Shown here: one piece after another, positions 1-64,000 of the stretch | How the letters are laid out: each line of letters starts with the position of its first letter | Numbering within the stretch: position 1 is the stretch's first letter | Position numbers and translations under genes: made by a program | Virus record (IMG/VR): IMGVR_UViG_3300028822_000274 | Span: 39,714 to 103,713 of that record | Strand: one strand, 5' to 3' | Length of the DNA: 64,000 nt | Source of the DNA: a virus | The notes under the pieces: generated by a model | What the model saw: only the letters and a program-made list of their open reading frames with translations | Told to the model about the DNA's origin: nothing | Databases searched by the model: none

Positions 1-1
1 G

Positions 2-199
2 GCTTACGTTCTTCCAATTTACGGTCAAGGAGATGCAGACTGGCTAAAAACACAGTTATTAAATTCTAGTGGTGGCCCACTTGACGCTGAAGATGCTAAT
101 TACTCTATGGGAGCAATGCTTTTATCGACAGGAGCAACGACAACACCTGCGGATACGTTGTTTTCGTTGTTTGGTTTGGCCACGGAGGTGACGCCATGA
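2..199 (+). CDS. 5'-truncated hypothetical (baseplate-region) protein
   Basis: Open frame from the window edge (AYVLPIYGQG...TEVTP*) whose TGA overlaps the next ATG (ATGA at 196-199). Confidence 0.6.
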   Translation, partial: AYVLPIYGQGDADWLKTQLLNSSGGPLDAEDANYSMGAMLLSTGATTTPADTLFSLFGLATEVTP

Positions 200-573
200 C
201 AATTTATCCGAGCGGGATAAAATTTCCATTCACTTTTGTTAGTGCGGGTGGAGTAGGAAAAGCAGATAATGGAGACAAAGTTCTTGCTAATTTAAAAGCA
301 CTAATTTTGTCTAAAATAAATGAACGTCTCATAAGAAAGAGTGTTGGGACGATAGGTTATTCACGTGTTTTCAAATCAGCTCATGCGACGACATTAGAAC
401 CTGTAAAACATTTGATTAGGCAGGCAATAGTGAAGTTTGAGCCAAGAGCTGTTGGGGTAACAATCGACTTTAGGTCACAAGATGATAGAGCTGGCTCTAA
501 GGTCATAGCAGATGTGGCTTTCATTTTTAAAAACACAGGGGAACCTGTTAAGATGAGTTTGGAACTGGATTAG
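196..573 (+). CDS. Baseplate wedge protein, gp25/GPW-like
   Basis: N-terminal GIKFPF, ERLIR..G and 'IRQAIVKFEPR' motifs; directly upstream of baseplate J-like gene; GGAGG RBS. Confidence 0.85.
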   Translation: MTIYPSGIKFPFTFVSAGGVGKADNGDKVLANLKALILSKINERLIRKSVGTIGYSRVFKSAHATTLEPVKHLIRQAIVKFEPRAVGVTIDFRSQDDRAGSKVIADVAFIFKNTGEPVKMSLELD

Positions 574-581
574 GAGGACAC

Positions 582-2345
582 ATGCCAGTCGTTACGACTC
601 TCTCCGGAGAAACAATTTCAGTTGATTTGGAGACTCGAGATTTTGAAGGTTTTCGATCTGACGTCTTGGATTCAGGTGGCCTCGCTGATACGTATGCTCC
701 TGACTGGACAGACAGGTCTGAGCTTGACCTCGGTGTCGCTCTTGTTGAGTCTTTTGCTTTCATGGCTGATAACCTGGCGTATTACCAGGACCGCTGGGCG
801 AATGAAGCTCTTTTCCCATCTGCTGTTCAGAGAAGATCGATTATCGAGCACTGCAAGCTCATAGGATATGAGTTGCGCCCTGCGGTGAGTGCGAGAGTAG
901 AGCTGACGTTCATCGCAAGCGGAGCTGGCACTGTTCCAGCCGGAACGAAAGTTCTCGTAGATACTTCCGATGGTTCAAGCCCAGCCACGTTTGAGCTTGT
1001 CTCTGATTTCGTCTCAGCAGGTGCCGGTACTACGACTGGTGTCATTGCCTACGAAGGAAGCTCTGTCGATGAGGTCATCGGTTCGAGTGATGGTTCTCCG
1101 GATCAGTCGTTCGAGCTGTCGAGCACTCCACTCGCTTTGAATCCAGATGGATCTTCGAGCCTGGAAGTGACTGTTACAGTCGGAGCTGTCGACCAGGTAT
1201 GGACCGAGGTTGACAATTTTTTGGAATCAGATTTTACAAATCAGCATTTCCGCACAGAAATAGACGAGAATGACACTGTCACTGTGATTTTTGGTGATGG
1301 TGTCAACGGTGCGATCCCGTCGAGCGGGGTGGACAACATATCAGCAAATTATCGTGTTGGCGGCGGTATTTCTGGAAACCAGATTGCCCCTGATAAGCTG
1401 ACTCGACTTGTTGGCTCATTTGCTTTTGTTACGTCAGTGACGAACCCTGCGGCTCCTACAGGTGGCATCGATAGGGAAACGATAGCGCAGGCAAAGGTAA
1501 ACGCTCCTTTGAGCCTTAAAGCCATGAATAGGGCTGTGACGCACGACGATTACAAAGCTATCGCTCTCCAGGTACCTGGTGTGCTTCATGCGTTTGCTTA
1601 TCGTGGTGCCGGTAGTTTTGAGGAACGTGTTGTGATCGCAGGTGGCGGGTCGGATCCTGTTCCTGCTGGAACATGGGATCCTTACACAGAGACTGGCACC
1701 GACTTGATAGGGGCTGTCGGCGAGTATCTCAGCGCAAGAAAAACGACACCTGTAGTGCTCTACGTTGATCCTGTTCGCGTTGTAGATGTGCGGCTGATTG
1801 TGAACACATATTTGTACAGCAACACGAGACAGTCAGATGCACTGAGGGTTATCGACGATGCGATAACTGATTTGTTTGCTACGGAAAACCAAGTCCTCGG
1901 GCAGCAGGTTCCTCTTTCCAGGGTTCATGAAGTAATAGAAGGGCTCACTGGGATTGATTACGTTAATGTCCTTCAGATGCAGCGTGTACCGAATCCCAGA
2001 AAATTGCCGTTTGGTAGCTCCACTGATGTTTCGATTGGTGATTTTATCGTCGGTCCAGATACATTAGATGAAACGTATACTCTGTCATTTCTGACTTCCA
2101 CAACATTTGAGGTTGTAGGCGCTGCAACAGGGTTTCAAGGAACCGGGATTGTCGGTTCGGCTTTTACTACTTCAGATGGTACTTTAACCTTTACTGTTAC
2201 AGCTGGCGCTATAGCTCCTTCAAACACAGACAGGTTTGAAATAGTTACTGGCCCATACGTTGGGAACATAAATCCAGCCGACGACGAGATGGTCAGTCTT
2301 TATAACGATACTTTCCAGAGTGTAGTGTATGGCGGTATAGTCTAA
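582..2345 (+). CDS. Baseplate J/gp47-like baseplate assembly protein
   Basis: RDFE..PDWTD..DLGVALVE..YYQDRWANE, FGDGVNG, YRVGGG..GN, GG.DRET, RAVT.DDY motifs. Confidence 0.9.
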   Translation: MPVVTTLSGETISVDLETRDFEGFRSDVLDSGGLADTYAPDWTDRSELDLGVALVESFAFMADNLAYYQDRWANEALFPSAVQRRSIIEHCKLIGYELRPAVSARVELTFIASGAGTVPAGTKVLVDTSDGSSPATFELVSDFVSAGAGTTTGVIAYEGSSVDEVIGSSDGSPDQSFELSSTPLALNPDGSSSLEVTVTVGAVDQVWTEVDNFLESDFTNQHFRTEIDENDTVTVIFGDGVNGAIPSSGVDNISANYRVGGGISGNQIAPDKLTRLVGSFAFVTSVTNPAAPTGGIDRETIAQAKVNAPLSLKAMNRAVTHDDYKAIALQVPGVLHAFAYRGAGSFEERVVIAGGGSDPVPAGTWDPYTETGTDLIGAVGEYLSARKTTPVVLYVDPVRVVDVRLIVNTYLYSNTRQSDALRVIDDAITDLFATENQVLGQQVPLSRVHEVIEGLTGIDYVNVLQMQRVPNPRKLPFGSSTDVSIGDFIVGPDTLDETYTLSFLTSTTFEVVGAATGFQGTGIVGSAFTTSDGTLTFTVTAGAIAPSNTDRFEIVTGPYVGNINPADDEMVSLYNDTFQSVVYGGIV

Positions 2346-2390
2346 ACCAATGTGCTGCTCTGAGTAACGCGAAATTGTGAGGAGAGAGAA

Positions 2391-3203
2391 ATGGCGAGTA
2401 AAAATTATGGTCAAATTGGCGTTGGTTCTCCGATAGAACTAGGGAAGGGCGGCGCAAAAGTCAAAAATAACTCGGGGGTCGTAGAGGCGAGGAATAACGC
2501 CGACGACGATTTTGCTGTTGTCCGCGCAGCTTCCCCCCTTGGCGATGATGATGTGGCGACCAAGGCATGGGTTGAACGGAGATATGGCGTCGCTATATCT
2601 GGTCAGATTGACGGTGGTGCCCCCCCTGCTGCCGGTACCCCGGGCAGAATATTCCTCTGCACCACAGCGGGTGGGTCATACACTCTCAATTATCTGTATC
2701 GTGATGATGGCGCTTCCTGGAATGAGATCGTTCCTGTTGAGGGTATGACCATCGGTGTTACCGATGCTTTATCCGGAGGAACAGTCGAGTTCCAGGCCGA
2801 TCACGTTTACATTTGGGACCTCGACGCGACTCAATGGGATGACGTTGGTCCGGGTTCATCAGGCACAGTCGCGCAAAAAGTCGAAGAGCGAGCTGTTCAA
2901 GTAGAATACACAGACACGACAATTAATATTGGCGGGACCGTCCCTGCGAACGCTACTGTCTTGAGGGCAAGGGTGTCGGTGTCCCAGGCATTCGATGGTG
3001 TTACACCGACAATCATAATAGGTGATGCTGTTGATGATGATCGTATCATGAAAGCAACTGAGAATGATCCTGAAACGACTGGCTTGTATGTTGTTGATGC
3101 TCATTACAAATATGGTGGGAGTACTCAGCTTGTTGCTGAAGTGACTACCAGCGGTGCATCTCAAGGCATAGCAACCGTTATCGTGGAATTTGCAAATACT
3201 TGA
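2391..3203 (+). CDS. Putative virion structural protein
   Basis: Gly/Val/Thr-rich beta-type sequence; DDDVATKAWV fibre-type motif; tail module context. Confidence 0.6.
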   Translation: MASKNYGQIGVGSPIELGKGGAKVKNNSGVVEARNNADDDFAVVRAASPLGDDDVATKAWVERRYGVAISGQIDGGAPPAAGTPGRIFLCTTAGGSYTLNYLYRDDGASWNEIVPVEGMTIGVTDALSGGTVEFQADHVYIWDLDATQWDDVGPGSSGTVAQKVEERAVQVEYTDTTINIGGTVPANATVLRARVSVSQAFDGVTPTIIIGDAVDDDRIMKATENDPETTGLYVVDAHYKYGGSTQLVAEVTTSGASQGIATVIVEFANT

Positions 3204-3219
3204 TAGATAGAGGAGTGCC

Positions 3220-6200
3220 ATGAGCGTTTTCAGCAATTTACGCGGTGTCCTGTCAACTGCTTTTTCTCTCGGCAAAACAGATAAGATCGAGATAGAAAAC
3301 AGTTCTGGAGACTTTGTTTTAAAAACAGCAGGCTCAGAACGTGCTCGTCTAAATTCCAGTGGTGTGACAGTTACTGGTGATTCGGATTTGTCAGCAGGGT
3401 CTGTATATAAAATAAATGGCACACAACTTGACGGTGGCGATGTAGGGCTCGGAAACGTCACCAATGACGCACAGCTAAAAAGAGCAGCAGGAGACATAAA
3501 TACTTTCACGGAAAAAGGTACTCCTGTTGCTGCTGATCTCCTTCTCGTAGAAGATAGTGCTGACAGCAACAACAAAAAGAAAGTACAGATAGACAATCTT
3601 CCTGCGAGCGGATCAAAACCTATCGTTCAGACTCTGAAAGTCGGACAGGCTGGATCGGATGTAGATTACAACTCGATCAAAGACGCAGTTGATGCAGCTG
3701 TTGCAGGAGGAGCCTCTGGATCTGCCCCGTGGAGAATCGACGTGTACCCTGGAGCATACGTCGAAGACCCGATGACGGTTCCTCTTGGGGTTAATATCAT
3801 ATCAACAGATCAACGGGTAGACACTGTATTCGTAGTAGCTTCTGATCCCACAAATGACCTATTTACTCTTGCCGGTGGGTACATTTGTGGCCTGAATATG
3901 TCTGGAGTCACCTCTACTGGGAAGGCTCTCGTAACAGCTTCTACGGCAGGGTCCCTGAACGTCCTTCACGGAGTTTCTTTCAACAACTGCTATTATGGAA
4001 TCCACGTATCAGGCGGGGCTACGATGATTTGCACCAACGTATCCTGTTTGATCGCAAGCGCTGGCGTATCAGTTGACACAGGGATTCGTGTTACTGGGAC
4101 AAGCTCTTTCTTGCTTATGTCTGGTTGTTTTTTCAGTGTACCATCAGCAGTTCTTCCTGCATATGCTTCGAATCCGATTGAAACTGCAGTTTGTATAGAA
4201 GATGCAGCTGATGCTTTTATATTAGGTGGGGTTTTTCAGGTTTCCCCTAAAAATTCTGACGCGAATGCTATTCTTGTTGATTCTGCGGCTACTTGTTTTG
4301 TGTCGAGCGGCGTTTTTGCAGGTTGCGGCAATGCAATCCATATAGGGTCGTCTGGTTCGAATACTTCTGTTGTTTCCCAGGGCAGTTCTTTCAAAGACAA
4401 TTCTCTGAACACTCTCATTGATAGCAGCACAGGTACTATTTTCTGTAACGAGACTGTTGATCTTGTCCAGGATTCCCTTGTTTCAGGAGCAAAAAAACTG
4501 GGTGTAGCCCAGATTCGAGATGACGAACGAGTAGACCTCTTAGGTGATGTTCAGTACAAATTCGTAGAAACGGATAGACGAGCTGGGCTCGGTGTTTTCT
4601 TCAATGAGATGGGTGCTTCCGGTGTGTCCTCAGGTGGCATCGTGTCCATAAATTCAGGCCTCGATGTAGACGTTTCCGCTGGTACAGGATGGGTTAGGCG
4701 CAGGTCGACCTACAACGATTTGGCGTCTGTTGTCTGGAACGACGTCATAGCGCTGACGTTGACGGCAAGCAACACAAACTACGTTTATTACAACGAGACT
4801 TCTGGTGCTGTTACAGCTTCTGTTACTCCTCCTGGGTATTCAGATTCAATTTTGTTGGCTACTGTTGTCACCGATGGATCTGGGGTTCGGTACATTCATC
4901 AAACAAGGAACTATGTAGACTCTCCTGCTGAGCAGCTGAGGGATTATCTCCTGGCTACAAGAAAGATTGCTTTGAATAGTGGTCTGGCTGTAGACGCCGG
5001 GACGACTTCGCTGAAGTTCGACGTTACGGTTGGTTCCTACTACCTGGGTCTTGACCTTATCTCGTTCGCCGGTGCTGCTGATGCCACGTTCTCATATTTT
5101 TACGGGACAAATGGGGCGAACGAGGTCTCGTCTCAAACTGAGATCGACGACGAATACTACGACAACGCAGGTACACTGACACTCCTTACGGCTGGGTATT
5201 TCAAGGCCGATACAGTTGTCTTGACCAGCGATGGCAGAATCAGCGTCATCTATGGCACCGAGGAATTCGCGACTCAGGAAGAAGCAGAGTCGGCGGCTGT
5301 AGCGAATACCCCTACTTTCATCGAGCACTCAGCTATTCAGTTGGCAAATATCGTCGTCGAAGACGGTGCTGGCATAGCATCTTTCGTCGACATCAGGCCT
5401 CAGCCTGGCGCTATTACAGGTGGTGGTGGAGCTGCTGGAGTCAGCAACCACGGTCTTCTCTCTGGTCTTGCTGATGACGACCATGTTCAATATCTGCTGT
5501 CTTCTGGTTCGAGGGCCATGTCAGGTTCTCTTGATATGGGCGGGAACAACATCACGAACGTTGCGAACGTAGATGGTGTCGATGTCTCAAGCCACGCTTC
5601 ACGTCATGATCCTGGAGGAGCTGACTCACTCACAACTGGTACTCCCGTAACAACTCTGGTGGATGGCGCAGCGGCAGAAGGGTCTGCTGCGAGTTATGCC
5701 AGGAGCGATCACCAACACGGAATAGCGAGTGGCGTTCCCTCTTCTGTGGGAACCTCCAATTCTGCTGGTTCAGCGAGCACTGTTGCTGCCAGTGATCACG
5801 TTCATGACCATGGCGCTCAAACAGATGGGACTTTACATGCTGCAGCCACAACTGGGGTCAATGGCTTTATGTCTGCAGCAGACAAAACAAAGCTTGATAA
5901 TGCCACGGCAACACCAACGGCAGACAGGCTTGTCATTGCGGACGGATTCGGCACAGTTGATGATTGGATAACGAGTGGTGATTTAACAGAAGCAGTCTCG
6001 TCTGTACTCACCATAAATAATGGTTCTGGGGCAGTTCTTGGCTCAGGCACGTCTATCCAAATTGCACAGGCTGGTGCAGGTCAAAGTGGCTATTTAACTT
6101 CTGTTGATTGGAATACATTTAATGATAAAATTGACGGTGGCGTTAATGTTGGCGCATTAGGTGTAGGTGTTTTCAAACAAAAAAATGGAACCGATCTAGA

Positions 6201-7311
6201 ATTTTTGAACATAAATTCTGGATCGAATAAAATCACAGTTGTTGCTGATTTAAGTAACGATGAAATAGATATAGATGTAGATGAGTCTAATGTCGTCCAT
6301 CAAAATCTTTCTGGGGCAGGGACAAATGATCATTCAGCCATAGACGCTCATATTGGAAACTCTAACATACACTTTACTGAAAGTTCTATCGACCACACTA
6401 ACATATCTAATATTGGGGCGAATACACACGCTCAGATTGATACACATATTGCAGACAGCACCATTCATTTCACTGAAGGGAATATTGATCATACTGCTAT
6501 TCAGAACATAGGGACAAACAGCCACGTTCAGATCGATGCTCATATTGCGAGCACAACGAACCCACACTCTGTTGACAAGACTGATGTGTCCCTCGGGAAC
6601 GTCACCAACGATTCTCAGCTGAAAAGGGCGGCAAATGATTTTACAACTTTCACTGAGAAGACTTCACTCGCAGACGATGATGTAATTCTCATTGAGGACA
6701 GCGCTGACACTTACAGCAAAAAGCGGCTGAAAGCTGTAAACCTCCCGAGTGGTTCCGGTGGTGGAGGGCCTTCTACTCCAGGGACAACGACTGATAATGC
6801 CATTGTTCGATGGGACGGGACAGACGGTTCTGCTATTCAGAACAGCGGTACAACTGTCGATGACAACGACGTCATCACTCTCAATAGCGATGGTGGTGCA
6901 GTCAAGGTTTCGACTCCAGCTAGTGATTTAAATGCAAACGGAATCATAATTTCAGGTACAGTAGACACTAACGCAACTGGTGTCGGAGCGCTGCTTTTCC
7001 TGAATACAGATGGGAACTGGGACGAAGCTCAGGCAAACTCTGCTACTACAGTTGGTCAGCTCGGCTTGGCCATGGAATCTGGTACAGGGACGAAGAAAAT
7101 CCTTCTGTATGGTATTTTCAGGAAGGATGCCTGGGGTTGGTCTGTCGGACACCAAAACGGCGCTCTTTACGTGAGCGGGGCGACTGCCGGAGCCATGACG
7201 CAAACCGCCCCTAGCACTGATGGTTACCAGATTCAGAAATGCGGATACGCGATAAGCGCAGATGCGATTATGTTTGCGCCGTCGCCTGACATCGCGGAGT
7301 ACGTAGCATGA
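3220..7311 (+). CDS. Long tail fibre / receptor-binding protein
   Basis: 1363 aa; two VGLGNVTND-type fibre segments, pectin-lyase-like start (DYNSIKDAVDAA..VYPGAYVE), GFMSAADKTKLD, HxH motifs, His-rich 32-aa repeats. Confidence 0.8.
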   Translation: MSVFSNLRGVLSTAFSLGKTDKIEIENSSGDFVLKTAGSERARLNSSGVTVTGDSDLSAGSVYKINGTQLDGGDVGLGNVTNDAQLKRAAGDINTFTEKGTPVAADLLLVEDSADSNNKKKVQIDNLPASGSKPIVQTLKVGQAGSDVDYNSIKDAVDAAVAGGASGSAPWRIDVYPGAYVEDPMTVPLGVNIISTDQRVDTVFVVASDPTNDLFTLAGGYICGLNMSGVTSTGKALVTASTAGSLNVLHGVSFNNCYYGIHVSGGATMICTNVSCLIASAGVSVDTGIRVTGTSSFLLMSGCFFSVPSAVLPAYASNPIETAVCIEDAADAFILGGVFQVSPKNSDANAILVDSAATCFVSSGVFAGCGNAIHIGSSGSNTSVVSQGSSFKDNSLNTLIDSSTGTIFCNETVDLVQDSLVSGAKKLGVAQIRDDERVDLLGDVQYKFVETDRRAGLGVFFNEMGASGVSSGGIVSINSGLDVDVSAGTGWVRRRSTYNDLASVVWNDVIALTLTASNTNYVYYNETSGAVTASVTPPGYSDSILLATVVTDGSGVRYIHQTRNYVDSPAEQLRDYLLATRKIALNSGLAVDAGTTSLKFDVTVGSYYLGLDLISFAGAADATFSYFYGTNGANEVSSQTEIDDEYYDNAGTLTLLTAGYFKADTVVLTSDGRISVIYGTEEFATQEEAESAAVANTPTFIEHSAIQLANIVVEDGAGIASFVDIRPQPGAITGGGGAAGVSNHGLLSGLADDDHVQYLLSSGSRAMSGSLDMGGNNITNVANVDGVDVSSHASRHDPGGADSLTTGTPVTTLVDGAAAEGSAASYARSDHQHGIASGVPSSVGTSNSAGSASTVAASDHVHDHGAQTDGTLHAAATTGVNGFMSAADKTKLDNATATPTADRLVIADGFGTVDDWITSGDLTEAVSSVLTINNGSGAVLGSGTSIQIAQAGAGQSGYLTSVDWNTFNDKIDGGVNVGALGVGVFKQKNGTDLEFLNINSGSNKITVVADLSNDEIDIDVDESNVVHQNLSGAGTNDHSAIDAHIGNSNIHFTESSIDHTNISNIGANTHAQIDTHIADSTIHFTEGNIDHTAIQNIGTNSHVQIDAHIASTTNPHSVDKTDVSLGNVTNDSQLKRAANDFTTFTEKTSLADDDVILIEDSADTYSKKRLKAVNLPSGSGGGGPSTPGTTTDNAIVRWDGTDGSAIQNSGTTVDDNDVITLNSDGGAVKVSTPASDLNANGIIISGTVDTNATGVGALLFLNTDGNWDEAQANSATTVGQLGLAMESGTGTKKILLYGIFRKDAWGWSVGHQNGALYVSGATAGAMTQTAPSTDGYQIQKCGYAISADAIMFAPSPDIAEYVA

Positions 7312-7817
7312 CGACTGGATGTATTTGGGGATATTGGGATAGATGGCACGAAGGCATGACTGCAAGCATGACTGAGGCCATGAGAGTATGTGATGGCGAT
7401 GACCTTCATGTTGTTGTTATTGAAGGATCCACTGAAATAAATGAAAAGGTAGAAGTAAAAAGAAGTTACCTTGTGCACAGAAGAAACTATGTGAAAGATA
7501 AGGTCAAAGACATAGCAAAAGATACAGGGTACAAACCAAAAATAATTTACCATATCTATGAAACTCTAACTGAAGCAATAACAGATTGTGGCTCTTATCC
7601 ATTTGATATTTTGTTTGTTGTTGAACATGATAAAAATAATTGTGTGCCATTTAACGCAAATATAGCAGCAGCACAGTTTTCAAAAACTTCTTCCGGGCGC
7701 AAGGAAGCTAAATTGCATGTTGTTAAATCTGTATTTGAAGAAGGCACTGAAATAACATGCTCTTCAACAAGGTTAAGAAAAAGGGAGAAGCTAAGAAATA
7801 GGGCTAAAAATAAATGA
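7308..7817 (+). CDS. Cytidylyltransferase-like (HIGH-superfamily) protein, degenerate HxGH
   Basis: IWGYWDRWHEGM resembles G-x-FD-xx-HxGH; C-terminal SSTRLRK resembles the ISSTxIR motif. Confidence 0.5.
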   Translation: MTTGCIWGYWDRWHEGMTASMTEAMRVCDGDDLHVVVIEGSTEINEKVEVKRSYLVHRRNYVKDKVKDIAKDTGYKPKIIYHIYETLTEAITDCGSYPFDILFVVEHDKNNCVPFNANIAAAQFSKTSSGRKEAKLHVVKSVFEEGTEITCSSTRLRKREKLRNRAKNK

Positions 7818-8452
7818 GCACTTCTATTACATTATACACTGCTGCGGAAAACGACGCGCAGGACCATGGTTCCTCTATAAGTAACGCTTTGCCCCTAACT
7901 GTAGGGTCTATTAGTGGTGGTTTTTCTTCGACCTCCTATAATGTAGCTTATAGACATAAACCTAATATATCTCAATCTGGTGAGCGTGTTGTGGTTGACA
8001 ATTTTACGACAACAGTTACTGCTTCAAGCTCAAACGGAGGTGGGGCATTTAATGGTGTTGTTGGTATCCATGATGGTGATTGTCCTGACTTGTCAACTAA
8101 TAATATAGCTAAAAATTATAGTGATATAGGAAATAGTGTTTCTGTATCTTTCCCTTCAAGCAAATCTGCTGGGGACACTCTTACCCCATCTTCGCTGAAA
8201 GATGCTGCGCAGGCTTGGTTTGATAGATCAGGTTATGCGCAAGATGATTATATTGGGATTTGGTGGGACGAGTCAGATGCGGCAAAAGGTGAGTATTGGG
8301 ATTTGAGGGATGGTGATTATGAACCCCAAACTGATAGGCCAAGAATCGATCTTGAGTACCACAAAGCAAGCAAAGCCAAGTGGAATAAAACAACAAATAT
8401 AAACTTAAAGATTAATGGTGTTCCATCTGATAATCTGGGCGAGGTTCTATAG
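7814..8452 (+). CDS. Putative carbohydrate-binding virion protein (paralog 1)
   Basis: Ser/Thr/Gly-rich beta protein; aligns with the next gene (DAQ, LTVG, ISQ.GERV, G.HDG, SLKD..QAWF.RSGY, YHKASKAKWN). Confidence 0.55.
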   Translation: MSTSITLYTAAENDAQDHGSSISNALPLTVGSISGGFSSTSYNVAYRHKPNISQSGERVVVDNFTTTVTASSSNGGGAFNGVVGIHDGDCPDLSTNNIAKNYSDIGNSVSVSFPSSKSAGDTLTPSSLKDAAQAWFDRSGYAQDDYIGIWWDESDAAKGEYWDLRDGDYEPQTDRPRIDLEYHKASKAKWNKTTNINLKINGVPSDNLGEVL

Positions 8453-9081
8453 TGGGTACGACTACTACATGGTATACGCAAGCTTTGTCTGATGCACAAG
8501 AATGTACCTCTTCTGTTATTTCTAATACTACAAACCTAACTGTCGGTTACCCAAGTAGCACTGACAAAAGGGTCGCCTATAGAGTTCAACCTAGCATTTC
8601 TCAGGACGGTGAAAGGGTAATCGTTAGCACAGCCACTTCTTCTATAAAATGCTCTACTGGAAATGGCGACGGTGCGTTTATCTCCCCTATAGGGGTTCAT
8701 GACGGCAGCGCTCCAGATTTGACTTCCGATAATTTGGCTTTTAATTATACGGAAATAGAACCAAACATAGATTTTTCTGTTCCTTCGACAAGAAGCGCAG
8801 GGGATGTCTACACCACTGGGAGCCTAAAAGATCATGTCCAGGCTTGGTTTAATCGTTCCGGATATAGCTCATCAGATTATTTGGGCGTTATTTGGGAGGG
8901 CGGCGATTCTGCGAAGAACGAATATATAGATACTTATCAGGGTAATACTTCTGCAACGGGGGATAGGTGTAGGGTCGCGTGTACTTACCATAAAGCCAGT
9001 AAGGCAAAATGGAATGGTACAGCAAATTCTAAGTTGAAACTTAATGGTGTGGGTTCTGATAATCTGATTGAGCTGGTGTAA
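8452..9081 (+). CDS. Putative carbohydrate-binding virion protein (paralog 2)
   Basis: Tandem paralog of 7814..8452; GTG start overlaps previous TAG. Confidence 0.55.
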   Translation: MGTTTTWYTQALSDAQECTSSVISNTTNLTVGYPSSTDKRVAYRVQPSISQDGERVIVSTATSSIKCSTGNGDGAFISPIGVHDGSAPDLTSDNLAFNYTEIEPNIDFSVPSTRSAGDVYTTGSLKDHVQAWFNRSGYSSSDYLGVIWEGGDSAKNEYIDTYQGNTSATGDRCRVACTYHKASKAKWNGTANSKLKLNGVGSDNLIELV

Positions 9082-9104
9082 CTCAAACGGAAGTTGAGAT
9101 TATA

Positions 9105-9680
9105 ATGTCGAACGGAACCCACGAGAAGTACAACACACCGACAAGAGGGAATTCTTCATCTTTTCTTGAGAAGTATTTGGATAAAAAGGCTGACAGGGAC
9201 TGGATTGAAGCAAAACTGGAGTCTGCTGCCATGCAAGTGAACACTCTGAGAGCTGATATGCACGACACGAAGAAGATCGCAAATTCTGCAAAAAGGAAAT
9301 CTGAAATGCCTCATGAATGCTCACAAAAAGATATGATTGAATACACTACACAAACAATAGCCAGCTGGACAAAATGGTGGCGTGGCATATTGGTCAGTGC
9401 GTTGGGTTTCTTGATTATAGTTGGTGGCTCGTGGCTTTATCAATACTTCACTTTAAACAACGATGTGGCAACAACAAAAACAGCTATAACTGAGCTCAAA
9501 GGCTCTGTAAGAAGCATAGAGGAATCACAGAAAGAGCTTAGTGACATAGTTAGGGAGTCTATTATTAATGAAGACAAAAAGAACCAGAAAAATATTTCTG
9601 AGATTAGGTCTGCATTAAGAGATGTGCTAAAAGAATTTAGAGTGGCAAATGAAAATCGCAGTGGTAGGAGAGGTAGCTGA
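9105..9680 (+). CDS. Single-pass membrane coiled-coil protein
   Basis: TM segment WWRGILVSALGFLIIVGGSWLY flanked by heptad-rich helices. Confidence 0.6.
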   Translation: MSNGTHEKYNTPTRGNSSSFLEKYLDKKADRDWIEAKLESAAMQVNTLRADMHDTKKIANSAKRKSEMPHECSQKDMIEYTTQTIASWTKWWRGILVSALGFLIIVGGSWLYQYFTLNNDVATTKTAITELKGSVRSIEESQKELSDIVRESIINEDKKNQKNISEIRSALRDVLKEFRVANENRSGRRGS

Positions 9681-10258
9681 TGCCGAGAAAAGTATTACTA
9701 GGTCCTATAGTAGACCAATTTCCTATCTACGAGCTAGACGGGATTCACAAGCATTCTGGTGGTTCTGCGTATACAGTTACGATCTGGAAGGATGGTGTTG
9801 AGCAGGCTATTGACTATACGATTACTGAAATCGGTACTTCCGGCGAGTATACATTTGAGTTCACGCCAGATGACGTCGGTTATTGGGTGGCCGAAGTCAT
9901 TATCGCTTACAACACCGAGGTTTACGCGGGCGAGTATGATGTTTACGAGACGGATCCTGCTCAGGCATTGTTCAATGCTGCTTACGATTCAGGAACGCTA
10001 TATCTCGAAGCGTGGCTTGATAGGCAGGGGATTTCGGTTCCTGCCGCTGATCTGGTGTCTTGCCAGGTTGATGTGTACGAGCAGGACGGTTCACTACTTG
10101 TCTCGTCGACATCTGCTGCCCCAAGACTGAACGGAAGATTTAGCATGACGGAATCCGTGGTTTTGTTAGACGATAAGCCGTATAATGTATCTGTGAGCGT
10201 GACTGATGCATTGGGTACAATCACAACGTACCACGCGTTTACTACGGTGCAAGGATGA
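9680..10258 (+). CDS. Putative Ig-like virion protein
   Basis: Beta-rich; GEYTFEFTPDDVGYW pattern; tail module. Confidence 0.5.
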   Translation: MPRKVLLGPIVDQFPIYELDGIHKHSGGSAYTVTIWKDGVEQAIDYTITEIGTSGEYTFEFTPDDVGYWVAEVIIAYNTEVYAGEYDVYETDPAQALFNAAYDSGTLYLEAWLDRQGISVPAADLVSCQVDVYEQDGSLLVSSTSAAPRLNGRFSMTESVVLLDDKPYNVSVSVTDALGTITTYHAFTTVQG

Positions 10259-10401
10259 CGACTATTTTCGTGAAGAATGAACGAGTGCAGCCACTGTTTT
10301 TATCAGGGCTTGAGCCTGGTGAGTCGGTTCCGGATATTTACACGAATCTGGAAGTAGAGGTTTTAGATACCATCGAAGTCTCGATCTGCTGGGAGGACTA
10401 A
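10255..10401 (+). CDS. Small hypothetical protein (48 aa, not in ORF track)
   Basis: MTTIFVKNERVQ...SICWED*; ATGA overlap upstream and abuts next ATG, filling the gap exactly. Confidence 0.6.
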   Translation: MTTIFVKNERVQPLFLSGLEPGESVPDIYTNLEVEVLDTIEVSICWED

Positions 10402-10749
10402 ATGGGACCTGTTGCAGCTACCTTTGCGATAAAACAAAATGCCAGGCGACCATATTTGAGGATGCTCGTCAAAGACCAAGATGGTAATCCGTTTGACTTT
10501 TCTGGCGCATCTGGCGTTACTTTTTTGATGTACGACGGTGAAGGAAACGAGATTGTATCCGCTCCGGCTTCTATTGAGGCTCCTCCTTCTTCCGGGGTCC
10601 TGAGGTATGCTTGGGCTGATGGAGATACGGAAGAAGCTGGTGAGTTTCGAGCGGAATTTGATGTCTCTTACGGAGCTGATGACGTTATGACAGTTCCGGT
10701 TAAAGGGAACATCCTTATTAGGATTTTTGGAGGTGTGAACGATGCCTAG
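10402..10749 (+). CDS. BppU-like baseplate upper/adaptor domain protein
   Basis: FAIKQN.RRP.L...D.DG.P.D..GA; G.LRY.W..GDT..AG.F.AEF pattern. Confidence 0.7.
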   Translation: MGPVAATFAIKQNARRPYLRMLVKDQDGNPFDFSGASGVTFLMYDGEGNEIVSAPASIEAPPSSGVLRYAWADGDTEEAGEFRAEFDVSYGADDVMTVPVKGNILIRIFGGVNDA

Positions 10750-13153
10750 TGTTTCTTTGGTTGTTAATGTTGCAGGTGAATCAGAAGGTGTTCCAGGCCA
10801 ATCAAGAACGTTTCCTTACTCAAAAATATCCGGTGCTGGGGCCTTAGTTACTGTGTCTCTGTCAGATAATACGGGCATCACGAGCTACTTTTGGGAGATC
10901 GTAGATAAACCGCCCGGTTCAACTGCTGTATTGAGTGATGCCACTGCATCAGCCCCGACTTTTACAGCAACACATGCAGAGCCTGGAACGTATCTCATAC
11001 GGTGTACTGTTAACGGTGGTCAGTCTTTTGGTACTATCGGTGTAGCCTTTACGACTGATACATTGGCTCTAAGGAAAATCGCAGCAGGGGAAACCACTGA
11101 GTTCGATGCACAAAAGGGTTGGTCAGTAGCGATAAATGATATTATAGAGGCAGCTGAGAGTTTTGGTTCGGGTGCCGTCTCAGGTGTTATTCGTTCTGAT
11201 GGTTCGGTGGCATTTGAGGGGGATCAGAGCTTAGGCGGCAATAAGTTGACAGATTTGGCTGCTGGGACAGAAGATAATGATGCTGCCACGTATGCCCAGG
11301 TAGTTGCTGCATCATTGTCTGGCAGTTCTTTGTACGGCTTCCCAAATTTTAAGGAAGATTCTACTCTATCTTTTGAGCCTATTTTTTCTGAATGGCAGTT
11401 TACCATTTCTCCAGTAGATACGACTTTTGATGTTTGGGTTGGGACAAAATTCAGTCTCACAGAACAAACGTTATTGATTTCTGGTGATTCTGGGTATCAT
11501 TGGATATATTTCAACTCTGATGGGATTCTTACTGAAGTTGTAAACCCAGACGAGGTTACAAAAAGAACTTTATACAGAGAAACTGCGCTTGTTGCTATCA
11601 TTTATTGGATTTCGCCAGGAACATGGATCTCCATGTCTGACGAGCGTCATGGTACGCTCATGGATGGTGCAAGTCGATATAATTTACACACAACGATAAG
11701 CCCAAAATACATGTCTGGTTTTGATCTTGGAGATTTTTTGCCTGATGAAGATGGATCTGTAATTGCACATGCCCAATTTTCTGTTTCTTCAGGTTCTTTT
11801 TCAGATGAAGACCTAATACATGATCTTGAAGAGCAAAGCAGTACAGCTGCTTGGTTTACTTATTTTAAAAATGGGGCTGGTGTGTGGGAAAGACACATTA
11901 ATCCGGACGTAAAAAAATGTGCATCAGCAATAAAATACTTTTCTCTCGGAGAGGCATTCCTAAGCCATTACAATTTAAATTCAGAAGGCACATGGAGCTT
12001 AGAGCCTATTCCAAACGAAAAGTATTTCATGGTTCATGTTTTTGCGACTAGCGACCCAGATAGACCTTTTATATCTGTAGTTGCCAGGTCATACCATAGT
12101 ATTTTATCGAAGGCGTTTTCGTCTGCCAGGGATGACATAATTGATATTTTGGCTGACCTTCCATTTCCAGAATGTATACCGATTGCGTCTGTGTGTTATC
12201 GTTCCTATAGAGGCGATACATTTGTTGTATCACTTAATTCAGATGGTGTTACTACGCATATAGATTGGAGAGAAGACACACACGAAGGAAATGTGATATT
12301 AAAAGATGGGGTAAACGTTGGGCCTCGATTTCCTGGGGACTCACTGAAACTGAGCCAGTATTCTTCTGATAGTTTGCTGGATAGGGCATTTATTATAAAT
12401 GGTATTTCTGTTGGAGATAGTATATCCGAACCTTCTATAACATTTACGATAGATGATGATTTTTGGGCTTCTATCGAGGTTTATGGTATATCAGGTGAAC
12501 TTGGATACTATAATAATATTCGGTTTCTTATACCGGATTATTTTGGTGGTGAAACAATTAATATAGCTAACTTCGGTGAGCGGCAAACAATTTTAGGTTG
12601 CGGTGGCAGTGATCATGAGCTTATCATAGATGGAGATGATTACTCTGAGCTTGGTTTTTATTCCGATGGGGACTACAGGTGTATGTTTGAATATTCACTT
12701 GGTACAGATGCACTAACAGTTAGTGGTATAGGACTTGGCGGAGGGGATAACTACCTGTGGATTACGCCTGGTTCGTTTTATATCTCTAATGCTGGTTATT
12801 ACGACGGATGTGTAGGAATACAGACTAGTGAGCAATATGACGAAACAGGTACTTACGTAGTAGATTCTTTTGAACCTTATAGAGATGCGGGCGGCTGTGA
12901 GTGGTTGTATGTTGCAGCAAATGATTCTGGGGCATCAGAAATTGTAAGAACAGGTAGAATCCATGTTGCATATAACATGGCTGATTCTTTGCTGGATGTA
13001 AATGAAGTTGTAGGGTCCGAAATAGGTACTTCAACAGACATAACTTTTGATGTAGCTATAAACGGAAGCTCAGTAGAGCTGAAGGCGACAAATTCGCTTG
13101 GATCCTGGAGGATCACTACCTATCTACTGAACATGGATAGCAGTCACGGCTAG
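10742..13153 (+). CDS. Tail fibre/spike-like protein with N-terminal PKD/Ig-like domain
   Basis: YFWEIVDKPPGS.A.LS..T...PTF...GTY..R PKD-type motif; GGNKLTDLAAGT..NDAAT fibre motif. Confidence 0.65.
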   Translation: MPSVSLVVNVAGESEGVPGQSRTFPYSKISGAGALVTVSLSDNTGITSYFWEIVDKPPGSTAVLSDATASAPTFTATHAEPGTYLIRCTVNGGQSFGTIGVAFTTDTLALRKIAAGETTEFDAQKGWSVAINDIIEAAESFGSGAVSGVIRSDGSVAFEGDQSLGGNKLTDLAAGTEDNDAATYAQVVAASLSGSSLYGFPNFKEDSTLSFEPIFSEWQFTISPVDTTFDVWVGTKFSLTEQTLLISGDSGYHWIYFNSDGILTEVVNPDEVTKRTLYRETALVAIIYWISPGTWISMSDERHGTLMDGASRYNLHTTISPKYMSGFDLGDFLPDEDGSVIAHAQFSVSSGSFSDEDLIHDLEEQSSTAAWFTYFKNGAGVWERHINPDVKKCASAIKYFSLGEAFLSHYNLNSEGTWSLEPIPNEKYFMVHVFATSDPDRPFISVVARSYHSILSKAFSSARDDIIDILADLPFPECIPIASVCYRSYRGDTFVVSLNSDGVTTHIDWREDTHEGNVILKDGVNVGPRFPGDSLKLSQYSSDSLLDRAFIINGISVGDSISEPSITFTIDDDFWASIEVYGISGELGYYNNIRFLIPDYFGGETINIANFGERQTILGCGGSDHELIIDGDDYSELGFYSDGDYRCMFEYSLGTDALTVSGIGLGGGDNYLWITPGSFYISNAGYYDGCVGIQTSEQYDETGTYVVDSFEPYRDAGGCEWLYVAANDSGASEIVRTGRIHVAYNMADSLLDVNEVVGSEIGTSTDITFDVAINGSSVELKATNSLGSWRITTYLLNMDSSHG

Positions 13154-13162
13154 GAGGGACAT

Positions 13163-13486
13163 ATGGCTAGAAGCAAAATATTTGAGGTTGATGACTATAC
13201 TTCTTCCTTTGGTGTAAGTAAAGAAGGTTTGAAGAGCGTTGTCAGCTCTAGTGCTTCAGGAAAATTTAGCAAAAAGAAAAAAGTGAAAAAGACCACCCCA
13301 AAAGAAACAGTCATACCTACGCGCGAAATGATCGAAGAGGTGGTTTCTTTGCTAGCTAAAGGGTGGACCCCCGAAAAGATAAGAAATACGATAGTTGATT
13401 CTGAAGGGAAAAAAATGAGTTCGGCTCAGGTAAAGGCGATTTATGATCTTGTTCGTGAGCACTTGAAAGAGACGGGTGCGCAATGA
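13163..13486 (+). CDS. Basic hypothetical protein, possible HTH
   Basis: GGAGG RBS; Lys-rich linker then LLAKGWTPEKIR helix pattern. Confidence 0.55.
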   Translation: MARSKIFEVDDYTSSFGVSKEGLKSVVSSSASGKFSKKKKVKKTTPKETVIPTREMIEEVVSLLAKGWTPEKIRNTIVDSEGKKMSSAQVKAIYDLVREHLKETGAQ

Positions 13487-13887
13487 GAATCAGGAACCCA
13501 CTTAATCCGGCAAGGGCTCAGGTACTTGCAGAAGCGGCGTTTGTTAAAATAGTCCCCACCCAAGTTGTTTGTACAGACAACTCTACTGAGGATATTGTTT
13601 TGGCTACTGCTTCTAGTGTTCGTGGATGTACTCTAGAATATTCATTCTTACTTCCTATAAGCGGAAAAATTCAAACTGGTACGTTGGACGTCATACATGA
13701 TGGTGCTACAGCGACGATAATCTCGAATTTATATAACTACGATGAATCTGTTGGTGAATTTCCTGGGTTGACATTTTCTGCTTCTATAGTCGGGGATGGT
13801 TTGGTTTTGTCTTTAACTATGGCAGCCATTGGCGAGGATCCACTTTTTTCTTACAAGAAGATCGATTGGCCAGCAAGCGAACTTTAA
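13483..13887 (+). CDS. Hypothetical virion-associated protein
   Basis: ATGA overlap; beta-rich, resembles the C-terminal domain of 10742..13153. Confidence 0.55.
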   Translation: MRIRNPLNPARAQVLAEAAFVKIVPTQVVCTDNSTEDIVLATASSVRGCTLEYSFLLPISGKIQTGTLDVIHDGATATIISNLYNYDESVGEFPGLTFSASIVGDGLVLSLTMAAIGEDPLFSYKKIDWPASEL

Positions 13888-13953
13888 AATATAAGTTTGG
13901 TTGCAGCTATAAAAGTTTGGTACCATAGACAACAACAAAGGAGACACGGCATC

Positions 13954-14409
13954 ATGAAGAATTTTGAAGTACTGAAACTGACTCAATTTTTGAATGCCAA
14001 AGAAGCGCAAGATCTTGTCTTGTCTATAAAGGCAAACATTGCCCTACAAAAAAATATTCCTGTTTTGCGTGAAGAATTACGTGTTATGGGCGAAGTTGAA
14101 AAGAAGGTATTGGCAAAGTCGGATAGATTTTCTGAATTTGAGAAGATAAAAAAGAAGCTTGAATCGGATTTTGAGGGGGAGGAAGATTTAGGAAAAAAGA
14201 ACAACTTGCAGCGTCAGTTTAATGATGTCGTCTCAGAATATGAGGATGAAATCGTTGAACAAAACAAAAAAATAAACGAGTGGAAGAATTTTTTGGAGGA
14301 GCCTTCTTCACTTGATTTGATGAAGATTTCTCTTTCAGATATAAAAAACGAGTCGATGAGCAAAGCTGGGTTCGAGGCCTTATCCCTTCTCATCGAAGAA
14401 GATGAGTAA
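13954..14409 (+). CDS. Coiled-coil protein, possible tail-fibre chaperone
   Basis: AGGAG RBS before ATG 13954 (track start 13897 is an upstream TTG); E/K-rich helical. Confidence 0.55.
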   Translation: MKNFEVLKLTQFLNAKEAQDLVLSIKANIALQKNIPVLREELRVMGEVEKKVLAKSDRFSEFEKIKKKLESDFEGEEDLGKKNNLQRQFNDVVSEYEDEIVEQNKKINEWKNFLEEPSSLDLMKISLSDIKNESMSKAGFEALSLLIEEDE

Positions 14410-14477
14410 CCGGCTTTTCTTGTTTTTATGCTCAATATGTTTGTGACTATTGGGTTGCTACGTGATAGGATTTTGAC

Positions 14478-15746
14478 ATGCCTGGAGTAGGAGTAAAACC
14501 TTATGGCGTTTCTGGGAGCATAGGACCTTCGTCTGCTTCGTCTTCTCCTACGTCATTGGGTCCATTTGGTTTCGATGTGAAGGCAAAAAGCGTTGGTAAT
14601 GCTCTGACGATTTCTCTGGGTATTCCTGAGTTGACTGCATCTCCTGACTGGAACAGGCAGCTCAAGATCCTTCGAAAAATCGGAGAGTATCCACAGGCTC
14701 ACAACGATCCTGATGCGGAAGTATTTTTGGTGAAGTCTTACGCTGCAATAGGTGGTGTGTCAGAGACTTATGATGACGCGGTTCTCCTTCCGGGACAGAT
14801 TTACTATTACGCGATTTTCGCTCAGACATTGACCGGCTCGTGGGTTCACGATTGGCGCCTGGATCGAGCTGCGGCTTATCCGTATGGTCGTTGGGGTTGC
14901 GCTGATTATTTGTTTGGCTCATTGCCTTTTGGCTGGCAGAAAGCGGATTCTGATGGCTCTGGCCATCTTGAGGATTTTATCACAATCTTTGGGGCCCTTT
15001 GTGATAACATCAAGACTGACGCGGAGCATCTTCGAAGCCTTTTCGACACCACGAATATCCATACTGAGTTGATAGAGTACCTCGACGACAAAATTGCGTG
15101 GCCGACGTGGTACTCGGCAGGCGGATTGAAGCGCAGAAAAGACACAGAAAGAGCTGTAGACCTCTACAAGCTTATCGGTCGTGAGGATGCCTACGTCCAG
15201 CTTTTGGAGTCTGTTTCAGATTGGGACGCTGAAATAACTGAGGGCTGGCGATTCGTCATGTTCTCAAACAACAAATTTAGCTCTACGACTCCTGACACCT
15301 CGGATCCTGACCTCTTGCCGAATGTTGGACTGACGACAGATCTCCTGAAATATACGAACGACGACGGTTCTTGGCACAGTCTTTCTGGTCTGTTGTTTTT
15401 GATGTCTGAAATAGCAGGTGTTTCTGGCCCGTTTACTTTGGCAATGGTCAGCAGGTACCATGAGCTGATAGAGCTGGCTAAAGCGACTTATGCCAATTAT
15501 CAGCTTGTGCTCATTCCTAGCAGCGAAGAACTATTTGACTTGGCATCGAGGGTGGCAGATGAGTGGGGTGTTGGCTTTGATACGATTATCAGGCACTCTT
15601 TTGTTGACTCCGCTCTGGAAACAGATCTTGGTGCTACGACATCGAGTGTAAGCTTGTTCGAATCGTGGGGTCCTGCTGTGGCTTATACGAGCCTGTCGAG
15701 CAACATTGATTATAGGACCTATCATTCGGCGCTAGCCTACACGTGA
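14478..15746 (+). CDS. Phage tail/baseplate protein (P2 gpI-like C-terminal region)
   Basis: LFGSLP..W...D....LEDF..IFG...D.IK; YL..KIAW; RAVDLYKLIGRE..Y..LLE.VSDW..EI.EGW. Confidence 0.7.
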   Translation: MPGVGVKPYGVSGSIGPSSASSSPTSLGPFGFDVKAKSVGNALTISLGIPELTASPDWNRQLKILRKIGEYPQAHNDPDAEVFLVKSYAAIGGVSETYDDAVLLPGQIYYYAIFAQTLTGSWVHDWRLDRAAAYPYGRWGCADYLFGSLPFGWQKADSDGSGHLEDFITIFGALCDNIKTDAEHLRSLFDTTNIHTELIEYLDDKIAWPTWYSAGGLKRRKDTERAVDLYKLIGREDAYVQLLESVSDWDAEITEGWRFVMFSNNKFSSTTPDTSDPDLLPNVGLTTDLLKYTNDDGSWHSLSGLLFLMSEIAGVSGPFTLAMVSRYHELIELAKATYANYQLVLIPSSEELFDLASRVADEWGVGFDTIIRHSFVDSALETDLGATTSSVSLFESWGPAVAYTSLSSNIDYRTYHSALAYT

Positions 15747-15753
15747 GGTATTT

Positions 15754-16320
15754 ATGAAGTCTTTGACAGAAAAATTTGGGTCCGTTGAGGGACCGAGAAT
15801 TGTCGGGCGTTGGTTTGACAAAATCAAGTATTCGGATGGGACTGTTGAGCTTGGTCAGCACGGTGAGTTCGAATGGGGGTGGAATCAGATTCAGAATTCC
15901 TTCGCTACTCTGCTCGCCGCTTGGTGCCGTGCCGAAGCTGGTTATGGCAGAATCAGCTATCTTGCCGTTGGTGCTGGCCAGGCTTCGTGGGATGTGACTC
16001 CACCAACACAGCCGTACGCAGAAACGACGTTGAACAACGAGACGTTCCGGAAAACCATCGATCAGGCGAACATCGTATTCATTGACCCTGTGACGAATGC
16101 CTCGACTGGGGGCACACCAAGCTCAAAGCTTGAGATTACCACAACCCTTCTCGCTGCCGAGGCGAATGGTACACTGAGGGAATTTGGAATGTTTGGCGGA
16201 ACAGCTACTGGAGTCACTGATTCCGGTGAAATGGTAAACTGGATTGTTCATGCTAGAATTGATAAAGATTCGAGTATGGAAATAGAAAGAAAAATCCGAC
16301 TGGAATTCGTGACTGTATAG
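15754..16320 (+). CDS. Tail-collar / baseplate-fibre attachment protein
   Basis: N.I.NS...LLA, YLAVGAG, L.NE.FRK, EANGTLREFGMFGG motifs. Confidence 0.7.
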   Translation: MKSLTEKFGSVEGPRIVGRWFDKIKYSDGTVELGQHGEFEWGWNQIQNSFATLLAAWCRAEAGYGRISYLAVGAGQASWDVTPPTQPYAETTLNNETFRKTIDQANIVFIDPVTNASTGGTPSSKLEITTTLLAAEANGTLREFGMFGGTATGVTDSGEMVNWIVHARIDKDSSMEIERKIRLEFVTV

Positions 16321-16329
16321 GAGTTAAAA

Positions 16330-18561
16330 ATGGCTGGAGTTACACCAAACGTAAGTAGAGATAGTTTCGATTTCTCAAAGGCGTATGAAAAATTGAGCCT
16401 TCAGCAAGGCGTTCCGATCATGGATAGTGACTGGAACGAGGCTCTGGACAATATCTGGATTCGCGGTGTGCATATGCTGAACCATCTGTTCATCGGGAAT
16501 TGCCGCTTTCCTATCGTCGAGCCTGACGGAACGGAAACTTCTGGGTCTGGTTTTCGTGTCGAGGAGTCAACGACAGATAATACGAACAACTTTACGATTT
16601 CGGCTGGATATGCTTGTTGCTATGGTGTTGTTGTTGGTTCAACGCAGACCATGCCTCCGGCTGATATTGAATACGAAGACCAGGAGATGTTCTCAGGTAC
16701 AATTAGTGTTGTCTCTGGGTCAGACATCGTAGATGATGACAAGGCATTTTCAGCAGATCACGATCTTGTGGGCTGCCGAGTAAAGATGACTTCTGGTGCT
16801 GCATCAGGAGCCATAAGACCAATATCAGCTCGTGTCAGTGGGACCAGGATAACTATATCTTCTGTAGTCGGTGTCTCGTCTGGTGATACGTATGTCATTA
16901 TTCCCCCAGAATTGACGACTCCTCCATTGAGCAACAGGGATGACGATGTTTATCTTCAGGTCTATTTTGAAGATATGAATGAGGATGAGGATTCGGCGAT
17001 CAACCATCCTGGAACTGGGATCGAATCTGTCCATAAAACGAAGATCAGATCAGTAGTTAGGGTAGCTGAAGATTCGAGTTATTCTAATTCGACAGCAACA
17101 GGCGCTCTTGCCAGTTATGCTGTCAGGACCATGAAGATCGCTACCCTGAGAAGACTGGTCTCTGATACTCGTATCCAGACGTCGATGATTGATGAGGAGG
17201 ACAATTTAAAACGAGGCCTTGGTGTTCTTGACGCAGAAGATATTCCGTTTGGCCTGAGTAACTTCACGGGTCTGGGATATGATATTGGTACTGGCGGTGC
17301 GAATGTCCAAGATGCCGTAGATGGTGTAATTACTTCATTGAGTGACGACAGTGATCCTGCTTTGGGTGCTGGGTTGATCGGTATAGGTGATGTTTCAGGA
17401 GCTCCTAATAGCTTGAGCGCCGGTACTCTGTATGACGCCATGGGCGAGCTCCTTGAGCATGTGAACCATAGATTAAACCAAATACATCCGACCAGTTCCA
17501 TATCAGAACCCCTCCTTATATGGAGATCACATAACAAGACGGCAGATTCACATGTTGACTCTGACACAACATCAGTTTATCTACTAAATACCCCAACAGG
17601 TCTGGGTGGAGATTGTATAGCATTTTGTCATGGGTGTTATTTAGACGGAGCGCTGGCCTACCCAGCAAATGATTCGCCTGTGACAGCCTCCATTTTTATG
17701 TGGGGGGCAAACGGTTCTAAACATACGAGCAAAGAGCTTCCACTGGCTAGTTGGAGCTGGGATACTGACGCAGACTGGGATGCGATAGAAGAGTATGCCA
17801 GGCCTTTGACAATTTTATCGGGCAGATCTATCGGTTTGTCGGGTCAAAAGGGTTCTGTCACTTTGGGCCTCAATTCTATTACAGACGGAGCAGACCACGA
17901 TGGGGAAGCATATATAAGTGGCTATATGCCTACCCCCGTTGTAAACCCGTTAAAATTTTTCACGGCATACGACCCAGATTATTGCGGGCCACACATATAC
18001 TACACGTCAGAGGGTCTCTGGATAACGTCTAATGCTCACTGGAGCAGTATAACAAACGAGTGGTACCCAAATGATGATACTGAAGATGCCAATGCGGTGT
18101 TAATCGCAACATATGGCGTTATATTCTACCACAAATCGAGTTCAACACCGGGTTACTCAAGCGGCTGGCCGCTTGATACCTGGGACGCGGCACAAAGAAT
18201 TGGTCAAGTCGTCGGCGCAGAAGCAGCAAGCGCAGGGACAAATTACATTTATGGTGGTATCACATCTACAGGAAACATTTACGAGAGGAGCTACTATAGC
18301 CTCTTCTTTTCATTTAGATTTTCTTCAATAACAGACACGATTTCATTGATGGGTATGGAACAAGCGAATAACTTCAAAACAAGATGGTCTACGCCTCCGG
18401 CAAGTTATTCTATGATTGAATCTTCCAGTAATCTTAAAGACACCTGTACGGTGTCTGAAGTAGGTAATTGGGGTTTTGAAATTGATATGAACGTCGTAAA
18501 TGTAACAGCCAACGTTTACAATGCGGCGTACGTTAGGGGTGAAGTTGAATTTTACAACTAA
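16330..18561 (+). CDS. DUF6519-like tail fibre/baseplate protein
   Basis: N-terminal SRDSFD..K.Y....LQQGVP.MDSDWNE; R.DDVYL.V..E......D.AI motifs typical of DUF6519. Confidence 0.7.
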   Translation: MAGVTPNVSRDSFDFSKAYEKLSLQQGVPIMDSDWNEALDNIWIRGVHMLNHLFIGNCRFPIVEPDGTETSGSGFRVEESTTDNTNNFTISAGYACCYGVVVGSTQTMPPADIEYEDQEMFSGTISVVSGSDIVDDDKAFSADHDLVGCRVKMTSGAASGAIRPISARVSGTRITISSVVGVSSGDTYVIIPPELTTPPLSNRDDDVYLQVYFEDMNEDEDSAINHPGTGIESVHKTKIRSVVRVAEDSSYSNSTATGALASYAVRTMKIATLRRLVSDTRIQTSMIDEEDNLKRGLGVLDAEDIPFGLSNFTGLGYDIGTGGANVQDAVDGVITSLSDDSDPALGAGLIGIGDVSGAPNSLSAGTLYDAMGELLEHVNHRLNQIHPTSSISEPLLIWRSHNKTADSHVDSDTTSVYLLNTPTGLGGDCIAFCHGCYLDGALAYPANDSPVTASIFMWGANGSKHTSKELPLASWSWDTDADWDAIEEYARPLTILSGRSIGLSGQKGSVTLGLNSITDGADHDGEAYISGYMPTPVVNPLKFFTAYDPDYCGPHIYYTSEGLWITSNAHWSSITNEWYPNDDTEDANAVLIATYGVIFYHKSSSTPGYSSGWPLDTWDAAQRIGQVVGAEAASAGTNYIYGGITSTGNIYERSYYSLFFSFRFSSITDTISLMGMEQANNFKTRWSTPPASYSMIESSSNLKDTCTVSEVGNWGFEIDMNVVNVTANVYNAAYVRGEVEFYN

Positions 18562-18570
18562 GGAGCGATT

Positions 18571-19077
18571 ATGAGTGTGGTAGAAGCAACCAAGCAGTGT
18601 ATAAAGTCGGTTTGTCCTTGCGGGGCTTTGTCAAAAATTGAATATTCTGAAGTGCTTGTAGCACGGGCCTCAGTTCAGTTTCCTGTTTGTGAGGAATGCA
18701 AAAAGCGTGTCAATGGCGTGCTGGCAAATCCGTACGACGACTCCTGGGCAAACTTAAGCCGCGAAGAAGTTCGAAGGCAAGTAATAGGGCAGGTAGTGCA
18801 TAAATGGGCGTTAGAAAGCGGAGTTGCTAAGCTAAAAAAAGAGGATTCAGTAGAAGATCTGATGCAAGTCGCTGCTCTAGAAGGGAGACACGAGTTCGTA
18901 TCTGACGACAAAGAAATATACACAGCGGAGATTCAACCAACAAAAAAGGAAAGACGAAGAATCTACCTAGAGACTGGCAAACCAGTTGAGGATCCTTCTG
19001 TGCAAAAACCTAATAAGGAGCTTACAGAGTACAAAAAGAAGGTTATAGAGATCGCATCAGAAGGAAGCACCGATTGA
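18571..19077 (+). CDS. Hypothetical Zn-binding protein
   Basis: CPCG...CEEC; AGGAG RBS. Confidence 0.6.
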   Translation: MSVVEATKQCIKSVCPCGALSKIEYSEVLVARASVQFPVCEECKKRVNGVLANPYDDSWANLSREEVRRQVIGQVVHKWALESGVAKLKKEDSVEDLMQVAALEGRHEFVSDDKEIYTAEIQPTKKERRRIYLETGKPVEDPSVQKPNKELTEYKKKVIEIASEGSTD

Positions 19078-19200
19078 TCTCTTCGAGGAAATTTCAAAAA
19101 ATCAGAAAACCATATATAACATGTAAAAGGTGGATCAATGGTTGGTCTGTCTTTAACCTGTTGCGCCGGGGAATAAACGGCGCGGAAGGAGGTAGTCGAG

Positions 19201-20106
19201 ATGGGTAGAGATATTCGAAAACTCGACTTGCTGGCGATTTCTGCCAGTAAAAAAGCTGTGGATCTACTTCATGGGTACTTGAAGGGGATTCGCGAGGACA
19301 TCGTTTCGTCGCTGAGTGGTGGACTGAGGAACTTCCATGTTATTCCGAGAGCGCTCATCACGACTGCCGACGCCACGGATTTGGCGAGTGGTCAGACTTT
19401 GGCGAATGCGATCAAAGCTGACATGAACACGCACTTTGCGTCGACTGATGAGCACCCTTTGGCCTCTGGTCAAACGATTGCTGCTGCAGATGCATCAGAT
19501 CAGGCGTCGATGAACACTTTGATGAACGAAATCAAGGGGGACCTGAACACGCACCTTACCGAGGCTGGCGTGCACATGGTTTCTGACCTGTTCAACACCG
19601 TGACTGCAGCTAACGCAAGCGACGAGGCGACTTCGGTCACTCTCGTGAACCAGGTGAAGGCTCTGTACAACGTTCACATCGCGTCTTCTATCGCTTCGCT
19701 GGTCGCCCATAAAGGAACAGTGGGGAATCAGAATGTTGTGGCGGCTGACGCATCCGACCTCGGAACTGTGGTCACTCTGGCGAATGACCTGAAAGGTGTT
19801 GTCAACCTGCACCTGGCTTCGTACGGTTTCCAGGGATCTCACGTTGCTGCTTCTGCTGAGACCGTTGCTGCTGCAGATGCATCAGATCAGGCGACAGCGA
19901 ACACGTTGCTGAACGAAATCAAGGCCGATTTCAACACTCACCTCCTGGAGTCGGGTGTTCACATTTCGTCTGATTTCAAGAGCATCATCTCTACTGCGGA
20001 TGCTTCTGACCTTGCGTCAAGCGTCACCCTGGCGAATGCTCTCAAGTCGACGTTCACGTTACACATTGCCAACGCCATGACCGCAGGTTTCATCGCGGAC
20101 ATGTAA
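19201..20106 (+). CDS. His-containing helical repeat protein (6 repeats)
   Basis: Six AxDASDxAxxxTLxNxxKxxxNxH units; AAGGAGG RBS. Confidence 0.75.
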   Translation: MGRDIRKLDLLAISASKKAVDLLHGYLKGIREDIVSSLSGGLRNFHVIPRALITTADATDLASGQTLANAIKADMNTHFASTDEHPLASGQTIAAADASDQASMNTLMNEIKGDLNTHLTEAGVHMVSDLFNTVTAANASDEATSVTLVNQVKALYNVHIASSIASLVAHKGTVGNQNVVAADASDLGTVVTLANDLKGVVNLHLASYGFQGSHVAASAETVAAADASDQATANTLLNEIKADFNTHLLESGVHISSDFKSIISTADASDLASSVTLANALKSTFTLHIANAMTAGFIADM

Positions 20107-20161
20107 GATTTGATTGGTGCTGAAGGTATTACCGGGCATCTGAAAAGAGAAAGGAACTACA

Positions 20162-20542
20162 ATGGCTAGTTTGAAAATTGGTTATGACATGTTTGCCGGA
20201 TCCTCACAGGCCGGTACCGATTCTGGTGTTCCTGGTGTTATCCAGGTGGAAACTGCCAAGGCTGAGCCGTACAAATGTCGGATCCAAGAGCTGGACACGA
20301 ATGAGTACTACGACGCCGTCACCCGCACTTTCCAGGGTGGTGCGACGACTCCGTCTGAGGAGTTGACGATCCCTGGGTCGGACGAGGCGAACCCGCAGGC
20401 TTTGCGTCGCATTGCTTTCCGGATTCCTGAGGAAGCTCAGGCCGGGATCGGTGCTGCCGGTGCGACTTTCACCATTTATGCGGCAACGACTGATGCGGTT
20501 GATTCGGGACAAGAGTCCCTGACGATCACATTCCAGCCGTAA
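20162..20542 (+). CDS. Hypothetical protein (paralog of 21965..22381)
   Basis: Shared G.D.F.GSSQAGT.S.VP.VIQVETA...Y.CRIQ...N.YY.A.TR..Q. Confidence 0.7.
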   Translation: MASLKIGYDMFAGSSQAGTDSGVPGVIQVETAKAEPYKCRIQELDTNEYYDAVTRTFQGGATTPSEELTIPGSDEANPQALRRIAFRIPEEAQAGIGAAGATFTIYAATTDAVDSGQESLTITFQP

Positions 20543-20571
20543 TAGGTTGACAACAGGAAATGTTTTTACTC

Positions 20572-20608
20572 GACGCCCATCTTAAAAACAGGTGGGCGTC
20601 TTTTTTTT
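20572..20608 (+). terminator. Rho-independent terminator
   Basis: GACGCCCATCT-loop-AGGTGGGCGTC stem followed by T8. Confidence 0.8.
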
Positions 20609-20618
20609 GGAGGTACAT

Positions 20619-20999
20619 ATGGGATTCCAGAGCGCATGGACATTTTTCGTTGATTCAGTTTTTCCCCACTGGCCGGGTTTGTTTTTTGCTGTATTCGTGT
20701 CAATCATTGCACAGGTGCTGAAGAATAATATTCTGACAAGGACATTAGCGGCTAAAAGTAAAGTGATATTCTGGGTTCGGCGTTTGTTTCCAGTGATTTT
20801 GCTTTTTCTAGGTTTGGTTCCAGGTTTGACTTGGCCAGATGAAATTCTTCCGGGAATAGATACGACAGTCGAAAAAGTTTGGTATTTTGTGGGGTGTGCA
20901 GGTTGCTCGATACTCTGTTACAACATTTTTAAGCAGTGGGTTAAGAAAAAATACGACGTAGAACTTATTCTACAGGAGGAAAACGAAAGTCATGGCTAA
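20619..20999 (+). CDS. Putative holin (3 TM)
   Basis: Three hydrophobic segments, charged C-terminal tail; GGAGG RBS before ATG 20619. Confidence 0.55.
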   Translation: MGFQSAWTFFVDSVFPHWPGLFFAVFVSIIAQVLKNNILTRTLAAKSKVIFWVRRLFPVILLFLGLVPGLTWPDEILPGIDTTVEKVWYFVGCAGCSILCYNIFKQWVKKKYDVELILQEENESHG

Positions 21000-21201
21000 A
21001 TTCAGAAAAATACCTGTGATCATAGACGCCATCAGGATAAAAAAAGAAATGACGATCGATACTCTCGAAGGTCGTATGAATGGTAAAGCTGGTGATTGGC
21101 TTCTTACAGGTGTTGATGGCGAGCAGTACCCATGCAAGGACTCGATATTCAGAAAAACATACGAACCAGCCGACGAAGATGCAGAAAAGATGTGGAAATA
21201 A
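20992..21201 (+). CDS. PGDYG-like small phage protein
   Basis: FRK.PV.IDA...TLEG.M....GDWL..G.DGE.YPCK.SIF.KTYE. Confidence 0.75.
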   Translation: MAKFRKIPVIIDAIRIKKEMTIDTLEGRMNGKAGDWLLTGVDGEQYPCKDSIFRKTYEPADEDAEKMWK

Positions 21202-21202
21202 T

Positions 21203-21550
21203 ATGAAAACAATCTGGAAATGGGTAAAAGACAAAGCAGCCTGGATAGTAATAGCATTTTTTATTGTTTTTTCTGTGTTATTCGGATCGTTTTTGTCTTC
21301 AAGAAAAGTAGAAAGGAGGAAAAAAGAAGCTAAAAAGAAAATTGAAGGGGCAAAAAAGTTGGGTGAAAAGGCAACATATTATGATGGAGTAGAATCTGGT
21401 TTACACGAATCTGAGTTTCTATTGGACTCACAGATAGAGGGCATAAACGAAGAATCAAAGAAGACAAAAAAAGAAATAGGAGAGATGGATGCTCAGGAAG
21501 TTGCTGATCGTTTTAACGCTCTGTACGATTCCGACTCTCGCTCAAACTGA
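21203..21550 (+). CDS. Putative inner-membrane spanin-like protein
   Basis: N-terminal TM then coiled coil; overlaps the next gene. Confidence 0.45.
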   Translation: MKTIWKWVKDKAAWIVIAFFIVFSVLFGSFLSSRKVERRKKEAKKKIEGAKKLGEKATYYDGVESGLHESEFLLDSQIEGINEESKKTKKEIGEMDAQEVADRFNALYDSDSRSN

Positions 21551-21953
21551 GGAAGTGGCTGAGGAAGTGGCAGACCTGGACAAGTACGAAATCCAAGGAG
21601 CTTTTGTTCTTGACGTAGACGGTGTGACTGGTGTTTGGATGCCATTAAATATGGCCCGAAAAGCTCTTGCTGCATCTGAACTCGCTAAAAAGTTGGAGCT
21701 TCGACAGGATCTTCTGGAGCTGAAAATAGATATTCGAGGCGAGAGAATATCTGCCTGCAAATCTGCTCTTTCTTTATCGAAAGAGTCGCAGGAAAAAGCT
21801 CTTGAAGCCGTGACAATACAGAATGAGGTAATCTCCGACCTGGAGGAAGAACAGGATTCGTGGTATCGAAAACCGATTGTTTGGACCGGTGTCGGTGCCG
21901 TCCTCGTTGTGGCTCTTGAGGTCGGTTTGTTTTTTGTTGTTCAGTCAATGTAA
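21489..21953 (+). CDS. Putative spanin-like protein (signal peptide, coiled coil, C-terminal TM)
   Basis: MLRKLLIVLTLCTIPTLA signal; C-terminal WYRKPIVWTGVGAVLVVAL TM. Confidence 0.45.
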   Translation: MLRKLLIVLTLCTIPTLAQTEEVAEEVADLDKYEIQGAFVLDVDGVTGVWMPLNMARKALAASELAKKLELRQDLLELKIDIRGERISACKSALSLSKESQEKALEAVTIQNEVISDLEEEQDSWYRKPIVWTGVGAVLVVALEVGLFFVVQSM

Positions 21954-21964
21954 AGGAGGTTCCT

Positions 21965-22381
21965 ATGGTCATGCCTGGTGGACCTGACATGCCTCTTGGT
22001 CCAAGTAGTGGTATGTATAGAGCGGGGTTTGATATTTTCGACGGTTCTTCACAGGCCGGTACGAATTCTGAGGTTCCACCCGTTATCCAGGTGGAAACTG
22101 CCTTGCCGACGCACTACTATTGTAGGATCCAGAGAATATCTGACAATTTGTATTACAACGCGACGACGAGGGCCTATCAATTGTTTCCGCCGTCTCCATC
22201 CGACGAGCTGGGGATTCCGGGGTCTCTTGAGGCGAGACCAGATTCTATCAGGCGGCTTATGATGAGAGTCCCGGATGAAGCAAGGGATGGGATGAACCAT
22301 GAAGGTGCTGTCTACACTGTCTATGCGCCAGTAGACACAGCTAGATTTGGTGTCGCAATAGTCGCCACATTCAAGCCATAG
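21965..22381 (+). CDS. Hypothetical protein (paralog of 20162..20542)
   Basis: AAGGAGG RBS; protein and DNA similarity to 20162..20542. Confidence 0.7.
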   Translation: MVMPGGPDMPLGPSSGMYRAGFDIFDGSSQAGTNSEVPPVIQVETALPTHYYCRIQRISDNLYYNATTRAYQLFPPSPSDELGIPGSLEARPDSIRRLMMRVPDEARDGMNHEGAVYTVYAPVDTARFGVAIVATFKP

Positions 22382-22404
22382 TCAGCCTGACCGTCAGCCT
22401 GACC
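22381..22404. repeat. 12-bp tandem direct repeat GTCAGCCTGACC x2
   Basis: Seen directly, just upstream of the 22428 promoter at the late/replication module boundary. Confidence 0.8.
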
Positions 22405-22427
22405 AAACGAAAATTAAAAAAAATTAG

Positions 22428-22455
22428 TTGACAAAACTTTTTCGCTTGGTATTAT
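22428..22455 (+). promoter_or_regulatory. sigma70-type promoter
   Basis: TTGACA-N16-TATTAT with TG extended -10 and A-rich UP-like element. Confidence 0.75.
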
Positions 22456-22497
22456 TTCCTGGAAGTAACGGCAACAAACAAATTCCAGGAGAAGAAA

Positions 22498-23208
22498 ATG
22501 AAACGAATTAAAGACTTGTCAGAAAGCGAAATCTTAGAATTGACCCAAGAGCAGCTCGAAGAGTTGGTTCTAATTGAGGCAGCACATTCCGGCGTGAAGC
22601 TGCCTGACTCAGCTCCTGCGGTTCCTGATTACCCGGAAATCGGTAAGCCGAGCAAAACTCTGTACACATGTGGAGCATTCAACTTTCATTGTGATTCGCT
22701 CGACATTTTGAACGAGTTCATCAAGGTCATTGTTGACCACAAGGACAACCTGTTCACATGTGAAACAGACTGGCAAACCAAGGCGACACACTGTGAGAAG
22801 GGCATCCCGACATCTGGATGGGCCAACAAGATCGCTCCTGCGACAGAAACGGCGTACACGCAGGGAGAATATGCCGAACTCAAGGGTGAAATCAAAAAGA
22901 AGGAGGAAATGCGGGAGGAATACAAAAAAGCTCTCGATGAGCACAGTGCTCAGATGGAGGAGTACGATGATATCTGTTCTGATGTCATGTCGCATTATTA
23001 TAATGCGGTACGAGCAAAGAACAGGAAGCAGCATCTTGTAGCAACATTCCTGAAGTATTATAAGCTTGCGGAGCAAAATTTCGACATCGCTCTGAAGTTC
23101 TTCAAGAATGCTTACGCTGACGAAAACGAGAACATGGAAGAGCTTGAGGCTCTCTTCCAGGAAGAAGTTTCTGCCAAAGATGAGGAAAATGGCAAAGAGA
23201 AAGTCTGA
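22498..23208 (+). CDS. Hypothetical protein
   Basis: AGGAG RBS; first gene after promoter; helical acidic C-terminus. Confidence 0.75.
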   Translation: MKRIKDLSESEILELTQEQLEELVLIEAAHSGVKLPDSAPAVPDYPEIGKPSKTLYTCGAFNFHCDSLDILNEFIKVIVDHKDNLFTCETDWQTKATHCEKGIPTSGWANKIAPATETAYTQGEYAELKGEIKKKEEMREEYKKALDEHSAQMEEYDDICSDVMSHYYNAVRAKNRKQHLVATFLKYYKLAEQNFDIALKFFKNAYADENENMEELEALFQEEVSAKDEENGKEKV

Positions 23209-23494
23209 AGACCTGGACAAGTACGACTGGCTCCTGATTCTGATGATTCAGCATTTCTTGGACTCGGGAGCCGTAATCTCGATTCGGAAGCTGAGTGAAT
23301 ATTTCTATGACTTCGATTATCCGAAGGTAAAGAAGAGGATGACCAAGCTCAAGTCTATGGGGATCGTCTCGGCAAAGCGTGCCAGTTCCAAATTGTGGGA
23401 GTACGAACTCCACACCGAAGTCATGGATAAATTTGCACTCAGGGAAAAACTCACCACCGATTTTGGGCACAAACTTTCTCGTGGTTTATTCTAG
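23189..23494 (+). CDS. Winged-helix DNA-binding protein
   Basis: SIRKLSE....YPKVKKRMTKLKSMGIV wHTH pattern; GAGGA RBS before ATG 23189. Confidence 0.65.
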   Translation: MAKRKSEDLDKYDWLLILMIQHFLDSGAVISIRKLSEYFYDFDYPKVKKRMTKLKSMGIVSAKRASSKLWEYELHTEVMDKFALREKLTTDFGHKLSRGLF

Positions 23495-23584
23495 ACGATG
23501 TAATTTTATTCTTTCTCATTTTGTTGTTTACTAAACTTCGGTCTTTGTGTAGTGTGTGTGGTGTTCAGGTTTTCGATGACACGG

Positions 23585-23619
23585 TAGACATAATCACCCT
23601 CACCCTATGATTATGTCTA
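23585..23619. promoter_or_regulatory. Perfect 12-bp inverted repeat, putative operator
   Basis: TAGACATAATCA-N11-TGATTATGTCTA; overlaps a possible TAGACA-N15-TATGAT promoter. Confidence 0.55.
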
Positions 23620-23649
23620 TTCAGTTTGTCAATAGTTTGGTATGGTCTG

Positions 23650-23704
23650 AAAACCCGATAACGAACTGGAGTGGTGAGGCCCGGTTTGTTATCGGGTTTT
23701 TTTT
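23650..23704 (+). terminator. Long terminator/attenuator hairpin upstream of initiator gene
   Basis: 20-bp stem 23650-23669/23681-23700 (two G-U pairs) ending in a T8 run. Confidence 0.75.
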
Positions 23705-23714
23705 GGAGCCTGAA

Positions 23715-24947
23715 ATGCTCGATTTTCTCCTCTGCCCTGATTTCGACGCCGTCGACACCAAAATACTTTTGATCTTGCATGAAATTCAGAAGGTCTATGG
23801 AAGCGTGAGCCAGAAGGATGTCGCTACTTCCATGGGTGTGAGTACAGCAACAATTGAACGCCGTATGAGCAGGCTCAAGGATCTTGGTGCCGTCGATGTA
23901 GAAAAAACGGGGACACGCAGGAGAAAGTATGACATCCCCCTCTTGATTCTCAGCGAAGCGAAAGACCTTACGAAAACAGATGTGCGGGAAAATTACCCCC
24001 TCGCTGGTGAGGGAATAAGTTCTCCCTCATCGCAAGTATGTTTAGGATCTATTACCAATATCAAAAAAGGTACTGATAACGATCTGGACGTCTCTTCTAG
24101 TTCGTCTGACGTATATGGTACTATACTTGCGATGATGGAAAACTTTCCGGAGGAGGAACCGATGAAATTTTCCGGTCCACAGGGAAAAATCGCTGATGCG
24201 ATAACTGCGGCATCAGAACGAACCAAGAAGGTCCATAATCAAGTCCGCGAAAAACGGATCGCACATCAAAAAGCGAATGCCGATCTTTCTCCAGAGTCAT
24301 TTTCGACAGACAGGGCAACGAGGTACGAGGAGTACAAGGCGAAGCATCCCTCTGAGTACAACCAGAAGGACTTCAGGTTTCTCTTCGAGGACAAGTGGAA
24401 AGAGTCTGGCTGGAAGTCTCGCCCAGTCAGGTGGACAGGGAAAAATGCCGGTCAACTCAAGGACATGATCAAAGACCAAGGTTCTGAGTTGATCGCCGAG
24501 TATTTCGAGTATGTCTTCGATCACTGGACAGAGTTGAAAAAACGGTTTGCTCTCAACTCCAGTTATCCTGTCATTGAGGTCATCTACGCTTTTCGAAAAC
24601 AGTGGATTCCAGAACTCGTAGATGGAGTTGTCGAGGGACGAAAGAACCAAATCCATGATCTCGACGAAGTCAACAACTACACCGAGGAGGACTTCAAACG
24701 TCTCAGCTCATACTCTGCTTCATCTGAGGACGTCGAAGTCGATTCTAGCTTCCAAGAAGACACAAAATTCAATGAAAACCCAGGTGTCGAAGACGTGGTC
24801 ATCGATGAATCGGATACCCTGATTCGAGAAAAGCCAAAATCACTCGGTTCCGCCAAAAAAAACGAGGATGAAGTAAAGGACATTTCGAAAGTACGCGAGG
24901 AACGACGAAGGCGTTTCTACCGCAAGCAGAAGGTCTACGGTTTCTAG
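23715..24947 (+). CDS. Replication initiator-like protein with N-terminal HTH
   Basis: SQKDVATSMGVSTATIERRMSRLKDLGAV HTH; upstream of DnaC-like ATPase; GGAG RBS before ATG 23715. Confidence 0.6.
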   Translation: MLDFLLCPDFDAVDTKILLILHEIQKVYGSVSQKDVATSMGVSTATIERRMSRLKDLGAVDVEKTGTRRRKYDIPLLILSEAKDLTKTDVRENYPLAGEGISSPSSQVCLGSITNIKKGTDNDLDVSSSSSDVYGTILAMMENFPEEEPMKFSGPQGKIADAITAASERTKKVHNQVREKRIAHQKANADLSPESFSTDRATRYEEYKAKHPSEYNQKDFRFLFEDKWKESGWKSRPVRWTGKNAGQLKDMIKDQGSELIAEYFEYVFDHWTELKKRFALNSSYPVIEVIYAFRKQWIPELVDGVVEGRKNQIHDLDEVNNYTEEDFKRLSSYSASSEDVEVDSSFQEDTKFNENPGVEDVVIDESDTLIREKPKSLGSAKKNEDEVKDISKVREERRRRFYRKQKVYGF

Positions 24948-24955
24948 GAGGAAAC

Positions 24956-25315
24956 ATGCCAGGTTTAAGCAAAAGCGCGTTAGAAAGGTGCCGGAAAATG
25001 GTCATAACTCATCTCCAGAATGGACGGTATGAGTTGAAGGTCACTGACCCACGGCTTGGTGAAAGATCGGTTATTTCCCAGGTGGTCAGGACTGAACATG
25101 ACCTCTATCGATACAAGCTGAATTTCATGAAACGGTACCGGATTCCGCAGGAAAACATCACAGTCATAGAACAAGACACGGATGAGGAATCGAATGGAAC
25201 TGACAACGAATCACCTGAGGTACATGAACATCGGTCTGAAGTACTGGGGGACGACAAGGAACAGTCTCACAGCAAGCCAAAAAAGCCTGGTCGGAAACTA
25301 TATCGCAAAGCTTGA
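24956..25315 (+). CDS. Hypothetical protein
   Basis: Strong AGGAGG RBS; 3' end overlaps the ATPase gene. Confidence 0.6.
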   Translation: MPGLSKSALERCRKMVITHLQNGRYELKVTDPRLGERSVISQVVRTEHDLYRYKLNFMKRYRIPQENITVIEQDTDEESNGTDNESPEVHEHRSEVLGDDKEQSHSKPKKPGRKLYRKA

Positions 25316-25793
25316 TCTTGCGATTCGTGGTGGTGTCGGCCTCTTCTTGTGGGGACCTAACGGTACCGGAAAGAGCTACATCGCAGCTCTACTTTGCAAA
25401 TTAATTCGTGGCGGTCACGAACTATCATCTTACTTCGTTACCGCAGCAGAACTCAAAACGGCGTGGATCTCTGATTTGCCAGCGCACGATGGCTCAGAGG
25501 AGTTCATGTCTGATAGGGTCCAGACTGCAAAGTTTTTGGTTATCGATGACCTCGGTCGTGAGTACCGGACAGCGAGTGGCTTCTCCGAAACAAATTTCGA
25601 TACGCTCCTGAGAAACAGGGTCCGCAAAAAGTACATGACCGTGATCACGACAAATCTTTCACCGAACAAGTTTCGTGATGTTTACGGTGTTGGTGCTTCT
25701 CAGTTGATCTCTGAATCAACATTAGAGGTTGCATTGACAGGTAAAAATATGCGTGAGCTTGAGGCGGAAAAAATCAACAAAATGTTTAGGTGA
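25194..25793 (+). CDS. DnaC/IstB-like helicase-loader ATPase
   Basis: Walker A GPNGTGKS, Walker B LVIDDLGRE, ITTN motif. Confidence 0.85.
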   Translation: MELTTNHLRYMNIGLKYWGTTRNSLTASQKSLVGNYIAKLDLAIRGGVGLFLWGPNGTGKSYIAALLCKLIRGGHELSSYFVTAAELKTAWISDLPAHDGSEEFMSDRVQTAKFLVIDDLGREYRTASGFSETNFDTLLRNRVRKKYMTVITTNLSPNKFRDVYGVGASQLISESTLEVALTGKNMRELEAEKINKMFR

Positions 25794-25800
25794 GTGTCAG

Positions 25801-26769
25801 ATGAAGAGAGTTACATACAAAGATTATGCAGGTGTGTCTCTGAAGGGCGATGTCGAGTTGGGTCCTCATGGACCGAGGCATATTGATGGTGCTTCTTGGC
25901 TCACAGCTCAAGTTGAGAGCGGAGGAAAATTTGGGACAGTCATCAGTTACGACGGGACTGGTCTCACGGCAGGTATCCATCAGGCCATAGCTGTCTACCC
26001 CAGGGAACTCGAGTCTCCTGACGACGGTTACGCCAAGGATGACCAGGGCCCCTTGTGGAAGCTTCTGCATCGATGTTTTCAGGCATACCCAGAGACACAG
26101 CTCGTAAAAGACATGAAGGACTTTCTTGTTAAGTACGGGATTGTAGTCGTGAATGGTGTTGCGAGGGATGCTGACACGCACAAAATCTTGACTGGTTTGT
26201 ATCTCAGGCAGGTGCTGACAGGCTCTTCCGATGGCGTGATGCCGGACTCAGGTCCTGGCAGGAAAAGAGCGGAATATGCAGCAGGAATGTTTAGTGTGTT
26301 TTTCAGCTCGATGCTCACTCAGCATATCCAGATGGCATGGGGCGAGGAGCACCTGATTAAACGAGTTGAAAGAACCAAAATGAGGTTTTTAAAACATACC
26401 ACGAGAAAAGGCAGGACAATCCAGCAGCTCATTTATGACAACGTGAACAATGGGATTGAGGTGAGCCTAGCTCTGAGTAAAGACATTCCAGCTTCTTTTG
26501 ACCTCGCGATGAGCGTTTGGCTTTCATTTACTGTAAATGCACCATCCATAGCCTTGAGAAGAATGTGCAGAACTTTTCAGAGTTATGGTATTTCAGATGT
26601 TGATGTTTTCAGCTCTGAGCTTATTCGTTCGCTAGGTAAATCTCGGTGGGGACGATGGAGTGATGACTACAGATACGGCAGATACCAACGAACACGCAAT
26701 TATGCCATGAAAGTTTGGCCGAAAGAGTTGTTCGAAGGAAAACATGCTGTCATGCCTAAGGAGCTTTGA
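25801..26769 (+). CDS. Putative lysozyme-fold peptidoglycan hydrolase
   Basis: VESGG.FGTV.SYDG.GLTAG.HQ resembles the catalytic-Glu plus G..Q hairpin of lysozyme-like enzymes. Confidence 0.4.
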   Translation: MKRVTYKDYAGVSLKGDVELGPHGPRHIDGASWLTAQVESGGKFGTVISYDGTGLTAGIHQAIAVYPRELESPDDGYAKDDQGPLWKLLHRCFQAYPETQLVKDMKDFLVKYGIVVVNGVARDADTHKILTGLYLRQVLTGSSDGVMPDSGPGRKRAEYAAGMFSVFFSSMLTQHIQMAWGEEHLIKRVERTKMRFLKHTTRKGRTIQQLIYDNVNNGIEVSLALSKDIPASFDLAMSVWLSFTVNAPSIALRRMCRTFQSYGISDVDVFSSELIRSLGKSRWGRWSDDYRYGRYQRTRNYAMKVWPKELFEGKHAVMPKEL

Positions 26770-27449
26770 TGATGGACGATAAGAATGTATTTTCAGAGTC
26801 TGAACTTACTGGCGAAAAATTGGCGAAAGTAGGCTCTGATTTTGGTTTGTTGCGATTTCACAATGAGTCAGAGGAGTCTTATAGACAAAGGCTTCTTGAC
26901 CGGATTGGCTGCAAAAAGGAGACGAAACCAGTAATCAAAAAACCTTTCTTTTATTTCATTGTATGGATTGTAACCCTACCTATGGATATTTATGTTTTTG
27001 CTCTTGTAGCGACCATGAGATTGTTTTTTGGCAAACGTATTTTTTGGCAGAATGGTCTGTGGTGTGAACTGAAACCTTCCTGGTGGACGAAGAAGTATAA
27101 TGGAGCCGCGCTCGGTCACGGCGGTATTTTTTCTCCAGGCAAATCAGGTGGTAAAGGAATAGACACAACAACTGAAGTCCATGAGCACGTCCACGTAGAG
27201 CAGTTCGAAGTTTCCATGATGATTTCTTTTATTATTTCTATTTTTTGCTTTTTTTCACTTCGTCTAATTCATGGTTCTTTTGATTTTATTTTTTCTCTTA
27301 TTGTTTGGTGCTCTGGTTATATTTTGTTTTTGGTCTCTGGCTGGCTTGTCGCACTGCTTCGTGGAGAAAATGCGTATTATGGTAGTCAACACGAAGAATC
27401 AGCATATGCGATAGCTGAAAAATATGAGCGAATGAAAAGGGGTTTCTGA
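26769..27449 (+). CDS. Membrane protein with HExxH zincin-like motif
   Basis: HEHVHVEQ...HEESAY plus about 3 TM segments. Confidence 0.55.
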   Translation: MMDDKNVFSESELTGEKLAKVGSDFGLLRFHNESEESYRQRLLDRIGCKKETKPVIKKPFFYFIVWIVTLPMDIYVFALVATMRLFFGKRIFWQNGLWCELKPSWWTKKYNGAALGHGGIFSPGKSGGKGIDTTTEVHEHVHVEQFEVSMMISFIISIFCFFSLRLIHGSFDFIFSLIVWCSGYILFLVSGWLVALLRGENAYYGSQHEESAYAIAEKYERMKRGF

Positions 27450-27658
27450 TGTATAAAGGTAAAGACATAGTTTGGCAAGATATGGGTAACTCTTTGCAGG
27501 CAACAGTAAACGACAGAGTTACGTTGCTTTTTTACGATTTAGGTGTTTTGTCTGTTTTAGTAGATGGAATAGAGAGAGCAAAACTAGACTGTGTGGAGGA
27601 TGTAAATAAAATTGCTTTTTTTGTGTCTGATATTGTGGACTTTCTTTCTGAGGAGTAA
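27449..27658 (+). CDS. Hypothetical protein
   Basis: Coupled (TGATG) to previous gene. Confidence 0.6.
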   Translation: MYKGKDIVWQDMGNSLQATVNDRVTLLFYDLGVLSVLVDGIERAKLDCVEDVNKIAFFVSDIVDFLSEE

Positions 27659-27661
27659 AAA

Positions 27662-28090
27662 ATGGTTCGAGGGGAGTTATCAAATAGACCTGCTGGTATA
27701 TGTGCTGTTGATTTCAGGGTATTGCTTACAATGAAGCATTCGTATGTTTGGTTTATGCGATACGTCCCCGAATTGCTTCTTCATAAAAGTTTTGAATCTA
27801 AAATGAAATCAGCTCTTAAATTTAAGCTGGGTGCGCGTTCTTGGTTAGAAAACAATTGGGAGAGACGAATAGTAGTTTTCTCTGTTGGTATGCCAGTAAT
27901 AGGCAGAGCAATAGATATGATCGTCGGTGATTACATCGCAGAAACATATCATTTTGATGATTTCAATGAAATGCGAGAGTGGCTACGCCTTAGTCCCCAG
28001 GTATACAAGGTTCTGACGACAGACACAAATCTACTACATTTAGACAGCGATTTGATACGGCTCTTCAGTACATGGCAGGAGAAGGCATAA
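27662..28090 (+). CDS. Conserved phage protein preceding DnaB
   Basis: M..GELSN N-terminus; GAGGAG RBS; TAATG coupling to helicase. Confidence 0.65.
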   Translation: MVRGELSNRPAGICAVDFRVLLTMKHSYVWFMRYVPELLLHKSFESKMKSALKFKLGARSWLENNWERRIVVFSVGMPVIGRAIDMIVGDYIAETYHFDDFNEMREWLRLSPQVYKVLTTDTNLLHLDSDLIRLFSTWQEKA

Positions 28091-29355
28091 TGGATTTTGA
28101 GGCCGCATTGATTTCTAAAGTCTTTTATGAAGCCGACATAACAAAAGTTTTTGACGAGAGAGTTAAGCCAGAGCTTTTTGTTTCCTACAGGAACGTGTGG
28201 GATTTCATGCTGGAAACGTATTCACGTCATGGTGGCCTGCCTCCCAAGGAGGTTATAGAGCAGAAATACCCTCATTTCGAATTTGTTGACGCCAGAGATG
28301 TTCCTTTTTCTTTTTTATCCGAGGAGATGAAGAAAAGGCATGTTCACAATATCTTGACAGAAGCGATGAAGGAGCAGGCCGAAAAGCTTAAAGGGAAGGA
28401 ACCATTTTCTGCGCTTGAGACGATGCGTGATGCTTTAATGAAGGCTGATCTTGAGGCAAGGCCAAGTTTCGACTTGAACTTCGTTGAGGACGTCAAGGAA
28501 CGCCTTGAACGGTATGATGAGGCGTCCAGATCGTATGGTGTTACTGGCATACCAACACCGTGGGGTTGTCTCGATGAGGTTACTCAGGGTTTTCATCCTG
28601 AGGACCTGATAATGATTGCTGGCCGAGGTGGTGTTGGTAAATCGTGGGCTGAATTTATGTTTGCTGTCCACAACTGGTCGAATGGATTCATTCCACTCAT
28701 TTTCTCCAGAGAGATGGCTGTCTGGCAGGTAGCTCGACGTCTAGATGCTCTCCACGCAAAACTTCCATACCGCAATTTCAAGAGCGGGATGTTGTCGAGC
28801 GCAGAATTAGACAGATGGGAAAACGCCATCGAAGAGATGAAGGGTGGGAATCCGTTCTGGATCACGGGCGATGATGGAGACGGGCATCTTGGTGTGACTG
28901 CCATAACGGCAAAGATCCACAGGTATCGTCCTCACGTAGTTTATATCGATGGTGCGTATCTCATTCAGGATGACCGTGGCGGTAAACAGCAATGGGAAAG
29001 GTTCTCGAACGTTTGCCAAGACTTAAAAAGACTGGCTCAACGCGAACGAATCCCGATAGTTGTTACACACCAATTCAACACTGCCGGTAAAGGGATGGAT
29101 GGATCAGAGGACACGCTGAAATATGGTGACGTTCAGATGTGGTTTGATCTGATCATCGGTTGTTACCAGAGCGAAGAACTAAAAGGTAACAAGGAGATGC
29201 TCTTCAAGATTGTCAAACATCGCGAGGGCGAAAAGCTACAATGGGTTTCTGAATGGGATCTCGATAAGATGAAGTTCGAACTTAAAAAGACAGAAGATGA
29301 TGAGGATGTTCCTGATCCTGTACCTTATGACGATGAAGCTCCGATAAAATACTGA
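28090..29355 (+). CDS. dnaB: DnaB-like replicative helicase (SF4)
   Basis: GIPTPW..LD..T.G, Walker A GRGGVGKS, FSREM, YIDGAYL, LKRLA, KHREG. Confidence 0.9.
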   Translation: MDFEAALISKVFYEADITKVFDERVKPELFVSYRNVWDFMLETYSRHGGLPPKEVIEQKYPHFEFVDARDVPFSFLSEEMKKRHVHNILTEAMKEQAEKLKGKEPFSALETMRDALMKADLEARPSFDLNFVEDVKERLERYDEASRSYGVTGIPTPWGCLDEVTQGFHPEDLIMIAGRGGVGKSWAEFMFAVHNWSNGFIPLIFSREMAVWQVARRLDALHAKLPYRNFKSGMLSSAELDRWENAIEEMKGGNPFWITGDDGDGHLGVTAITAKIHRYRPHVVYIDGAYLIQDDRGGKQQWERFSNVCQDLKRLAQRERIPIVVTHQFNTAGKGMDGSEDTLKYGDVQMWFDLIIGCYQSEELKGNKEMLFKIVKHREGEKLQWVSEWDLDKMKFELKKTEDDEDVPDPVPYDDEAPIKY

Positions 29356-29405
29356 TTAGCTACTTTCATTATTCAAGTGTACGACAAAACCGGAGGGATG
29401 GTGCT

Positions 29406-29693
29406 ATGGGTTCGAGAACAGATATAGCGATGCAATGGTTGGCCTATGTGTGTAATGATTTGATGGGTCGACGGACGGAGCTTGGGGATCGGGGTACGCT
29501 GAACATTCTCCTTGTTGCCCAGGCCGTTGCTCAGCTTTGGGGCGATGGGGTGCCAATAACCACGGATGGAATTGCTAGTCGGTTGTCGTGGAGTGGTTGG
29601 GCTTCGTGCATTACCATCGATGAATATGTTGAAGACTTGCGCAGGGATGTGGGAGGTATCCTGTTTGAGGATACAGCAACGAGATATGAATAA
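29406..29693 (+). CDS. Hypothetical protein
   Basis: Fills gap between helicase and primase; GGAGG upstream. Confidence 0.5.
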   Translation: MGSRTDIAMQWLAYVCNDLMGRRTELGDRGTLNILLVAQAVAQLWGDGVPITTDGIASRLSWSGWASCITIDEYVEDLRRDVGGILFEDTATRYE

Positions 29694-30687
29694 AAAAGAG
29701 ATACTGATGGTTCTCGATGCCATTGGAGCAGAGAACATTCAAGAAGGATCGAGAAATATTCAGTGTTCTTGTTTTTTGGCACCGTGGAGAAAAGGCCACA
29801 GATCTGGGACTGATTCTCGTCCTTCAATGGGGATACTGATCAATGATCATGGTGAGTCGAAGATCCATTGTTTTGCCTGTGAGTATGGGGGAACTCTAAA
29901 AGACGCAGTCGCAGAGCTGAACAAAAGGTCTGACGATGATTTTTCTGATATTGTCAGCCTGGTAGATGACTACGACAATATCGATCCTATTCTCCTCGTA
30001 TCCACTATTCCAGACTACGATTATTACGAACCTAAAAAACAGGAGATCACATTCGGAGAAGAAGTACTCGATGACATCAGGGGCAAGGCTCACAAATATC
30101 TTATTGACCGTGGATTTGAGCTAGAGACTCTAAAAGAATGGGAATCATGTTTTGATAAAAAATATATGCGTGCTGTTTTCCCTGTACGAAATAAGTATAG
30201 TAAGATTGTTGGTACAGTAGGAAGGACAGTAAACAACCATCAGGTAAAGTATTTCAATTACCTTGGCTTCGACAAATCGAAGTATCTTTTTGGCGAAAAT
30301 AAAATAAAAAATGGTACTTCCCTTGTTGTCGTAGAAGGACTCCTCGATACAGTGAAACTTTGGCAAGGACTTAATGAGGAGGGGTTGATAGACAAATACT
30401 CTGTTGTTGGCTTGCTTGGATCGGAGCCATCAATTGTTCAATGTAATAAGATAAGAGGGTTTGCAAACGAAGTCATACTATTTTTTGACAACGACAAGGC
30501 TGGTGATTTAGGGCAGAAAAAACTTGCTAGACATATACAGAAGCAGGTGCTATTAAGATCCGTAGATTATGTAGAAGGCATAGGAGGCGACCCTGATGAA
30601 GTAGTGAATTCTGGCTACCCTTTAGAAAAGTTGATTGAAGACTCAAAACTGATTGTTGCAAAACGCGACAACGATGATTGGAGGTAA
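29686..30687 (+). CDS. dnaG: DNA primase (Zn finger + TOPRIM)
   Basis: C..PW..GH..TD..PS, HCFAC, VVVEGLLD, FFDNDKAG, DPD. Confidence 0.9.
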   Translation: MNKKEILMVLDAIGAENIQEGSRNIQCSCFLAPWRKGHRSGTDSRPSMGILINDHGESKIHCFACEYGGTLKDAVAELNKRSDDDFSDIVSLVDDYDNIDPILLVSTIPDYDYYEPKKQEITFGEEVLDDIRGKAHKYLIDRGFELETLKEWESCFDKKYMRAVFPVRNKYSKIVGTVGRTVNNHQVKYFNYLGFDKSKYLFGENKIKNGTSLVVVEGLLDTVKLWQGLNEEGLIDKYSVVGLLGSEPSIVQCNKIRGFANEVILFFDNDKAGDLGQKKLARHIQKQVLLRSVDYVEGIGGDPDEVVNSGYPLEKLIEDSKLIVAKRDNDDWR

Positions 30688-30689
30688 AA

Positions 30690-31277
30690 ATGAGAGTGTT
30701 TATCTGTTTGTTGGTCTTCATGGCGTTTAACCTGACTGCGTTTGCAGAACTTTCAAATGAGACAGACACGAAAACCAAAGTTAGTGAAAAAACGAAAGCA
30801 CAAATGGTGAGTCAGATTGACAGGACCATTCATCATCTCATGAGGAAGGCTCCCGCAAGAAAAATAGTCAGAGATGACGAGTATCGCCGTGAGGTTGCGG
30901 TTGACATCGTCGATGTCGCATTAAAATACGGGATACCAATTCATCTGTTCAATGTAGTTATTTTTCAGGAATCTTCGTTCAGAATGGATGCCCTTGGTGC
31001 CAAAGAAGAAAAAGGTCTTGGCCAGGTTATGAATCCCAATAAATATGGGTGTGACATGTCTACTCGTTTCGGACAACTGGAATGTTCTGCTGCATATTTG
31101 CAGCGTGGGCATAGAAAATGCGGCAACTGGACTGGTGCTCTCTCTCATTATCAGTCTAGCACTGGTGCGTGCGTACCGGAAGAAGGGACTCGCCACGACC
31201 GCATGGTTTCGTTCAGGATGTTTCGGTGGATCAAACTCAGAAGAAAATATCCTTTTCCAGTTGACAAAAACATTTAG
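30690..31277 (+). CDS. Lytic transglycosylase (SLT) with signal peptide
   Basis: Signal peptide; QESSF catalytic Glu; GLGQV; ALSHY. Confidence 0.8.
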   Translation: MRVFICLLVFMAFNLTAFAELSNETDTKTKVSEKTKAQMVSQIDRTIHHLMRKAPARKIVRDDEYRREVAVDIVDVALKYGIPIHLFNVVIFQESSFRMDALGAKEEKGLGQVMNPNKYGCDMSTRFGQLECSAAYLQRGHRKCGNWTGALSHYQSSTGACVPEEGTRHDRMVSFRMFRWIKLRRKYPFPVDKNI

Positions 31278-31288
31278 TCTGTTACTCT
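31261..31288 (+). promoter_or_regulatory. sigma70-type promoter
   Basis: TTGACA-N16-TACTCT with TG extension. Confidence 0.7.
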
Positions 31289-31374
31289 TTATTTCTCTGG
31301 CAGCCAAAAAATAAAAACTTGGCGGTGATCAACTCACAACAAGACGTTAATTGACGTCAACAAAGGAGACAACT

Positions 31375-32037
31375 ATGTCTAAAAAATCCTGGTTTAACAC
31401 TGGCAAAAGCGCGGATGAAGCTCTCGACACTGAGCTTGAGAATCAAGAACAGCGCAGGAAAGCTGCGACTGGTGACAGGATCTACAGATTCTGGATGCCA
31501 CCAGGTGGAGAGCAGCACGTGACTTTTGTGGACGGCGAGATGCACCCTGATGGCTATCCTCTCCCGTTCGTGTTCTACGAGCACCAGTTGAAGATGAACG
31601 GTTCGTGGAAGAATTGGTTCACATGCCCAGGTGATGATTGCCCTCTGTGTGACGCCGGAAATCGTCCGTCGTTGGTCGCAGCGTATACCGTGATCGATCA
31701 TAACGAATGGACAGACAAGAGGGGTAACGTCCACAAAGACGAACTGAAGCTCTTCATGGCCAAGCCATCTGTCAACAAGATTCTGAGAAAAATGGCCAAG
31801 AAAAAGGGCGGCCTCAGAGGAGGTAAGGTAGAAGTCATACGTGGTACCAGCGAGGATCCGAGCACTGGGAAGCAATTCGATTTCGAGGAAAAGGTTGATT
31901 TGCCCGATACGATTCAACCTGCCGATTACATGGAGCTGTTCCAGCCGAAATCGAAATCAGAACTCGCTGCCGTCCACGGTGGAGGTGAGACTGATGATAG
32001 CTATGTCGGGGCAGATGACGAGACCGTGAAATTCTGA
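31375..32037 (+). CDS. Single-stranded DNA-binding protein (gp32-like)
   Basis: H...C....CPLC Zn motif; acidic tail ending DDETVKF; between primase and polymerase. Confidence 0.75.
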   Translation: MSKKSWFNTGKSADEALDTELENQEQRRKAATGDRIYRFWMPPGGEQHVTFVDGEMHPDGYPLPFVFYEHQLKMNGSWKNWFTCPGDDCPLCDAGNRPSLVAAYTVIDHNEWTDKRGNVHKDELKLFMAKPSVNKILRKMAKKKGGLRGGKVEVIRGTSEDPSTGKQFDFEEKVDLPDTIQPADYMELFQPKSKSELAAVHGGGETDDSYVGADDETVKF

Positions 32038-32050
32038 TCCAAGAGGTACC

Positions 32051-34009
32051 ATGCAGCTTCTAACTGTCACATCACATGATTTTCGTGCCCTGCGAGAAAA
32101 GTTCTTGAGTGTTAAACGTTACGGTTTGGACTTTGAAGCGTTCACCGAAAGCGATTACAAAGAAGGCGCTCTTGAACATGACTTGTTGGAAGTTCTTGGT
32201 ATCGGCTTTGCGTTTGAAGACGGAGACAAGACCTATATCCCATTGCGTCATTCATATGGAGATAATGCTTCTATTGATGACGCAATGGGACTTTTGTCAG
32301 GTGTCCTCAATGATCCTGATTTAGAGATGTGGGCGCACAATCTAAAATACGAATACATGGTCTGTAGGACACTCGGAATAACTCCAAAAAATAAACTCCG
32401 CTGCTCGATGATAGCTCAATGGCTACTAGGGAAAAAGCTACCAGCTGGTGGAGGATTAAAACTCAAGGCCGCTGCAAAAGAATTTTTAGGTCACACGATG
32501 ACAACCTGGGAACAGGTAGTCCCGAAACGAACAAAAGCCGAGCATGTACTACCTCATATCATGGGTGCATATTGTGCTGATGACGCTTTACAGTGTTTGC
32601 GTCTTGGAATGAAGTTCGTCCCAGAATTAGAAAAGCTCAAATTGATGGATGTGTTTACAAGGCTTGAGATGCAGTTTCTTCCTGTACTTGTTCACATGAA
32701 GGAAAACGGTTTTGAGCTTGACATGTCTCGTCTCATCCAGCTACATAAGGAATTCTCTGTGGAAATGAAGGGGTATGCCGACGAGTTCGAAAGACTTACA
32801 GGGGTTGGCATATCGAAAAATAAGCAAATAGCAGAGATGATGTACGAGACAAAGAAATGGTGGCCTTGTAAGGGATTCAAAAAAGGTAAAAGTGGTAATT
32901 ATTCCATAGATAAAAACCACCTTGAGGCCTTAGAGAAAAATCTGACAGATGGCGCTCCGCTGAAAGCATTGAAGCTAAAAAAGAACTACCAAAAAATTGC
33001 GACAAACAACTCCACGTTTACGGTTTCGCTTGTAGATAAAGCAGCTATACATCCCGACAAACGTCTTCGAGGCGATTTCCAACAAACCGGCACTGAGACA
33101 GGAAGGCTGTCATCAAGCAAACCGAATCTTCAGAATATTCCTTCCAGGACAGAGGCTGGTCGAAAGATTCGCGAGGCCTTCATAGCGGCACCTGGATGGT
33201 ATCTGTGTGACGCTGACTATTCACAGGCTGAACTTGTTTTGATGGCTCACTTATCCAGGGATCCAATGCTTCTCAAGGCGTATTTAAAAAATATCGATCT
33301 GCATCAACAAACTGCAGATTTTGCAACAATAGAGTGTGGTTTTGAAGTTGAACGTGACATCGGAAAAGTACTAAATCTTGGATTGATTTATGAGATGCAG
33401 CCTGTGACTCTGATGAACAATCTGAAGTGCACTATAGAAGTTGCTGAGCAGCTCTACAAGGCATTCCACAGGATTTATCCATACGTAGGCAAGTACCACG
33501 ATAGGATGCATGCATACGCCAGGAAGCACGGGTTTGTCAGGACTCTTACTGGACGCATCAGATTGATACCTGACATCAACTCCAAAAACTTCGGCAAAAG
33601 GGCTTTTGCTGAACGCGCTGCAGTCAACACACCAGACCAAGGTTCTGCTGCAGACATCGTTAAAATAGCGATGCGCAATCTCTATCAGGATTGGTTTAAT
33701 CGAGGTGTTTTGTTTGACTACTACACCGGGGAAGGCAAAGCCAAACTCCTTTCTTCTGTTCATGACGAAGTCATCTGTGAGCTTAGAGAAGACTTTGTCG
33801 AGGAAGGAATGAGGGACATGAAACGGCACATGGAAACGTGTGTTGAGCTTCGTGCTCCAATGTTGGCACAGCCAGGGGTTGGTAAAAACTGGACTGAGGC
33901 TAAAAACGACGGTAAGCGCCGCGAAAAACTTGTGGCGAAAGCAATGGCGTCTGACGACGAAGGTGTAAGGAAGTCACTTCTGGAAGAGTCAATGAGGTTC
34001 GTGGCATGA
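32051..34009 (+). CDS. polA: Family A DNA polymerase with 3'-5' exonuclease
   Basis: LDFEA, HNLKYE, YCADD exo motifs; TETGRLSSSKPNLQNIP; DYSQAEL; R...K..NLG..Y; VHDE. Confidence 0.95.
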   Translation: MQLLTVTSHDFRALREKFLSVKRYGLDFEAFTESDYKEGALEHDLLEVLGIGFAFEDGDKTYIPLRHSYGDNASIDDAMGLLSGVLNDPDLEMWAHNLKYEYMVCRTLGITPKNKLRCSMIAQWLLGKKLPAGGGLKLKAAAKEFLGHTMTTWEQVVPKRTKAEHVLPHIMGAYCADDALQCLRLGMKFVPELEKLKLMDVFTRLEMQFLPVLVHMKENGFELDMSRLIQLHKEFSVEMKGYADEFERLTGVGISKNKQIAEMMYETKKWWPCKGFKKGKSGNYSIDKNHLEALEKNLTDGAPLKALKLKKNYQKIATNNSTFTVSLVDKAAIHPDKRLRGDFQQTGTETGRLSSSKPNLQNIPSRTEAGRKIREAFIAAPGWYLCDADYSQAELVLMAHLSRDPMLLKAYLKNIDLHQQTADFATIECGFEVERDIGKVLNLGLIYEMQPVTLMNNLKCTIEVAEQLYKAFHRIYPYVGKYHDRMHAYARKHGFVRTLTGRIRLIPDINSKNFGKRAFAERAAVNTPDQGSAADIVKIAMRNLYQDWFNRGVLFDYYTGEGKAKLLSSVHDEVICELREDFVEEGMRDMKRHMETCVELRAPMLAQPGVGKNWTEAKNDGKRREKLVAKAMASDDEGVRKSLLEESMRFVA

Positions 34010-35370
34010 GTGGAATTATTTTAGAAGGTGACGTTCGAATTCCTTACTCAGCTATTGTCGACACTGGAAACCTTGAAATGCTCAAGCAGAAGTACACAGT
34101 ATCTTCTTTTTTCAAGGGTGACTTCGAGATGTTCTCTGATGATCCTGAGTCAAATTACATCAGTTTTCCTCGGAGTGTGTTGTCTGACATAGGAGCTTCT
34201 CCTGTCGATAACAGGTCTGAAGGAAGAGCATTAAACAAGCTTTGTTTGTTTGAGCCAAGGGATGGTCAGCTTGATGTTGTAGATAGGGCAGTCAGATCCA
34301 TAGAGGATAATGATAGCGCCATGATTGTTGCTGGATGCGGCACGGGAAAAACGATCATGGGCACGGTTGTCGCAATGAGGACGAACAGGTCTACTTGCAT
34401 CTTGGTCCACAAGGAATTCCTTGCTGCGCAATGGGAGGAAGCCATCCATATGTTGTGCCCAGATGCAACGATAGGACGTATCCAGAGCGACAGATGTGAT
34501 TCTGGCGACGACTTTGATTTTGTGATTGCTGTCACTCAGAGCGTGACGAATCCTAGACGAGAATACCCTGAATCTGTCTACCGTTCTTTCGGTCTCATCG
34601 TAGCAGACGAAGTCCACAGGTATGGAGCCGATGTCTGGCATCAGGCCATCTCTAGGTTTCCTGCAAAACGACGTCTTGCTCTTACTGCAACTCCTCATAG
34701 GATGGATGGTCTTTGGCCAGTTATTGAAGCAAATTTTGGTCCGCACCAAATAGAGCTGAAGGCAAAAACACTGGTGCCGACAATTCAGGTTGTCACTACA
34801 AACTATTCATTCCAGCTCATGAAGCAGAAATGGCTCGATGACATTCACGTCAGGGCAAAAGTTGTGAGCAAGCTTTGCGAGAGTGAAGGAAGGAACGAAA
34901 TTGTAACCCGGGTAGCAAAAAAGGCGTTCGACGCCAACAAAAAGATTCTTGTCATTTCTGAGAGAAGGGCTCAGCTAGACTGGATAAAAGAGCGACTTGG
35001 TGCCTATTTCATTGATGACGTCGGGATGTATGTTGGCGGAAAGAAGATGGGATCACTCGACGAAGCCGCAGAAAAACAGATCGTTCTGACTACTTATCAA
35101 ATGGCAAAAGAAGGCCTGAACATACCGGCACTCGAAGTCTTGATAATGGCTTCCCCTCAAACACAGATCCAACAAACAGTTGGTCGTGTCCTGAGGGAAC
35201 ACAAAAACAAAGGTAAGCCCGTTGTGATCGACTTTGTCGATCCTGCGGTTGAGGTTTTGCAGAAGGGCGTCGACGGGAAAATTGTTTCTTCGCAGCCTTT
35301 GCAGAAGATGTACTTCGCTAGGCAACGTCAGTACAAAAAGCTCGGCTACGATATAGCAAAGAGAGGTTGA
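34006..35370 (+). CDS. SF2 DExH helicase
   Basis: GCGTGKT, DEVH, LTATP.R.DG, EGLNIP, QTVGRVLR. Confidence 0.9.
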   Translation: MSGIILEGDVRIPYSAIVDTGNLEMLKQKYTVSSFFKGDFEMFSDDPESNYISFPRSVLSDIGASPVDNRSEGRALNKLCLFEPRDGQLDVVDRAVRSIEDNDSAMIVAGCGTGKTIMGTVVAMRTNRSTCILVHKEFLAAQWEEAIHMLCPDATIGRIQSDRCDSGDDFDFVIAVTQSVTNPRREYPESVYRSFGLIVADEVHRYGADVWHQAISRFPAKRRLALTATPHRMDGLWPVIEANFGPHQIELKAKTLVPTIQVVTTNYSFQLMKQKWLDDIHVRAKVVSKLCESEGRNEIVTRVAKKAFDANKKILVISERRAQLDWIKERLGAYFIDDVGMYVGGKKMGSLDEAAEKQIVLTTYQMAKEGLNIPALEVLIMASPQTQIQQTVGRVLREHKNKGKPVVIDFVDPAVEVLQKGVDGKIVSSQPLQKMYFARQRQYKKLGYDIAKRG

Positions 35371-35372
35371 TC

Positions 35373-35972
35373 ATGAAAAAAGAATTGGCTTTGACAAAGT
35401 TCGAAAACTTGAGCGATTTGCTCAAAATAAACCCAGAGGATCTCTCTGATGCTGATGCATTGGCCGTTTGGTCTTTGTTTGATGCTATCGAGAAGAAGAT
35501 CGTCAAGGAAAGGAAAAGTACGTTTCGTGAGTATCTGATGGACCTTGCTGTTAAGCACGGAAGGGAAAATGCGAAAGGTTCGTTCGAGTACGATCCTCCT
35601 GGTTCTGACGGAAAGATCACGAAGTCCCTGAGAAGAGCAAAGCCTTCGATAGACTACGAAGCTCTCGAAAAGGCTCTCGACGAATATGGTCTGTTGAAAC
35701 AGGCTAAAAAGGTTTCTGTTGTCATGTCTGAGGAGTCTTTCGAACAGATCAAATCTGCTCTTGATAAGTGCGGAGAAGAAAAACTCAGCAGGACATTTGT
35801 TGGCTCTATTTCTGATGTTGCTGTTCACGATCAGACAGTTGAGGCGCTGATCGCACTAGGAAAATTCCCAATAGACGCCCTTGAGGAAGTTTCCCACGGT
35901 GGCGATGTCACGTACCAGATGCGTGTTAAGGCTCCGTCGATCATTAAAAAGATGCTAGGGGCGAAAGAATAA
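35373..35972 (+). CDS. Hypothetical protein
   Basis: GAGG RBS; coupled to neighbours. Confidence 0.7.
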   Translation: MKKELALTKFENLSDLLKINPEDLSDADALAVWSLFDAIEKKIVKERKSTFREYLMDLAVKHGRENAKGSFEYDPPGSDGKITKSLRRAKPSIDYEALEKALDEYGLLKQAKKVSVVMSEESFEQIKSALDKCGEEKLSRTFVGSISDVAVHDQTVEALIALGKFPIDALEEVSHGGDVTYQMRVKAPSIIKKMLGAKE

Positions 35973-36487
35973 TGGCAGCTGATGCCGCTTATTTTGCGAA
36001 ATATTATGCGGAGCACAGGGAGAAGATGCTCGAAAAGAAAAAGGCTCGTTATCGCGACGATCCTGACTATCGAGCAAGGATACAGGAAAACTCCCGAGCA
36101 CGAAAAAGGGCGTTGGCAGAAGAAAAGAAAAAACTAGGCATAAACAAAAAGAAGAAAGAAAAGCCGATCTGGTTTCGTGTCCAGGTTGGTGACGAAGAAG
36201 TACCGGTGAGGATGTATACTGCAGGGCAGTTGGCAAGAAGGCTCGGACGAAAAACTCAAACAGTTCGTGTGTGGGAAAAGCGAGGGATTATCCCAGAAGC
36301 TATTTACAGGAGCACTTCTAAGGACAGGCTTTACACTGAGCTGCAGGTGAAGTTGATCATCAATGCTTACGATTTGGCAGAGGAGATGTACGGCACGAAT
36401 GCCGTATCGAACCGGATAGGCTCCACTAATTTTTCAGAAAATGTCTGGAAAGTTTGGAAGGACTATCCACTGGGAATTAAAATCTGA
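35972..36487 (+). CDS. MerR-like HTH DNA-binding protein
   Basis: YTAGQLARRLGRKTQTVRVWEKRGIIP...RLYT. Confidence 0.8.
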   Translation: MAADAAYFAKYYAEHREKMLEKKKARYRDDPDYRARIQENSRARKRALAEEKKKLGINKKKKEKPIWFRVQVGDEEVPVRMYTAGQLARRLGRKTQTVRVWEKRGIIPEAIYRSTSKDRLYTELQVKLIINAYDLAEEMYGTNAVSNRIGSTNFSENVWKVWKDYPLGIKI

Positions 36488-36499
36488 AAGGGTTGAAGG

Positions 36500-36808
36500 A
36501 TGACTGACAAAAAAACAAAGAAGATGAGTCTGTTCGCTGAAAAAGGCAAAATGTGGGTTTCGTCTCATTACCAGGGCAATGAGAAGAGCGACCAGAAAGA
36601 TCTGTACATCAGGACGTTTGAGTCTGAGCCTGCTTGGGTTCGTGCCAGTTATGGGTTGACCATAAATTTGGGCAATTATGAGTCCGCAAGGTGTGATGCC
36701 GGTGTCACGTTGCCAGCATACCCTGAGGAGGTTGGCGAAGCTTTCAAGCAAGCCTGGGAGTTGGCTCAAGAGCAGGTCCAAGAGCAGGTCAAGGAAATAA
36801 AGGACTGA
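36500..36808 (+). CDS. Conserved phage protein
   Basis: GLTINLGNYESARCD motif; upstream of recA. Confidence 0.7.
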   Translation: MTDKKTKKMSLFAEKGKMWVSSHYQGNEKSDQKDLYIRTFESEPAWVRASYGLTINLGNYESARCDAGVTLPAYPEEVGEAFKQAWELAQEQVQEQVKEIKD

Positions 36809-36809
36809 C

Positions 36810-37931
36810 ATGGGACTTGACGAAATCATAGCCGGTGTGAACAAGCAGTATGGAAAAGGGACATTACTTCGTGCAAATGAGGCTAAATCTCTCGTGATGT
36901 CCAGAATTCCGACTGGTATTTTTGATCTTGATGTCAAACTTGGTGGGGGGTTGCCGCGTGGAAGAATTACGACTTTGAAGGGTGATTTTTCTACCGGCAA
37001 ATCTGCCATTACGATCAAGACTGCAGGACAGGCTCAACGTCATTGTCGCATTTGCGGGAAGCAGTTTGAGTATGTCGATATGCTAGGAGAGGTTCATTCC
37101 ACGGATTGTTTTTGCGGTAAACGCGAGCCTATGCGTGTTGTGATGCTAGACGCCGAACACTCATTTGATCCGAATTGGGCCGAAAAGTGGGGTGTAGATG
37201 TCGAGAACACTTACGTGATTCAGACTGAATATGCGGAGCAGGCAATCGATGTCGCTGATGCGTGTATTCGATCTCACGAGTGTGATTTTTTGATTGTCGA
37301 CTCGATAGCTGCTCTTACTCCATCTGTGGAGATCGAGGAGTCGGCCGAAAAATGGCAGATGGGTGTCATGGCTAGGCTGATGAATAAGGCCTTGAGGAAA
37401 TGGACCTCTGCGATCAACTCCTACGGCATGGAGTCAAATCAGGCATGTACGATTGCTCTGATTAATCAGATGCGCGTAAACCTCGGAGGCTATCATCCAA
37501 CACCTACTTCTCCAGGTGGGCGAGGCATCGACTTTTTTCAATCAGCAGAAGTAAGATTCAAAAAGGTCGATTACATTACAACGAAGGGCAGCGATAGGCC
37601 GTTAGGGATCGAGGTCGAGTTCGTCGTGAAGAAGAACAAGACATGGCCGATACTCCCTGGGGGCAAATTCAAGATGTATTTTGTTGGCACAAGGGGATCA
37701 TACAGTGTTGGCGACACGAACAACGATGAGCAGGTTTTGAGGGCAGCTGCATACTGGAATCTGGTAGATAAAACTGGCTCTTGGTACACGTTTCCCAATG
37801 GAGAAAAAGCTCAGGGGGATGTGAATGCTGCCAAGATTCTGAGGACAGATCCTGATTTGCTCAGGGACCTCGAAGATCTTGTTAAGGAGCGTGAGCTTTC
37901 TTGGGCTCAAGACCTGAACGACGAAAAGTAG
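36810..37931 (+). CDS. recA: RecA/UvsX recombinase
   Basis: IPTG...LD..LGGGLPRGRI, GDFSTGKS, DAEH, VDSIAAL, ARLM..ALRK, INQMR, PGG, KNK. Confidence 0.95.
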   Translation: MGLDEIIAGVNKQYGKGTLLRANEAKSLVMSRIPTGIFDLDVKLGGGLPRGRITTLKGDFSTGKSAITIKTAGQAQRHCRICGKQFEYVDMLGEVHSTDCFCGKREPMRVVMLDAEHSFDPNWAEKWGVDVENTYVIQTEYAEQAIDVADACIRSHECDFLIVDSIAALTPSVEIEESAEKWQMGVMARLMNKALRKWTSAINSYGMESNQACTIALINQMRVNLGGYHPTPTSPGGRGIDFFQSAEVRFKKVDYITTKGSDRPLGIEVEFVVKKNKTWPILPGGKFKMYFVGTRGSYSVGDTNNDEQVLRAAAYWNLVDKTGSWYTFPNGEKAQGDVNAAKILRTDPDLLRDLEDLVKERELSWAQDLNDEK

Positions 37932-37932
37932 A

Positions 37933-38346
37933 ATGAAAACTCCCAAAGAATTCACACCAAAAAAGCCGAGCCCAAAGATGTGGAACAAAGAAACCCTATC
38001 TCCGAAGAAGAAGTCTCTCAAGAACGAGAAACGTCTATCTGAGGAGGTAGGGTTTCGCCTCACTCCAGGGTCGGGCAATAGAGATTGGCCTGGCATGAAG
38101 GGTGACGGGAGTCATCCAGAATTCATGTTCGAACTCAAGGAGACACAAAAACCATCCATCCGGGTTTCTGAATCAGTTGTCGCGAAGCTTTACCGCGAAG
38201 CCGGTGCCGTAGGCAAAGATCCAGTTTTGGTTTTGTCTGCCTACGGTTTGACAGACCCGCTGCCAAAAGACTGGGTTGTCATTCCGGTCGAAACATTCAG
38301 AAAATTATTAGAATGTGTTGAGGCACAAAATGGCGAAGAAGAATAA
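37933..38346 (+). CDS. PD-(D/E)XK Holliday-junction-resolvase-like nuclease
   Basis: EKR....PGSG....KGD......ELKET. Confidence 0.75.
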   Translation: MKTPKEFTPKKPSPKMWNKETLSPKKKSLKNEKRLSEEVGFRLTPGSGNRDWPGMKGDGSHPEFMFELKETQKPSIRVSESVVAKLYREAGAVGKDPVLVLSAYGLTDPLPKDWVVIPVETFRKLLECVEAQNGEEE

Positions 38347-38728
38347 AAACTGGGGTGAGATTGACACGTGGGGCCCTGAACGTCTCATGGCAAGAATAAA
38401 AGTGCTGTCTCACGAGATCGAAGGTGTCTACGCTGCAAATATCACTGCGAACGTGGATACCTCTGAAAAGTTGGCAGAAAAAGCAGACGAGATGGTCTAT
38501 ATCCTTTTGATGCTGTTCAACTCTGCAAAAGAGAATAAGAATTGGACCGAAGTCTCTGCAATAGACCTATTCACTGGAATATTCTTTCCTTGTAGTGGAT
38601 ATGTTTGGGCTGCTGTATTGTCCAGATTCTGTGAGTCAAAGTCACTGGTCGAGATGTTCAAAAACTCGGGTATGGAAGAGAGAACTGAAATAAAACCAAA
38701 ATTGTTTTCCCGTGGTTTTATTGGTTGA
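38330..38728 (+). CDS. Hypothetical protein
   Basis: GAGG RBS before ATG 38330. Confidence 0.6.
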   Translation: MAKKNKNWGEIDTWGPERLMARIKVLSHEIEGVYAANITANVDTSEKLAEKADEMVYILLMLFNSAKENKNWTEVSAIDLFTGIFFPCSGYVWAAVLSRFCESKSLVEMFKNSGMEERTEIKPKLFSRGFIG

Positions 38729-38752
38729 CAAATAAGGTACACCTGCTACTAT
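38725..38752 (+). promoter_or_regulatory. sigma70-type promoter
   Basis: TTGACA-N16-TACTAT with TG extension. Confidence 0.75.
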
Positions 38753-38805
38753 TTGTCTTGTTAGATACATACCATTGACATGGCAGTAGACAGTTAGGAG
38801 ACATC

Positions 38806-39837
38806 GTGACTCGCATTCTTCAATTGGCACCAGCTACGTGTGATGGCAAAGCTCCGAATGTAGACTTCATAGCCGAAGAAAAACTAGACGGACATCGTGC
38901 TTTGCTACACTTTGGGCGTGATTTAAAACGTGCATACCTAACGAGTAGACGTGTTTCGAAGAAGACGGGTCAATTTGCCGAGAACGGATTGTGCGTACCG
39001 CACATCACAGAACCCGCTCATTCGCATTCTTCTTTATCTCTCCTTGGATACACCGTCTTAGACGGTGAGATCCTTGTCCCAAACGCCACGTTCGAAGACG
39101 TACAATCCGTTCTCGGCTCTCTTCCGGAAAAAGCCATTGTATGGCAAGACAAAAATACGCGAGCAATCTATGTTGCGTATGACTGTTTGTTTTTTAACGG
39201 CTCTGATATACGTGATCGAGTATTGATAGACAGGAAATACATTATGGATGATGTCGTTAAACGATTGCACTCCTACATGTATGAAAGGTCGTATATTCGT
39301 ATTATCGAAAGCAATAGAGCCCATTCCATGGACGAAGTAAAGCCTTTCTTCGACAGGGTTGTAGACCGTGGCGGAGAAGGTCTTGTCATAAAAAACCCAT
39401 ATGCGAGATACGGTCGTGGTTGGTCGAAAATGAAATACGAGACCACGTATGATGTTGTCATAACAGGCTATGAATCTGGACAAGGCAAGTTCGAAAAACT
39501 CATAGGTGCGTTAAGGTTTGGCGCTTACGATGATGATGGGCATTTGGTTCCATTAGGTAAATGTTCTGGGATGCTGGATGGGAACGTGAGATGGGAGGGT
39601 GGCTCACCAAACAGGGTTGGCTCTTATCTGGTTTCTGAAGGCGATGAACAACCTATTGGTACGCGTGCCTGGTTTGCATCACGCAAATATGAGTTGCGCG
39701 GAATGGTAATAGAAGTGAAATGCAACGGTTTGACCAAACACGGAAAATTACGCCACCCACAATTTGTTCGTCTTAGGTCGGACAAAAACGGGGAGCAGTG
39801 TCAGCTCCCAATGAATCAAAAGAAGCGCGAGCTTTAG
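38806..39837 (+). CDS. ATP-dependent DNA ligase
   Basis: EEKLDGHR, LDGEI, YDCL, EGLVIK, W.KMK, LRHPQF.R.R.DK. Confidence 0.95.
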   Translation: MTRILQLAPATCDGKAPNVDFIAEEKLDGHRALLHFGRDLKRAYLTSRRVSKKTGQFAENGLCVPHITEPAHSHSSLSLLGYTVLDGEILVPNATFEDVQSVLGSLPEKAIVWQDKNTRAIYVAYDCLFFNGSDIRDRVLIDRKYIMDDVVKRLHSYMYERSYIRIIESNRAHSMDEVKPFFDRVVDRGGEGLVIKNPYARYGRGWSKMKYETTYDVVITGYESGQGKFEKLIGALRFGAYDDDGHLVPLGKCSGMLDGNVRWEGGSPNRVGSYLVSEGDEQPIGTRAWFASRKYELRGMVIEVKCNGLTKHGKLRHPQFVRLRSDKNGEQCQLPMNQKKREL

Positions 39838-39845
39838 GAGGTATT

Positions 39846-40988
39846 ATGGATGACCTTAGGATGGTCCCGATTGATCAATGTATTGCTCAGGATGAATTCA
39901 ACACTCGGCAACGAGGCCTCGGCGACCTGGCAGACCTGACAGAGTCGATCAAAGCAATCGGTGTGAAAGAGCCTTTGCTCGGCAAGGACAAAGAAAATAG
40001 CGCCGGTGAAGTCGAGATCTACGCTGGTTTCCGTCGTCTTGCTGCATCGAAAGATGCTGGCTTGGAAGAAGTTCCTGTCATGGTTTGCAAGCGTCGGTCT
40101 GCTTCCAGGAAGCAAATGCTCCTGGTGAACGTAACAGAGAACATCCAGCGCGAGGACCTGAACCCTGTCGACGAAGCTTACGCTCTCCAGCGTTTGCAGG
40201 TTGACCACAAAATGTCCATCGATGACATATGCGCTAGTCTTGGGGTCAAACGAACGAGGGTTCAGTCTCGCTTCAAGCTTTTGAAGCTCACTGAGATTGT
40301 TCGTGATGCAGTTCACGACGACAAGATTCCTGTTGCTGCTGCCCTGGAGATTGATAGGCTACCGGCAGATAAGCAGGCGAAGTTTGTCGACATTGCCGAA
40401 GAGCTTGGTGGCGGAAAACTCAGGGTCATGATCGACAAGGAGCTTGATAAACTCCAGCTCCAAATCGAAGGGACCGAGAAAAAGAAAAAGGACCCGCCTG
40501 ATACGTCGTCAGTCAACGAAGCTCTAAAAACAATCAAAAAGTCCTCTGCAGTTGTGGGGGAAGGGATCGGTTACGACAAGGATGCTATCGCTGCATTGAA
40601 GGCCGTGAAGTTCCGTGTTTTGGATCCTGATGACGTTGTTGTCGTAGCGAAGTTCTTCGACGATACAGCAGACCTCGTGCCTGATGAAGTGGCGATGAAC
40701 GACAAGGCACAAGAGGAGATCATCTCTGTGGTCGAGTCTTGCGGTTCTTCGATGCGGAAGATTTTCGACGTTGAAAGCCCGACGTTCAGGACATCTTTGA
40801 AGCGTGCTATTGCTGAAAGGGCTCAAGAAATCGCGCAAGAAAAGGCAGCCGAGTCGGGCAAAAGGCCAAAGGTCACATACGCCATTGCAAGGGAAGCCAT
40901 CGACGAGTTCTTCACCAGTGATGGTCTTGAAGAACAAGATGGCCCCGAGATCGACGCTGGCGAAGACACGGAAGAGAATGAGGACTGA
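39846..40988 (+). CDS. ParB/Spo0J-family protein
   Basis: L.ESIK..GV.EPL, AGFRRL.A, ENIQREDLNPVDEA, HTH region. Confidence 0.85.
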   Translation: MDDLRMVPIDQCIAQDEFNTRQRGLGDLADLTESIKAIGVKEPLLGKDKENSAGEVEIYAGFRRLAASKDAGLEEVPVMVCKRRSASRKQMLLVNVTENIQREDLNPVDEAYALQRLQVDHKMSIDDICASLGVKRTRVQSRFKLLKLTEIVRDAVHDDKIPVAAALEIDRLPADKQAKFVDIAEELGGGKLRVMIDKELDKLQLQIEGTEKKKKDPPDTSSVNEALKTIKKSSAVVGEGIGYDKDAIAALKAVKFRVLDPDDVVVVAKFFDDTADLVPDEVAMNDKAQEEIISVVESCGSSMRKIFDVESPTFRTSLKRAIAERAQEIAQEKAAESGKRPKVTYAIAREAIDEFFTSDGLEEQDGPEIDAGEDTEENED

Positions 40989-41024
40989 TTGGTTCAAGTC
41001 CAGTTCAGAATTGCATTTTGTTCT

Positions 41025-41120
41025 GGGCTCCGGAGGGTGGCGAGGGTGAGCGAACGCGCCCTTTTACCAGGCCTACACCCTGGTAACGTACCTCCGAGGC
41101 TGTAGCACTTTACGCTACGT
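41025..41120 (+). ncRNA. Putative structured RNA element upstream of tRNA-like element
   Basis: Stems CGGAGG/CCTCCG, AGGGTG/CGCCCT, TTACCAGG/CCTGGTAA (3-way junction) and GTAGC/GCTAC hairpin. Confidence 0.4.
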
Positions 41121-41214
41121 TGGGCTACCCTGGTGGGACTAAAGGGCTTCGACTTGATATTTGGACCCGAACCCCCAAAACCTTTTTTCGCAGGTTCGAT
41201 TCCTGCTGGCCCAA
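41121..41214 (+). tRNA. tRNA-like element / atypical or pseudo-tRNA (possibly Ser-TGA derived)
   Basis: 7-bp acceptor TGGGCTA/TGGCCCA, canonical T-arm GCAGG-TTCGATT-CCTGC, D-like CCCT/AGGG; anticodon arm weak with 8-nt loop CTTGATAT; no encoded CCA. Confidence 0.5.
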
Positions 41215-41225
41215 AAGGAGGCAAC

Positions 41226-41408
41226 ATGTTTGACATCGATCCGATTCTGTTTTTGTTCCTTCTAGGGGTTGTTCGAAAAACAGGTAGTGGTTGGGCGGTT
41301 TTTTCCAAAGAAGGTAAAAAACTAAGCAAGGAATACAAGACCAAAAAAGAAGCAAAAGAACGACTGAGGGAAATAGAATATTTCAAGCATAAAAAAGGAA
41401 ACCGATGA
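41226..41408 (+). CDS. Small basic phage protein
   Basis: AGGAGG RBS; RK.G..W.V.S..GKKL...YKTK.EA..RL.EIEYFKH. Confidence 0.7.
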   Translation: MFDIDPILFLFLLGVVRKTGSGWAVFSKEGKKLSKEYKTKKEAKERLREIEYFKHKKGNR

Positions 41409-41593
41409 AAAACAGCTTACGCCCCTTGGAATTCATGAGTGGGCCATATTCTGTTTATCAGGATAAGACCTGTCCTTTTTGTGGTGATGATTCTGCTTTT
41501 TTCATAGTTGACTCTTTTGGTGTTGTTGTAGAAATCATCTGCGAATTCTGCGGATACGAAAAAGACATGACAGAAGACATAACATTGAATTAG
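41405..41593 (+). CDS. Small Zn-ribbon protein
   Basis: CPFCG...CEFCG; ATGA overlap. Confidence 0.6.
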   Translation: MKNSLRPLEFMSGPYSVYQDKTCPFCGDDSAFFIVDSFGVVVEIICEFCGYEKDMTEDITLN

Positions 41594-41601
41594 GAGACAC
41601 A

Positions 41602-42528
41602 ATGTCTTTAGCAGATTTAGTACAAAAAGTTCACGGGCAATCAAAACTAAGCGCTTTGATAGATCAGTTTTTGGAGCAGTCACCTGGTGATTACCGTGAA
41701 CCCGGTTGGCATCCATCCGAGTTCTGTGGGATGTGCCCCAGGAAGTTCATTCTGAACAGATTGGTCGGCCCAGAGAAGTCAAAAAAACCAAGTCCTTCAC
41801 TCCAGAGAATTTTCGATGTTGGCACAGCTCTTCATGCTTGGTATCAGAACAGGTATCTAGGACCTATGGGGATCCTCTGGGGGAAGTGGAGATGTGAGAA
41901 ATGCGGATATATCACATGGGGCTACATGCCGTCGTCTGTTTCTTGTGGTGGCTGCGGTCAAAAACCCCTGTGGGACTATCGGGAAGTTCCAGTAAAAGCG
42001 AATCTACCTGGACGTGTTGGCCATCCTATTGTCGGCCACAGCGACGGGATAGTTAAGATCGGGACGAAGCATTTCTTGTTCGAGTTCAAGACCATCAATG
42101 ATGGTGGGTTTACCTGGCAGAAAAAAGCAAAGGATGCCCACGTTGCCCAGGCAAGGATTTATGCCGAGCTTGTTCGTCAAGGACATGTCCGTTTTGATGA
42201 AAAGCACAAAGGAGCAGTTGAAGTACCCAAGCTCCATGGGATCATGATCGTCTACGCTAACAAGAATGGAAGTCCCTCTGGGAACCCTGTTGAGCGCGAA
42301 TACCTGATTGAGTTCGATGAGGAGTTTTCGAGATCTCAGTTGAAGAAGCCCTACATTGTTGAAATTGCTATTCGCAATCAGAAACTACCTGATCGAATGT
42401 CTGAATGTGTGAGTTCGCTGAAAAAACCGGCGAAGCTTTGTCCTATGAACAGCTATTGTTTTGGAGGCAAGAACTTCAAACAATTGGCAGAAATGAGCGG
42501 ACGATGTCTGACGACAGCAATACCCTGA
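41602..42528 (+). CDS. Cas4-like PD-(D/E)XK exonuclease
   Basis: HPS..C..CPR, GTALH, GH.DG, EFKT, Q...Y, C-terminal C..C.....C Fe-S pattern. Confidence 0.85.
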   Translation: MSLADLVQKVHGQSKLSALIDQFLEQSPGDYREPGWHPSEFCGMCPRKFILNRLVGPEKSKKPSPSLQRIFDVGTALHAWYQNRYLGPMGILWGKWRCEKCGYITWGYMPSSVSCGGCGQKPLWDYREVPVKANLPGRVGHPIVGHSDGIVKIGTKHFLFEFKTINDGGFTWQKKAKDAHVAQARIYAELVRQGHVRFDEKHKGAVEVPKLHGIMIVYANKNGSPSGNPVEREYLIEFDEEFSRSQLKKPYIVEIAIRNQKLPDRMSECVSSLKKPAKLCPMNSYCFGGKNFKQLAEMSGRCLTTAIP

Positions 42529-42980
42529 TACGGGCAGAAAATTCGGTCAAAGAACTTGGTATGCCGATACCAAAAAAGCCGTACAACGTGACTCTCCACG
42601 AATTGACGTGGCCTGAAAACATCGCAGATCTCAGTACGACAGAACTTGCTGAGCACCTGACTTATTGGTCTGCTTGGTCTGGATATACCAGGTTTCACTT
42701 GGCCAGGGCTGAGACAAACCACGAAGCCTTTGCGACGAAGTATCGAATTGAGATGCAGGTTAAAATAATGAAGAGCAAGGGTGACCACAAGACCGTTACC
42801 GAGTTGAAAGCCTCTGTTGCTCAGCTTCCCGAAATGCAAAAGCTTGAAGCACAAATGCTCAAAGCTGAGGCAGAGAAAAAGATCCTCAAGGCTCTACTCG
42901 AAAACTACGAGGGCAAGTACAAGACAGTGAGCCGAGAAGTGACGAGAAGATCTGCTGATTTCGATGAAGACGGGAGGTGA
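42504..42980 (+). CDS. Helical protein, possible UvsY-like recombination mediator
   Basis: Long coiled coil ending SREVTRR; recombination context. Confidence 0.5.
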   Translation: MSDDSNTLIRAENSVKELGMPIPKKPYNVTLHELTWPENIADLSTTELAEHLTYWSAWSGYTRFHLARAETNHEAFATKYRIEMQVKIMKSKGDHKTVTELKASVAQLPEMQKLEAQMLKAEAEKKILKALLENYEGKYKTVSREVTRRSADFDEDGR

Positions 42981-42983
42981 GCC

Positions 42984-43532
42984 GTGTGTGATAGATGTGT
43001 GATAGGCATTGATCCTTCACTTACTGGTTTTGCCCTGGTTGCTCTTTATGAGAATGGGCAGTCAAAGGAACTCGAGTTTGGCTCCCCTCCTGCTAAGTCT
43101 CTTCATGCTCGAATCGATCGTTACAAGAAAATGGCTGATAAAGCAGAAGCATTCATAAAGGAGCATATTCCTGAACTATGCTTGATAGAAGGTTATGCCT
43201 TCGCAGCCAAAGGCAAGTCTGTCATAACACTAGGAGAGTTTGGTGGTGTTATCAGAGATAGAATTGTTGGTCTCGCAGATTCAACAGTAGAGATTGCTCC
43301 TACTATGCTTAAGCGTTTTTTGACCGGAAGAGGTAACGCTAGCAAAATGGATGTTGTTCAGAAGCTTGCGAGGAAACTTGATAGAAATTTTCCATCTGAC
43401 AACATAGCTGATGGTTTCGGGCTAGCTCTTTTGGGCGCAGCCGTGTTAGAATTCCGTGGACATAGATTGTTGACACAGTACGAGAAAGACGCTGTGAGCT
43501 TGGCAAGCAGGCAGATACAACAGGAGCAATAG
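42984..43532 (+). CDS. RuvC-like Holliday junction resolvase
   Basis: VIGIDPSLTG, IEGY, LGE.GG, P..LK.F.TG.GNA.K, DNIAD. Confidence 0.9.
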   Translation: MCDRCVIGIDPSLTGFALVALYENGQSKELEFGSPPAKSLHARIDRYKKMADKAEAFIKEHIPELCLIEGYAFAAKGKSVITLGEFGGVIRDRIVGLADSTVEIAPTMLKRFLTGRGNASKMDVVQKLARKLDRNFPSDNIADGFGLALLGAAVLEFRGHRLLTQYEKDAVSLASRQIQQEQ

Positions 43533-43533
43533 G

Positions 43534-43836
43534 ATGTCGCTTACCTACAAAGAGGAACTGATTGAGACAAATTCTGGCATAGAACTTAAAGTCGCTTCTA
43601 GGACTGAAGCGGCAAAAGCTGCCGGAGCGATTGTCAAAAATTTCAGTGAAGGTCGCAAAGTCACACTGATTGCCATGGGTGCAGGAGCAGTCAACCAGGC
43701 AGTGAAAGCGATCTGTATTGCCAGGGGTATGGCAGCTCCTCACGGGCACAACCTTGCGACCATACCTGCTTTTGTCGACGAGATGGTCGACGGAGTAAGC
43801 AAGACAGCCATACGGTTTATCATTTTCAATAGATAG
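43534..43836 (+). CDS. spoVS: SpoVS (Alba-like nucleic-acid-binding) protein
   Basis: LKVAS...AGAI, GAGAVNQAVKAI.IARG..AP.G..L..IPAF, TAI. Confidence 0.9.
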   Translation: MSLTYKEELIETNSGIELKVASRTEAAKAAGAIVKNFSEGRKVTLIAMGAGAVNQAVKAICIARGMAAPHGHNLATIPAFVDEMVDGVSKTAIRFIIFNR

Positions 43837-43847
43837 TAAGGTGAACC

Positions 43848-44258
43848 ATGCATACCATCGGTGTTTCAGTTGAGTTTGACTCAGCTCACAGGTTATTTCC
43901 GTATGAAGGCAAATGCTCAAACATTCATGGACATAGATATAAATTAGAAGTGGCATTCGTAGGAGACACCTCTTCTAATGCAATGGTTATTGATTTTGGT
44001 GTCGTGAAAGATGGCCTTAAAAGAATAATTGAAGAAAAATTGGACCACAAGCTGATCCTCAGTATTGCAGATCCAATAAAAGATGCGCTAGCAACATACG
44101 ATGTCAGCATGTTGTTGTTGCCGGATAGTCCAACAGCAGAGTCTTTGGTATCTTACATCCATCTATTACTCAGTAAAGAATTCCTGAGTTATTGGCCGGA
44201 GATAAAAATATCATACATTAGATTGTATGAAACTCCGACATGCTACGCTGAGATTTGA
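43848..44258 (+). CDS. queD: 6-carboxytetrahydropterin synthase
   Basis: FDSAHRL...GKC.NIHGH.Y, DF, LDH, PTAE, YET. Confidence 0.95.
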   Translation: MHTIGVSVEFDSAHRLFPYEGKCSNIHGHRYKLEVAFVGDTSSNAMVIDFGVVKDGLKRIIEEKLDHKLILSIADPIKDALATYDVSMLLLPDSPTAESLVSYIHLLLSKEFLSYWPEIKISYIRLYETPTCYAEI

Positions 44259-44953
44259 ATATGTTCACGGTGAATGAAATATTTGCTTCAATTCAGGGTG
44301 AAGGACCGCGCATAGGCATTCCTGCTGTATTCATTCGTTTCTCAGGTTGCAATCTCAGTTGTGATTTTTGCGATACGGAGCATGAACAAAAAGAAGATCA
44401 CGATGTTGATTCCATAGTTGCGACTGCTAAACAGCTGGCAGGGTCTATGAGAGGATTGGATTGTGTTCTAACTGGGGGAGAGCCTCTTCTCCAGGTTACG
44501 GGAGCACTGTGCTCAAAGCTAAATGATGCTGGTTTCACTGTTACTTTAGAGACAAATGCTTCTGAAGAACTGACAAAAGATACTGAATCTTTGTATAGAG
44601 TTAATAATGTTATTTACAATTGTGACTATGTTGTTTCATCCCCAAAGAACTGTGATTACAGCAATTGGATATTGAGAAACTCCGATTGTCTAAAATTGAT
44701 TTTTCCGATGCTTTTTTACTCTAACGAAGGCGTATTATCTGATATGGTTTCACATATAAACATCAAAACTTTAGATTCAAACAGATTAGTACTACAACCA
44801 ATGACTGTTTTAAACGAAGACTGTTTGCTGGAAAAAGATCTGTATGAAACGATTTGCAAGTACGCTTGTGAGTTTGCGTCTGTTAGAAATGAGAATTTCA
44901 GAGAAAACTGGCGCGTAATACCACAGGCCCATGTATTCATGGGCCTAAGATGA
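44255..44953 (+). CDS. queE: 7-carboxy-7-deazaguanine synthase (radical SAM)
   Basis: EIF.SIQGEG..IG.PAVFIRF.GCNL.C.FCDT, TGGEP, ETN, LQP, Q.H; alternative ATG 44261. Confidence 0.95.
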   Translation: MNMFTVNEIFASIQGEGPRIGIPAVFIRFSGCNLSCDFCDTEHEQKEDHDVDSIVATAKQLAGSMRGLDCVLTGGEPLLQVTGALCSKLNDAGFTVTLETNASEELTKDTESLYRVNNVIYNCDYVVSSPKNCDYSNWILRNSDCLKLIFPMLFYSNEGVLSDMVSHINIKTLDSNRLVLQPMTVLNEDCLLEKDLYETICKYACEFASVRNENFRENWRVIPQAHVFMGLR

Positions 44954-45312
44954 AGGAGTCAAAAATGACAGAGTATCGCGAAGGAAACGAAGGCGTCGCC
45001 CAGCTCAGAAGCAAGAAAGAAGACCAGCCGGAAGGTGAGCAGGCTGAGAATGAAGGCAACACGCAGGAGATGCACGAAACCGCTGTCCTGTTGGTTCTGA
45101 CCTCTGATGGGAGGCTCGAAGCAGCTACCCAATTGCCCAGCATCCCGATGCGTAGGCAGGCGACTCTGAGGGACGTCAGGGATATTTGTCATGCCATGTA
45201 CAGTGATATTCAGGTTACGCTGGTAGGGAAAGCTTCTGCACATGAGTCTTCTGCGGCAATCCAGAGGACCTTGGCTCAAAGCCAGATCAAAAACATGCAA
45301 AAAAAGATCTAG
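44950..45312 (+). CDS. Hypothetical protein inside deazaguanine operon
   Basis: ATGA-coupled to queE (alternative start about 44965 after AGGAG). Confidence 0.65.
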   Translation: MKESKMTEYREGNEGVAQLRSKKEDQPEGEQAENEGNTQEMHETAVLLVLTSDGRLEAATQLPSIPMRRQATLRDVRDICHAMYSDIQVTLVGKASAHESSAAIQRTLAQSQIKNMQKKI

Positions 45313-45320
45313 AGGTAGTT

Positions 45321-45890
45321 ATGTTGTGTGAATCTGAGGTGGTTTCGTTTGGAGAAATGAAGGCTGCTGTGAGAACAATACTGAAAGGCATAGGCGAGGA
45401 CGATACGAGAGAAGGGTTGCTTGACACCCCATCGCGCGTTGCCAGGATGTACTTCGAGCTGACAAAGGGACTCAGAACGGAGCCACCTCAGATTACGGCT
45501 TTTTCCAGCGATTCAGTTGACCAGTTGGTTACTTTACTTGATGTCGATTATTCATCTCTTTGCGAACATCATCTCGTTCCTTTCTATGGTAAAGCACACA
45601 TAGGCTATCTCCCAGGAGACAAGCTCATGGGCCTCTCAAAGTTTGCACGTGTTTTGGATTGGTTTGCAGCCAGGCCTCAAATTCAAGAAAGGCTCACATC
45701 TGAAGTTGCTGACTACATAATGGAGAACCTTGAACCCGTTGGTGTTATCATTTTGATAGAAGGTACTCATACATGTATGTCGATTCGCGGCGTGAAAAAA
45801 CCAAATCATGTCACAGTGACGAGTGCAATTAGAGGTGATGTTCCAAGAGATGAGTTCTTCGACATACTAAACTCGAACAGGGATAGGTAA
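45321..45890 (+). CDS. folE: GTP cyclohydrolase I
   Basis: REGL.DTP.RVA, SLCEHHL.PF.G, GLSK.AR, QERLT, H.CM..RG. Confidence 0.97.
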   Translation: MLCESEVVSFGEMKAAVRTILKGIGEDDTREGLLDTPSRVARMYFELTKGLRTEPPQITAFSSDSVDQLVTLLDVDYSSLCEHHLVPFYGKAHIGYLPGDKLMGLSKFARVLDWFAARPQIQERLTSEVADYIMENLEPVGVIILIEGTHTCMSIRGVKKPNHVTVTSAIRGDVPRDEFFDILNSNRDR

Positions 45891-46270
45891 TGAGCAAGCT
45901 CAGAATTTGTTTTGATATAGATGGAGTTATTGCTACTGGAACAATAGATGGTGTCTATTCAGATGCTGCTGGCTGGAATTTCAATAAGTGTGACCCGATA
46001 CCGGAAACAGTAGATTTGATAAAAAGGCTCAAAGATCATGGGTGCGAGATCTTTTTGAACACTGCGAGGTTTGATGAAGATAGGGGTGTGACAGAAGAAT
46101 GGCTAAAAAAGCATGCGATCCCTTATGATCGGTTGTTAATGGGTAAACCTCATGCTGATCTCTACATAGATGACAAGAATTACCCCCAACCGTTTTGCCC
46201 TACAGATGCAGCACATTTCGGTGCTATTATAGAGGAGGCGATGTCACATGCCGGTAGGAGATTCGACTAG
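45890..46270 (+). CDS. Capless HAD phosphatase (capsule-biosynthesis phosphatase-like)
   Basis: FDIDG, TAR, T.EWL.KH.IPYD.L.MGKP..D.YIDDK. Confidence 0.85.
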   Translation: MSKLRICFDIDGVIATGTIDGVYSDAAGWNFNKCDPIPETVDLIKRLKDHGCEIFLNTARFDEDRGVTEEWLKKHAIPYDRLLMGKPHADLYIDDKNYPQPFCPTDAAHFGAIIEEAMSHAGRRFD

Positions 46271-46979
46271 ATACCATGTTGTTTTGAACAGTGGTGGCCC
46301 GGATTCTCTGATAACTTATTTTGCTCTTTGCAGGGCTTTTCCAGGTGACATCGTTGCTTCTGTTTATTTTGACCTGGGTCACAGGTACGCTCTTGAAGAG
46401 AAGCTGGCCGCAGCAATGACAGTACCTGATACACTCATGCTTGAGCCACTTCGTGGCCTTGGCGAGTGGGAGGAAGAGGATGCACATATCCACCTCAGGA
46501 ATGTATTTCTCATTCTTGCTGCCACTAAGCTGTTCAATGAGAACACGACTATCTATCTGTCTGTCCAGAAGGATGAGATGGATATTCCTGATAGGAAGCC
46601 CTTGACTCTAGCTTCAATAAATAGCCTTCTCACTGTTTTGGGGATTGATGCTTCAGTTAAGTCTCTGTGGAACCACAAAGACAAGACAGACATGGTCAAG
46701 CAATATGTAGAAATGGGTGGGTGCAAGAAGAAGCTGTACTCTACTTGGTCCTGCTATAATCCAACTCGGATGTATAGCAACCGCAGGGTAGTTCATTGCG
46801 GTGATTGCCCGGCATGCATACGAAGACACATTGCTTTTGTTCTTGGCTCTGGCGAAGACAGAACTTTGTACAAAAATGATCCCGAAAAGAGCGATACTGC
46901 CGAAAAATATGAATACCGAGCAAAATGTGGTGTTTATAGTGAAGACAGGTGTAAAAGGATTTTGTCGGTGATCAAATGA
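46248..46979 (+). CDS. queC: 7-cyano-7-deazaguanine (preQ0) synthase
   Basis: SGGPDS PP-loop, RN..L, TWSCY, CG.C.AC.RR; no glutamine amidotransferase domain. Confidence 0.9.
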   Translation: MPVGDSTRYHVVLNSGGPDSLITYFALCRAFPGDIVASVYFDLGHRYALEEKLAAAMTVPDTLMLEPLRGLGEWEEEDAHIHLRNVFLILAATKLFNENTTIYLSVQKDEMDIPDRKPLTLASINSLLTVLGIDASVKSLWNHKDKTDMVKQYVEMGGCKKKLYSTWSCYNPTRMYSNRRVVHCGDCPACIRRHIAFVLGSGEDRTLYKNDPEKSDTAEKYEYRAKCGVYSEDRCKRILSVIK

Positions 46980-48028
46980 ACAAAATAAAGGCATTGAAAG
47001 TAGAGTGGTTGTTTACGAGAAAGTGCAACCTGAGCTGCAGTTATTGTAAAATACGAAGGAGTCCTCTGTATGCTGACGAGCTTGACACAGAAGAAGCCAA
47101 AGATGCTGTCAGCTTTATAGGATATAACTGGCCTGGTGCACCGATAGTGTTTTTTGGTGGGGAACCTACTGTACGCAATGACCTGCCTGATGTCATAAAG
47201 CACGCTGTCGAATCCAAGGTGAAGCCGATTGTTATTTCAAATTCTCTTCGTGTTTTAGAGGATGAGGAATATCGCATTCGTCTTGTTGAGTCAGGATTGA
47301 AGAATTGGTCAATCTCATATGATGGACCCGATAAGATGATCAAAGATACGGCTGTACGGAAGAAGTCATCTGCTGGATTGCGTGCCATACGAATGTTCCG
47401 AGATCAATATGGTTTTGACGATCTTGTTGCTTGCATCACTGTTAACAAATACAATATCGACTCGCTACCGAAGATAGTTGAGTTTCTATCAAAAGAAGGG
47501 ATCTGGTCCATTTGCACCCCTCTGCAGCTAGGTGGCCATGGTTATGACTATTCGAGTGGGCATGAGACAGATATGCCCTCTAAAGTTCAGGTCGAAAGAT
47601 CTTCGAGATTGCTGCGCAGAATGGCTAACAGCGGCAACTACTTGATGCACAACCGGAGTGTTTGGTTTGACGCTTGGCCTGATCACTTCATATCTCAGTC
47701 GTGGCATTGCCACGATAAAAGCATTTTGACACTCGATGCTGACGGGTTCTTGAGATATTGCGTAGATAAGCAACTGTCTTCCCCAGTGAGCCTTTTTGAT
47801 TTGATGTCAAACGAAGGGCGCGAGTCCTATCAGAATGTTCTCAAACAAGGTCCTCTGAATGGTTGTCGTGGTTGTTTCTGGGACCCAGCATTCGAGGCAA
47901 TTCTACGCGGACTGGACCCAGAAATGTCTGAGGATCAGGGGAGGTCTTCTTACCGTCATGAACTATCCGAAGAACAAATAGCACGGCTTCTTCCAGAAGC
48001 CAGAAAGATTTGGGACAATCATGGATAA
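46976..48028 (+). CDS. Radical SAM enzyme with Twitch/SPASM-like C-terminus
   Basis: CNLSCSYC, GGEP, SN, ISYDG; C-terminal C...DADG...YC...C.GC. Confidence 0.9.
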   Translation: MNKIKALKVEWLFTRKCNLSCSYCKIRRSPLYADELDTEEAKDAVSFIGYNWPGAPIVFFGGEPTVRNDLPDVIKHAVESKVKPIVISNSLRVLEDEEYRIRLVESGLKNWSISYDGPDKMIKDTAVRKKSSAGLRAIRMFRDQYGFDDLVACITVNKYNIDSLPKIVEFLSKEGIWSICTPLQLGGHGYDYSSGHETDMPSKVQVERSSRLLRRMANSGNYLMHNRSVWFDAWPDHFISQSWHCHDKSILTLDADGFLRYCVDKQLSSPVSLFDLMSNEGRESYQNVLKQGPLNGCRGCFWDPAFEAILRGLDPEMSEDQGRSSYRHELSEEQIARLLPEARKIWDNHG

Positions 48029-48812
48029 GATTTCAGTAGGCATACCGACGATAGGGCGTGATGAGACTTTGCCGTCTGTTTTGAATTCTATTTCTTTCCA
48101 GAAGGATTTCGTTTCAGAGGTAGTCATCCTCGACGAGTCTGTGAAGCCGATAACCGAGAATTTTGCAGTGCGTCAGGCAATGGACTTGCTCTCTATTCTC
48201 GGTGTGGATGTCATCTACGTCAGGGACAGGAATAAACGCGGGATAGGGAATGCGCGTTATCGTCTGTGTGAAATAGCAAAAAGCGAATTCATTCTCCAGG
48301 TAGATGATGATGTTGTCTTGGATCCAGACTGCATATCTGTATTGATGGACAACGGTGATGATTTTGTCTGGGCTGTGCCGACTTGTGTTTTGGTTCCAGG
48401 TCACTTGGTGACAGACGGATATAGTGTTGACGTAGTTGACAGATATGATCCTGAGGTCATGAAATGGACTGAAAAGTATCCGTGGTTCATCCCTTATTTC
48501 AGATACCAGCAGTCGTTTTCCTGCCGGATAGATTGTGCTGGGACACAGGCAATCCTCGTTGACCGAAAAGCTGTTTTAGGGCACGCGGGGAAAATGAGAA
48601 ATTTTGGTAGACTCCCAAGGGAGGACACATATTTGACAACCATCCTTGGTCCAGGAGTTTTCTGCTCGGACGCTGTTTGCTATCACTTCGAGCACCCTGA
48701 CCAAGCTGACAGAAGCAACTGGGGATCTTCGATGTTTTATCGGATCCATGAAGTTGTAAACAAATACCCAGAAATTTTCGCAGCTATTTTTGGTGAGAAA
48801 AATGCACCTTGA
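48021..48812 (+). CDS. GT2 (GT-A) glycosyltransferase
   Basis: ISVGIPT.GR, VVILD, GIGNAR, VDDD DxD motif, ED, H. Confidence 0.9.
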   Translation: MDKISVGIPTIGRDETLPSVLNSISFQKDFVSEVVILDESVKPITENFAVRQAMDLLSILGVDVIYVRDRNKRGIGNARYRLCEIAKSEFILQVDDDVVLDPDCISVLMDNGDDFVWAVPTCVLVPGHLVTDGYSVDVVDRYDPEVMKWTEKYPWFIPYFRYQQSFSCRIDCAGTQAILVDRKAVLGHAGKMRNFGRLPREDTYLTTILGPGVFCSDAVCYHFEHPDQADRSNWGSSMFYRIHEVVNKYPEIFAAIFGEKNAP

Positions 48813-49473
48813 AAAACCGATTTTTTGTTTTCACAGTGTTTGCTCTCTAGAGTCATTGCCTCCATCATCTTGCTGGCCTTCGGAGACGCATTTTGACATG
48901 TTTTCAAAGCATCTTCGTGTTGATGATGAGTGGTTTACGTCGTTCATTCAGAAAGCACAGGCTGTTTGGGGTGATTTCTCGATCACCTTTGATGACGGCT
49001 ACATGGACTGTGTGATTCCAGCGATTTTTGCTGCTTCAAAGGGCATCGATACTACGGTATTTGTTTCGTTTGACCACGTAGGAAGACAGGCACCGTTTTC
49101 GCCTTTACCTATGCTGAGGGACATTGACCTCTATCATCTCGCTGAGCATGGAGTTCGAATAGGGTCTCACGGTATGAAGCACAGGGACTGGAAGCTGTTG
49201 CCAGACAATGTCGTAAGGAAAGATATTTTCGATTCTTTCAACCAGTGTCAGACATTTGATTTCTTCAGCAAGTTGAAAACATCTTTCAGGATTGCTCCTC
49301 CACACGGGTCTTTTTACAACAATCACGTCGATATGTGTACCGAGATCGGTTTTGACAGGTTTTTAGGCGTGGATTGCCCATACACTGATGATTACGTCAG
49401 TAGTCGCGTGTTGGCTTGTGCCAGTGGTTATCGTGTAGGGGATGAGGAGTTTGTCTGGCCGTGGGGAGGTTGA
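48802..49473 (+). CDS. Polysaccharide deacetylase (NodB/CE4-like)
   Basis: ITFDDGY, IGSHG..H, PPHG motifs. Confidence 0.85.
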   Translation: MHLEKPIFCFHSVCSLESLPPSSCWPSETHFDMFSKHLRVDDEWFTSFIQKAQAVWGDFSITFDDGYMDCVIPAIFAASKGIDTTVFVSFDHVGRQAPFSPLPMLRDIDLYHLAEHGVRIGSHGMKHRDWKLLPDNVVRKDIFDSFNQCQTFDFFSKLKTSFRIAPPHGSFYNNHVDMCTEIGFDRFLGVDCPYTDDYVSSRVLACASGYRVGDEEFVWPWGG

Positions 49474-49474
49474 C

Positions 49475-50320
49475 ATGATTTTGGTTGGAATACCGACGAG
49501 AAACAGGCCGGAATATCTGGCGGCCTTGCTGTCTTCCCTGATGTTCCAGACCGAGCAGCGTTTTGATGTACTCATAGTTGATTCAGCTCAGGGATCAGAG
49601 AAGAGAGTGAAGGACTCTACGATAGCGTGCAGGTTCATTGAGGCATTGCTTGGTCTAGGCCATAGAGTTGATGTTGTAACTGACTTTGCTTTATGCGGGT
49701 TGTCAGAAGCAGCAGCTGTAAATCATATTTTGAGTGTGGCAGAATCAAAAAGGTACGATTTTGTCTACAAGGTAGATGACGACCACGTTCTAGAACCTCA
49801 TTGCCTGAGGACTCTTTCTTTATCATTGACATCGACTAATAAATATAATCCTTCATTGATAAGCGGTATGACTCCTTGGATGCACAGCATTGGACCAGGA
49901 ATGTCTTCTCCTTCTGACGATGCAAGGCATACACATGAGCTTGGACCAAACGTAACCTATCTTGAGTGCAAAGATACTGTCTTAAAAGTAGTCATAAATC
50001 ATTTCGATAGATTTGAAGAGCCAGAGATAAGGTCGACCGTTCTTGCATCCGCTGCAAACTTCATGATGAAACCAGATACAAGGATTCTTTGGTCTGATGT
50101 CAGTGGATCCTCTTTTTATTTGGACGCAATGTGGTTTTTGAGATTAAGGAATTTACTGAGTTACAGTTTGTTTTTTCATACTGGCGTTAATGCATGGCAT
50201 GTAGCCGCAGACACTGGCGGTGTCAGGACAGAAAAAGGCAACCACGAGAAAAACTCTGATATTGATTATTTCAATTTTGCTCTTCTATTTAATATGGCTC
50301 GTGGTTTTAAGGAGATATGA
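49475..50320 (+). CDS. GT2 (GT-A) glycosyltransferase
   Basis: LVGIPTRNR..YL..LL.SL..QT, LIVD, VDDD, WH....GG.R; GGAGG RBS. Confidence 0.88.
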   Translation: MILVGIPTRNRPEYLAALLSSLMFQTEQRFDVLIVDSAQGSEKRVKDSTIACRFIEALLGLGHRVDVVTDFALCGLSEAAAVNHILSVAESKRYDFVYKVDDDHVLEPHCLRTLSLSLTSTNKYNPSLISGMTPWMHSIGPGMSSPSDDARHTHELGPNVTYLECKDTVLKVVINHFDRFEEPEIRSTVLASAANFMMKPDTRILWSDVSGSSFYLDAMWFLRLRNLLSYSLFFHTGVNAWHVAADTGGVRTEKGNHEKNSDIDYFNFALLFNMARGFKEI

Positions 50321-51276
50321 TGAAGATCAATTTTTTGGCCTCTATACCTGATGAGGGTTGGGCTGTGCCATATTGTTCTGCTGTTATAGATGCATGTGAA
50401 CAATCCGGTGACTGTGAAATATACAGAACGGATGGGATGTCAGAAGCGGAAGTTTTCAGGCTGGTAATGTCAGCAAGGAAGTGTGATGTTTGGTACAGCG
50501 CAAATATACTGGACATCTGGATGAAGCCGCTTGTGATAAAATCAAACATAGAAGGATCAAAAATAGTCGTACACAATCACGGCGGAATGGAAACACATGA
50601 CATAGTATCCCTTGTCCTTGGAAACGAAGATACTCAGATGCTTCCTATAGCTGCTTCATCAAGTTTTGGTGTTCATGTTTTATTCAATACCGAGCACAAC
50701 AGGACTGCTTTTGAGGACTATTACGGCACCTGTATGGCGAATAGTCATGTCGTAGGTTTTCCTGTCAGAAGGCCTGCCAGGCAAGTCGACAAGATCAAAA
50801 GGATCCTTGTTCCAGGTAGATTTTGCGCTACAAAAAATACACATCTCGCCGCAGAGATACTTCTGCCATTTGCTGACTCTGTTGTTTTCTCGACCATGCA
50901 CACCAAGAAGTGTGATTACTGGAAAATGCTTGAGTCGCTTGGTTATGATGTTGTCACTGCAGTTGGGCAAGCTTTCGACAAATTGCTGTACGAGAGCCAG
51001 ATAGTGTTCACTGCCAGCATGTCTGATTCCTTTAATTCTTCTATTGCCGAGGCGGCCTCTTTCGGTGCCAGTGTTGTTGCTCCTGACTGGGGCCCTTTCC
51101 CAGAATACGTGAATGATGCTGGTCTTTATAATGCTTTCAGTGTCGATATGGCCAGAGGAAGGGTACGTCTTTTTTTGAGCATGGGTAAAGAGGCCCCAAA
51201 AAGTGATGTTTCGATGTTTTACAGAGACAAATTCATAGACAGAGTCAAAAAAGTATTGAGGAAGCTAGAGCCATGA
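50317..51276 (+). CDS. GT-B (GT4-like) glycosyltransferase
   Basis: HGG, GRF..TKN, S.SDSF...IAEA...GA.VVAPD.GPFPE. Confidence 0.75.
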   Translation: MMKINFLASIPDEGWAVPYCSAVIDACEQSGDCEIYRTDGMSEAEVFRLVMSARKCDVWYSANILDIWMKPLVIKSNIEGSKIVVHNHGGMETHDIVSLVLGNEDTQMLPIAASSSFGVHVLFNTEHNRTAFEDYYGTCMANSHVVGFPVRRPARQVDKIKRILVPGRFCATKNTHLAAEILLPFADSVVFSTMHTKKCDYWKMLESLGYDVVTAVGQAFDKLLYESQIVFTASMSDSFNSSIAEAASFGASVVAPDWGPFPEYVNDAGLYNAFSVDMARGRVRLFLSMGKEAPKSDVSMFYRDKFIDRVKKVLRKLEP

Positions 51277-52301
51277 AAATTGCATTTGTCGTTCCGTATC
51301 TGTGGGCTGATTTCACAAAAGAAAAAACACCGAACATCGTGAAGCACTACATCAGTCTGTCCAACGCCATGCTTGAAAGGGGACATGACGTCCACATGCT
51401 CATGCTCGGGAAGGATGGTGCTTACACGTCTGATGCTGGCCTGAAATGCAGGTTGATTTGCGCCGAAAACAGCATGTCATTCTCTCAGAAGGTGTCTGAT
51501 TGGTTGCTCCATAACAGAATGGATGTTGTGGAGGGCACTTCTGATCTTGCTCCTCTCCTGGTGCCTGAGGCAGTTTCTGCCGCACCTATTGTTGTGAGGG
51601 CTCATCCCCTCCAGGGTTACATTGTTGCCCATGGAATGTTCTTGAAAGCAGAAAGCCTGTCTCTTGGTAATTCATTGGTTGATATAGAAGCACGGAGCAA
51701 GCTCGAAGACGCTACGATCCGATATGCAGATGTGGTTTCTTGTCCATCGAAACAGGTTCTCGAGGTTGTGGCCGGTGTCAACAACAGAGCAGATATAGCA
51801 CCAACATCAATACCTAATTTTTCATATGATTTGCCAGAAGAGTTTGAAACGGTTTCTGTTCTTGTGTCCCCTTACATGGAAGACTCGTGGTTGGATAAGC
51901 TCAACATAAAACTCAAGATGCTTGGTTATAGAGTGAAACTTATTGAGCATGACATGTGCATGCTAGAAACGTTTGATAGAATAACTGAGTCGTTTGCAGT
52001 TTTAACAGCAGAGAAGTTTTCATTGACTCATAATTTTGAGTTGACATCAATGCATGCAAGACGGCCTGTAATATGTTTTGGCAGGAATGACCTCTCTGGA
52101 TCTCCTGTTTTTGACTTAGGTTCTTTTTGTGACGAGTCTCTCGGTAAATTAGAAGAGGTATTTGGCTTCATAAAATCTAATTTTGACGAAGTCGCACGAA
52201 AAGGTATTATATTTACTAATAAATATATAGAAAAAGAAGCGGCTAAGATTCATGAAAAGATTTATGAAAAAGCAGTCGCAGTAAGATCAGGAAAAATTTG
52301 A
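51273..52301 (+). CDS. GT-B (GT4-like) glycosyltransferase, divergent C-terminal half
   Basis: MKIAFV.P..., L..RGHDVH.L, AD.V.CPS N-terminal domain motifs. Confidence 0.65.
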   Translation: MKIAFVVPYLWADFTKEKTPNIVKHYISLSNAMLERGHDVHMLMLGKDGAYTSDAGLKCRLICAENSMSFSQKVSDWLLHNRMDVVEGTSDLAPLLVPEAVSAAPIVVRAHPLQGYIVAHGMFLKAESLSLGNSLVDIEARSKLEDATIRYADVVSCPSKQVLEVVAGVNNRADIAPTSIPNFSYDLPEEFETVSVLVSPYMEDSWLDKLNIKLKMLGYRVKLIEHDMCMLETFDRITESFAVLTAEKFSLTHNFELTSMHARRPVICFGRNDLSGSPVFDLGSFCDESLGKLEEVFGFIKSNFDEVARKGIIFTNKYIEKEAAKIHEKIYEKAVAVRSGKI

Positions 52302-52308
52302 GGTAGTC

Positions 52309-53916
52309 ATGTCAGAAGAAACAGCAATAGAAAAAGTAGAAGGTATCACTGAGTCTGACATCGAAGAGACACTGGAGTATACTCCTGTTGGCAGGAATAT
52401 AGGCGCAGAAAAGTTTGTCGATAAATGGGATAGGCAGCTTCAAATAGACAGGCGTGTCTTCGGGACGAAGCTGTGTTTTGCTGGTGCTGAGGAACGAAAA
52501 CTTCGCGACGGCCTGCACAGGATTGGTGTTAGAAATATTCTTCTGTCATTTTACTACTTCAAGAAGTTCCTGAGGAAGCGTTCTATCCAGGAAATTGCGG
52601 ATGACATAGGTCGCTTTGACTACGTTATTCTCGATTCTGGTGGATTCACTTTCATGGAGGCTTTGAAGAATGGCGAAAAGCTGGACATGGACATTCGCCA
52701 GTATGCCGACCTGTACCATTCTGAAGTTGAGCGGTTTGGGCATGTCTTTACAGCTTGTGCTGAGCTTGACGTTCACGATGCCTTTTCCCAGAAAGAGATG
52801 GAGAACATCAGAGACCACCTGACAGACAAGGGTGTGTCGATGCTTCCTGTTCTTCATGGGGAGCAGTTAGATTATTACCGTGATCTTGGGTGGTTTAAAA
52901 AATACCCTTATATGGCGATTGGTTCGGCCCTGATAGGAAGGAACAAGCCAAGTCCTATTCTGCGTGACTACTTTACAGAGGCAAGAAAGACGGGAACGTT
53001 GTTGCACGGGTTTGGGGTAACCACTGTTGATGCACTACGGAAAATGCCATGGTACAGCGTTGACAGCACGACTTGGATGGGTGGTACGCGGTACGGAAAT
53101 ACGATGGTGTTTCAGAATGGTCGCCTCAGGTATTACGATTACAAAAAGAAAGATGTCCGAAAACGGTTCAAGAAAAGATTTGAAGAGAGCGGTTTAATTT
53201 GGGGTGACATCGAAAGGGAGAAGCCGCTCGAAATAAACCTGATGAATGCTCTCGGCTGGAAACAATGGGCTGACTACGTCAAGTACAACGTTCAGAATGC
53301 CTATTGGCTTACACCTGAAGAAAAGGATGAGGCCCTTTCGTTGAAATCCAAGGTGTTCAACACAGAGGGCATTATCAACAGGTCTGCATCTCTTGCCAGG
53401 GCTGAAGCTCGACGTCTTACACAGGTGGAAGACGCGAAGTACGACGACCGTGCTCACGAGATGCTTCATTGTGATACCTGTGCGATGGCAGGAAGGTGTC
53501 CCAGGTTCAAGGAAGGTGAGCCATGCGGATATGACATCAACGTCCGTTTGGAGACGAATCTTGACTTGCAGAAAGCTCTTCAAAACATTCTAGAGGTTGA
53601 GTATGGAAGAGTCATGACAGGTGCTCTGTTTGAGAAGCTTGAGGGTGGTGTTTTAGACTCGAATGTATCGAATGAGATGAAAAATCTCCTCGGCATGATC
53701 GAACAAATGAGAAATATGTTTAGTCAACGACGGACAGAAGAACTGCAGATAACAGCAAAATCAGAAGGTGGCTCCGGCACAGTATCGAAAATGTTGGCTT
53801 CTGTTTTTGGGCCACGTGGCTCGAATGGCTCAGGTTCAGGATCGACTAAAACTCAACGAGCGTCAAATCAAGTCATAGATGTTTCACCGATTGATGATGT
53901 AGATGGTGATAATTAA
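52309..53916 (+). CDS. DpdA/TGT-like deazaguanine DNA transglycosylase with C-terminal Cys4 + helical domain
   Basis: LDSGGFT, ELD, PV.H, AIG, HGFG, PWYSVDSTTW TGT-fold motifs; CDTC....RC.......C; end of queDECfolE operon. Confidence 0.75.
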   Translation: MSEETAIEKVEGITESDIEETLEYTPVGRNIGAEKFVDKWDRQLQIDRRVFGTKLCFAGAEERKLRDGLHRIGVRNILLSFYYFKKFLRKRSIQEIADDIGRFDYVILDSGGFTFMEALKNGEKLDMDIRQYADLYHSEVERFGHVFTACAELDVHDAFSQKEMENIRDHLTDKGVSMLPVLHGEQLDYYRDLGWFKKYPYMAIGSALIGRNKPSPILRDYFTEARKTGTLLHGFGVTTVDALRKMPWYSVDSTTWMGGTRYGNTMVFQNGRLRYYDYKKKDVRKRFKKRFEESGLIWGDIEREKPLEINLMNALGWKQWADYVKYNVQNAYWLTPEEKDEALSLKSKVFNTEGIINRSASLARAEARRLTQVEDAKYDDRAHEMLHCDTCAMAGRCPRFKEGEPCGYDINVRLETNLDLQKALQNILEVEYGRVMTGALFEKLEGGVLDSNVSNEMKNLLGMIEQMRNMFSQRRTEELQITAKSEGGSGTVSKMLASVFGPRGSNGSGSGSTKTQRASNQVIDVSPIDDVDGDN

Positions 53917-53919
53917 TAG

Positions 53920-53949
53920 TTGACCGGCGACTAATTTTCTGCTACACCT
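53920..53949 (+). promoter_or_regulatory. Possible weak sigma70-type promoter
   Basis: TTGACC-N17-TACACC with TG extension. Confidence 0.4.
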
Positions 53950-53971
53950 CTTGGTTAGTTAAGGAGTAAAA

Positions 53972-54370
53972 ATGAAATTCCATGGAAATGCAAAAATAGA
54001 ACAGGGTGTTGTTGGTGTGGACCCCACGTCTGCGCCAGAGACCATTGTCGAGGATTGCTTTGTTCAGCCTCATCCTGATATTACGATGGACCCTGATGCT
54101 TTGTATCTTGCTCTCGTTGGTGGTGCGGGTGAGACTGTGACTGTCAACCTCCACTTTTTGATCGAGAACGGCAAAGCTGACCAAGGCTTCGACGATTACA
54201 AAGATTCGGGCTCAGTTTGGTTCGAGTTTGTGGCGGGCGAGGTCATCACAGTAGGTACTCTCACGAAAATCACGACGGGCCTGCCTGCAGGTGGAATAAT
54301 CTATGTCGAGGTTACGGGCGATACAATTGCAGCAGGCGAGACCCGTGATTTGCGCGTAGCCTGGCGATAA
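53972..54370 (+). CDS. Hypothetical acidic beta-rich protein
   Basis: AAGGAG RBS. Confidence 0.7.
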   Translation: MKFHGNAKIEQGVVGVDPTSAPETIVEDCFVQPHPDITMDPDALYLALVGGAGETVTVNLHFLIENGKADQGFDDYKDSGSVWFEFVAGEVITVGTLTKITTGLPAGGIIYVEVTGDTIAAGETRDLRVAWR

Positions 54371-54405
54371 TTTTCACGTAACAAATCAAAAAAGGAGACA
54401 CGACA

Positions 54406-54774
54406 ATGACCGAATCCAATTTCAACATTTCGTCCTGGATGGAAGAGGGCAAAAAAGCTCTGGACAGCTTGCACGAGGAGAAGGCCTGCATGGAGGAGAA
54501 GCTCGGCGAGATCCAAACTCAGATCGTTGATATCGAGAAGACCCTCGGAATCGGCCCTCGCAGAGCGAAGCGCATTCGCCTTCGTCCGAGCATCGTCGAC
54601 GTTCTTGAAGCCAACAAGGGGAAGCGGGTTCCTATGGAATCGCTTGTTGAGTCTGTCAAATCTCTCATTGACGAGGCCGACGTCAGCGATAACGCCATCT
54701 CCCAGGCGACTGTTCGTTTGTCCAAAGATGTCGACATTGTGACCATCAATGAAAAGGGTGTTATGTTGAAGTAA
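54406..54774 (+). CDS. Coiled-coil plus wHTH-like protein
   Basis: AGGAG RBS; coiled coil, basic linker, helical C-terminal domain. Confidence 0.65.
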   Translation: MTESNFNISSWMEEGKKALDSLHEEKACMEEKLGEIQTQIVDIEKTLGIGPRRAKRIRLRPSIVDVLEANKGKRVPMESLVESVKSLIDEADVSDNAISQATVRLSKDVDIVTINEKGVMLK

Positions 54775-54778
54775 TACC

Positions 54779-54807
54779 TTGACAAACCCCAGCCCGCCAT
54801 ATACTCT
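54779..54807 (+). promoter_or_regulatory. sigma70-type promoter
   Basis: TTGACA-N17-TACTCT. Confidence 0.65.
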
Positions 54808-54834
54808 TCTCTAATCACATTTTTTAAACATAAT

Positions 54835-55014
54835 ATGAAACACCTAACAAACATATTTTCACGTGTAGTTTTTTTCGTGTGCGTGTTTGCGCTTCTCTGG
54901 GTCGTGTTTGGGGTGTTCACTTCACCACTAACACAAGAGAGGCCAAAAATTTACCATCAGAAAAATACTGCAGACTTCCTTTCTAAGGAAGGTATCTGGC
55001 GCATTAGAGAGTGA
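54835..55014 (+). CDS. Small membrane protein (59 aa, not in ORF track)
   Basis: MKHLTNIFSRVVFFVCVFALLWVVFGVF..; first ORF after promoter. Confidence 0.5.
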   Translation: MKHLTNIFSRVVFFVCVFALLWVVFGVFTSPLTQERPKIYHQKNTADFLSKEGIWRIRE

Positions 55015-55036
55015 AAACAATTTACGGACGGTCATT

Positions 55037-55321
55037 ATGGGTAATTTAAAAAAATCAAACAAAAGCAAGCGAAGCAAACGGAAACCCTCTCAATTTGAGA
55101 GGAGAGCAAAGAGGGCTCACAAGACAGCCACGACATTATCTACTATTGAGAATATCCTGGCCGGAGCTTTGGGCGACAAACTAAATTTTAGTTTTGGCCA
55201 TTCGAGACAGATCAACAATTCTTACGGTGTTGATTGTGTTCCGGGGGGTTTTATTGCCCTGGGGTATGACCTCACAAAACTGACGCTTGCTGATGCGGAT
55301 AAGAAGAATGTCCTTATATAA
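55037..55321 (+). CDS. Basic hypothetical protein
   Basis: K/R-rich N-terminus; overlaps methylase start. Confidence 0.55.
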   Translation: MGNLKKSNKSKRSKRKPSQFERRAKRAHKTATTLSTIENILAGALGDKLNFSFGHSRQINNSYGVDCVPGGFIALGYDLTKLTLADADKKNVLI

Positions 55322-55898
55322 TATCGTTTACGCAGACCCTCCATGGTACTACAGGGATAAAGCTGCAGCTGGAGAGCGTGGTGCTGGGCACAAATACCAA
55401 ACGATGCGTGATGATGAGATAGCTAATTTGACTGTAGAATCCATCGTTGCAGATGACGCAGCTTTATTTTTGTGGACAACAAAGCCGAAAATAGATGTTG
55501 CGTTGTGGGTGCTTAGGAAGTGGGGGTTTATCTACAAAACGTTCGCTTTCGACTGGATAAAGCTATCGAAAGAAGGGCGGCCTAAGTTTGGCATGGGACA
55601 CTGGACAAGGGCGAACGCAGAGCATGTTCTTCTAGGCATACGCGGGAATCCAAAGAGAATATCTGGTGGTGTGAGTTCTGTTGTCATGACCACACCTGGA
55701 AAGCACTCTAAAAAACCAGATGAAGTAAGGGATTCAATCGTAACACTCATGGGTGACATCCCGAGGATAGAGTTGTTCGCCAGGAAGCGTGTCGATGGGT
55801 GGGATGCGCTTGGGTATGATGTCGGGACTGGAGACATTACAAAATCAATAAACGCTATGAGCAAGGAGAGAGACCGAAATGAGAATCGTTCGAGTTAA
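55308..55898 (+). CDS. MT-A70 family N6-adenine methyltransferase
   Basis: YADPPW, LFLW, WGF.YKT..F.W.K, GMGHWTR.N.E, HS.KP, IELFAR. Confidence 0.92.
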   Translation: MSLYNIVYADPPWYYRDKAAAGERGAGHKYQTMRDDEIANLTVESIVADDAALFLWTTKPKIDVALWVLRKWGFIYKTFAFDWIKLSKEGRPKFGMGHWTRANAEHVLLGIRGNPKRISGGVSSVVMTTPGKHSKKPDEVRDSIVTLMGDIPRIELFARKRVDGWDALGYDVGTGDITKSINAMSKERDRNENRSS

Positions 55899-56064
55899 GG
55901 CCGATCAGAGGGCCAACATGCCTTTAGGTTTTGATGGTGGTTTTTCAATCAGGTGCCCGGGGAAAGACGGTTATTTGATCAAAATGAATCCTGGCGAAGC
56001 TGCCTCTGCTGCAGTGTTTGTTTCTGACGAAGATCTCGAAAATGCAGAAGAGTCTGAAGAGTAG
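55879..56064 (+). CDS. Hypothetical protein
   Basis: AGGAG upstream; coupled. Confidence 0.55.
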   Translation: MRIVRVKADQRANMPLGFDGGFSIRCPGKDGYLIKMNPGEAASAAVFVSDEDLENAEESEE

Positions 56065-56091
56065 GTTTTGACGTAGATTTTAGGAGTAGTG

Positions 56092-56400
56092 ATGTCGAAA
56101 TGTAGGGACTGTGATGGGACAGGTGCTTTTTCTTATCCATGCAGGTATTGTGAAGGTTCTGGGAAGATAGAAAAAAGAGATATGGCAGTAGATTGTGGTT
56201 ATTGCTTTGGCTCTGGTATGTTTTACCCACAATTCAAACAAAAGAAAGGGACAAAAATAAAAACATTTAGCCTTCCTTTTGTTGTTTTAAAACTTGGAAA
56301 TGGGAAATCTATCTTTGCGTACAAATGCAAAGCTTGTCGTGGGACCGGAGAGCACAAATCAAATAATTCGCAGGGGAAAAGGAACAGAGATGCAAGCTAG
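56092..56400 (+). CDS. DnaJ-type CxxCxGxG zinc-finger protein
   Basis: Four CxxCxGxG repeats. Confidence 0.8.
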   Translation: MSKCRDCDGTGAFSYPCRYCEGSGKIEKRDMAVDCGYCFGSGMFYPQFKQKKGTKIKTFSLPFVVLKLGNGKSIFAYKCKACRGTGEHKSNNSQGKRNRDAS

Positions 56401-57013
56401 TGATTATCAAACTGGAGTGCTTCAAACAGCATCATGCGACAAAAAGAAAATAACAAATCGCTTTATGGGGTTTGTGGAACCACCACCAAATGAAAACATA
56501 ATCAATCTTCTTCATTCTATTCTTGGCGTTACAAGCGAAGTCGGTGAGCTTTTAGGGGCTGAAACTGATGAGAACGTGATAGAGGAGCTTGGGGACCTTC
56601 TATGGTATACGACGCTTGGAATAGATGCGCTAGGAGAGAAGCTCGCTGTTCCAAGCATAAACTACATGTTTGACAAATATCTTAACAACAATTTTGTCGT
56701 GGATAGGATGTCAAAATTGTTTTGTTTGTCTGCTGAACTTTCTTCTATCTTTAAGGCATTCCTTTTCTACGGTAGAGAGATCAAAAAACAGGATGTTCTT
56801 TCGAAACTCAAAGATGTCTCAGAATTGATATTCGCCATAGGTTACACCTTCTCTCATTCCCCCAGGGCACTGATGGAAAAGAACCAGAAGAAGCTCCTCG
56901 ATAAAGAGAAGGGACGATACAAGTCTGGTTCATTCTCTGAGGATTCAGCGAACGTTCGCGATGTTAATTCCGAGTATGAGGCCATGCGTCTAGTGGAGGG
57001 AAAAGATGACTGA
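56390..57013 (+). CDS. MazG-like NTP pyrophosphohydrolase
   Basis: LG..SEVGEL, EELGDLLWY, N..KL..RY. Confidence 0.8.
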   Translation: MQASDYQTGVLQTASCDKKKITNRFMGFVEPPPNENIINLLHSILGVTSEVGELLGAETDENVIEELGDLLWYTTLGIDALGEKLAVPSINYMFDKYLNNNFVVDRMSKLFCLSAELSSIFKAFLFYGREIKKQDVLSKLKDVSELIFAIGYTFSHSPRALMEKNQKKLLDKEKGRYKSGSFSEDSANVRDVNSEYEAMRLVEGKDD

Positions 57014-57653
57014 GCGTGGTAAATTTGTGGTTGTAGAAGGCCTTGATGGTGCCGGAACAACATCAATAACTGCTGATCTCGTCAGACATTTCGAGGCTCT
57101 AAACAGGCCGTGTGTTTCAAGTAGAGAGCCATACAGCGAAGAGCTGACCCCTACCTTACGGAGATTCATTTCTGGTGAGTTCGAGGATCCGGGCTGGAGA
57201 GCTATGGCCATGCTCTTCTCAGCAGACAGACTCATCCACTGCAACGATTTGGAACAAGTTCTTGCCTCTGGGACGAGTGTGATTTGCGACCGGTACGTCG
57301 GTTCCACCATCGCATACCAAACAGCTTTTGCGCCGGACGAAGAGAAGGAAGAGGCCAAAAAACTGATTGAAGGCCAGCTGTCGAGAGGCATAATAAAACC
57401 GGACTTCACGTTGTTTTTAAAAGCGGATGTGGAAGTCTGTTCTTCTAGGCGTCGTGGTAGTCGCTTCGTCGAGGATTATTACGAGGCCGTCGAGTTCCAA
57501 AAGAAGGTATCAAAAACCTACGAAGAATGGGTTAATAAGAGTTCAATAAACGGTGAGGACCTTATCATTGTTATTGATGCCAACAGGAAGTATGAACTCG
57601 TTCTCCAGGACTGTTTGATTTGTTTTCATGTATTTTTTGGAGGTAAGTTTTAG
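57006..57653 (+). CDS. tmk: Thymidylate kinase
   Basis: F.V.EGLDGAGTT, REP, LF.ADR..H, ICDRY..S..AYQ, PD. Confidence 0.92.
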   Translation: MTERGKFVVVEGLDGAGTTSITADLVRHFEALNRPCVSSREPYSEELTPTLRRFISGEFEDPGWRAMAMLFSADRLIHCNDLEQVLASGTSVICDRYVGSTIAYQTAFAPDEEKEEAKKLIEGQLSRGIIKPDFTLFLKADVEVCSSRRRGSRFVEDYYEAVEFQKKVSKTYEEWVNKSSINGEDLIIVIDANRKYELVLQDCLICFHVFFGGKF

Positions 57654-57889
57654 TGTTACAGAAACCAAAAGAGAGGACAAAAACCAGGCATCGTAGATTT
57701 CCTGACATCGAAAAGAAGCTCTTGGATCACACCATAATTAGGGCTAGGGTGCAGTCAGATGAAGTATCCTTATTCCTAAATTCTGGTGCAGTCATTAAAT
57801 TCTCCCTCCGATCGACAGATGAAGGACCGCTCAATTTTTCATGGTCTTCGTTTGACACCATTAAAACTGACGGCGATTTCAAATCATAA
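57653..57889 (+). CDS. Hypothetical protein
   Basis: GGAGG RBS, GTG start overlapping tmk stop. Confidence 0.55.
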   Translation: MLQKPKERTKTRHRRFPDIEKKLLDHTIIRARVQSDEVSLFLNSGAVIKFSLRSTDEGPLNFSWSSFDTIKTDGDFKS

Positions 57890-58615
57890 AACCCACCCAA
57901 CTAAGATTTTAAAATAGAGATACCAGTAAAGAGACCTAAAAGAGGTCCAAAAACAGAGAACCATACAGAAACCAAAACAACTATTTGGCAGAGGTTGCTT
58001 TAGGTATTTATTAAGAAAACAAACACATAAAAATTATATATAACTTTTATACAAAACAACCACATACATTTATTTTAATTTTTATTTTTTACTAAAACCA
58101 CAGAAGCCAAAACGACTATCTGACAGAGATTGCCTTAGGCATTTCAGGTAATTAAGACTACTTTTTTACGTTTTTTAAACAGAGAACAGATACTAAAAAC
58201 ACAACAGAGAACAGACTATCTACTCAAAACAAATAGTTTAGTTTATATTTTATATGTGTTTTTGTTTTATATTTATTTCTACTAAACATTTTTATTTAAT
58301 TCTTTTATTATGTTTGTTTAAAATTACAAATTACAATCAAACAAATTACATAAAAATAAAATTTTATTTTTCAAAAAATCTACAAATTACAGAAACCAGC
58401 GCGACTATTTGTCAGAGAGCCCTTTAGGGCATGAGATAACAATAGAGACTTCAGTTATAGCCCGCATGTAATACAGAGAACAGAGATCGGCAGGCTGTGT
58501 TGTACACGGAGAACAGAGACTGTTCTTATTAAGACTTCTTATTTTTCTTCTATATACGTACGTCTTTCTTTCTATATAGTGGGGCAAAATTTTCTATCTT
58601 GTTTTCGATTATATG
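57890..58615. repeat. AT-rich gene-free region with degenerate direct repeats (genome terminus or origin candidate)
   Basis: Three ~45-bp copies (57965-58009, 58100-58144, 58389-58432), several ACAGAGAAC(AGA) and AAATTAC motifs. Confidence 0.7.
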
Positions 58616-58643
58616 TTGACAAAACCCATGTGTGTTGTATGCT
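58616..58643 (+). promoter_or_regulatory. Early sigma70-type promoter
   Basis: TTGACA-N16-TATGCT followed by AAAC-rich leader. Confidence 0.8.
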
Positions 58644-58735
58644 CTTAATTGTCGGAACAAAACACAAACGAAACAAAAACGAAAACCCTAACGAAAAGGA
58701 GGTCTGATTTGAAACAAACTACAGAGGGATAAAAT

Positions 58736-58933
58736 ATGAAGATACAATTAGTTGACGGCGCAGAGTACGAACTTGCGTCGAAGTTTGGTGTGTACCTATT
58801 TCAGATGTTTTGTTTTTGGAATGGGTACAAAGCAGAGATGACCCACATAAAGTGGGATAACAAATGGCGTCAAACTTATATAGTTAAGACGACCAGACCC
58901 GATTGGACCGGCGGAATAGTCGGAAGGAGATAA
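58736..58933 (+). CDS. Early hypothetical protein
   Basis: GAGG RBS; first ORF after promoter. Confidence 0.6.
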   Translation: MKIQLVDGAEYELASKFGVYLFQMFCFWNGYKAEMTHIKWDNKWRQTYIVKTTRPDWTGGIVGRR

Positions 58934-58937
58934 CTAA

Positions 58938-59312
58938 GTGGCAAGGCAAACGAAAACCCAAATCAGAAACAAAATGAAGTTGATCCACAGTGTAGACGAG
59001 ATCGCATATCTCAATACACAAGCAGGGTTTTATTTTTTTACACCCGATACGATGCGCTTCTTCGCTGGTAAAGTGTATGATGAGATATGGAAAATCGATA
59101 AGCGAGGAGGAGAACAGAGGGTTCTTTTCCTGTCTTCTGAAAAGAAGAGCTTCACAAATTACGGGCGAAGATACGCGGTTAATGTCTTCGACCCTGCAAC
59201 GAATAGGGTTGAGACACACAGGCGAATGGATTGTCGCTCGCTTGAGCAGGCCCGGAGGCTGGCCAAGGAGATTTTTAAGGCCCAAGAAATCCCAAACAAG
59301 GAAGAGGACTGA
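58938..59312 (+). CDS. Early conserved phage protein
   Basis: N..AG..FF..DTMRFF...V; F.SSE; R.Y.V pattern. Confidence 0.7.
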   Translation: MARQTKTQIRNKMKLIHSVDEIAYLNTQAGFYFFTPDTMRFFAGKVYDEIWKIDKRGGEQRVLFLSSEKKSFTNYGRRYAVNVFDPATNRVETHRRMDCRSLEQARRLAKEIFKAQEIPNKEED

Positions 59313-59321
59313 AAATACAGG

Positions 59322-59349
59322 TTGACAAACTAAACACGTATGATATGCT
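59322..59349 (+). promoter_or_regulatory. Early sigma70-type promoter
   Basis: TTGACA-N16-TATGCT with TG extension. Confidence 0.85.
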
Positions 59350-59394
59350 CTTTGGGTAGTTAAAAACTGAAACGTAAAACGAAAGGCACAAAAA

Positions 59395-59727
59395 ATGAAG
59401 TTTCTCTCGAATGCATTCTCATTGAACATGATTGAGAGTCCCCTTGTTGGCGACAGTTATGGCATCGACGTGCAGAGGCTGTCGCCGGAAGAAACGACAG
59501 ACCTACTTGAGACCACCTACTTCAAGTCCGTTGTAGGTCATGCCGACATTGCAGAGGTCATCTCTAACATTCTCGGGGTTGAGGTTCCATTCAACCGTGA
59601 GAGTGTCAAGGCACGCAAGGGCGATGTTTTAATCATTGCACAATACAGCGGTCCCCGCCTCAGAGAGGGCGCTTGTATGCTTCCGGCAGGCGCTCAAATC
59701 GACTTTTACAGGGTAGAGATCCGATGA
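59395..59727 (+). CDS. DUF1874 / STIV B116-like protein; AcrIII-1-type ring nuclease candidate
   Basis: LSNAFSL.M, S.VGH..IA...S..LG..VP.NR, GD, RL.EG motifs. Confidence 0.85.
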   Translation: MKFLSNAFSLNMIESPLVGDSYGIDVQRLSPEETTDLLETTYFKSVVGHADIAEVISNILGVEVPFNRESVKARKGDVLIIAQYSGPRLREGACMLPAGAQIDFYRVEIR

Positions 59728-59930
59728 AGAGGCTCGATGTGTTTGTCATTTACGACAAAGAGGCGAAAATCTTTTTGACCAATGATGGGGTATCTGAGGA
59801 ATTCGAAGAGGCTCAAAGGTACACTTGTACACAAGCTTGTGATTTGTGTGACTCGTTAGAGGAACAGAGCCCAAAAGATCGCCTTCTAGAAGTCATGCAC
59901 ATAGGGGATTTCAAAAATGGATCCAAATGA
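59724..59930 (+). CDS. Early hypothetical protein
   Basis: ATGA overlap. Confidence 0.6.
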   Translation: MKRLDVFVIYDKEAKIFLTNDGVSEEFEEAQRYTCTQACDLCDSLEEQSPKDRLLEVMHIGDFKNGSK

Positions 59931-60105
59931 AACGTTAAAGAAGCTTCTTCGCATAGCTGGTCAGGTTATGCGAGATGATTCCGAAGAGGACATTTGGTTC
60001 TCGAAACAACAAGCTGCAATCGAGCTTGCAGAGGGAATTTCTGACCTTGATGAATGGTTAGCAAAAGGCGGATTCCTGCCGGAAAGATGGTCGGAGTCAA
60101 GATGA
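59917..60105 (+). CDS. Small conserved phage protein
   Basis: MDPN.TL...LDEWL.KGGFLP..W. Confidence 0.75.
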   Translation: MDPNETLKKLLRIAGQVMRDDSEEDIWFSKQQAAIELAEGISDLDEWLAKGGFLPERWSESR

Positions 60106-60431
60106 AAAACGAAAAACAAGAACCGTTGACAAAGCAAGAGATCGAAGACGCCAAACACAGGGCTGAGGATATGGCCAGAGAGATCGCCACAGACGTTGCT
60201 AAGATGTTCTACCGTAACAAATGGGGATGGGCAGGGGAGATACCCAGTGCCAGGGGGATAGAAATTACCTTCCTCACCTTAATCCATTCTATCAAGGCGG
60301 AGGAATATGCGGGCATAGATCAATGCGCGTGCGTATCCAGCGGGAGACTTCAGTTTCGGATCACAAAATATCGGTCTTGTGTCCATTCCGTTGTCGAAGT
60401 GGTTCCACTTTGGAGGCGAATCTCAAGATGA
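60102..60431 (+). CDS. Early hypothetical protein
   Basis: ATGA overlap, GGAG RBS. Confidence 0.65.
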   Translation: MKNEKQEPLTKQEIEDAKHRAEDMAREIATDVAKMFYRNKWGWAGEIPSARGIEITFLTLIHSIKAEEYAGIDQCACVSSGRLQFRITKYRSCVHSVVEVVPLWRRISR

Positions 60432-60727
60432 AGTGGCCTGAAAAGATAATTGTCGAGGCATGGGAAGACTTCGTTGGTGTGAAGGTGCGTCCGATTTCTG
60501 CCAAGTATGCAAATGTGTTTGCTGAACATGTTTCTAAATTCACTGGGCGCAGGACGCTTGAAGTGTATTTTCAGGAGCATTTTGGTAATATGTTTATTGA
60601 TGATTTTGTTCCCAAAAATAAAAGAGATCTAATAAAAAGCGGTCCTGTAAGATTTCTTATCGACCCCTGGATTGTAGGGACATGGTATGGGTACGATGCT
60701 CATACTATCGTCGAGTCTTGGGAGTAG
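60428..60727 (+). CDS. Early hypothetical protein
   Basis: ATGA overlap, GGAGG RBS. Confidence 0.65.
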   Translation: MKWPEKIIVEAWEDFVGVKVRPISAKYANVFAEHVSKFTGRRTLEVYFQEHFGNMFIDDFVPKNKRDLIKSGPVRFLIDPWIVGTWYGYDAHTIVESWE

Positions 60728-60729
60728 AG

Positions 60730-61404
60730 ATGATAGTCACAACAGAGATCTCAAAGAATAAAAAGACTGGTCTCGCGGCAGTAACCTATGCACCTATTCA
60801 GACGTGTCCTAGGGACTGCCCGTTTATCGACAAGGGTTGTTATGCCAAGTATGGGCCGCTTGGCATGATTACCAAGAGGATTGAATCCAAGGACACGAAG
60901 AAAGTGCTTGCCGAGGAAGAGGCCGAAAAGATTCGTGCAATGTCTGGGAGGCTTCCGCTGCGGCTCCATATCGTAGGAGATTGCTCGACAGCAGAGGCTG
61001 CCCGCATTGTTTCCAGTGCGGCAGAGGACTATGCGAAGATGTTCGACCAGCCGGTCTGGACATACACTCACGCATGGAAGAGAGTCCCGCGAGAGGATTG
61101 GGGTAATGTTTCTGTGCTGGCTTCTTGCGAGACCTTGGAAGAGGTCGAAAAGGCGTACTTGAGAGGATATGCTGCCGCTATCGTCTCGGACGTGACGGAG
61201 CGAACAAAGCAAGGTGCCTTCTATGTGGTGCCTTGCATGAATCAAGCGGACAAAAAAACAAAGTGCGTTGATTGTGGCTTGTGTTTCAATGACAAGCTGC
61301 TTCGTCGCTCTTGGACGGTTGTATCCTTTGCGCCTCACGGGACATGCAAAAAGGATGTTTCTCGGATTGTAGCGGAGAAAAACGGCGAGGAGGCCCAACG
61401 ATGA
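60730..61404 (+). CDS. GP88-like Cys-rich phage protein
   Basis: N.KTG, TCP..CP....CYA, RLH..GD, WTYTH, C......C..C.LC, HG. Confidence 0.7.
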   Translation: MIVTTEISKNKKTGLAAVTYAPIQTCPRDCPFIDKGCYAKYGPLGMITKRIESKDTKKVLAEEEAEKIRAMSGRLPLRLHIVGDCSTAEAARIVSSAAEDYAKMFDQPVWTYTHAWKRVPREDWGNVSVLASCETLEEVEKAYLRGYAAAIVSDVTERTKQGAFYVVPCMNQADKKTKCVDCGLCFNDKLLRRSWTVVSFAPHGTCKKDVSRIVAEKNGEEAQR

Positions 61405-61595
61405 AATGCGAGCATAAAAACACAAGAACAAGAACAACATGCTTTCTATGTTGTGTTTCTCCTGAGGACTGTAACGAGGCTGCGCATGGCAATATTCAAG
61501 AAATTGAAATCTGTGATTGTGGCGCAGAGAGGACTACAAACATAAATGGTTGTCATGTTGAGACTTCTGAATGGAGGTTCACAGATGACTTTTAA
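61401..61595 (+). CDS. Small Cys/His-rich protein
   Basis: C.H...AAHGNI...E.C.CGA.R..N.NG.H.E. Confidence 0.7.
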   Translation: MKCEHKNTRTRTTCFLCCVSPEDCNEAAHGNIQEIEICDCGAERTTNINGCHVETSEWRFTDDF

Positions 61596-61665
61596 ATGCC
61601 CAAAATGCGGATCGATGGATACAGATGTCGACGGAGTCTCTCCCGAAAGAGAGGCCGCACTATGA
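61585..61665 (+). CDS. 26-aa CPKCG micro-ORF (possibly truncated)
   Basis: GGAGG RBS; MTFKCPKCGSMDTDVDGVSPEREAAL*; ATGA-coupled to next gene. Confidence 0.4.
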   Translation: MTFKCPKCGSMDTDVDGVSPEREAAL

Positions 61666-61853
61666 GTAAAAGAAAAGGGTCATATTTTCTAGACGAGAGA
61701 GATCTACCCGATTACAAATTCGGGAAGACAAAGAGACCAGGATGCAAGTGTGATTATAACTTTACCTGTCGCGTATGCTTAGAATATGCGGCAACAAGAG
61801 ACCGACTCGAAAGAAGTAAAACGAATCGCGAGAAAGAAGCAGCTAATGTATAA
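61662..61853 (+). CDS. Small Zn-finger-like protein
   Basis: CKC....TC..CL. Confidence 0.6.
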   Translation: MSKRKGSYFLDERDLPDYKFGKTKRPGCKCDYNFTCRVCLEYAATRDRLERSKTNREKEAANV

Positions 61854-62023
61854 CGAAATAGACTGGTGAGGCTGACTTGTGTTACATGCATGAAATATTG
61901 CCTCGAATGAAAAACATGGACGAATTCGAAAAGCTAGTCCAAAAGAGACCTCATTTGTATGAGCGGTATCGCAAGTTAACAGAAAGACATTTCGAGCAAA
62001 GAGGTTCACAATGTATGCAATAA
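61846..62023 (+). pseudogene. Apparently +1 frameshifted small gene
   Basis: MYNEIDW* continues as EADLCYMHEILPRMK... if one base at about 61867 is skipped. Confidence 0.4.
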
Positions 62024-62324
62024 GACTGCTAAATTGTGGCCTACGATGGTTTTGTGAAGATCTTGGAAGCGTATCAAAAAATGTAGGACACTATATAAAA
62101 GCTTAACGGATATTCCAGAAATAGTTTACGGCTTTAAGGTTTATAGCTACGGTTCGCACGATGAAACAAAGCCAAACGTATTTTTGTTTGAGGGCGAAGA
62201 GTGCCGTGGTTTCGTTGTTTATGTTTCCGAAGAAGAAGAGAAAACAAGGAGAGAGCGAAGAGCAAAGAGGCTGCGATATATTCAATACTTAAAACTGAAA
62301 AAAGAATTTGACAAACCTGATTAG
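62011..62324 (+). pseudogene. Apparently -1 frameshifted gene (~104 aa)
   Basis: GAGG RBS plus ATG 62011; frame stops at 62106, but the -1 frame is open 62058-62324 across the A6 run 62076-62081. Confidence 0.55.
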
Positions 62325-62336
62325 TCGATATATGCT
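62308..62336 (+). promoter_or_regulatory. Early sigma70-type promoter
   Basis: TTGACA-N17-TATGCT followed by AAAC-rich leader. Confidence 0.8.
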
Positions 62337-62380
62337 TTTACTTGTCAGCACGAAAACAAACGAAAACGAAAGGCAAGAAA

Positions 62381-62929
62381 ATGAAAAAATTTTATTGGCT
62401 CAAAGAGATTCCCACGACATTGATAGACTGTATCAACCGATATGCGCTGGCCACCGGGACAGCCCAGAGGGCTATGTATGGTGCAAATGCGGAGTACAAT
62501 GGACACAGAGTGTCCATTCACAAGCTTGTCTGGGGCGATTGGTGTGCAAGTTATATTTGGTCTGGAAATAATGTTATTGCCAGGGGAGAATTCCAAACTT
62601 GTGTAGATTCGGCAAAGCGTTACTACGAAAGAGGCCATAAGGGTGCTTCCGTCAAAGTAACGCTATATTCTGGTGATACACTCTCAAAAGAACAAATCGA
62701 GATCCTTAAAAAAGCCGGTTTCGAAGAGACAGACGAAGAAGGTGTTGCGAGATACAAGGAAGAGACCTTCCCTCAATACGATCTCCAAAAAGAGGTTCCG
62801 AATGCTTTTTGGTACAGAGAGAGATTTGGATCGAACTTCGGTCCCGATCTTCTTCTTAAATCGAAAAATATAGCCGAATACAAAGTGAAGGTCGAAGAGG
62901 CCATGAACGCTCGTTTGAACAGACGTTAA
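62381..62929 (+). CDS. Early hypothetical protein
   Basis: First ATG after promoter and leader. Confidence 0.7.
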   Translation: MKKFYWLKEIPTTLIDCINRYALATGTAQRAMYGANAEYNGHRVSIHKLVWGDWCASYIWSGNNVIARGEFQTCVDSAKRYYERGHKGASVKVTLYSGDTLSKEQIEILKKAGFEETDEEGVARYKEETFPQYDLQKEVPNAFWYRERFGSNFGPDLLLKSKNIAEYKVKVEEAMNARLNRR

Positions 62930-62940
62930 GAGGTTTTAAA

Positions 62941-63129
62941 ATGGAACCAAAAATAAAAACAAACATGAACAACACAATACACAAAGACGGCACAATTTCG
63001 TTTTGGTGTATCCACACCCAAACATGGAGAAGACAAAAATTAGAAAATCTGTCTTTCGAAACCCTGTCTTCTTTCAACGAAGAAGAGAGGACAAAAATAG
63101 ACAAAGCGATAGACCGACTAGAAAGATAA
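62941..63129 (+). CDS. Early hypothetical protein
   Basis: GAGG RBS. Confidence 0.6.
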   Translation: MEPKIKTNMNNTIHKDGTISFWCIHTQTWRRQKLENLSFETLSSFNEEERTKIDKAIDRLER

Positions 63130-63135
63130 GGTTTT

Positions 63136-63306
63136 ATGATGACAAAAGAAGAGGCCAAAGAATACATAAGGAGCTGCGAAGAGGACGACGGGCCTGAGAC
63201 AACGGAAGAGGCCCATGAAATTTTCGAGGCAATCTTTGGCATTAAGCCAGAACCAGAGATGTCTCATTTTGACGCTTGGTCGCATTCTTGTGCGGCGGTA
63301 GATTGA
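63136..63306 (+). CDS. Small acidic protein (56 aa, not in ORF track)
   Basis: MMTKEEAKEYIRS...AWSHSCAAVD*; fills gap. Confidence 0.6.
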   Translation: MMTKEEAKEYIRSCEEDDGPETTEEAHEIFEAIFGIKPEPEMSHFDAWSHSCAAVD

Positions 63307-63318
63307 GAGGGTATTACT

Positions 63319-63552
63319 ATGACGAAGTCAGAAAACTTTGTCACGTTTTTTAAACACAGCATGAATGATGAAAGATGGTTAAGAGGCTTACCCAATGCAG
63401 AGAAACAGTCAAGATGGCCTTGGTCGCATTGGGGGGCTTCACCATATCTGAATATCATTAACCGGGATGCTAATGGCTTTGTTGTCATTTTTGAGGACGG
63501 TTCGAAGGCACAATGGGATAATACTACACGTGCATGGAGCGTTCAGTATTAA
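63319..63552 (+). CDS. Early hypothetical protein
   Basis: GAGG RBS. Confidence 0.6.
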   Translation: MTKSENFVTFFKHSMNDERWLRGLPNAEKQSRWPWSHWGASPYLNIINRDANGFVVIFEDGSKAQWDNTTRAWSVQY

Positions 63553-63581
63553 CCCCAACATATCAAGAGGGAGAAACGAAA

Positions 63582-64000
63582 ATGATTAATAGAACAGCAG
63601 AGACCATCTATCGAATGTTAACAGAAAAAGTCGATTCTGCTCTTTGTGACTCAGGAGAGGCTCTTGGGTATCAATTTCAAACGCACCGAAACAAAAACCC
63701 GCAAGAAAAGCCGGAGGCCAAATGGACGGGATTTGAGCTTTGTGTTGAGACATCTCTTTATCACTTCCTTCTAGAGAACCTCGAGTACGACGAAGCGCAG
63801 AATAATACCTTGAGAGCCTTCTTGGCATCGAATCCTTCGATAGAAGATCCTGGAGAGATCATCGAAGAATTCATGGACGAAGTTGAGAGCATTGGTTTTC
63901 TCACTCGTTCTGGTTCTGAAAAGACGAATGGACCGCATGAGATAATCAACACGTACAACGTAATGTCTTGTGTTGATCAAACAATAATGTTTGGTCTTTA
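63582..64000 (+). CDS. 3'-truncated phage protein
   Basis: MINRTAETIYRMLTE..DSG..SLYHFL..NTYN; open to window end; GAGGGAG RBS. Confidence 0.7.
   Translation, partial: MINRTAETIYRMLTEKVDSALCDSGEALGYQFQTHRNKNPQEKPEAKWTGFELCVETSLYHFLLENLEYDEAQNNTLRAFLASNPSIEDPGEIIEEFMDEVESIGFLTRSGSEKTNGPHEIINTYNVMSCVDQTIMFGL

Follow-up and report, generated by a model that had tools for sequence, protein, structure and literature searches.

The window analysed here, a 64,000-nucleotide stretch of the viral record IMGVR_UViG_3300028822_000274, comes from an uncultured phage with a 104 kb genome whose completeness is estimated at 100%. Its positions 43848-53916 hold 13 genes on the + strand, packed so that no intergenic gap exceeds 8 nt (10 junctions are overlaps of 1-32 nt and two are gaps, of 8 and 7 nt), in the order queD-queE-ORF120-folE-HAD-queC-rSAM-GT2a-deacetylase-GT2b-GTBa-GTBb-DpdA-like. 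The ORF layout thus bears out the tight, co-directional packing and the gene order given in the initial annotation. The genes and two neighbours are:

39798..40988, + strand: ParB-like protein (Pfam ParB_N and HTH_ParB)
43534..43836, + strand: SpoVS-like protein, adjoining the operon upstream (Pfam SpoVS 1.6e-24)
43848..44258, + strand: queD, 6-carboxy-tetrahydropterin synthase, PTPS family (Pfam PF01242 2.3e-29)
44255..44953, + strand: queE-type radical SAM enzyme, CDG synthase family (Pfam Radical_SAM, Fer4_12)
44950..45312, + strand: ORF120, small conserved protein with an acidic, low-complexity N-terminus (no family match)
45321..45890, + strand: folE, GTP cyclohydrolase I (Pfam PF01227 1.9e-62)
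45890..46270, + strand: small HAD-superfamily phosphatase (Pfam Acid_phosphat_B 4e-06, at cut-off; NT5C 1.3e-3)
46248..46979, + strand: non-canonical QueC-family PP-loop ATP-dependent enzyme (Pfam QueC 4.7e-14, C-terminal half only)
46976..48028, + strand: second radical SAM enzyme, Twitch/SPASM-like, phage-specific family (Pfam Radical_SAM 1.1e-15)
48021..48812, + strand: GT2a, family-2 (GT-A) glycosyltransferase, conserved core (Pfam PF00535 7.9e-12, above cut-off)
48790..49473, + strand: CE4/NodB-type polysaccharide deacetylase, cytoplasmic, accessory (Pfam PF01522, Polysacc_deac_1, 1.1e-08, above cut-off)
49442..50320, + strand: GT2b, second family-2 glycosyltransferase (Pfam PF00535 6.1e-07, above cut-off)
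50317..51276, + strand: GTBa, probable GT-B glycosyltransferase (Pfam Glycos_transf_1 9.7e-4, below gathering score; phrog_2170 1.7e-5)
51273..52301, + strand: GTBb, probable GT4-type GT-B glycosyltransferase (Pfam Glyco_transf_4 9.8e-5, below gathering score)
52309..53916, + strand: DpdA-like transglycosylase, 535 aa (phrog_887 'queuine tRNA-ribosyltransferase' 1.7e-52)

Nine of the operon genes are firmly assigned by Pfam, and the gene identities proposed at the outset were retained, both GT-B calls being weak. The genes around the operon serve replication and repair (ligase, ParB, RuvC, PolA, helicases). The SpoVS-like gene is found directly 5' of queD in relatives too, an association only. 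The ParB-like protein may act with DpdA as a DpdB-type partner: around classical dpdA genes, ParB_N is one of the families met most often (13/150 ORFs) and, in mycobacteriophages, ParB-like genes abut dpdA.

By family assignment, FolE, QueD and QueE are predicted to make 7-carboxy-7-deazaguanine (CDG) from GTP. FolE is 54-60% identical to its relatives, QueD has syntenic relatives at 27-41% identity, and the queE product, in which a CX3CX2C motif is read, finds QueE models as all its best NCBIfam matches (2.3e-24 to 1.3e-15, below equivalog cut-offs). The QueC homologue is less orthodox. It departs from several canonical signature positions when its motifs are compared with those of E. coli QueC, its sole PDB matches are QatC, and NCBIfam places QatC (2.5e-13) above QueC (1.5e-09), both far below cut-off; similar departures in the motifs are seen in the QueC of a control phage with an ordinary que-dpdA cluster. 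The likeness to RoyL, Cap9 and QatC lies in a PP-loop and zinc-Cys scaffold with altered substrate-pocket motifs, but the partner proteins of those systems are absent here, where a full de novo pathway and DpdA are present. RoyL-type homologues join CDG to amines. Two further small proteins accompany the precursor genes. The HAD phosphatase carries a DxD motif within FDIDGV and matches phrog_1238 (1.9e-21) as well as polynucleotide-kinase/phosphatase PHROGs; its gene lies beside folE, queC or dpdA even in the distant loci L019, L023, L026, L029, L054 and L077, and is fused to a GNAT domain in L023. ORF120 gave no match in Pfam, PHROG or NCBIfam and no usable Atlas match, and has homologues in the corresponding place in L007, L011 and L018 and, in L010, adjoining dpdA.

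The second radical SAM gene overlaps queC by 4 nt and always adjoins the QueC gene. Across 38 homologues its product has invariant C17/C21/C24, C245-x11-G-x4-C262 and C297-x2-C300; all close homologues (at least 39% identity) lie on phage-like contigs, and no match was found in cultured phages. The top structural match of its model (pLDDT 94.5) is BlsE (7vob, Z 23.4, 294 residues, rmsd 3.6), a lead of only about 2 Z units over the next group (SuiB, SkfB, viperins and PqqE, Z about 20). In blasticidin S synthesis, the glycosyltransferase BlsD is paired with the radical SAM decarboxylase BlsE, and a similar pair acting on a nucleobase-sugar conjugate is proposed here; the phage enzyme is only 16% identical to BlsE and has an invariant four-Cys auxiliary-cluster motif.

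Among the sugar genes, GT2a is the conserved core transferase: it is 47-51% identical to all close relatives and keeps DDD 95-97 and 49 other columns invariant in 24 homologues, in a family found in this phage group only, with no match in cultured phages. GT2b has a VDDD motif and 25-50% identity in relatives. The two GT-B proteins are probably glycosyltransferases, as judged from motifs and homologues. A C-terminal stretch of GTBa resembles a GT-B donor-binding motif (EAASFGASVVA...PEYV) and its homologues (28-30%) in L023, L027, L029 and L109, members of the distant clade, adjoin dpdA, its profile finding no match in the PDB; homologues of GTBb in L005 and L007 exceed Pfam cut-offs, and its family profile matches BshA and GlgA weakly (2.7e-3). 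The deacetylase has TFDDG and H-x3-H motifs and no hydrophobic segment. It is present in L011 (34%), adjoins dpdA in L010 (28%) and is missing from most relatives; like the GT-B pair, it counts as a variable accessory rather than a core component.

Sequence and structure model agree that the 535-aa protein is a TGT-fold, DpdA-like enzyme, although it has no Pfam match. A TGT barrel (about residues 30-350) is followed by an invariant Cys4 cluster (Cys 388/391/397/406) and a helical C-terminal region; the catalytic-type motifs are DSGGF at 108-113 and VDSTTW at 251-256, and an intein splits the latter (DS|TTW) in the L007 protein. The modelled core has pLDDT >85 and its top PDB matches are all TGT or ArcTGT. 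By tblastn it is 25-32% identical over the core to annotated phage DpdA/TGT genes, and among its viral matches are phage 'queuine tRNA-ribosyltransferases' and a protein of Vibrio phage nt-1. Distant full-length homologues occur without que genes, so members of the family may differ in substrate.

Because all ORFs of the window lie on the + strand, shared gene direction by itself carries little weight, and a promoter/terminator scan remained at chance level. What rises above chance is the conserved linkage. The nesting of the sugar genes between queC and dpdA, noted initially, is conserved in distant relatives: in all 14 related loci examined, glycosyltransferase genes are flanked by que genes and dpdA, with varying gene order and families, and the linked loci span at least three DpdA lineages in a quick tree. 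The succession queC-rSAM-GT2-GT2-dpdA is syntenic in L004, L006, L007, L011, L013, L016 and L018 (DpdA identity 42-57%); L011 also has the deacetylase and one GT-B in conserved order, L009 places its GT2s between folE and queC, L004 has an extra GT25, and L005 and L007 have GT4. A clade at 26-31% identity (L023, L025, L026, L027, L109) carries GT2, GT4 or GTBa-like genes together with GNAT, methyltransferase or nucleotidyltransferase genes, L078 reads rSAM-queC...GT1...dpdA, and L019 consists of HAD-GT4-DpdA with no que genes. The 133 ORFs around GT-linked dpdA loci include 17 GT2, 4 GT4, 2 GT1 and 2 PIG-L proteins, whereas no glycosyltransferase family is among the 25 commonest around 18 classical que-dpdA loci (150 ORFs). 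Since this control lists those 25 families, up to 2 matches per glycosyltransferase family could be hidden, and the comparison is of 17/133 with at most 2/150 GT2 (Fisher p <= 1.5e-4), between loci that share ancestry and are not independent events. The radical SAM and GT2a families are confined to the phage group and, to judge from the identical lengths of their longest contigs, share contigs with the DpdA family. The co-occurrence of glycosyltransferase and radical SAM genes with que-dpdA in related phages, a check proposed in the initial annotation, is found, and extends to distant ones.

The best reading, to which we give a probability of about 0.55, is that of one DNA-hypermodification operon yielding a 7-deazaguanine base with a variable, amino-sugar-containing glycan, a reading supported by comparative genomics rather than chemistry. 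The QueC-family enzyme would activate the CDG carboxylate with ATP to give preQ0, the amide ADG or a conjugate with another amine, and the DpdA-like enzyme would put the deazaguanine in place of guanine in the phage's DNA. GT2a would add a first sugar to the base from a host nucleotide-sugar, the Twitch radical SAM enzyme would remodel that sugar by BlsE-like chemistry or create an attachment handle, and GT2b, the two GT-B proteins and the NodB-type deacetylase would lengthen the glycan and uncover an amino group (GlcNAc to GlcN). Sugars may be attached, via the C7 side chain or N2, either once the base is in DNA or earlier, while it is free. The DNA would then probably contain a 7-deazaguanine carrying a short amino-sugar-containing glycan that would block restriction. 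Gene identities, nesting and linkage stand as initially interpreted, while three elements of that interpretation are putative. A preQ0 base is one, as the QueC homologue is non-canonical with QatC as best score; preQ0 also lacks an evident O- or N-handle at C7, which would call for a further, putative step and counts against the preferred reading. Tailoring of the base by the radical SAM enzyme is another, its nearest fold being that of an enzyme that works on the sugar part of a base-sugar conjugate, and glycosylation on DNA is the third.

With the phage 7-deazaguanine systems (FolE/QueD/QueE/QueC plus DpdA1-4; Hutinet 2019; Cui et al. 2023, PMC10516641) the operon shares the precursor genes, a TGT-fold DpdA-type enzyme ending the cluster, a place in the phage replication module and a presumed post-replicative base exchange. 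The eight known products require QueF, ArcS, Gat-QueC, DpdL, DpdM or DpdN. None of these is present here: as first noted for QueF, ArcS and Gat-QueC-type enzymes, Pfam, PHROG and NCBIfam report no ArcS, GATase, QueF or DpdL/M/N-type domain among the 13 ORFs, and QueF is absent from the whole genome. Unlike those systems, the operon encodes a further radical SAM enzyme, as many as four glycosyltransferases, a deacetylase and a HAD phosphatase. Its DpdA, which does not clearly belong to a named subfamily, exceeds theirs by about 200 residues and carries the Cys4 cluster and the helical tail. Precedents for parts of the scheme exist elsewhere. Huimycin and dapiramicin clusters combine preQ0/CDG core genes with a GT4-type enzyme that adds GlcNAc to the deazapurine N2; HuiG, which glycosylates a preQ0-derived base, is thus a direct chemical precedent for glycosylating the scaffold. 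Eukaryotic tRNA contains mannosyl- and galactosyl-queuosine, glycosylated 7-deazaguanines in a nucleic acid, and in Nod-factor synthesis the cytoplasmic GT2 NodC and CE4 deacetylase NodB make a de-N-acetylated GlcNAc glycan; these are analogies only, the acceptors being the cyclopentenediol of Q in tRNA and a free chito-oligosaccharide.

The huimycin and blasticidin precedents invite a reading in which the product is a glycosylated 7-deazapurine in free form (or its nucleotide), directed against host or competitors, with DpdA separate or acting on the unglycosylated base only. HuiG-type enzymes do act on free preQ0-derived bases and BlsE on a free base-sugar conjugate, the HAD phosphatase is conserved here and toyocamycin-type clusters have HAD enzymes too, and the methyltransferase and acyltransferase genes of the distant clade resemble natural-product clusters. 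We nevertheless consider it unlikely: characterised deazapurine metabolite clusters, of which huimycin and dapiramicin are actinomycete examples yielding free bases, lack DpdA/TGT as their defining rule, whereas here DpdA is the terminal operon gene of a phage and stays linked to a glycosyltransferase even without que genes (L019), and no transporter or regulator was recognised. Two systems on one transcript are a rather improbable arrangement. DpdA would then install dPreQ0, dADG or dCDG, and the glycosyltransferases, deacetylase and radical SAM enzyme would glycosylate, for example, virion proteins or a host envelope glycan. Phages do carry glycosyltransferases for glycosylating virions or host surfaces, and GT2, GT4 and CE4 are typical of polysaccharide enzymes, the best NCBIfam names here being exopolysaccharide and protein-glycan enzymes. 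All four glycosyltransferases are moreover acidic (pI 4.9-5.9), unlike the basic DNA glucosyltransferases, which counts against our preferred reading, though DpdA is likewise acidic and brines are the source of many relatives. Against two systems, the glycosyltransferases of each related locus examined stay inside the stretch from que to dpdA while orders and families differ, and none of their families is among the 25 commonest at classical dpdA loci; none of the 13 operon proteins has a membrane segment, no signal peptide, flippase, polymerase or initiating transferase was seen among them, no GT2 is encoded elsewhere in the complete genome, and the operon lies in the replication rather than the structural module.

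A QueC-like/TGT-like pair could also attach a deazaguanine to a protein (cf. Cap9/Cap10, QatC) or to host tRNA, with sugars decorating the conjugate. The QatC matches of the QueC homologue, the small conserved ORF120, the glycosyl-queuosine of tRNA and the protein deazaguanylation reported for QueC-family and TGT-family enzymes of type IV CBASS all fit. Yet the TGT domain has its nearest relatives among phage DpdA-type proteins, phage DpdA1 and DpdA2 put bases into DNA where tested, the control phage QueC deviates similarly, no CD-NTase, QatA, QatB or QatD partner is present, and the complete genome has no tRNA genes; this target is distinctly improbable. Glycosylation of another DNA base, such as a hydroxymethylated pyrimidine, by enzymes merely neighbouring deazaguanine genes would follow the only pattern of phage DNA glycosylation that has, to our knowledge, been characterised. 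T-even glucosyl-/arabinosyl-hydroxymethylcytosine and TET-plus-GT systems resemble the present one in their soluble phage glycosyltransferases, host nucleotide sugars, non-canonical DNA base (proposed here) and varying glycosyltransferase content between relatives. However, the groups they modify are hydroxymethyls on pyrimidines, produced by ThyA-like or TET enzymes, and the complete genome has no ThyA-like hydroxymethylase, C5-cytosine methylase or, in a search run without a positive control, TET/JBP oxygenase; Pfam reports no T4-type family for any of the glycosyltransferases, which are GT2 and GT4-like rather than T4 alpha-/beta-GT. We regard this reading as very improbable indeed.

On the preferred reading of a glycosylated 7-deazaguanine in DNA, the variation of accessory enzymes among relatives is what would be expected if the glycan diversifies under host-nuclease pressure. 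In agreement with the initial annotation, which knew of no described example, we found no published case of a sugar-bearing guanine analogue in DNA; the linkage that recurs in distant relatives predicts one.

The operon core belongs to the known kind of phage 7-deazaguanine DNA modification, and the layer added to it, a second radical SAM enzyme (rSAM), glycosyltransferases (GTs) and a deacetylase, has no described counterpart in the literature searched; the deazaguanine derivatives of a 2023 survey carry small C7 substituents only (PMC10516641). The source is a large tailed phage and the operon closes its module of replication and repair genes, as judged from the gene content of the window (baseplate, tail-fibre, DnaB-type helicase, family A DNA polymerase, second helicase and UvsX-like recombinase genes) and from the ATP-dependent ligase, ParB-like, PD-(D/E)XK nuclease, RuvC and SpoVS-like genes directly upstream of the operon. 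The complete record, IMGVR_UViG_3300028822_000274, has 103,713 bases and is estimated to be 100% complete, the window being its bases 39714-103713; every large ORF of the window lies on the + strand. The 13 ORFs of the operon are laid out exactly as the initial annotation described them, with 10 overlapping junctions (1-32 nt) and 2 gaps (8 and 7 nt), and megablast matched the operon DNA to no cultured phage.

Features of the operon and its surroundings
39798-40988, + strand: ParB-like protein (ParB_N and HTH_ParB), 3 kb upstream of the operon
43534-43836, + strand: SpoVS-like gene, directly 5' of queD in the window and in relatives
43848-53916, + strand: operon, queD-queE-ORF120-folE-HAD-queC-rSAM-GT2a-deacetylase-GT2b-GTBa-GTBb-DpdA-like
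46976-48028, + strand: rSAM, distinct from QueE
55287-57653, + strand: MT-A70 family (N6-adenine-type) methyltransferase, weak MazG-like pyrophosphohydrolase and thymidylate/dNMP kinase, just downstream of the operon

Firm family assignments were obtained with Pfam for QueD, a QueE-type radical SAM protein, FolE, a QueC-family protein, the second radical SAM enzyme, two GT2 proteins and a CE4/NodB deacetylase. PHROGs identify the HAD-like protein clearly and Pfam at its cut-off, ORF120 has no match in Pfam, PHROG, NCBIfam or Atlas, and a hydrophobic segment is present in none of the 13 proteins. As to the surrounding genes, ParB_N is among the commonest neighbours of dpdA in 18 classical que-dpdA loci with a short dpdA (13 of 150 ORFs), and in mycobacteriophages dpdA has ParB-like genes directly beside it; the ParB-like protein of the window is a possible DpdB-type partner of DpdA. 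The methyltransferase, MazG-like and dNMP kinase functions encoded downstream also concern nucleotides or DNA modification and may cooperate with the operon.

Related loci (L-numbers) were fetched from viral contigs and metagenomes with the DpdA alignment as query, which succeeded where a single-protein query of viral contigs found nothing. The metagenomes gave 454 hits. The SpoVS-like gene served as synteny anchor, RuvC being discarded at 15-23% identity. Relatives of the SpoVS-like gene are encoded on more than 500 viral-contig stretches, and many of these loci (L092-L171) also hold a full-length DpdA-like homologue, 20-25% identical, with no FolE in the record.

Gene content of related dpdA loci (percentages, DpdA identity)
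L004, L006, L007, L011, L013, L016 and L018 (close clade, 42-57%): queC-rSAM-GT2-GT2 ahead of dpdA; L004, L011 and L016 stem from hypersaline and sediment metagenomes
L011: same order as the window, deacetylase and a GT-B included
Variable accessories: GT25 in L004; GT4 in L005 and L007
L009 (36%): two GT2-type genes between folE and queC; queC-rSAM abuts dpdA
L019: HAD-GT4-like-dpdA only, without que genes
L023, L025, L026, L027 and L109 (26-31% clade): GT2, GT4 or GTBa-like gene in the folE-to-dpdA interval, plus GNAT, FemAB-like, methyltransferase or nucleotidyltransferase genes
L023:3987-9993 and its equivalents in L025 and L026: HAD-GNAT fusion, FemAB-like acyltransferase, SAM methyltransferase, GTBa-like, GT2, more canonical QueC; no second radical SAM
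L078: short DpdA, rSAM-queC (canonical QueC), a GT1

The initial annotation had asked whether the GT, deacetylase and rSAM block co-occurs with que-dpdA in related phages, and this linkage indeed recurs across related loci, with varying accessories. Within 7 kb of 14 GT-linked dpdA genes (133 ORFs), Pfam counts were 17 for GT2, 4 for GT4, 2 for GT1, 2 for PIG-L and 3 for GNAT. At the classical loci (150 ORFs around 18 short dpdA genes) the commonest families were QueC, ParB, FolE, QueE-type radical SAM, terminases and preQ0 transporters, and no GT family was among the top 25; GT2 is enriched at GT-linked versus classical dpdA loci (17 of 133 ORFs against at most 2 of 150; Fisher p 1.5e-6 to 1.5e-4). 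GT-linked loci occur in at least three DpdA lineages of a quick tree with an unresolved backbone: a 10-member clade that includes the window, the L023/L025/L026 group, and L027 and L078 on long branches. The tailoring set of L023, L025 and L026 points to a modification that is related but of different chemistry. PIG-L, a GlcNAc de-N-acetylase family unrelated to the CE4 enzyme of the window, matches two ORFs near GT-linked dpdA (loci of alignment A4), and its presence as a non-homologous enzyme in some relatives suggests that amino-sugar de-N-acetylation matters.

The last gene of the operon encodes a 535-aa protein with a TGT-type (beta/alpha)8 barrel (AlphaFold2 model, core pLDDT >85, poor in the C-terminal third). 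All of its top 50 PDB structural matches are TGTs of bacterial, eukaryotic or archaeal origin (E ~6e-6, prob 1.0), and its viral structural matches include many phage 'queuine tRNA-ribosyltransferases', annotated TGT/DpdA proteins and a protein of Vibrio phage nt-1. The DpdA2 of phage nt-1 was found by experiment to put preQ0 into DNA (PMC10516641), and the matched nt-1 protein may be that enzyme. The catalytic-type aspartate motifs ILDSGGFTF (106-114; DSGGF 108-113) and YSVDSTTW (249-256; VDSTTW 251-256) hardly vary among 31 aligned homologues, which also share four invariant cysteines in their C-terminal part; the Asp residues of the two motifs are putative counterparts of TGT Asp102 and Asp280, read from the motifs rather than from superposition. 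By sequence, the protein has no Pfam TGT match and no PDB match, even in profile searches; it matches phrog_887 at 1.7e-52, and annotated phage DpdA/TGT genes match it at 25-32% identity over residues ~50-273 (tblastn, 1e-12 to 1e-15). We have filed it as a DpdA-like TGT-fold enzyme outside any named subfamily. The family has 57 database relatives, many of them on 100-115 kb contigs. In L007:7934-10873 the homologue is a 979-aa ORF in which an intein of ~420 residues, with Ser at its start, ...AHN (His-Asn) at its end and Thr at +1, separates DS from TTW, an insertion point that fits a functionally critical motif; intein or LAGLIDADG domains also occur in three database homologues (P0037, P0046 and P0057). 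In the nearest cultured carriers of long DpdA-like genes, Bacteroides phage BS162P1 and Streptomyces phage GiJojo, no GT is annotated close by; both phages are too distant to be informative.

FolE, QueD and QueE, shown by family assignment, make 7-carboxy-7-deazaguanine (CDG) from GTP; the step that follows is harder to name because the QueC homologue is divergent. The canonical QueC signature has been defined experimentally, with Y35 and Y131 essential (PMC13082051). Aligned with E. coli QueC (alignment A6), the homologue retains the PP-loop (NSGGPDS for SGGxDS), the RN motif (HLRN for VPxRN), D133 and K165; it departs from YxQxHxxE (Y35 to L, Q37 to H, H39 to Y) and reads IPDR for YPDC (Y131 to I, C134 to R). 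Its zinc-type Cys motif, C-x15-CxxCxxC, has a longer zinc loop with QatC-like spacing instead of the canonical C(x)8CxxCxxC. It scores 37.7 bits against the QueC equivalog TIGR00364 (cut-off 150.3), QatC scoring higher, and QatC is both its best NCBIfam match and its only PDB match. We considered these deviations as a decisive sign of a new reaction and dropped the idea: the control QueC, from the ordinary phage que-dpdA locus L044, likewise lacks Y35 and Y131, and motif deviation is therefore not decisive. Among divergent QueC homologues, RoyL is known to couple CDG to amines, and Cap9 and QatC to couple it to protein N-termini. Of the preQ0 pathway put forward in the initial annotation, the QueC-family gene is present, and its product is better read as a 'CDG-derived base' than as preQ0. 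The genome encodes no QueF.

The initial annotation counted four GTs, of which the two GT2 proteins are firm (PF00535, 45.9 bits for GT2a and 30.0 bits for GT2b, gathering cut-off 23.3), with DxD-type motifs (DDD 95-97, invariant in GT2a; VDDD in GT2b), and the two GT-B assignments are no more than probable. Both GT-B proteins score below the Pfam gathering cut-offs: GTBb has homologues that pass them and a profile that weakly matches BshA and GlgA (2.7e-3), and GTBa is tentatively assigned from a weak Pfam match and a reading of the GT-B donor motif, its profile matching nothing in the PDB. The deacetylase scores 35.5 bits against PF01522 (cut-off 23.1) and contains the TFDDG and H-G-M-K-H motifs that hold the Asp-His-His metal and catalytic residues of CE4 enzymes. 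GT2a has no relatives in cultured phages; its family, like that of rSAM, is found in this phage group only, and the GT2a, rSAM and DpdA families share contigs, as judged by the identical size of the longest contig. The pI of the GTs was tried as a test for DNA binding and abandoned, DpdA being equally acidic.

The second radical SAM enzyme is modelled very confidently (pLDDT 94.5). Among 38 family members, down to 24% identity, C17/C21/C24 (CX3CX2C), C245-x11-G257-x4-C262 and C297-x2-C300 are invariant, and rSAM thus displays the Twitch/SPASM feature (CX3CX2C, an auxiliary CX9-15GX4C and further Cys), the Pfam SPASM model giving no match. Because there are only four auxiliary Cys, rSAM is predicted from its sequence to carry one auxiliary cluster, of the Twitch type. 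Its best structural neighbour is BlsE (Z 23.4 over 294 residues, rmsd 3.6, 16% identity, phmmer E 8e-4), a radical SAM decarboxylase acting on cytosylglucuronic acid, followed by SuiB, SkfB, viperins and PqqE (Z ~20-21), DesII (17) and BtrN (14). The model comparison gives the lead that rSAM, like BlsE, may have a base-linked sugar as its substrate; the modest Z margin of BlsE over the next group makes this no more than a lead. Close rSAM homologues (at least 39% identity) are all on phage-like contigs and beyond them there is just generic radical SAM similarity; none was found in cultured phages, and the Atlas search returned nothing but generic radical SAM clusters. In L005:6522-7667 the rSAM gene takes the form of two ORFs, of 258 and 113 aa, and L005 has no detected QueC homologue; decay, an error of sequencing and a variant pathway are candidate explanations.

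We propose that the QueC-family enzyme would adenylate CDG and convert it to preQ0, to its amide ADG or to another amide, and that the DpdA-like enzyme, by its predicted activity, would swap G in phage DNA for the deazaguanine base. GT2a would use a host nucleotide sugar to attach the first sugar, and rSAM, which is translationally coupled to queC in the window and next to it in L009 (queC-rSAM) and L078 (rSAM-queC), would either remodel this sugar or make the attachment handle. Lengthening of the glycan and exposure of an amine would fall to GT2b, both GT-B proteins and the NodB-type deacetylase. A precedent is HuiG, which N2-glycosylates a preQ0-derived base with GlcNAc. For the mechanism as a whole, a glycosylated 7-deazaguanine DNA base made by the operon, we estimate a probability of roughly 0.55. 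That guanine in the DNA of these phages is replaced by a 7-deazaguanine with an oligosaccharide including a free-amine sugar, made by a phage-only core of GT2 and Twitch rSAM and varied by lineage, is in our view an even bet.

The same genes may be read otherwise. The operon could yield a free glycosylated deazapurine metabolite, a reading that we consider unlikely; a DpdA-like gene shares the operon with folE, queD, queE and queC in the window and in relatives. Slightly less likely still, the GT and rSAM genes would glycosylate an unrelated glycan target. The GTs travel with the que genes and not with the transglycosylase fold alone, because the distant full-length DpdA-like homologues beside SpoVS-like genes are in phage records without FolE, four of five of which are also without GT2; the genome contains no GT2 outside the operon. 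That the target is a protein or a tRNA seems to us improbable. Neither the window nor the whole genome contains a tRNA or tmRNA according to ARAGORN, and the tRNA-like element that the initial annotation placed in the gap 41025-41214 is not a standard tRNA.

Finally, the GTs could glycosylate another DNA base, which we regard as very improbable: the genome encodes no known pyrimidine handle for DNA glycosylation, as no gene for a ThyA-like hydroxymethylase, a C5-cytosine methylase or, in a search run without positive control, a TET/JBP oxygenase was found in it. None of the four GTs matches the T4 alpha-GT or beta-GT families, only GT2, GT1 and GT4 being returned (hmmscan, Pfam-A, E <= 0.01). 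A glycosylated 7-deazaguanine remains our preferred reading, and a small share of the probability is given to none of the readings above.

To our knowledge, all known DNA sugars sit on hydroxymethyl-pyrimidine and all known 7-deazaguanines in DNA bear a one-carbon side chain only; a glycosylated deazaguanine would unite these two themes. If the proposal is true, the modified base would be the first glycosylated purine of any DNA, and DNA glycosylation would have originated a second time, independently of the hydroxymethyl-pyrimidine systems. New enzymology would come with it, namely a deazapurine-directed GT and a Twitch radical SAM enzyme restricted to phages, and the conserved core (QueC-like, rSAM, GT2a and DpdA) is small enough for direct work in E. 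coli. Such DNA would provide new substrates for the study of restriction, CRISPR and DNA-glycosylase defences, and its modification could account for the odd sequencing or cloning behaviour that the DNA of these phages may show.
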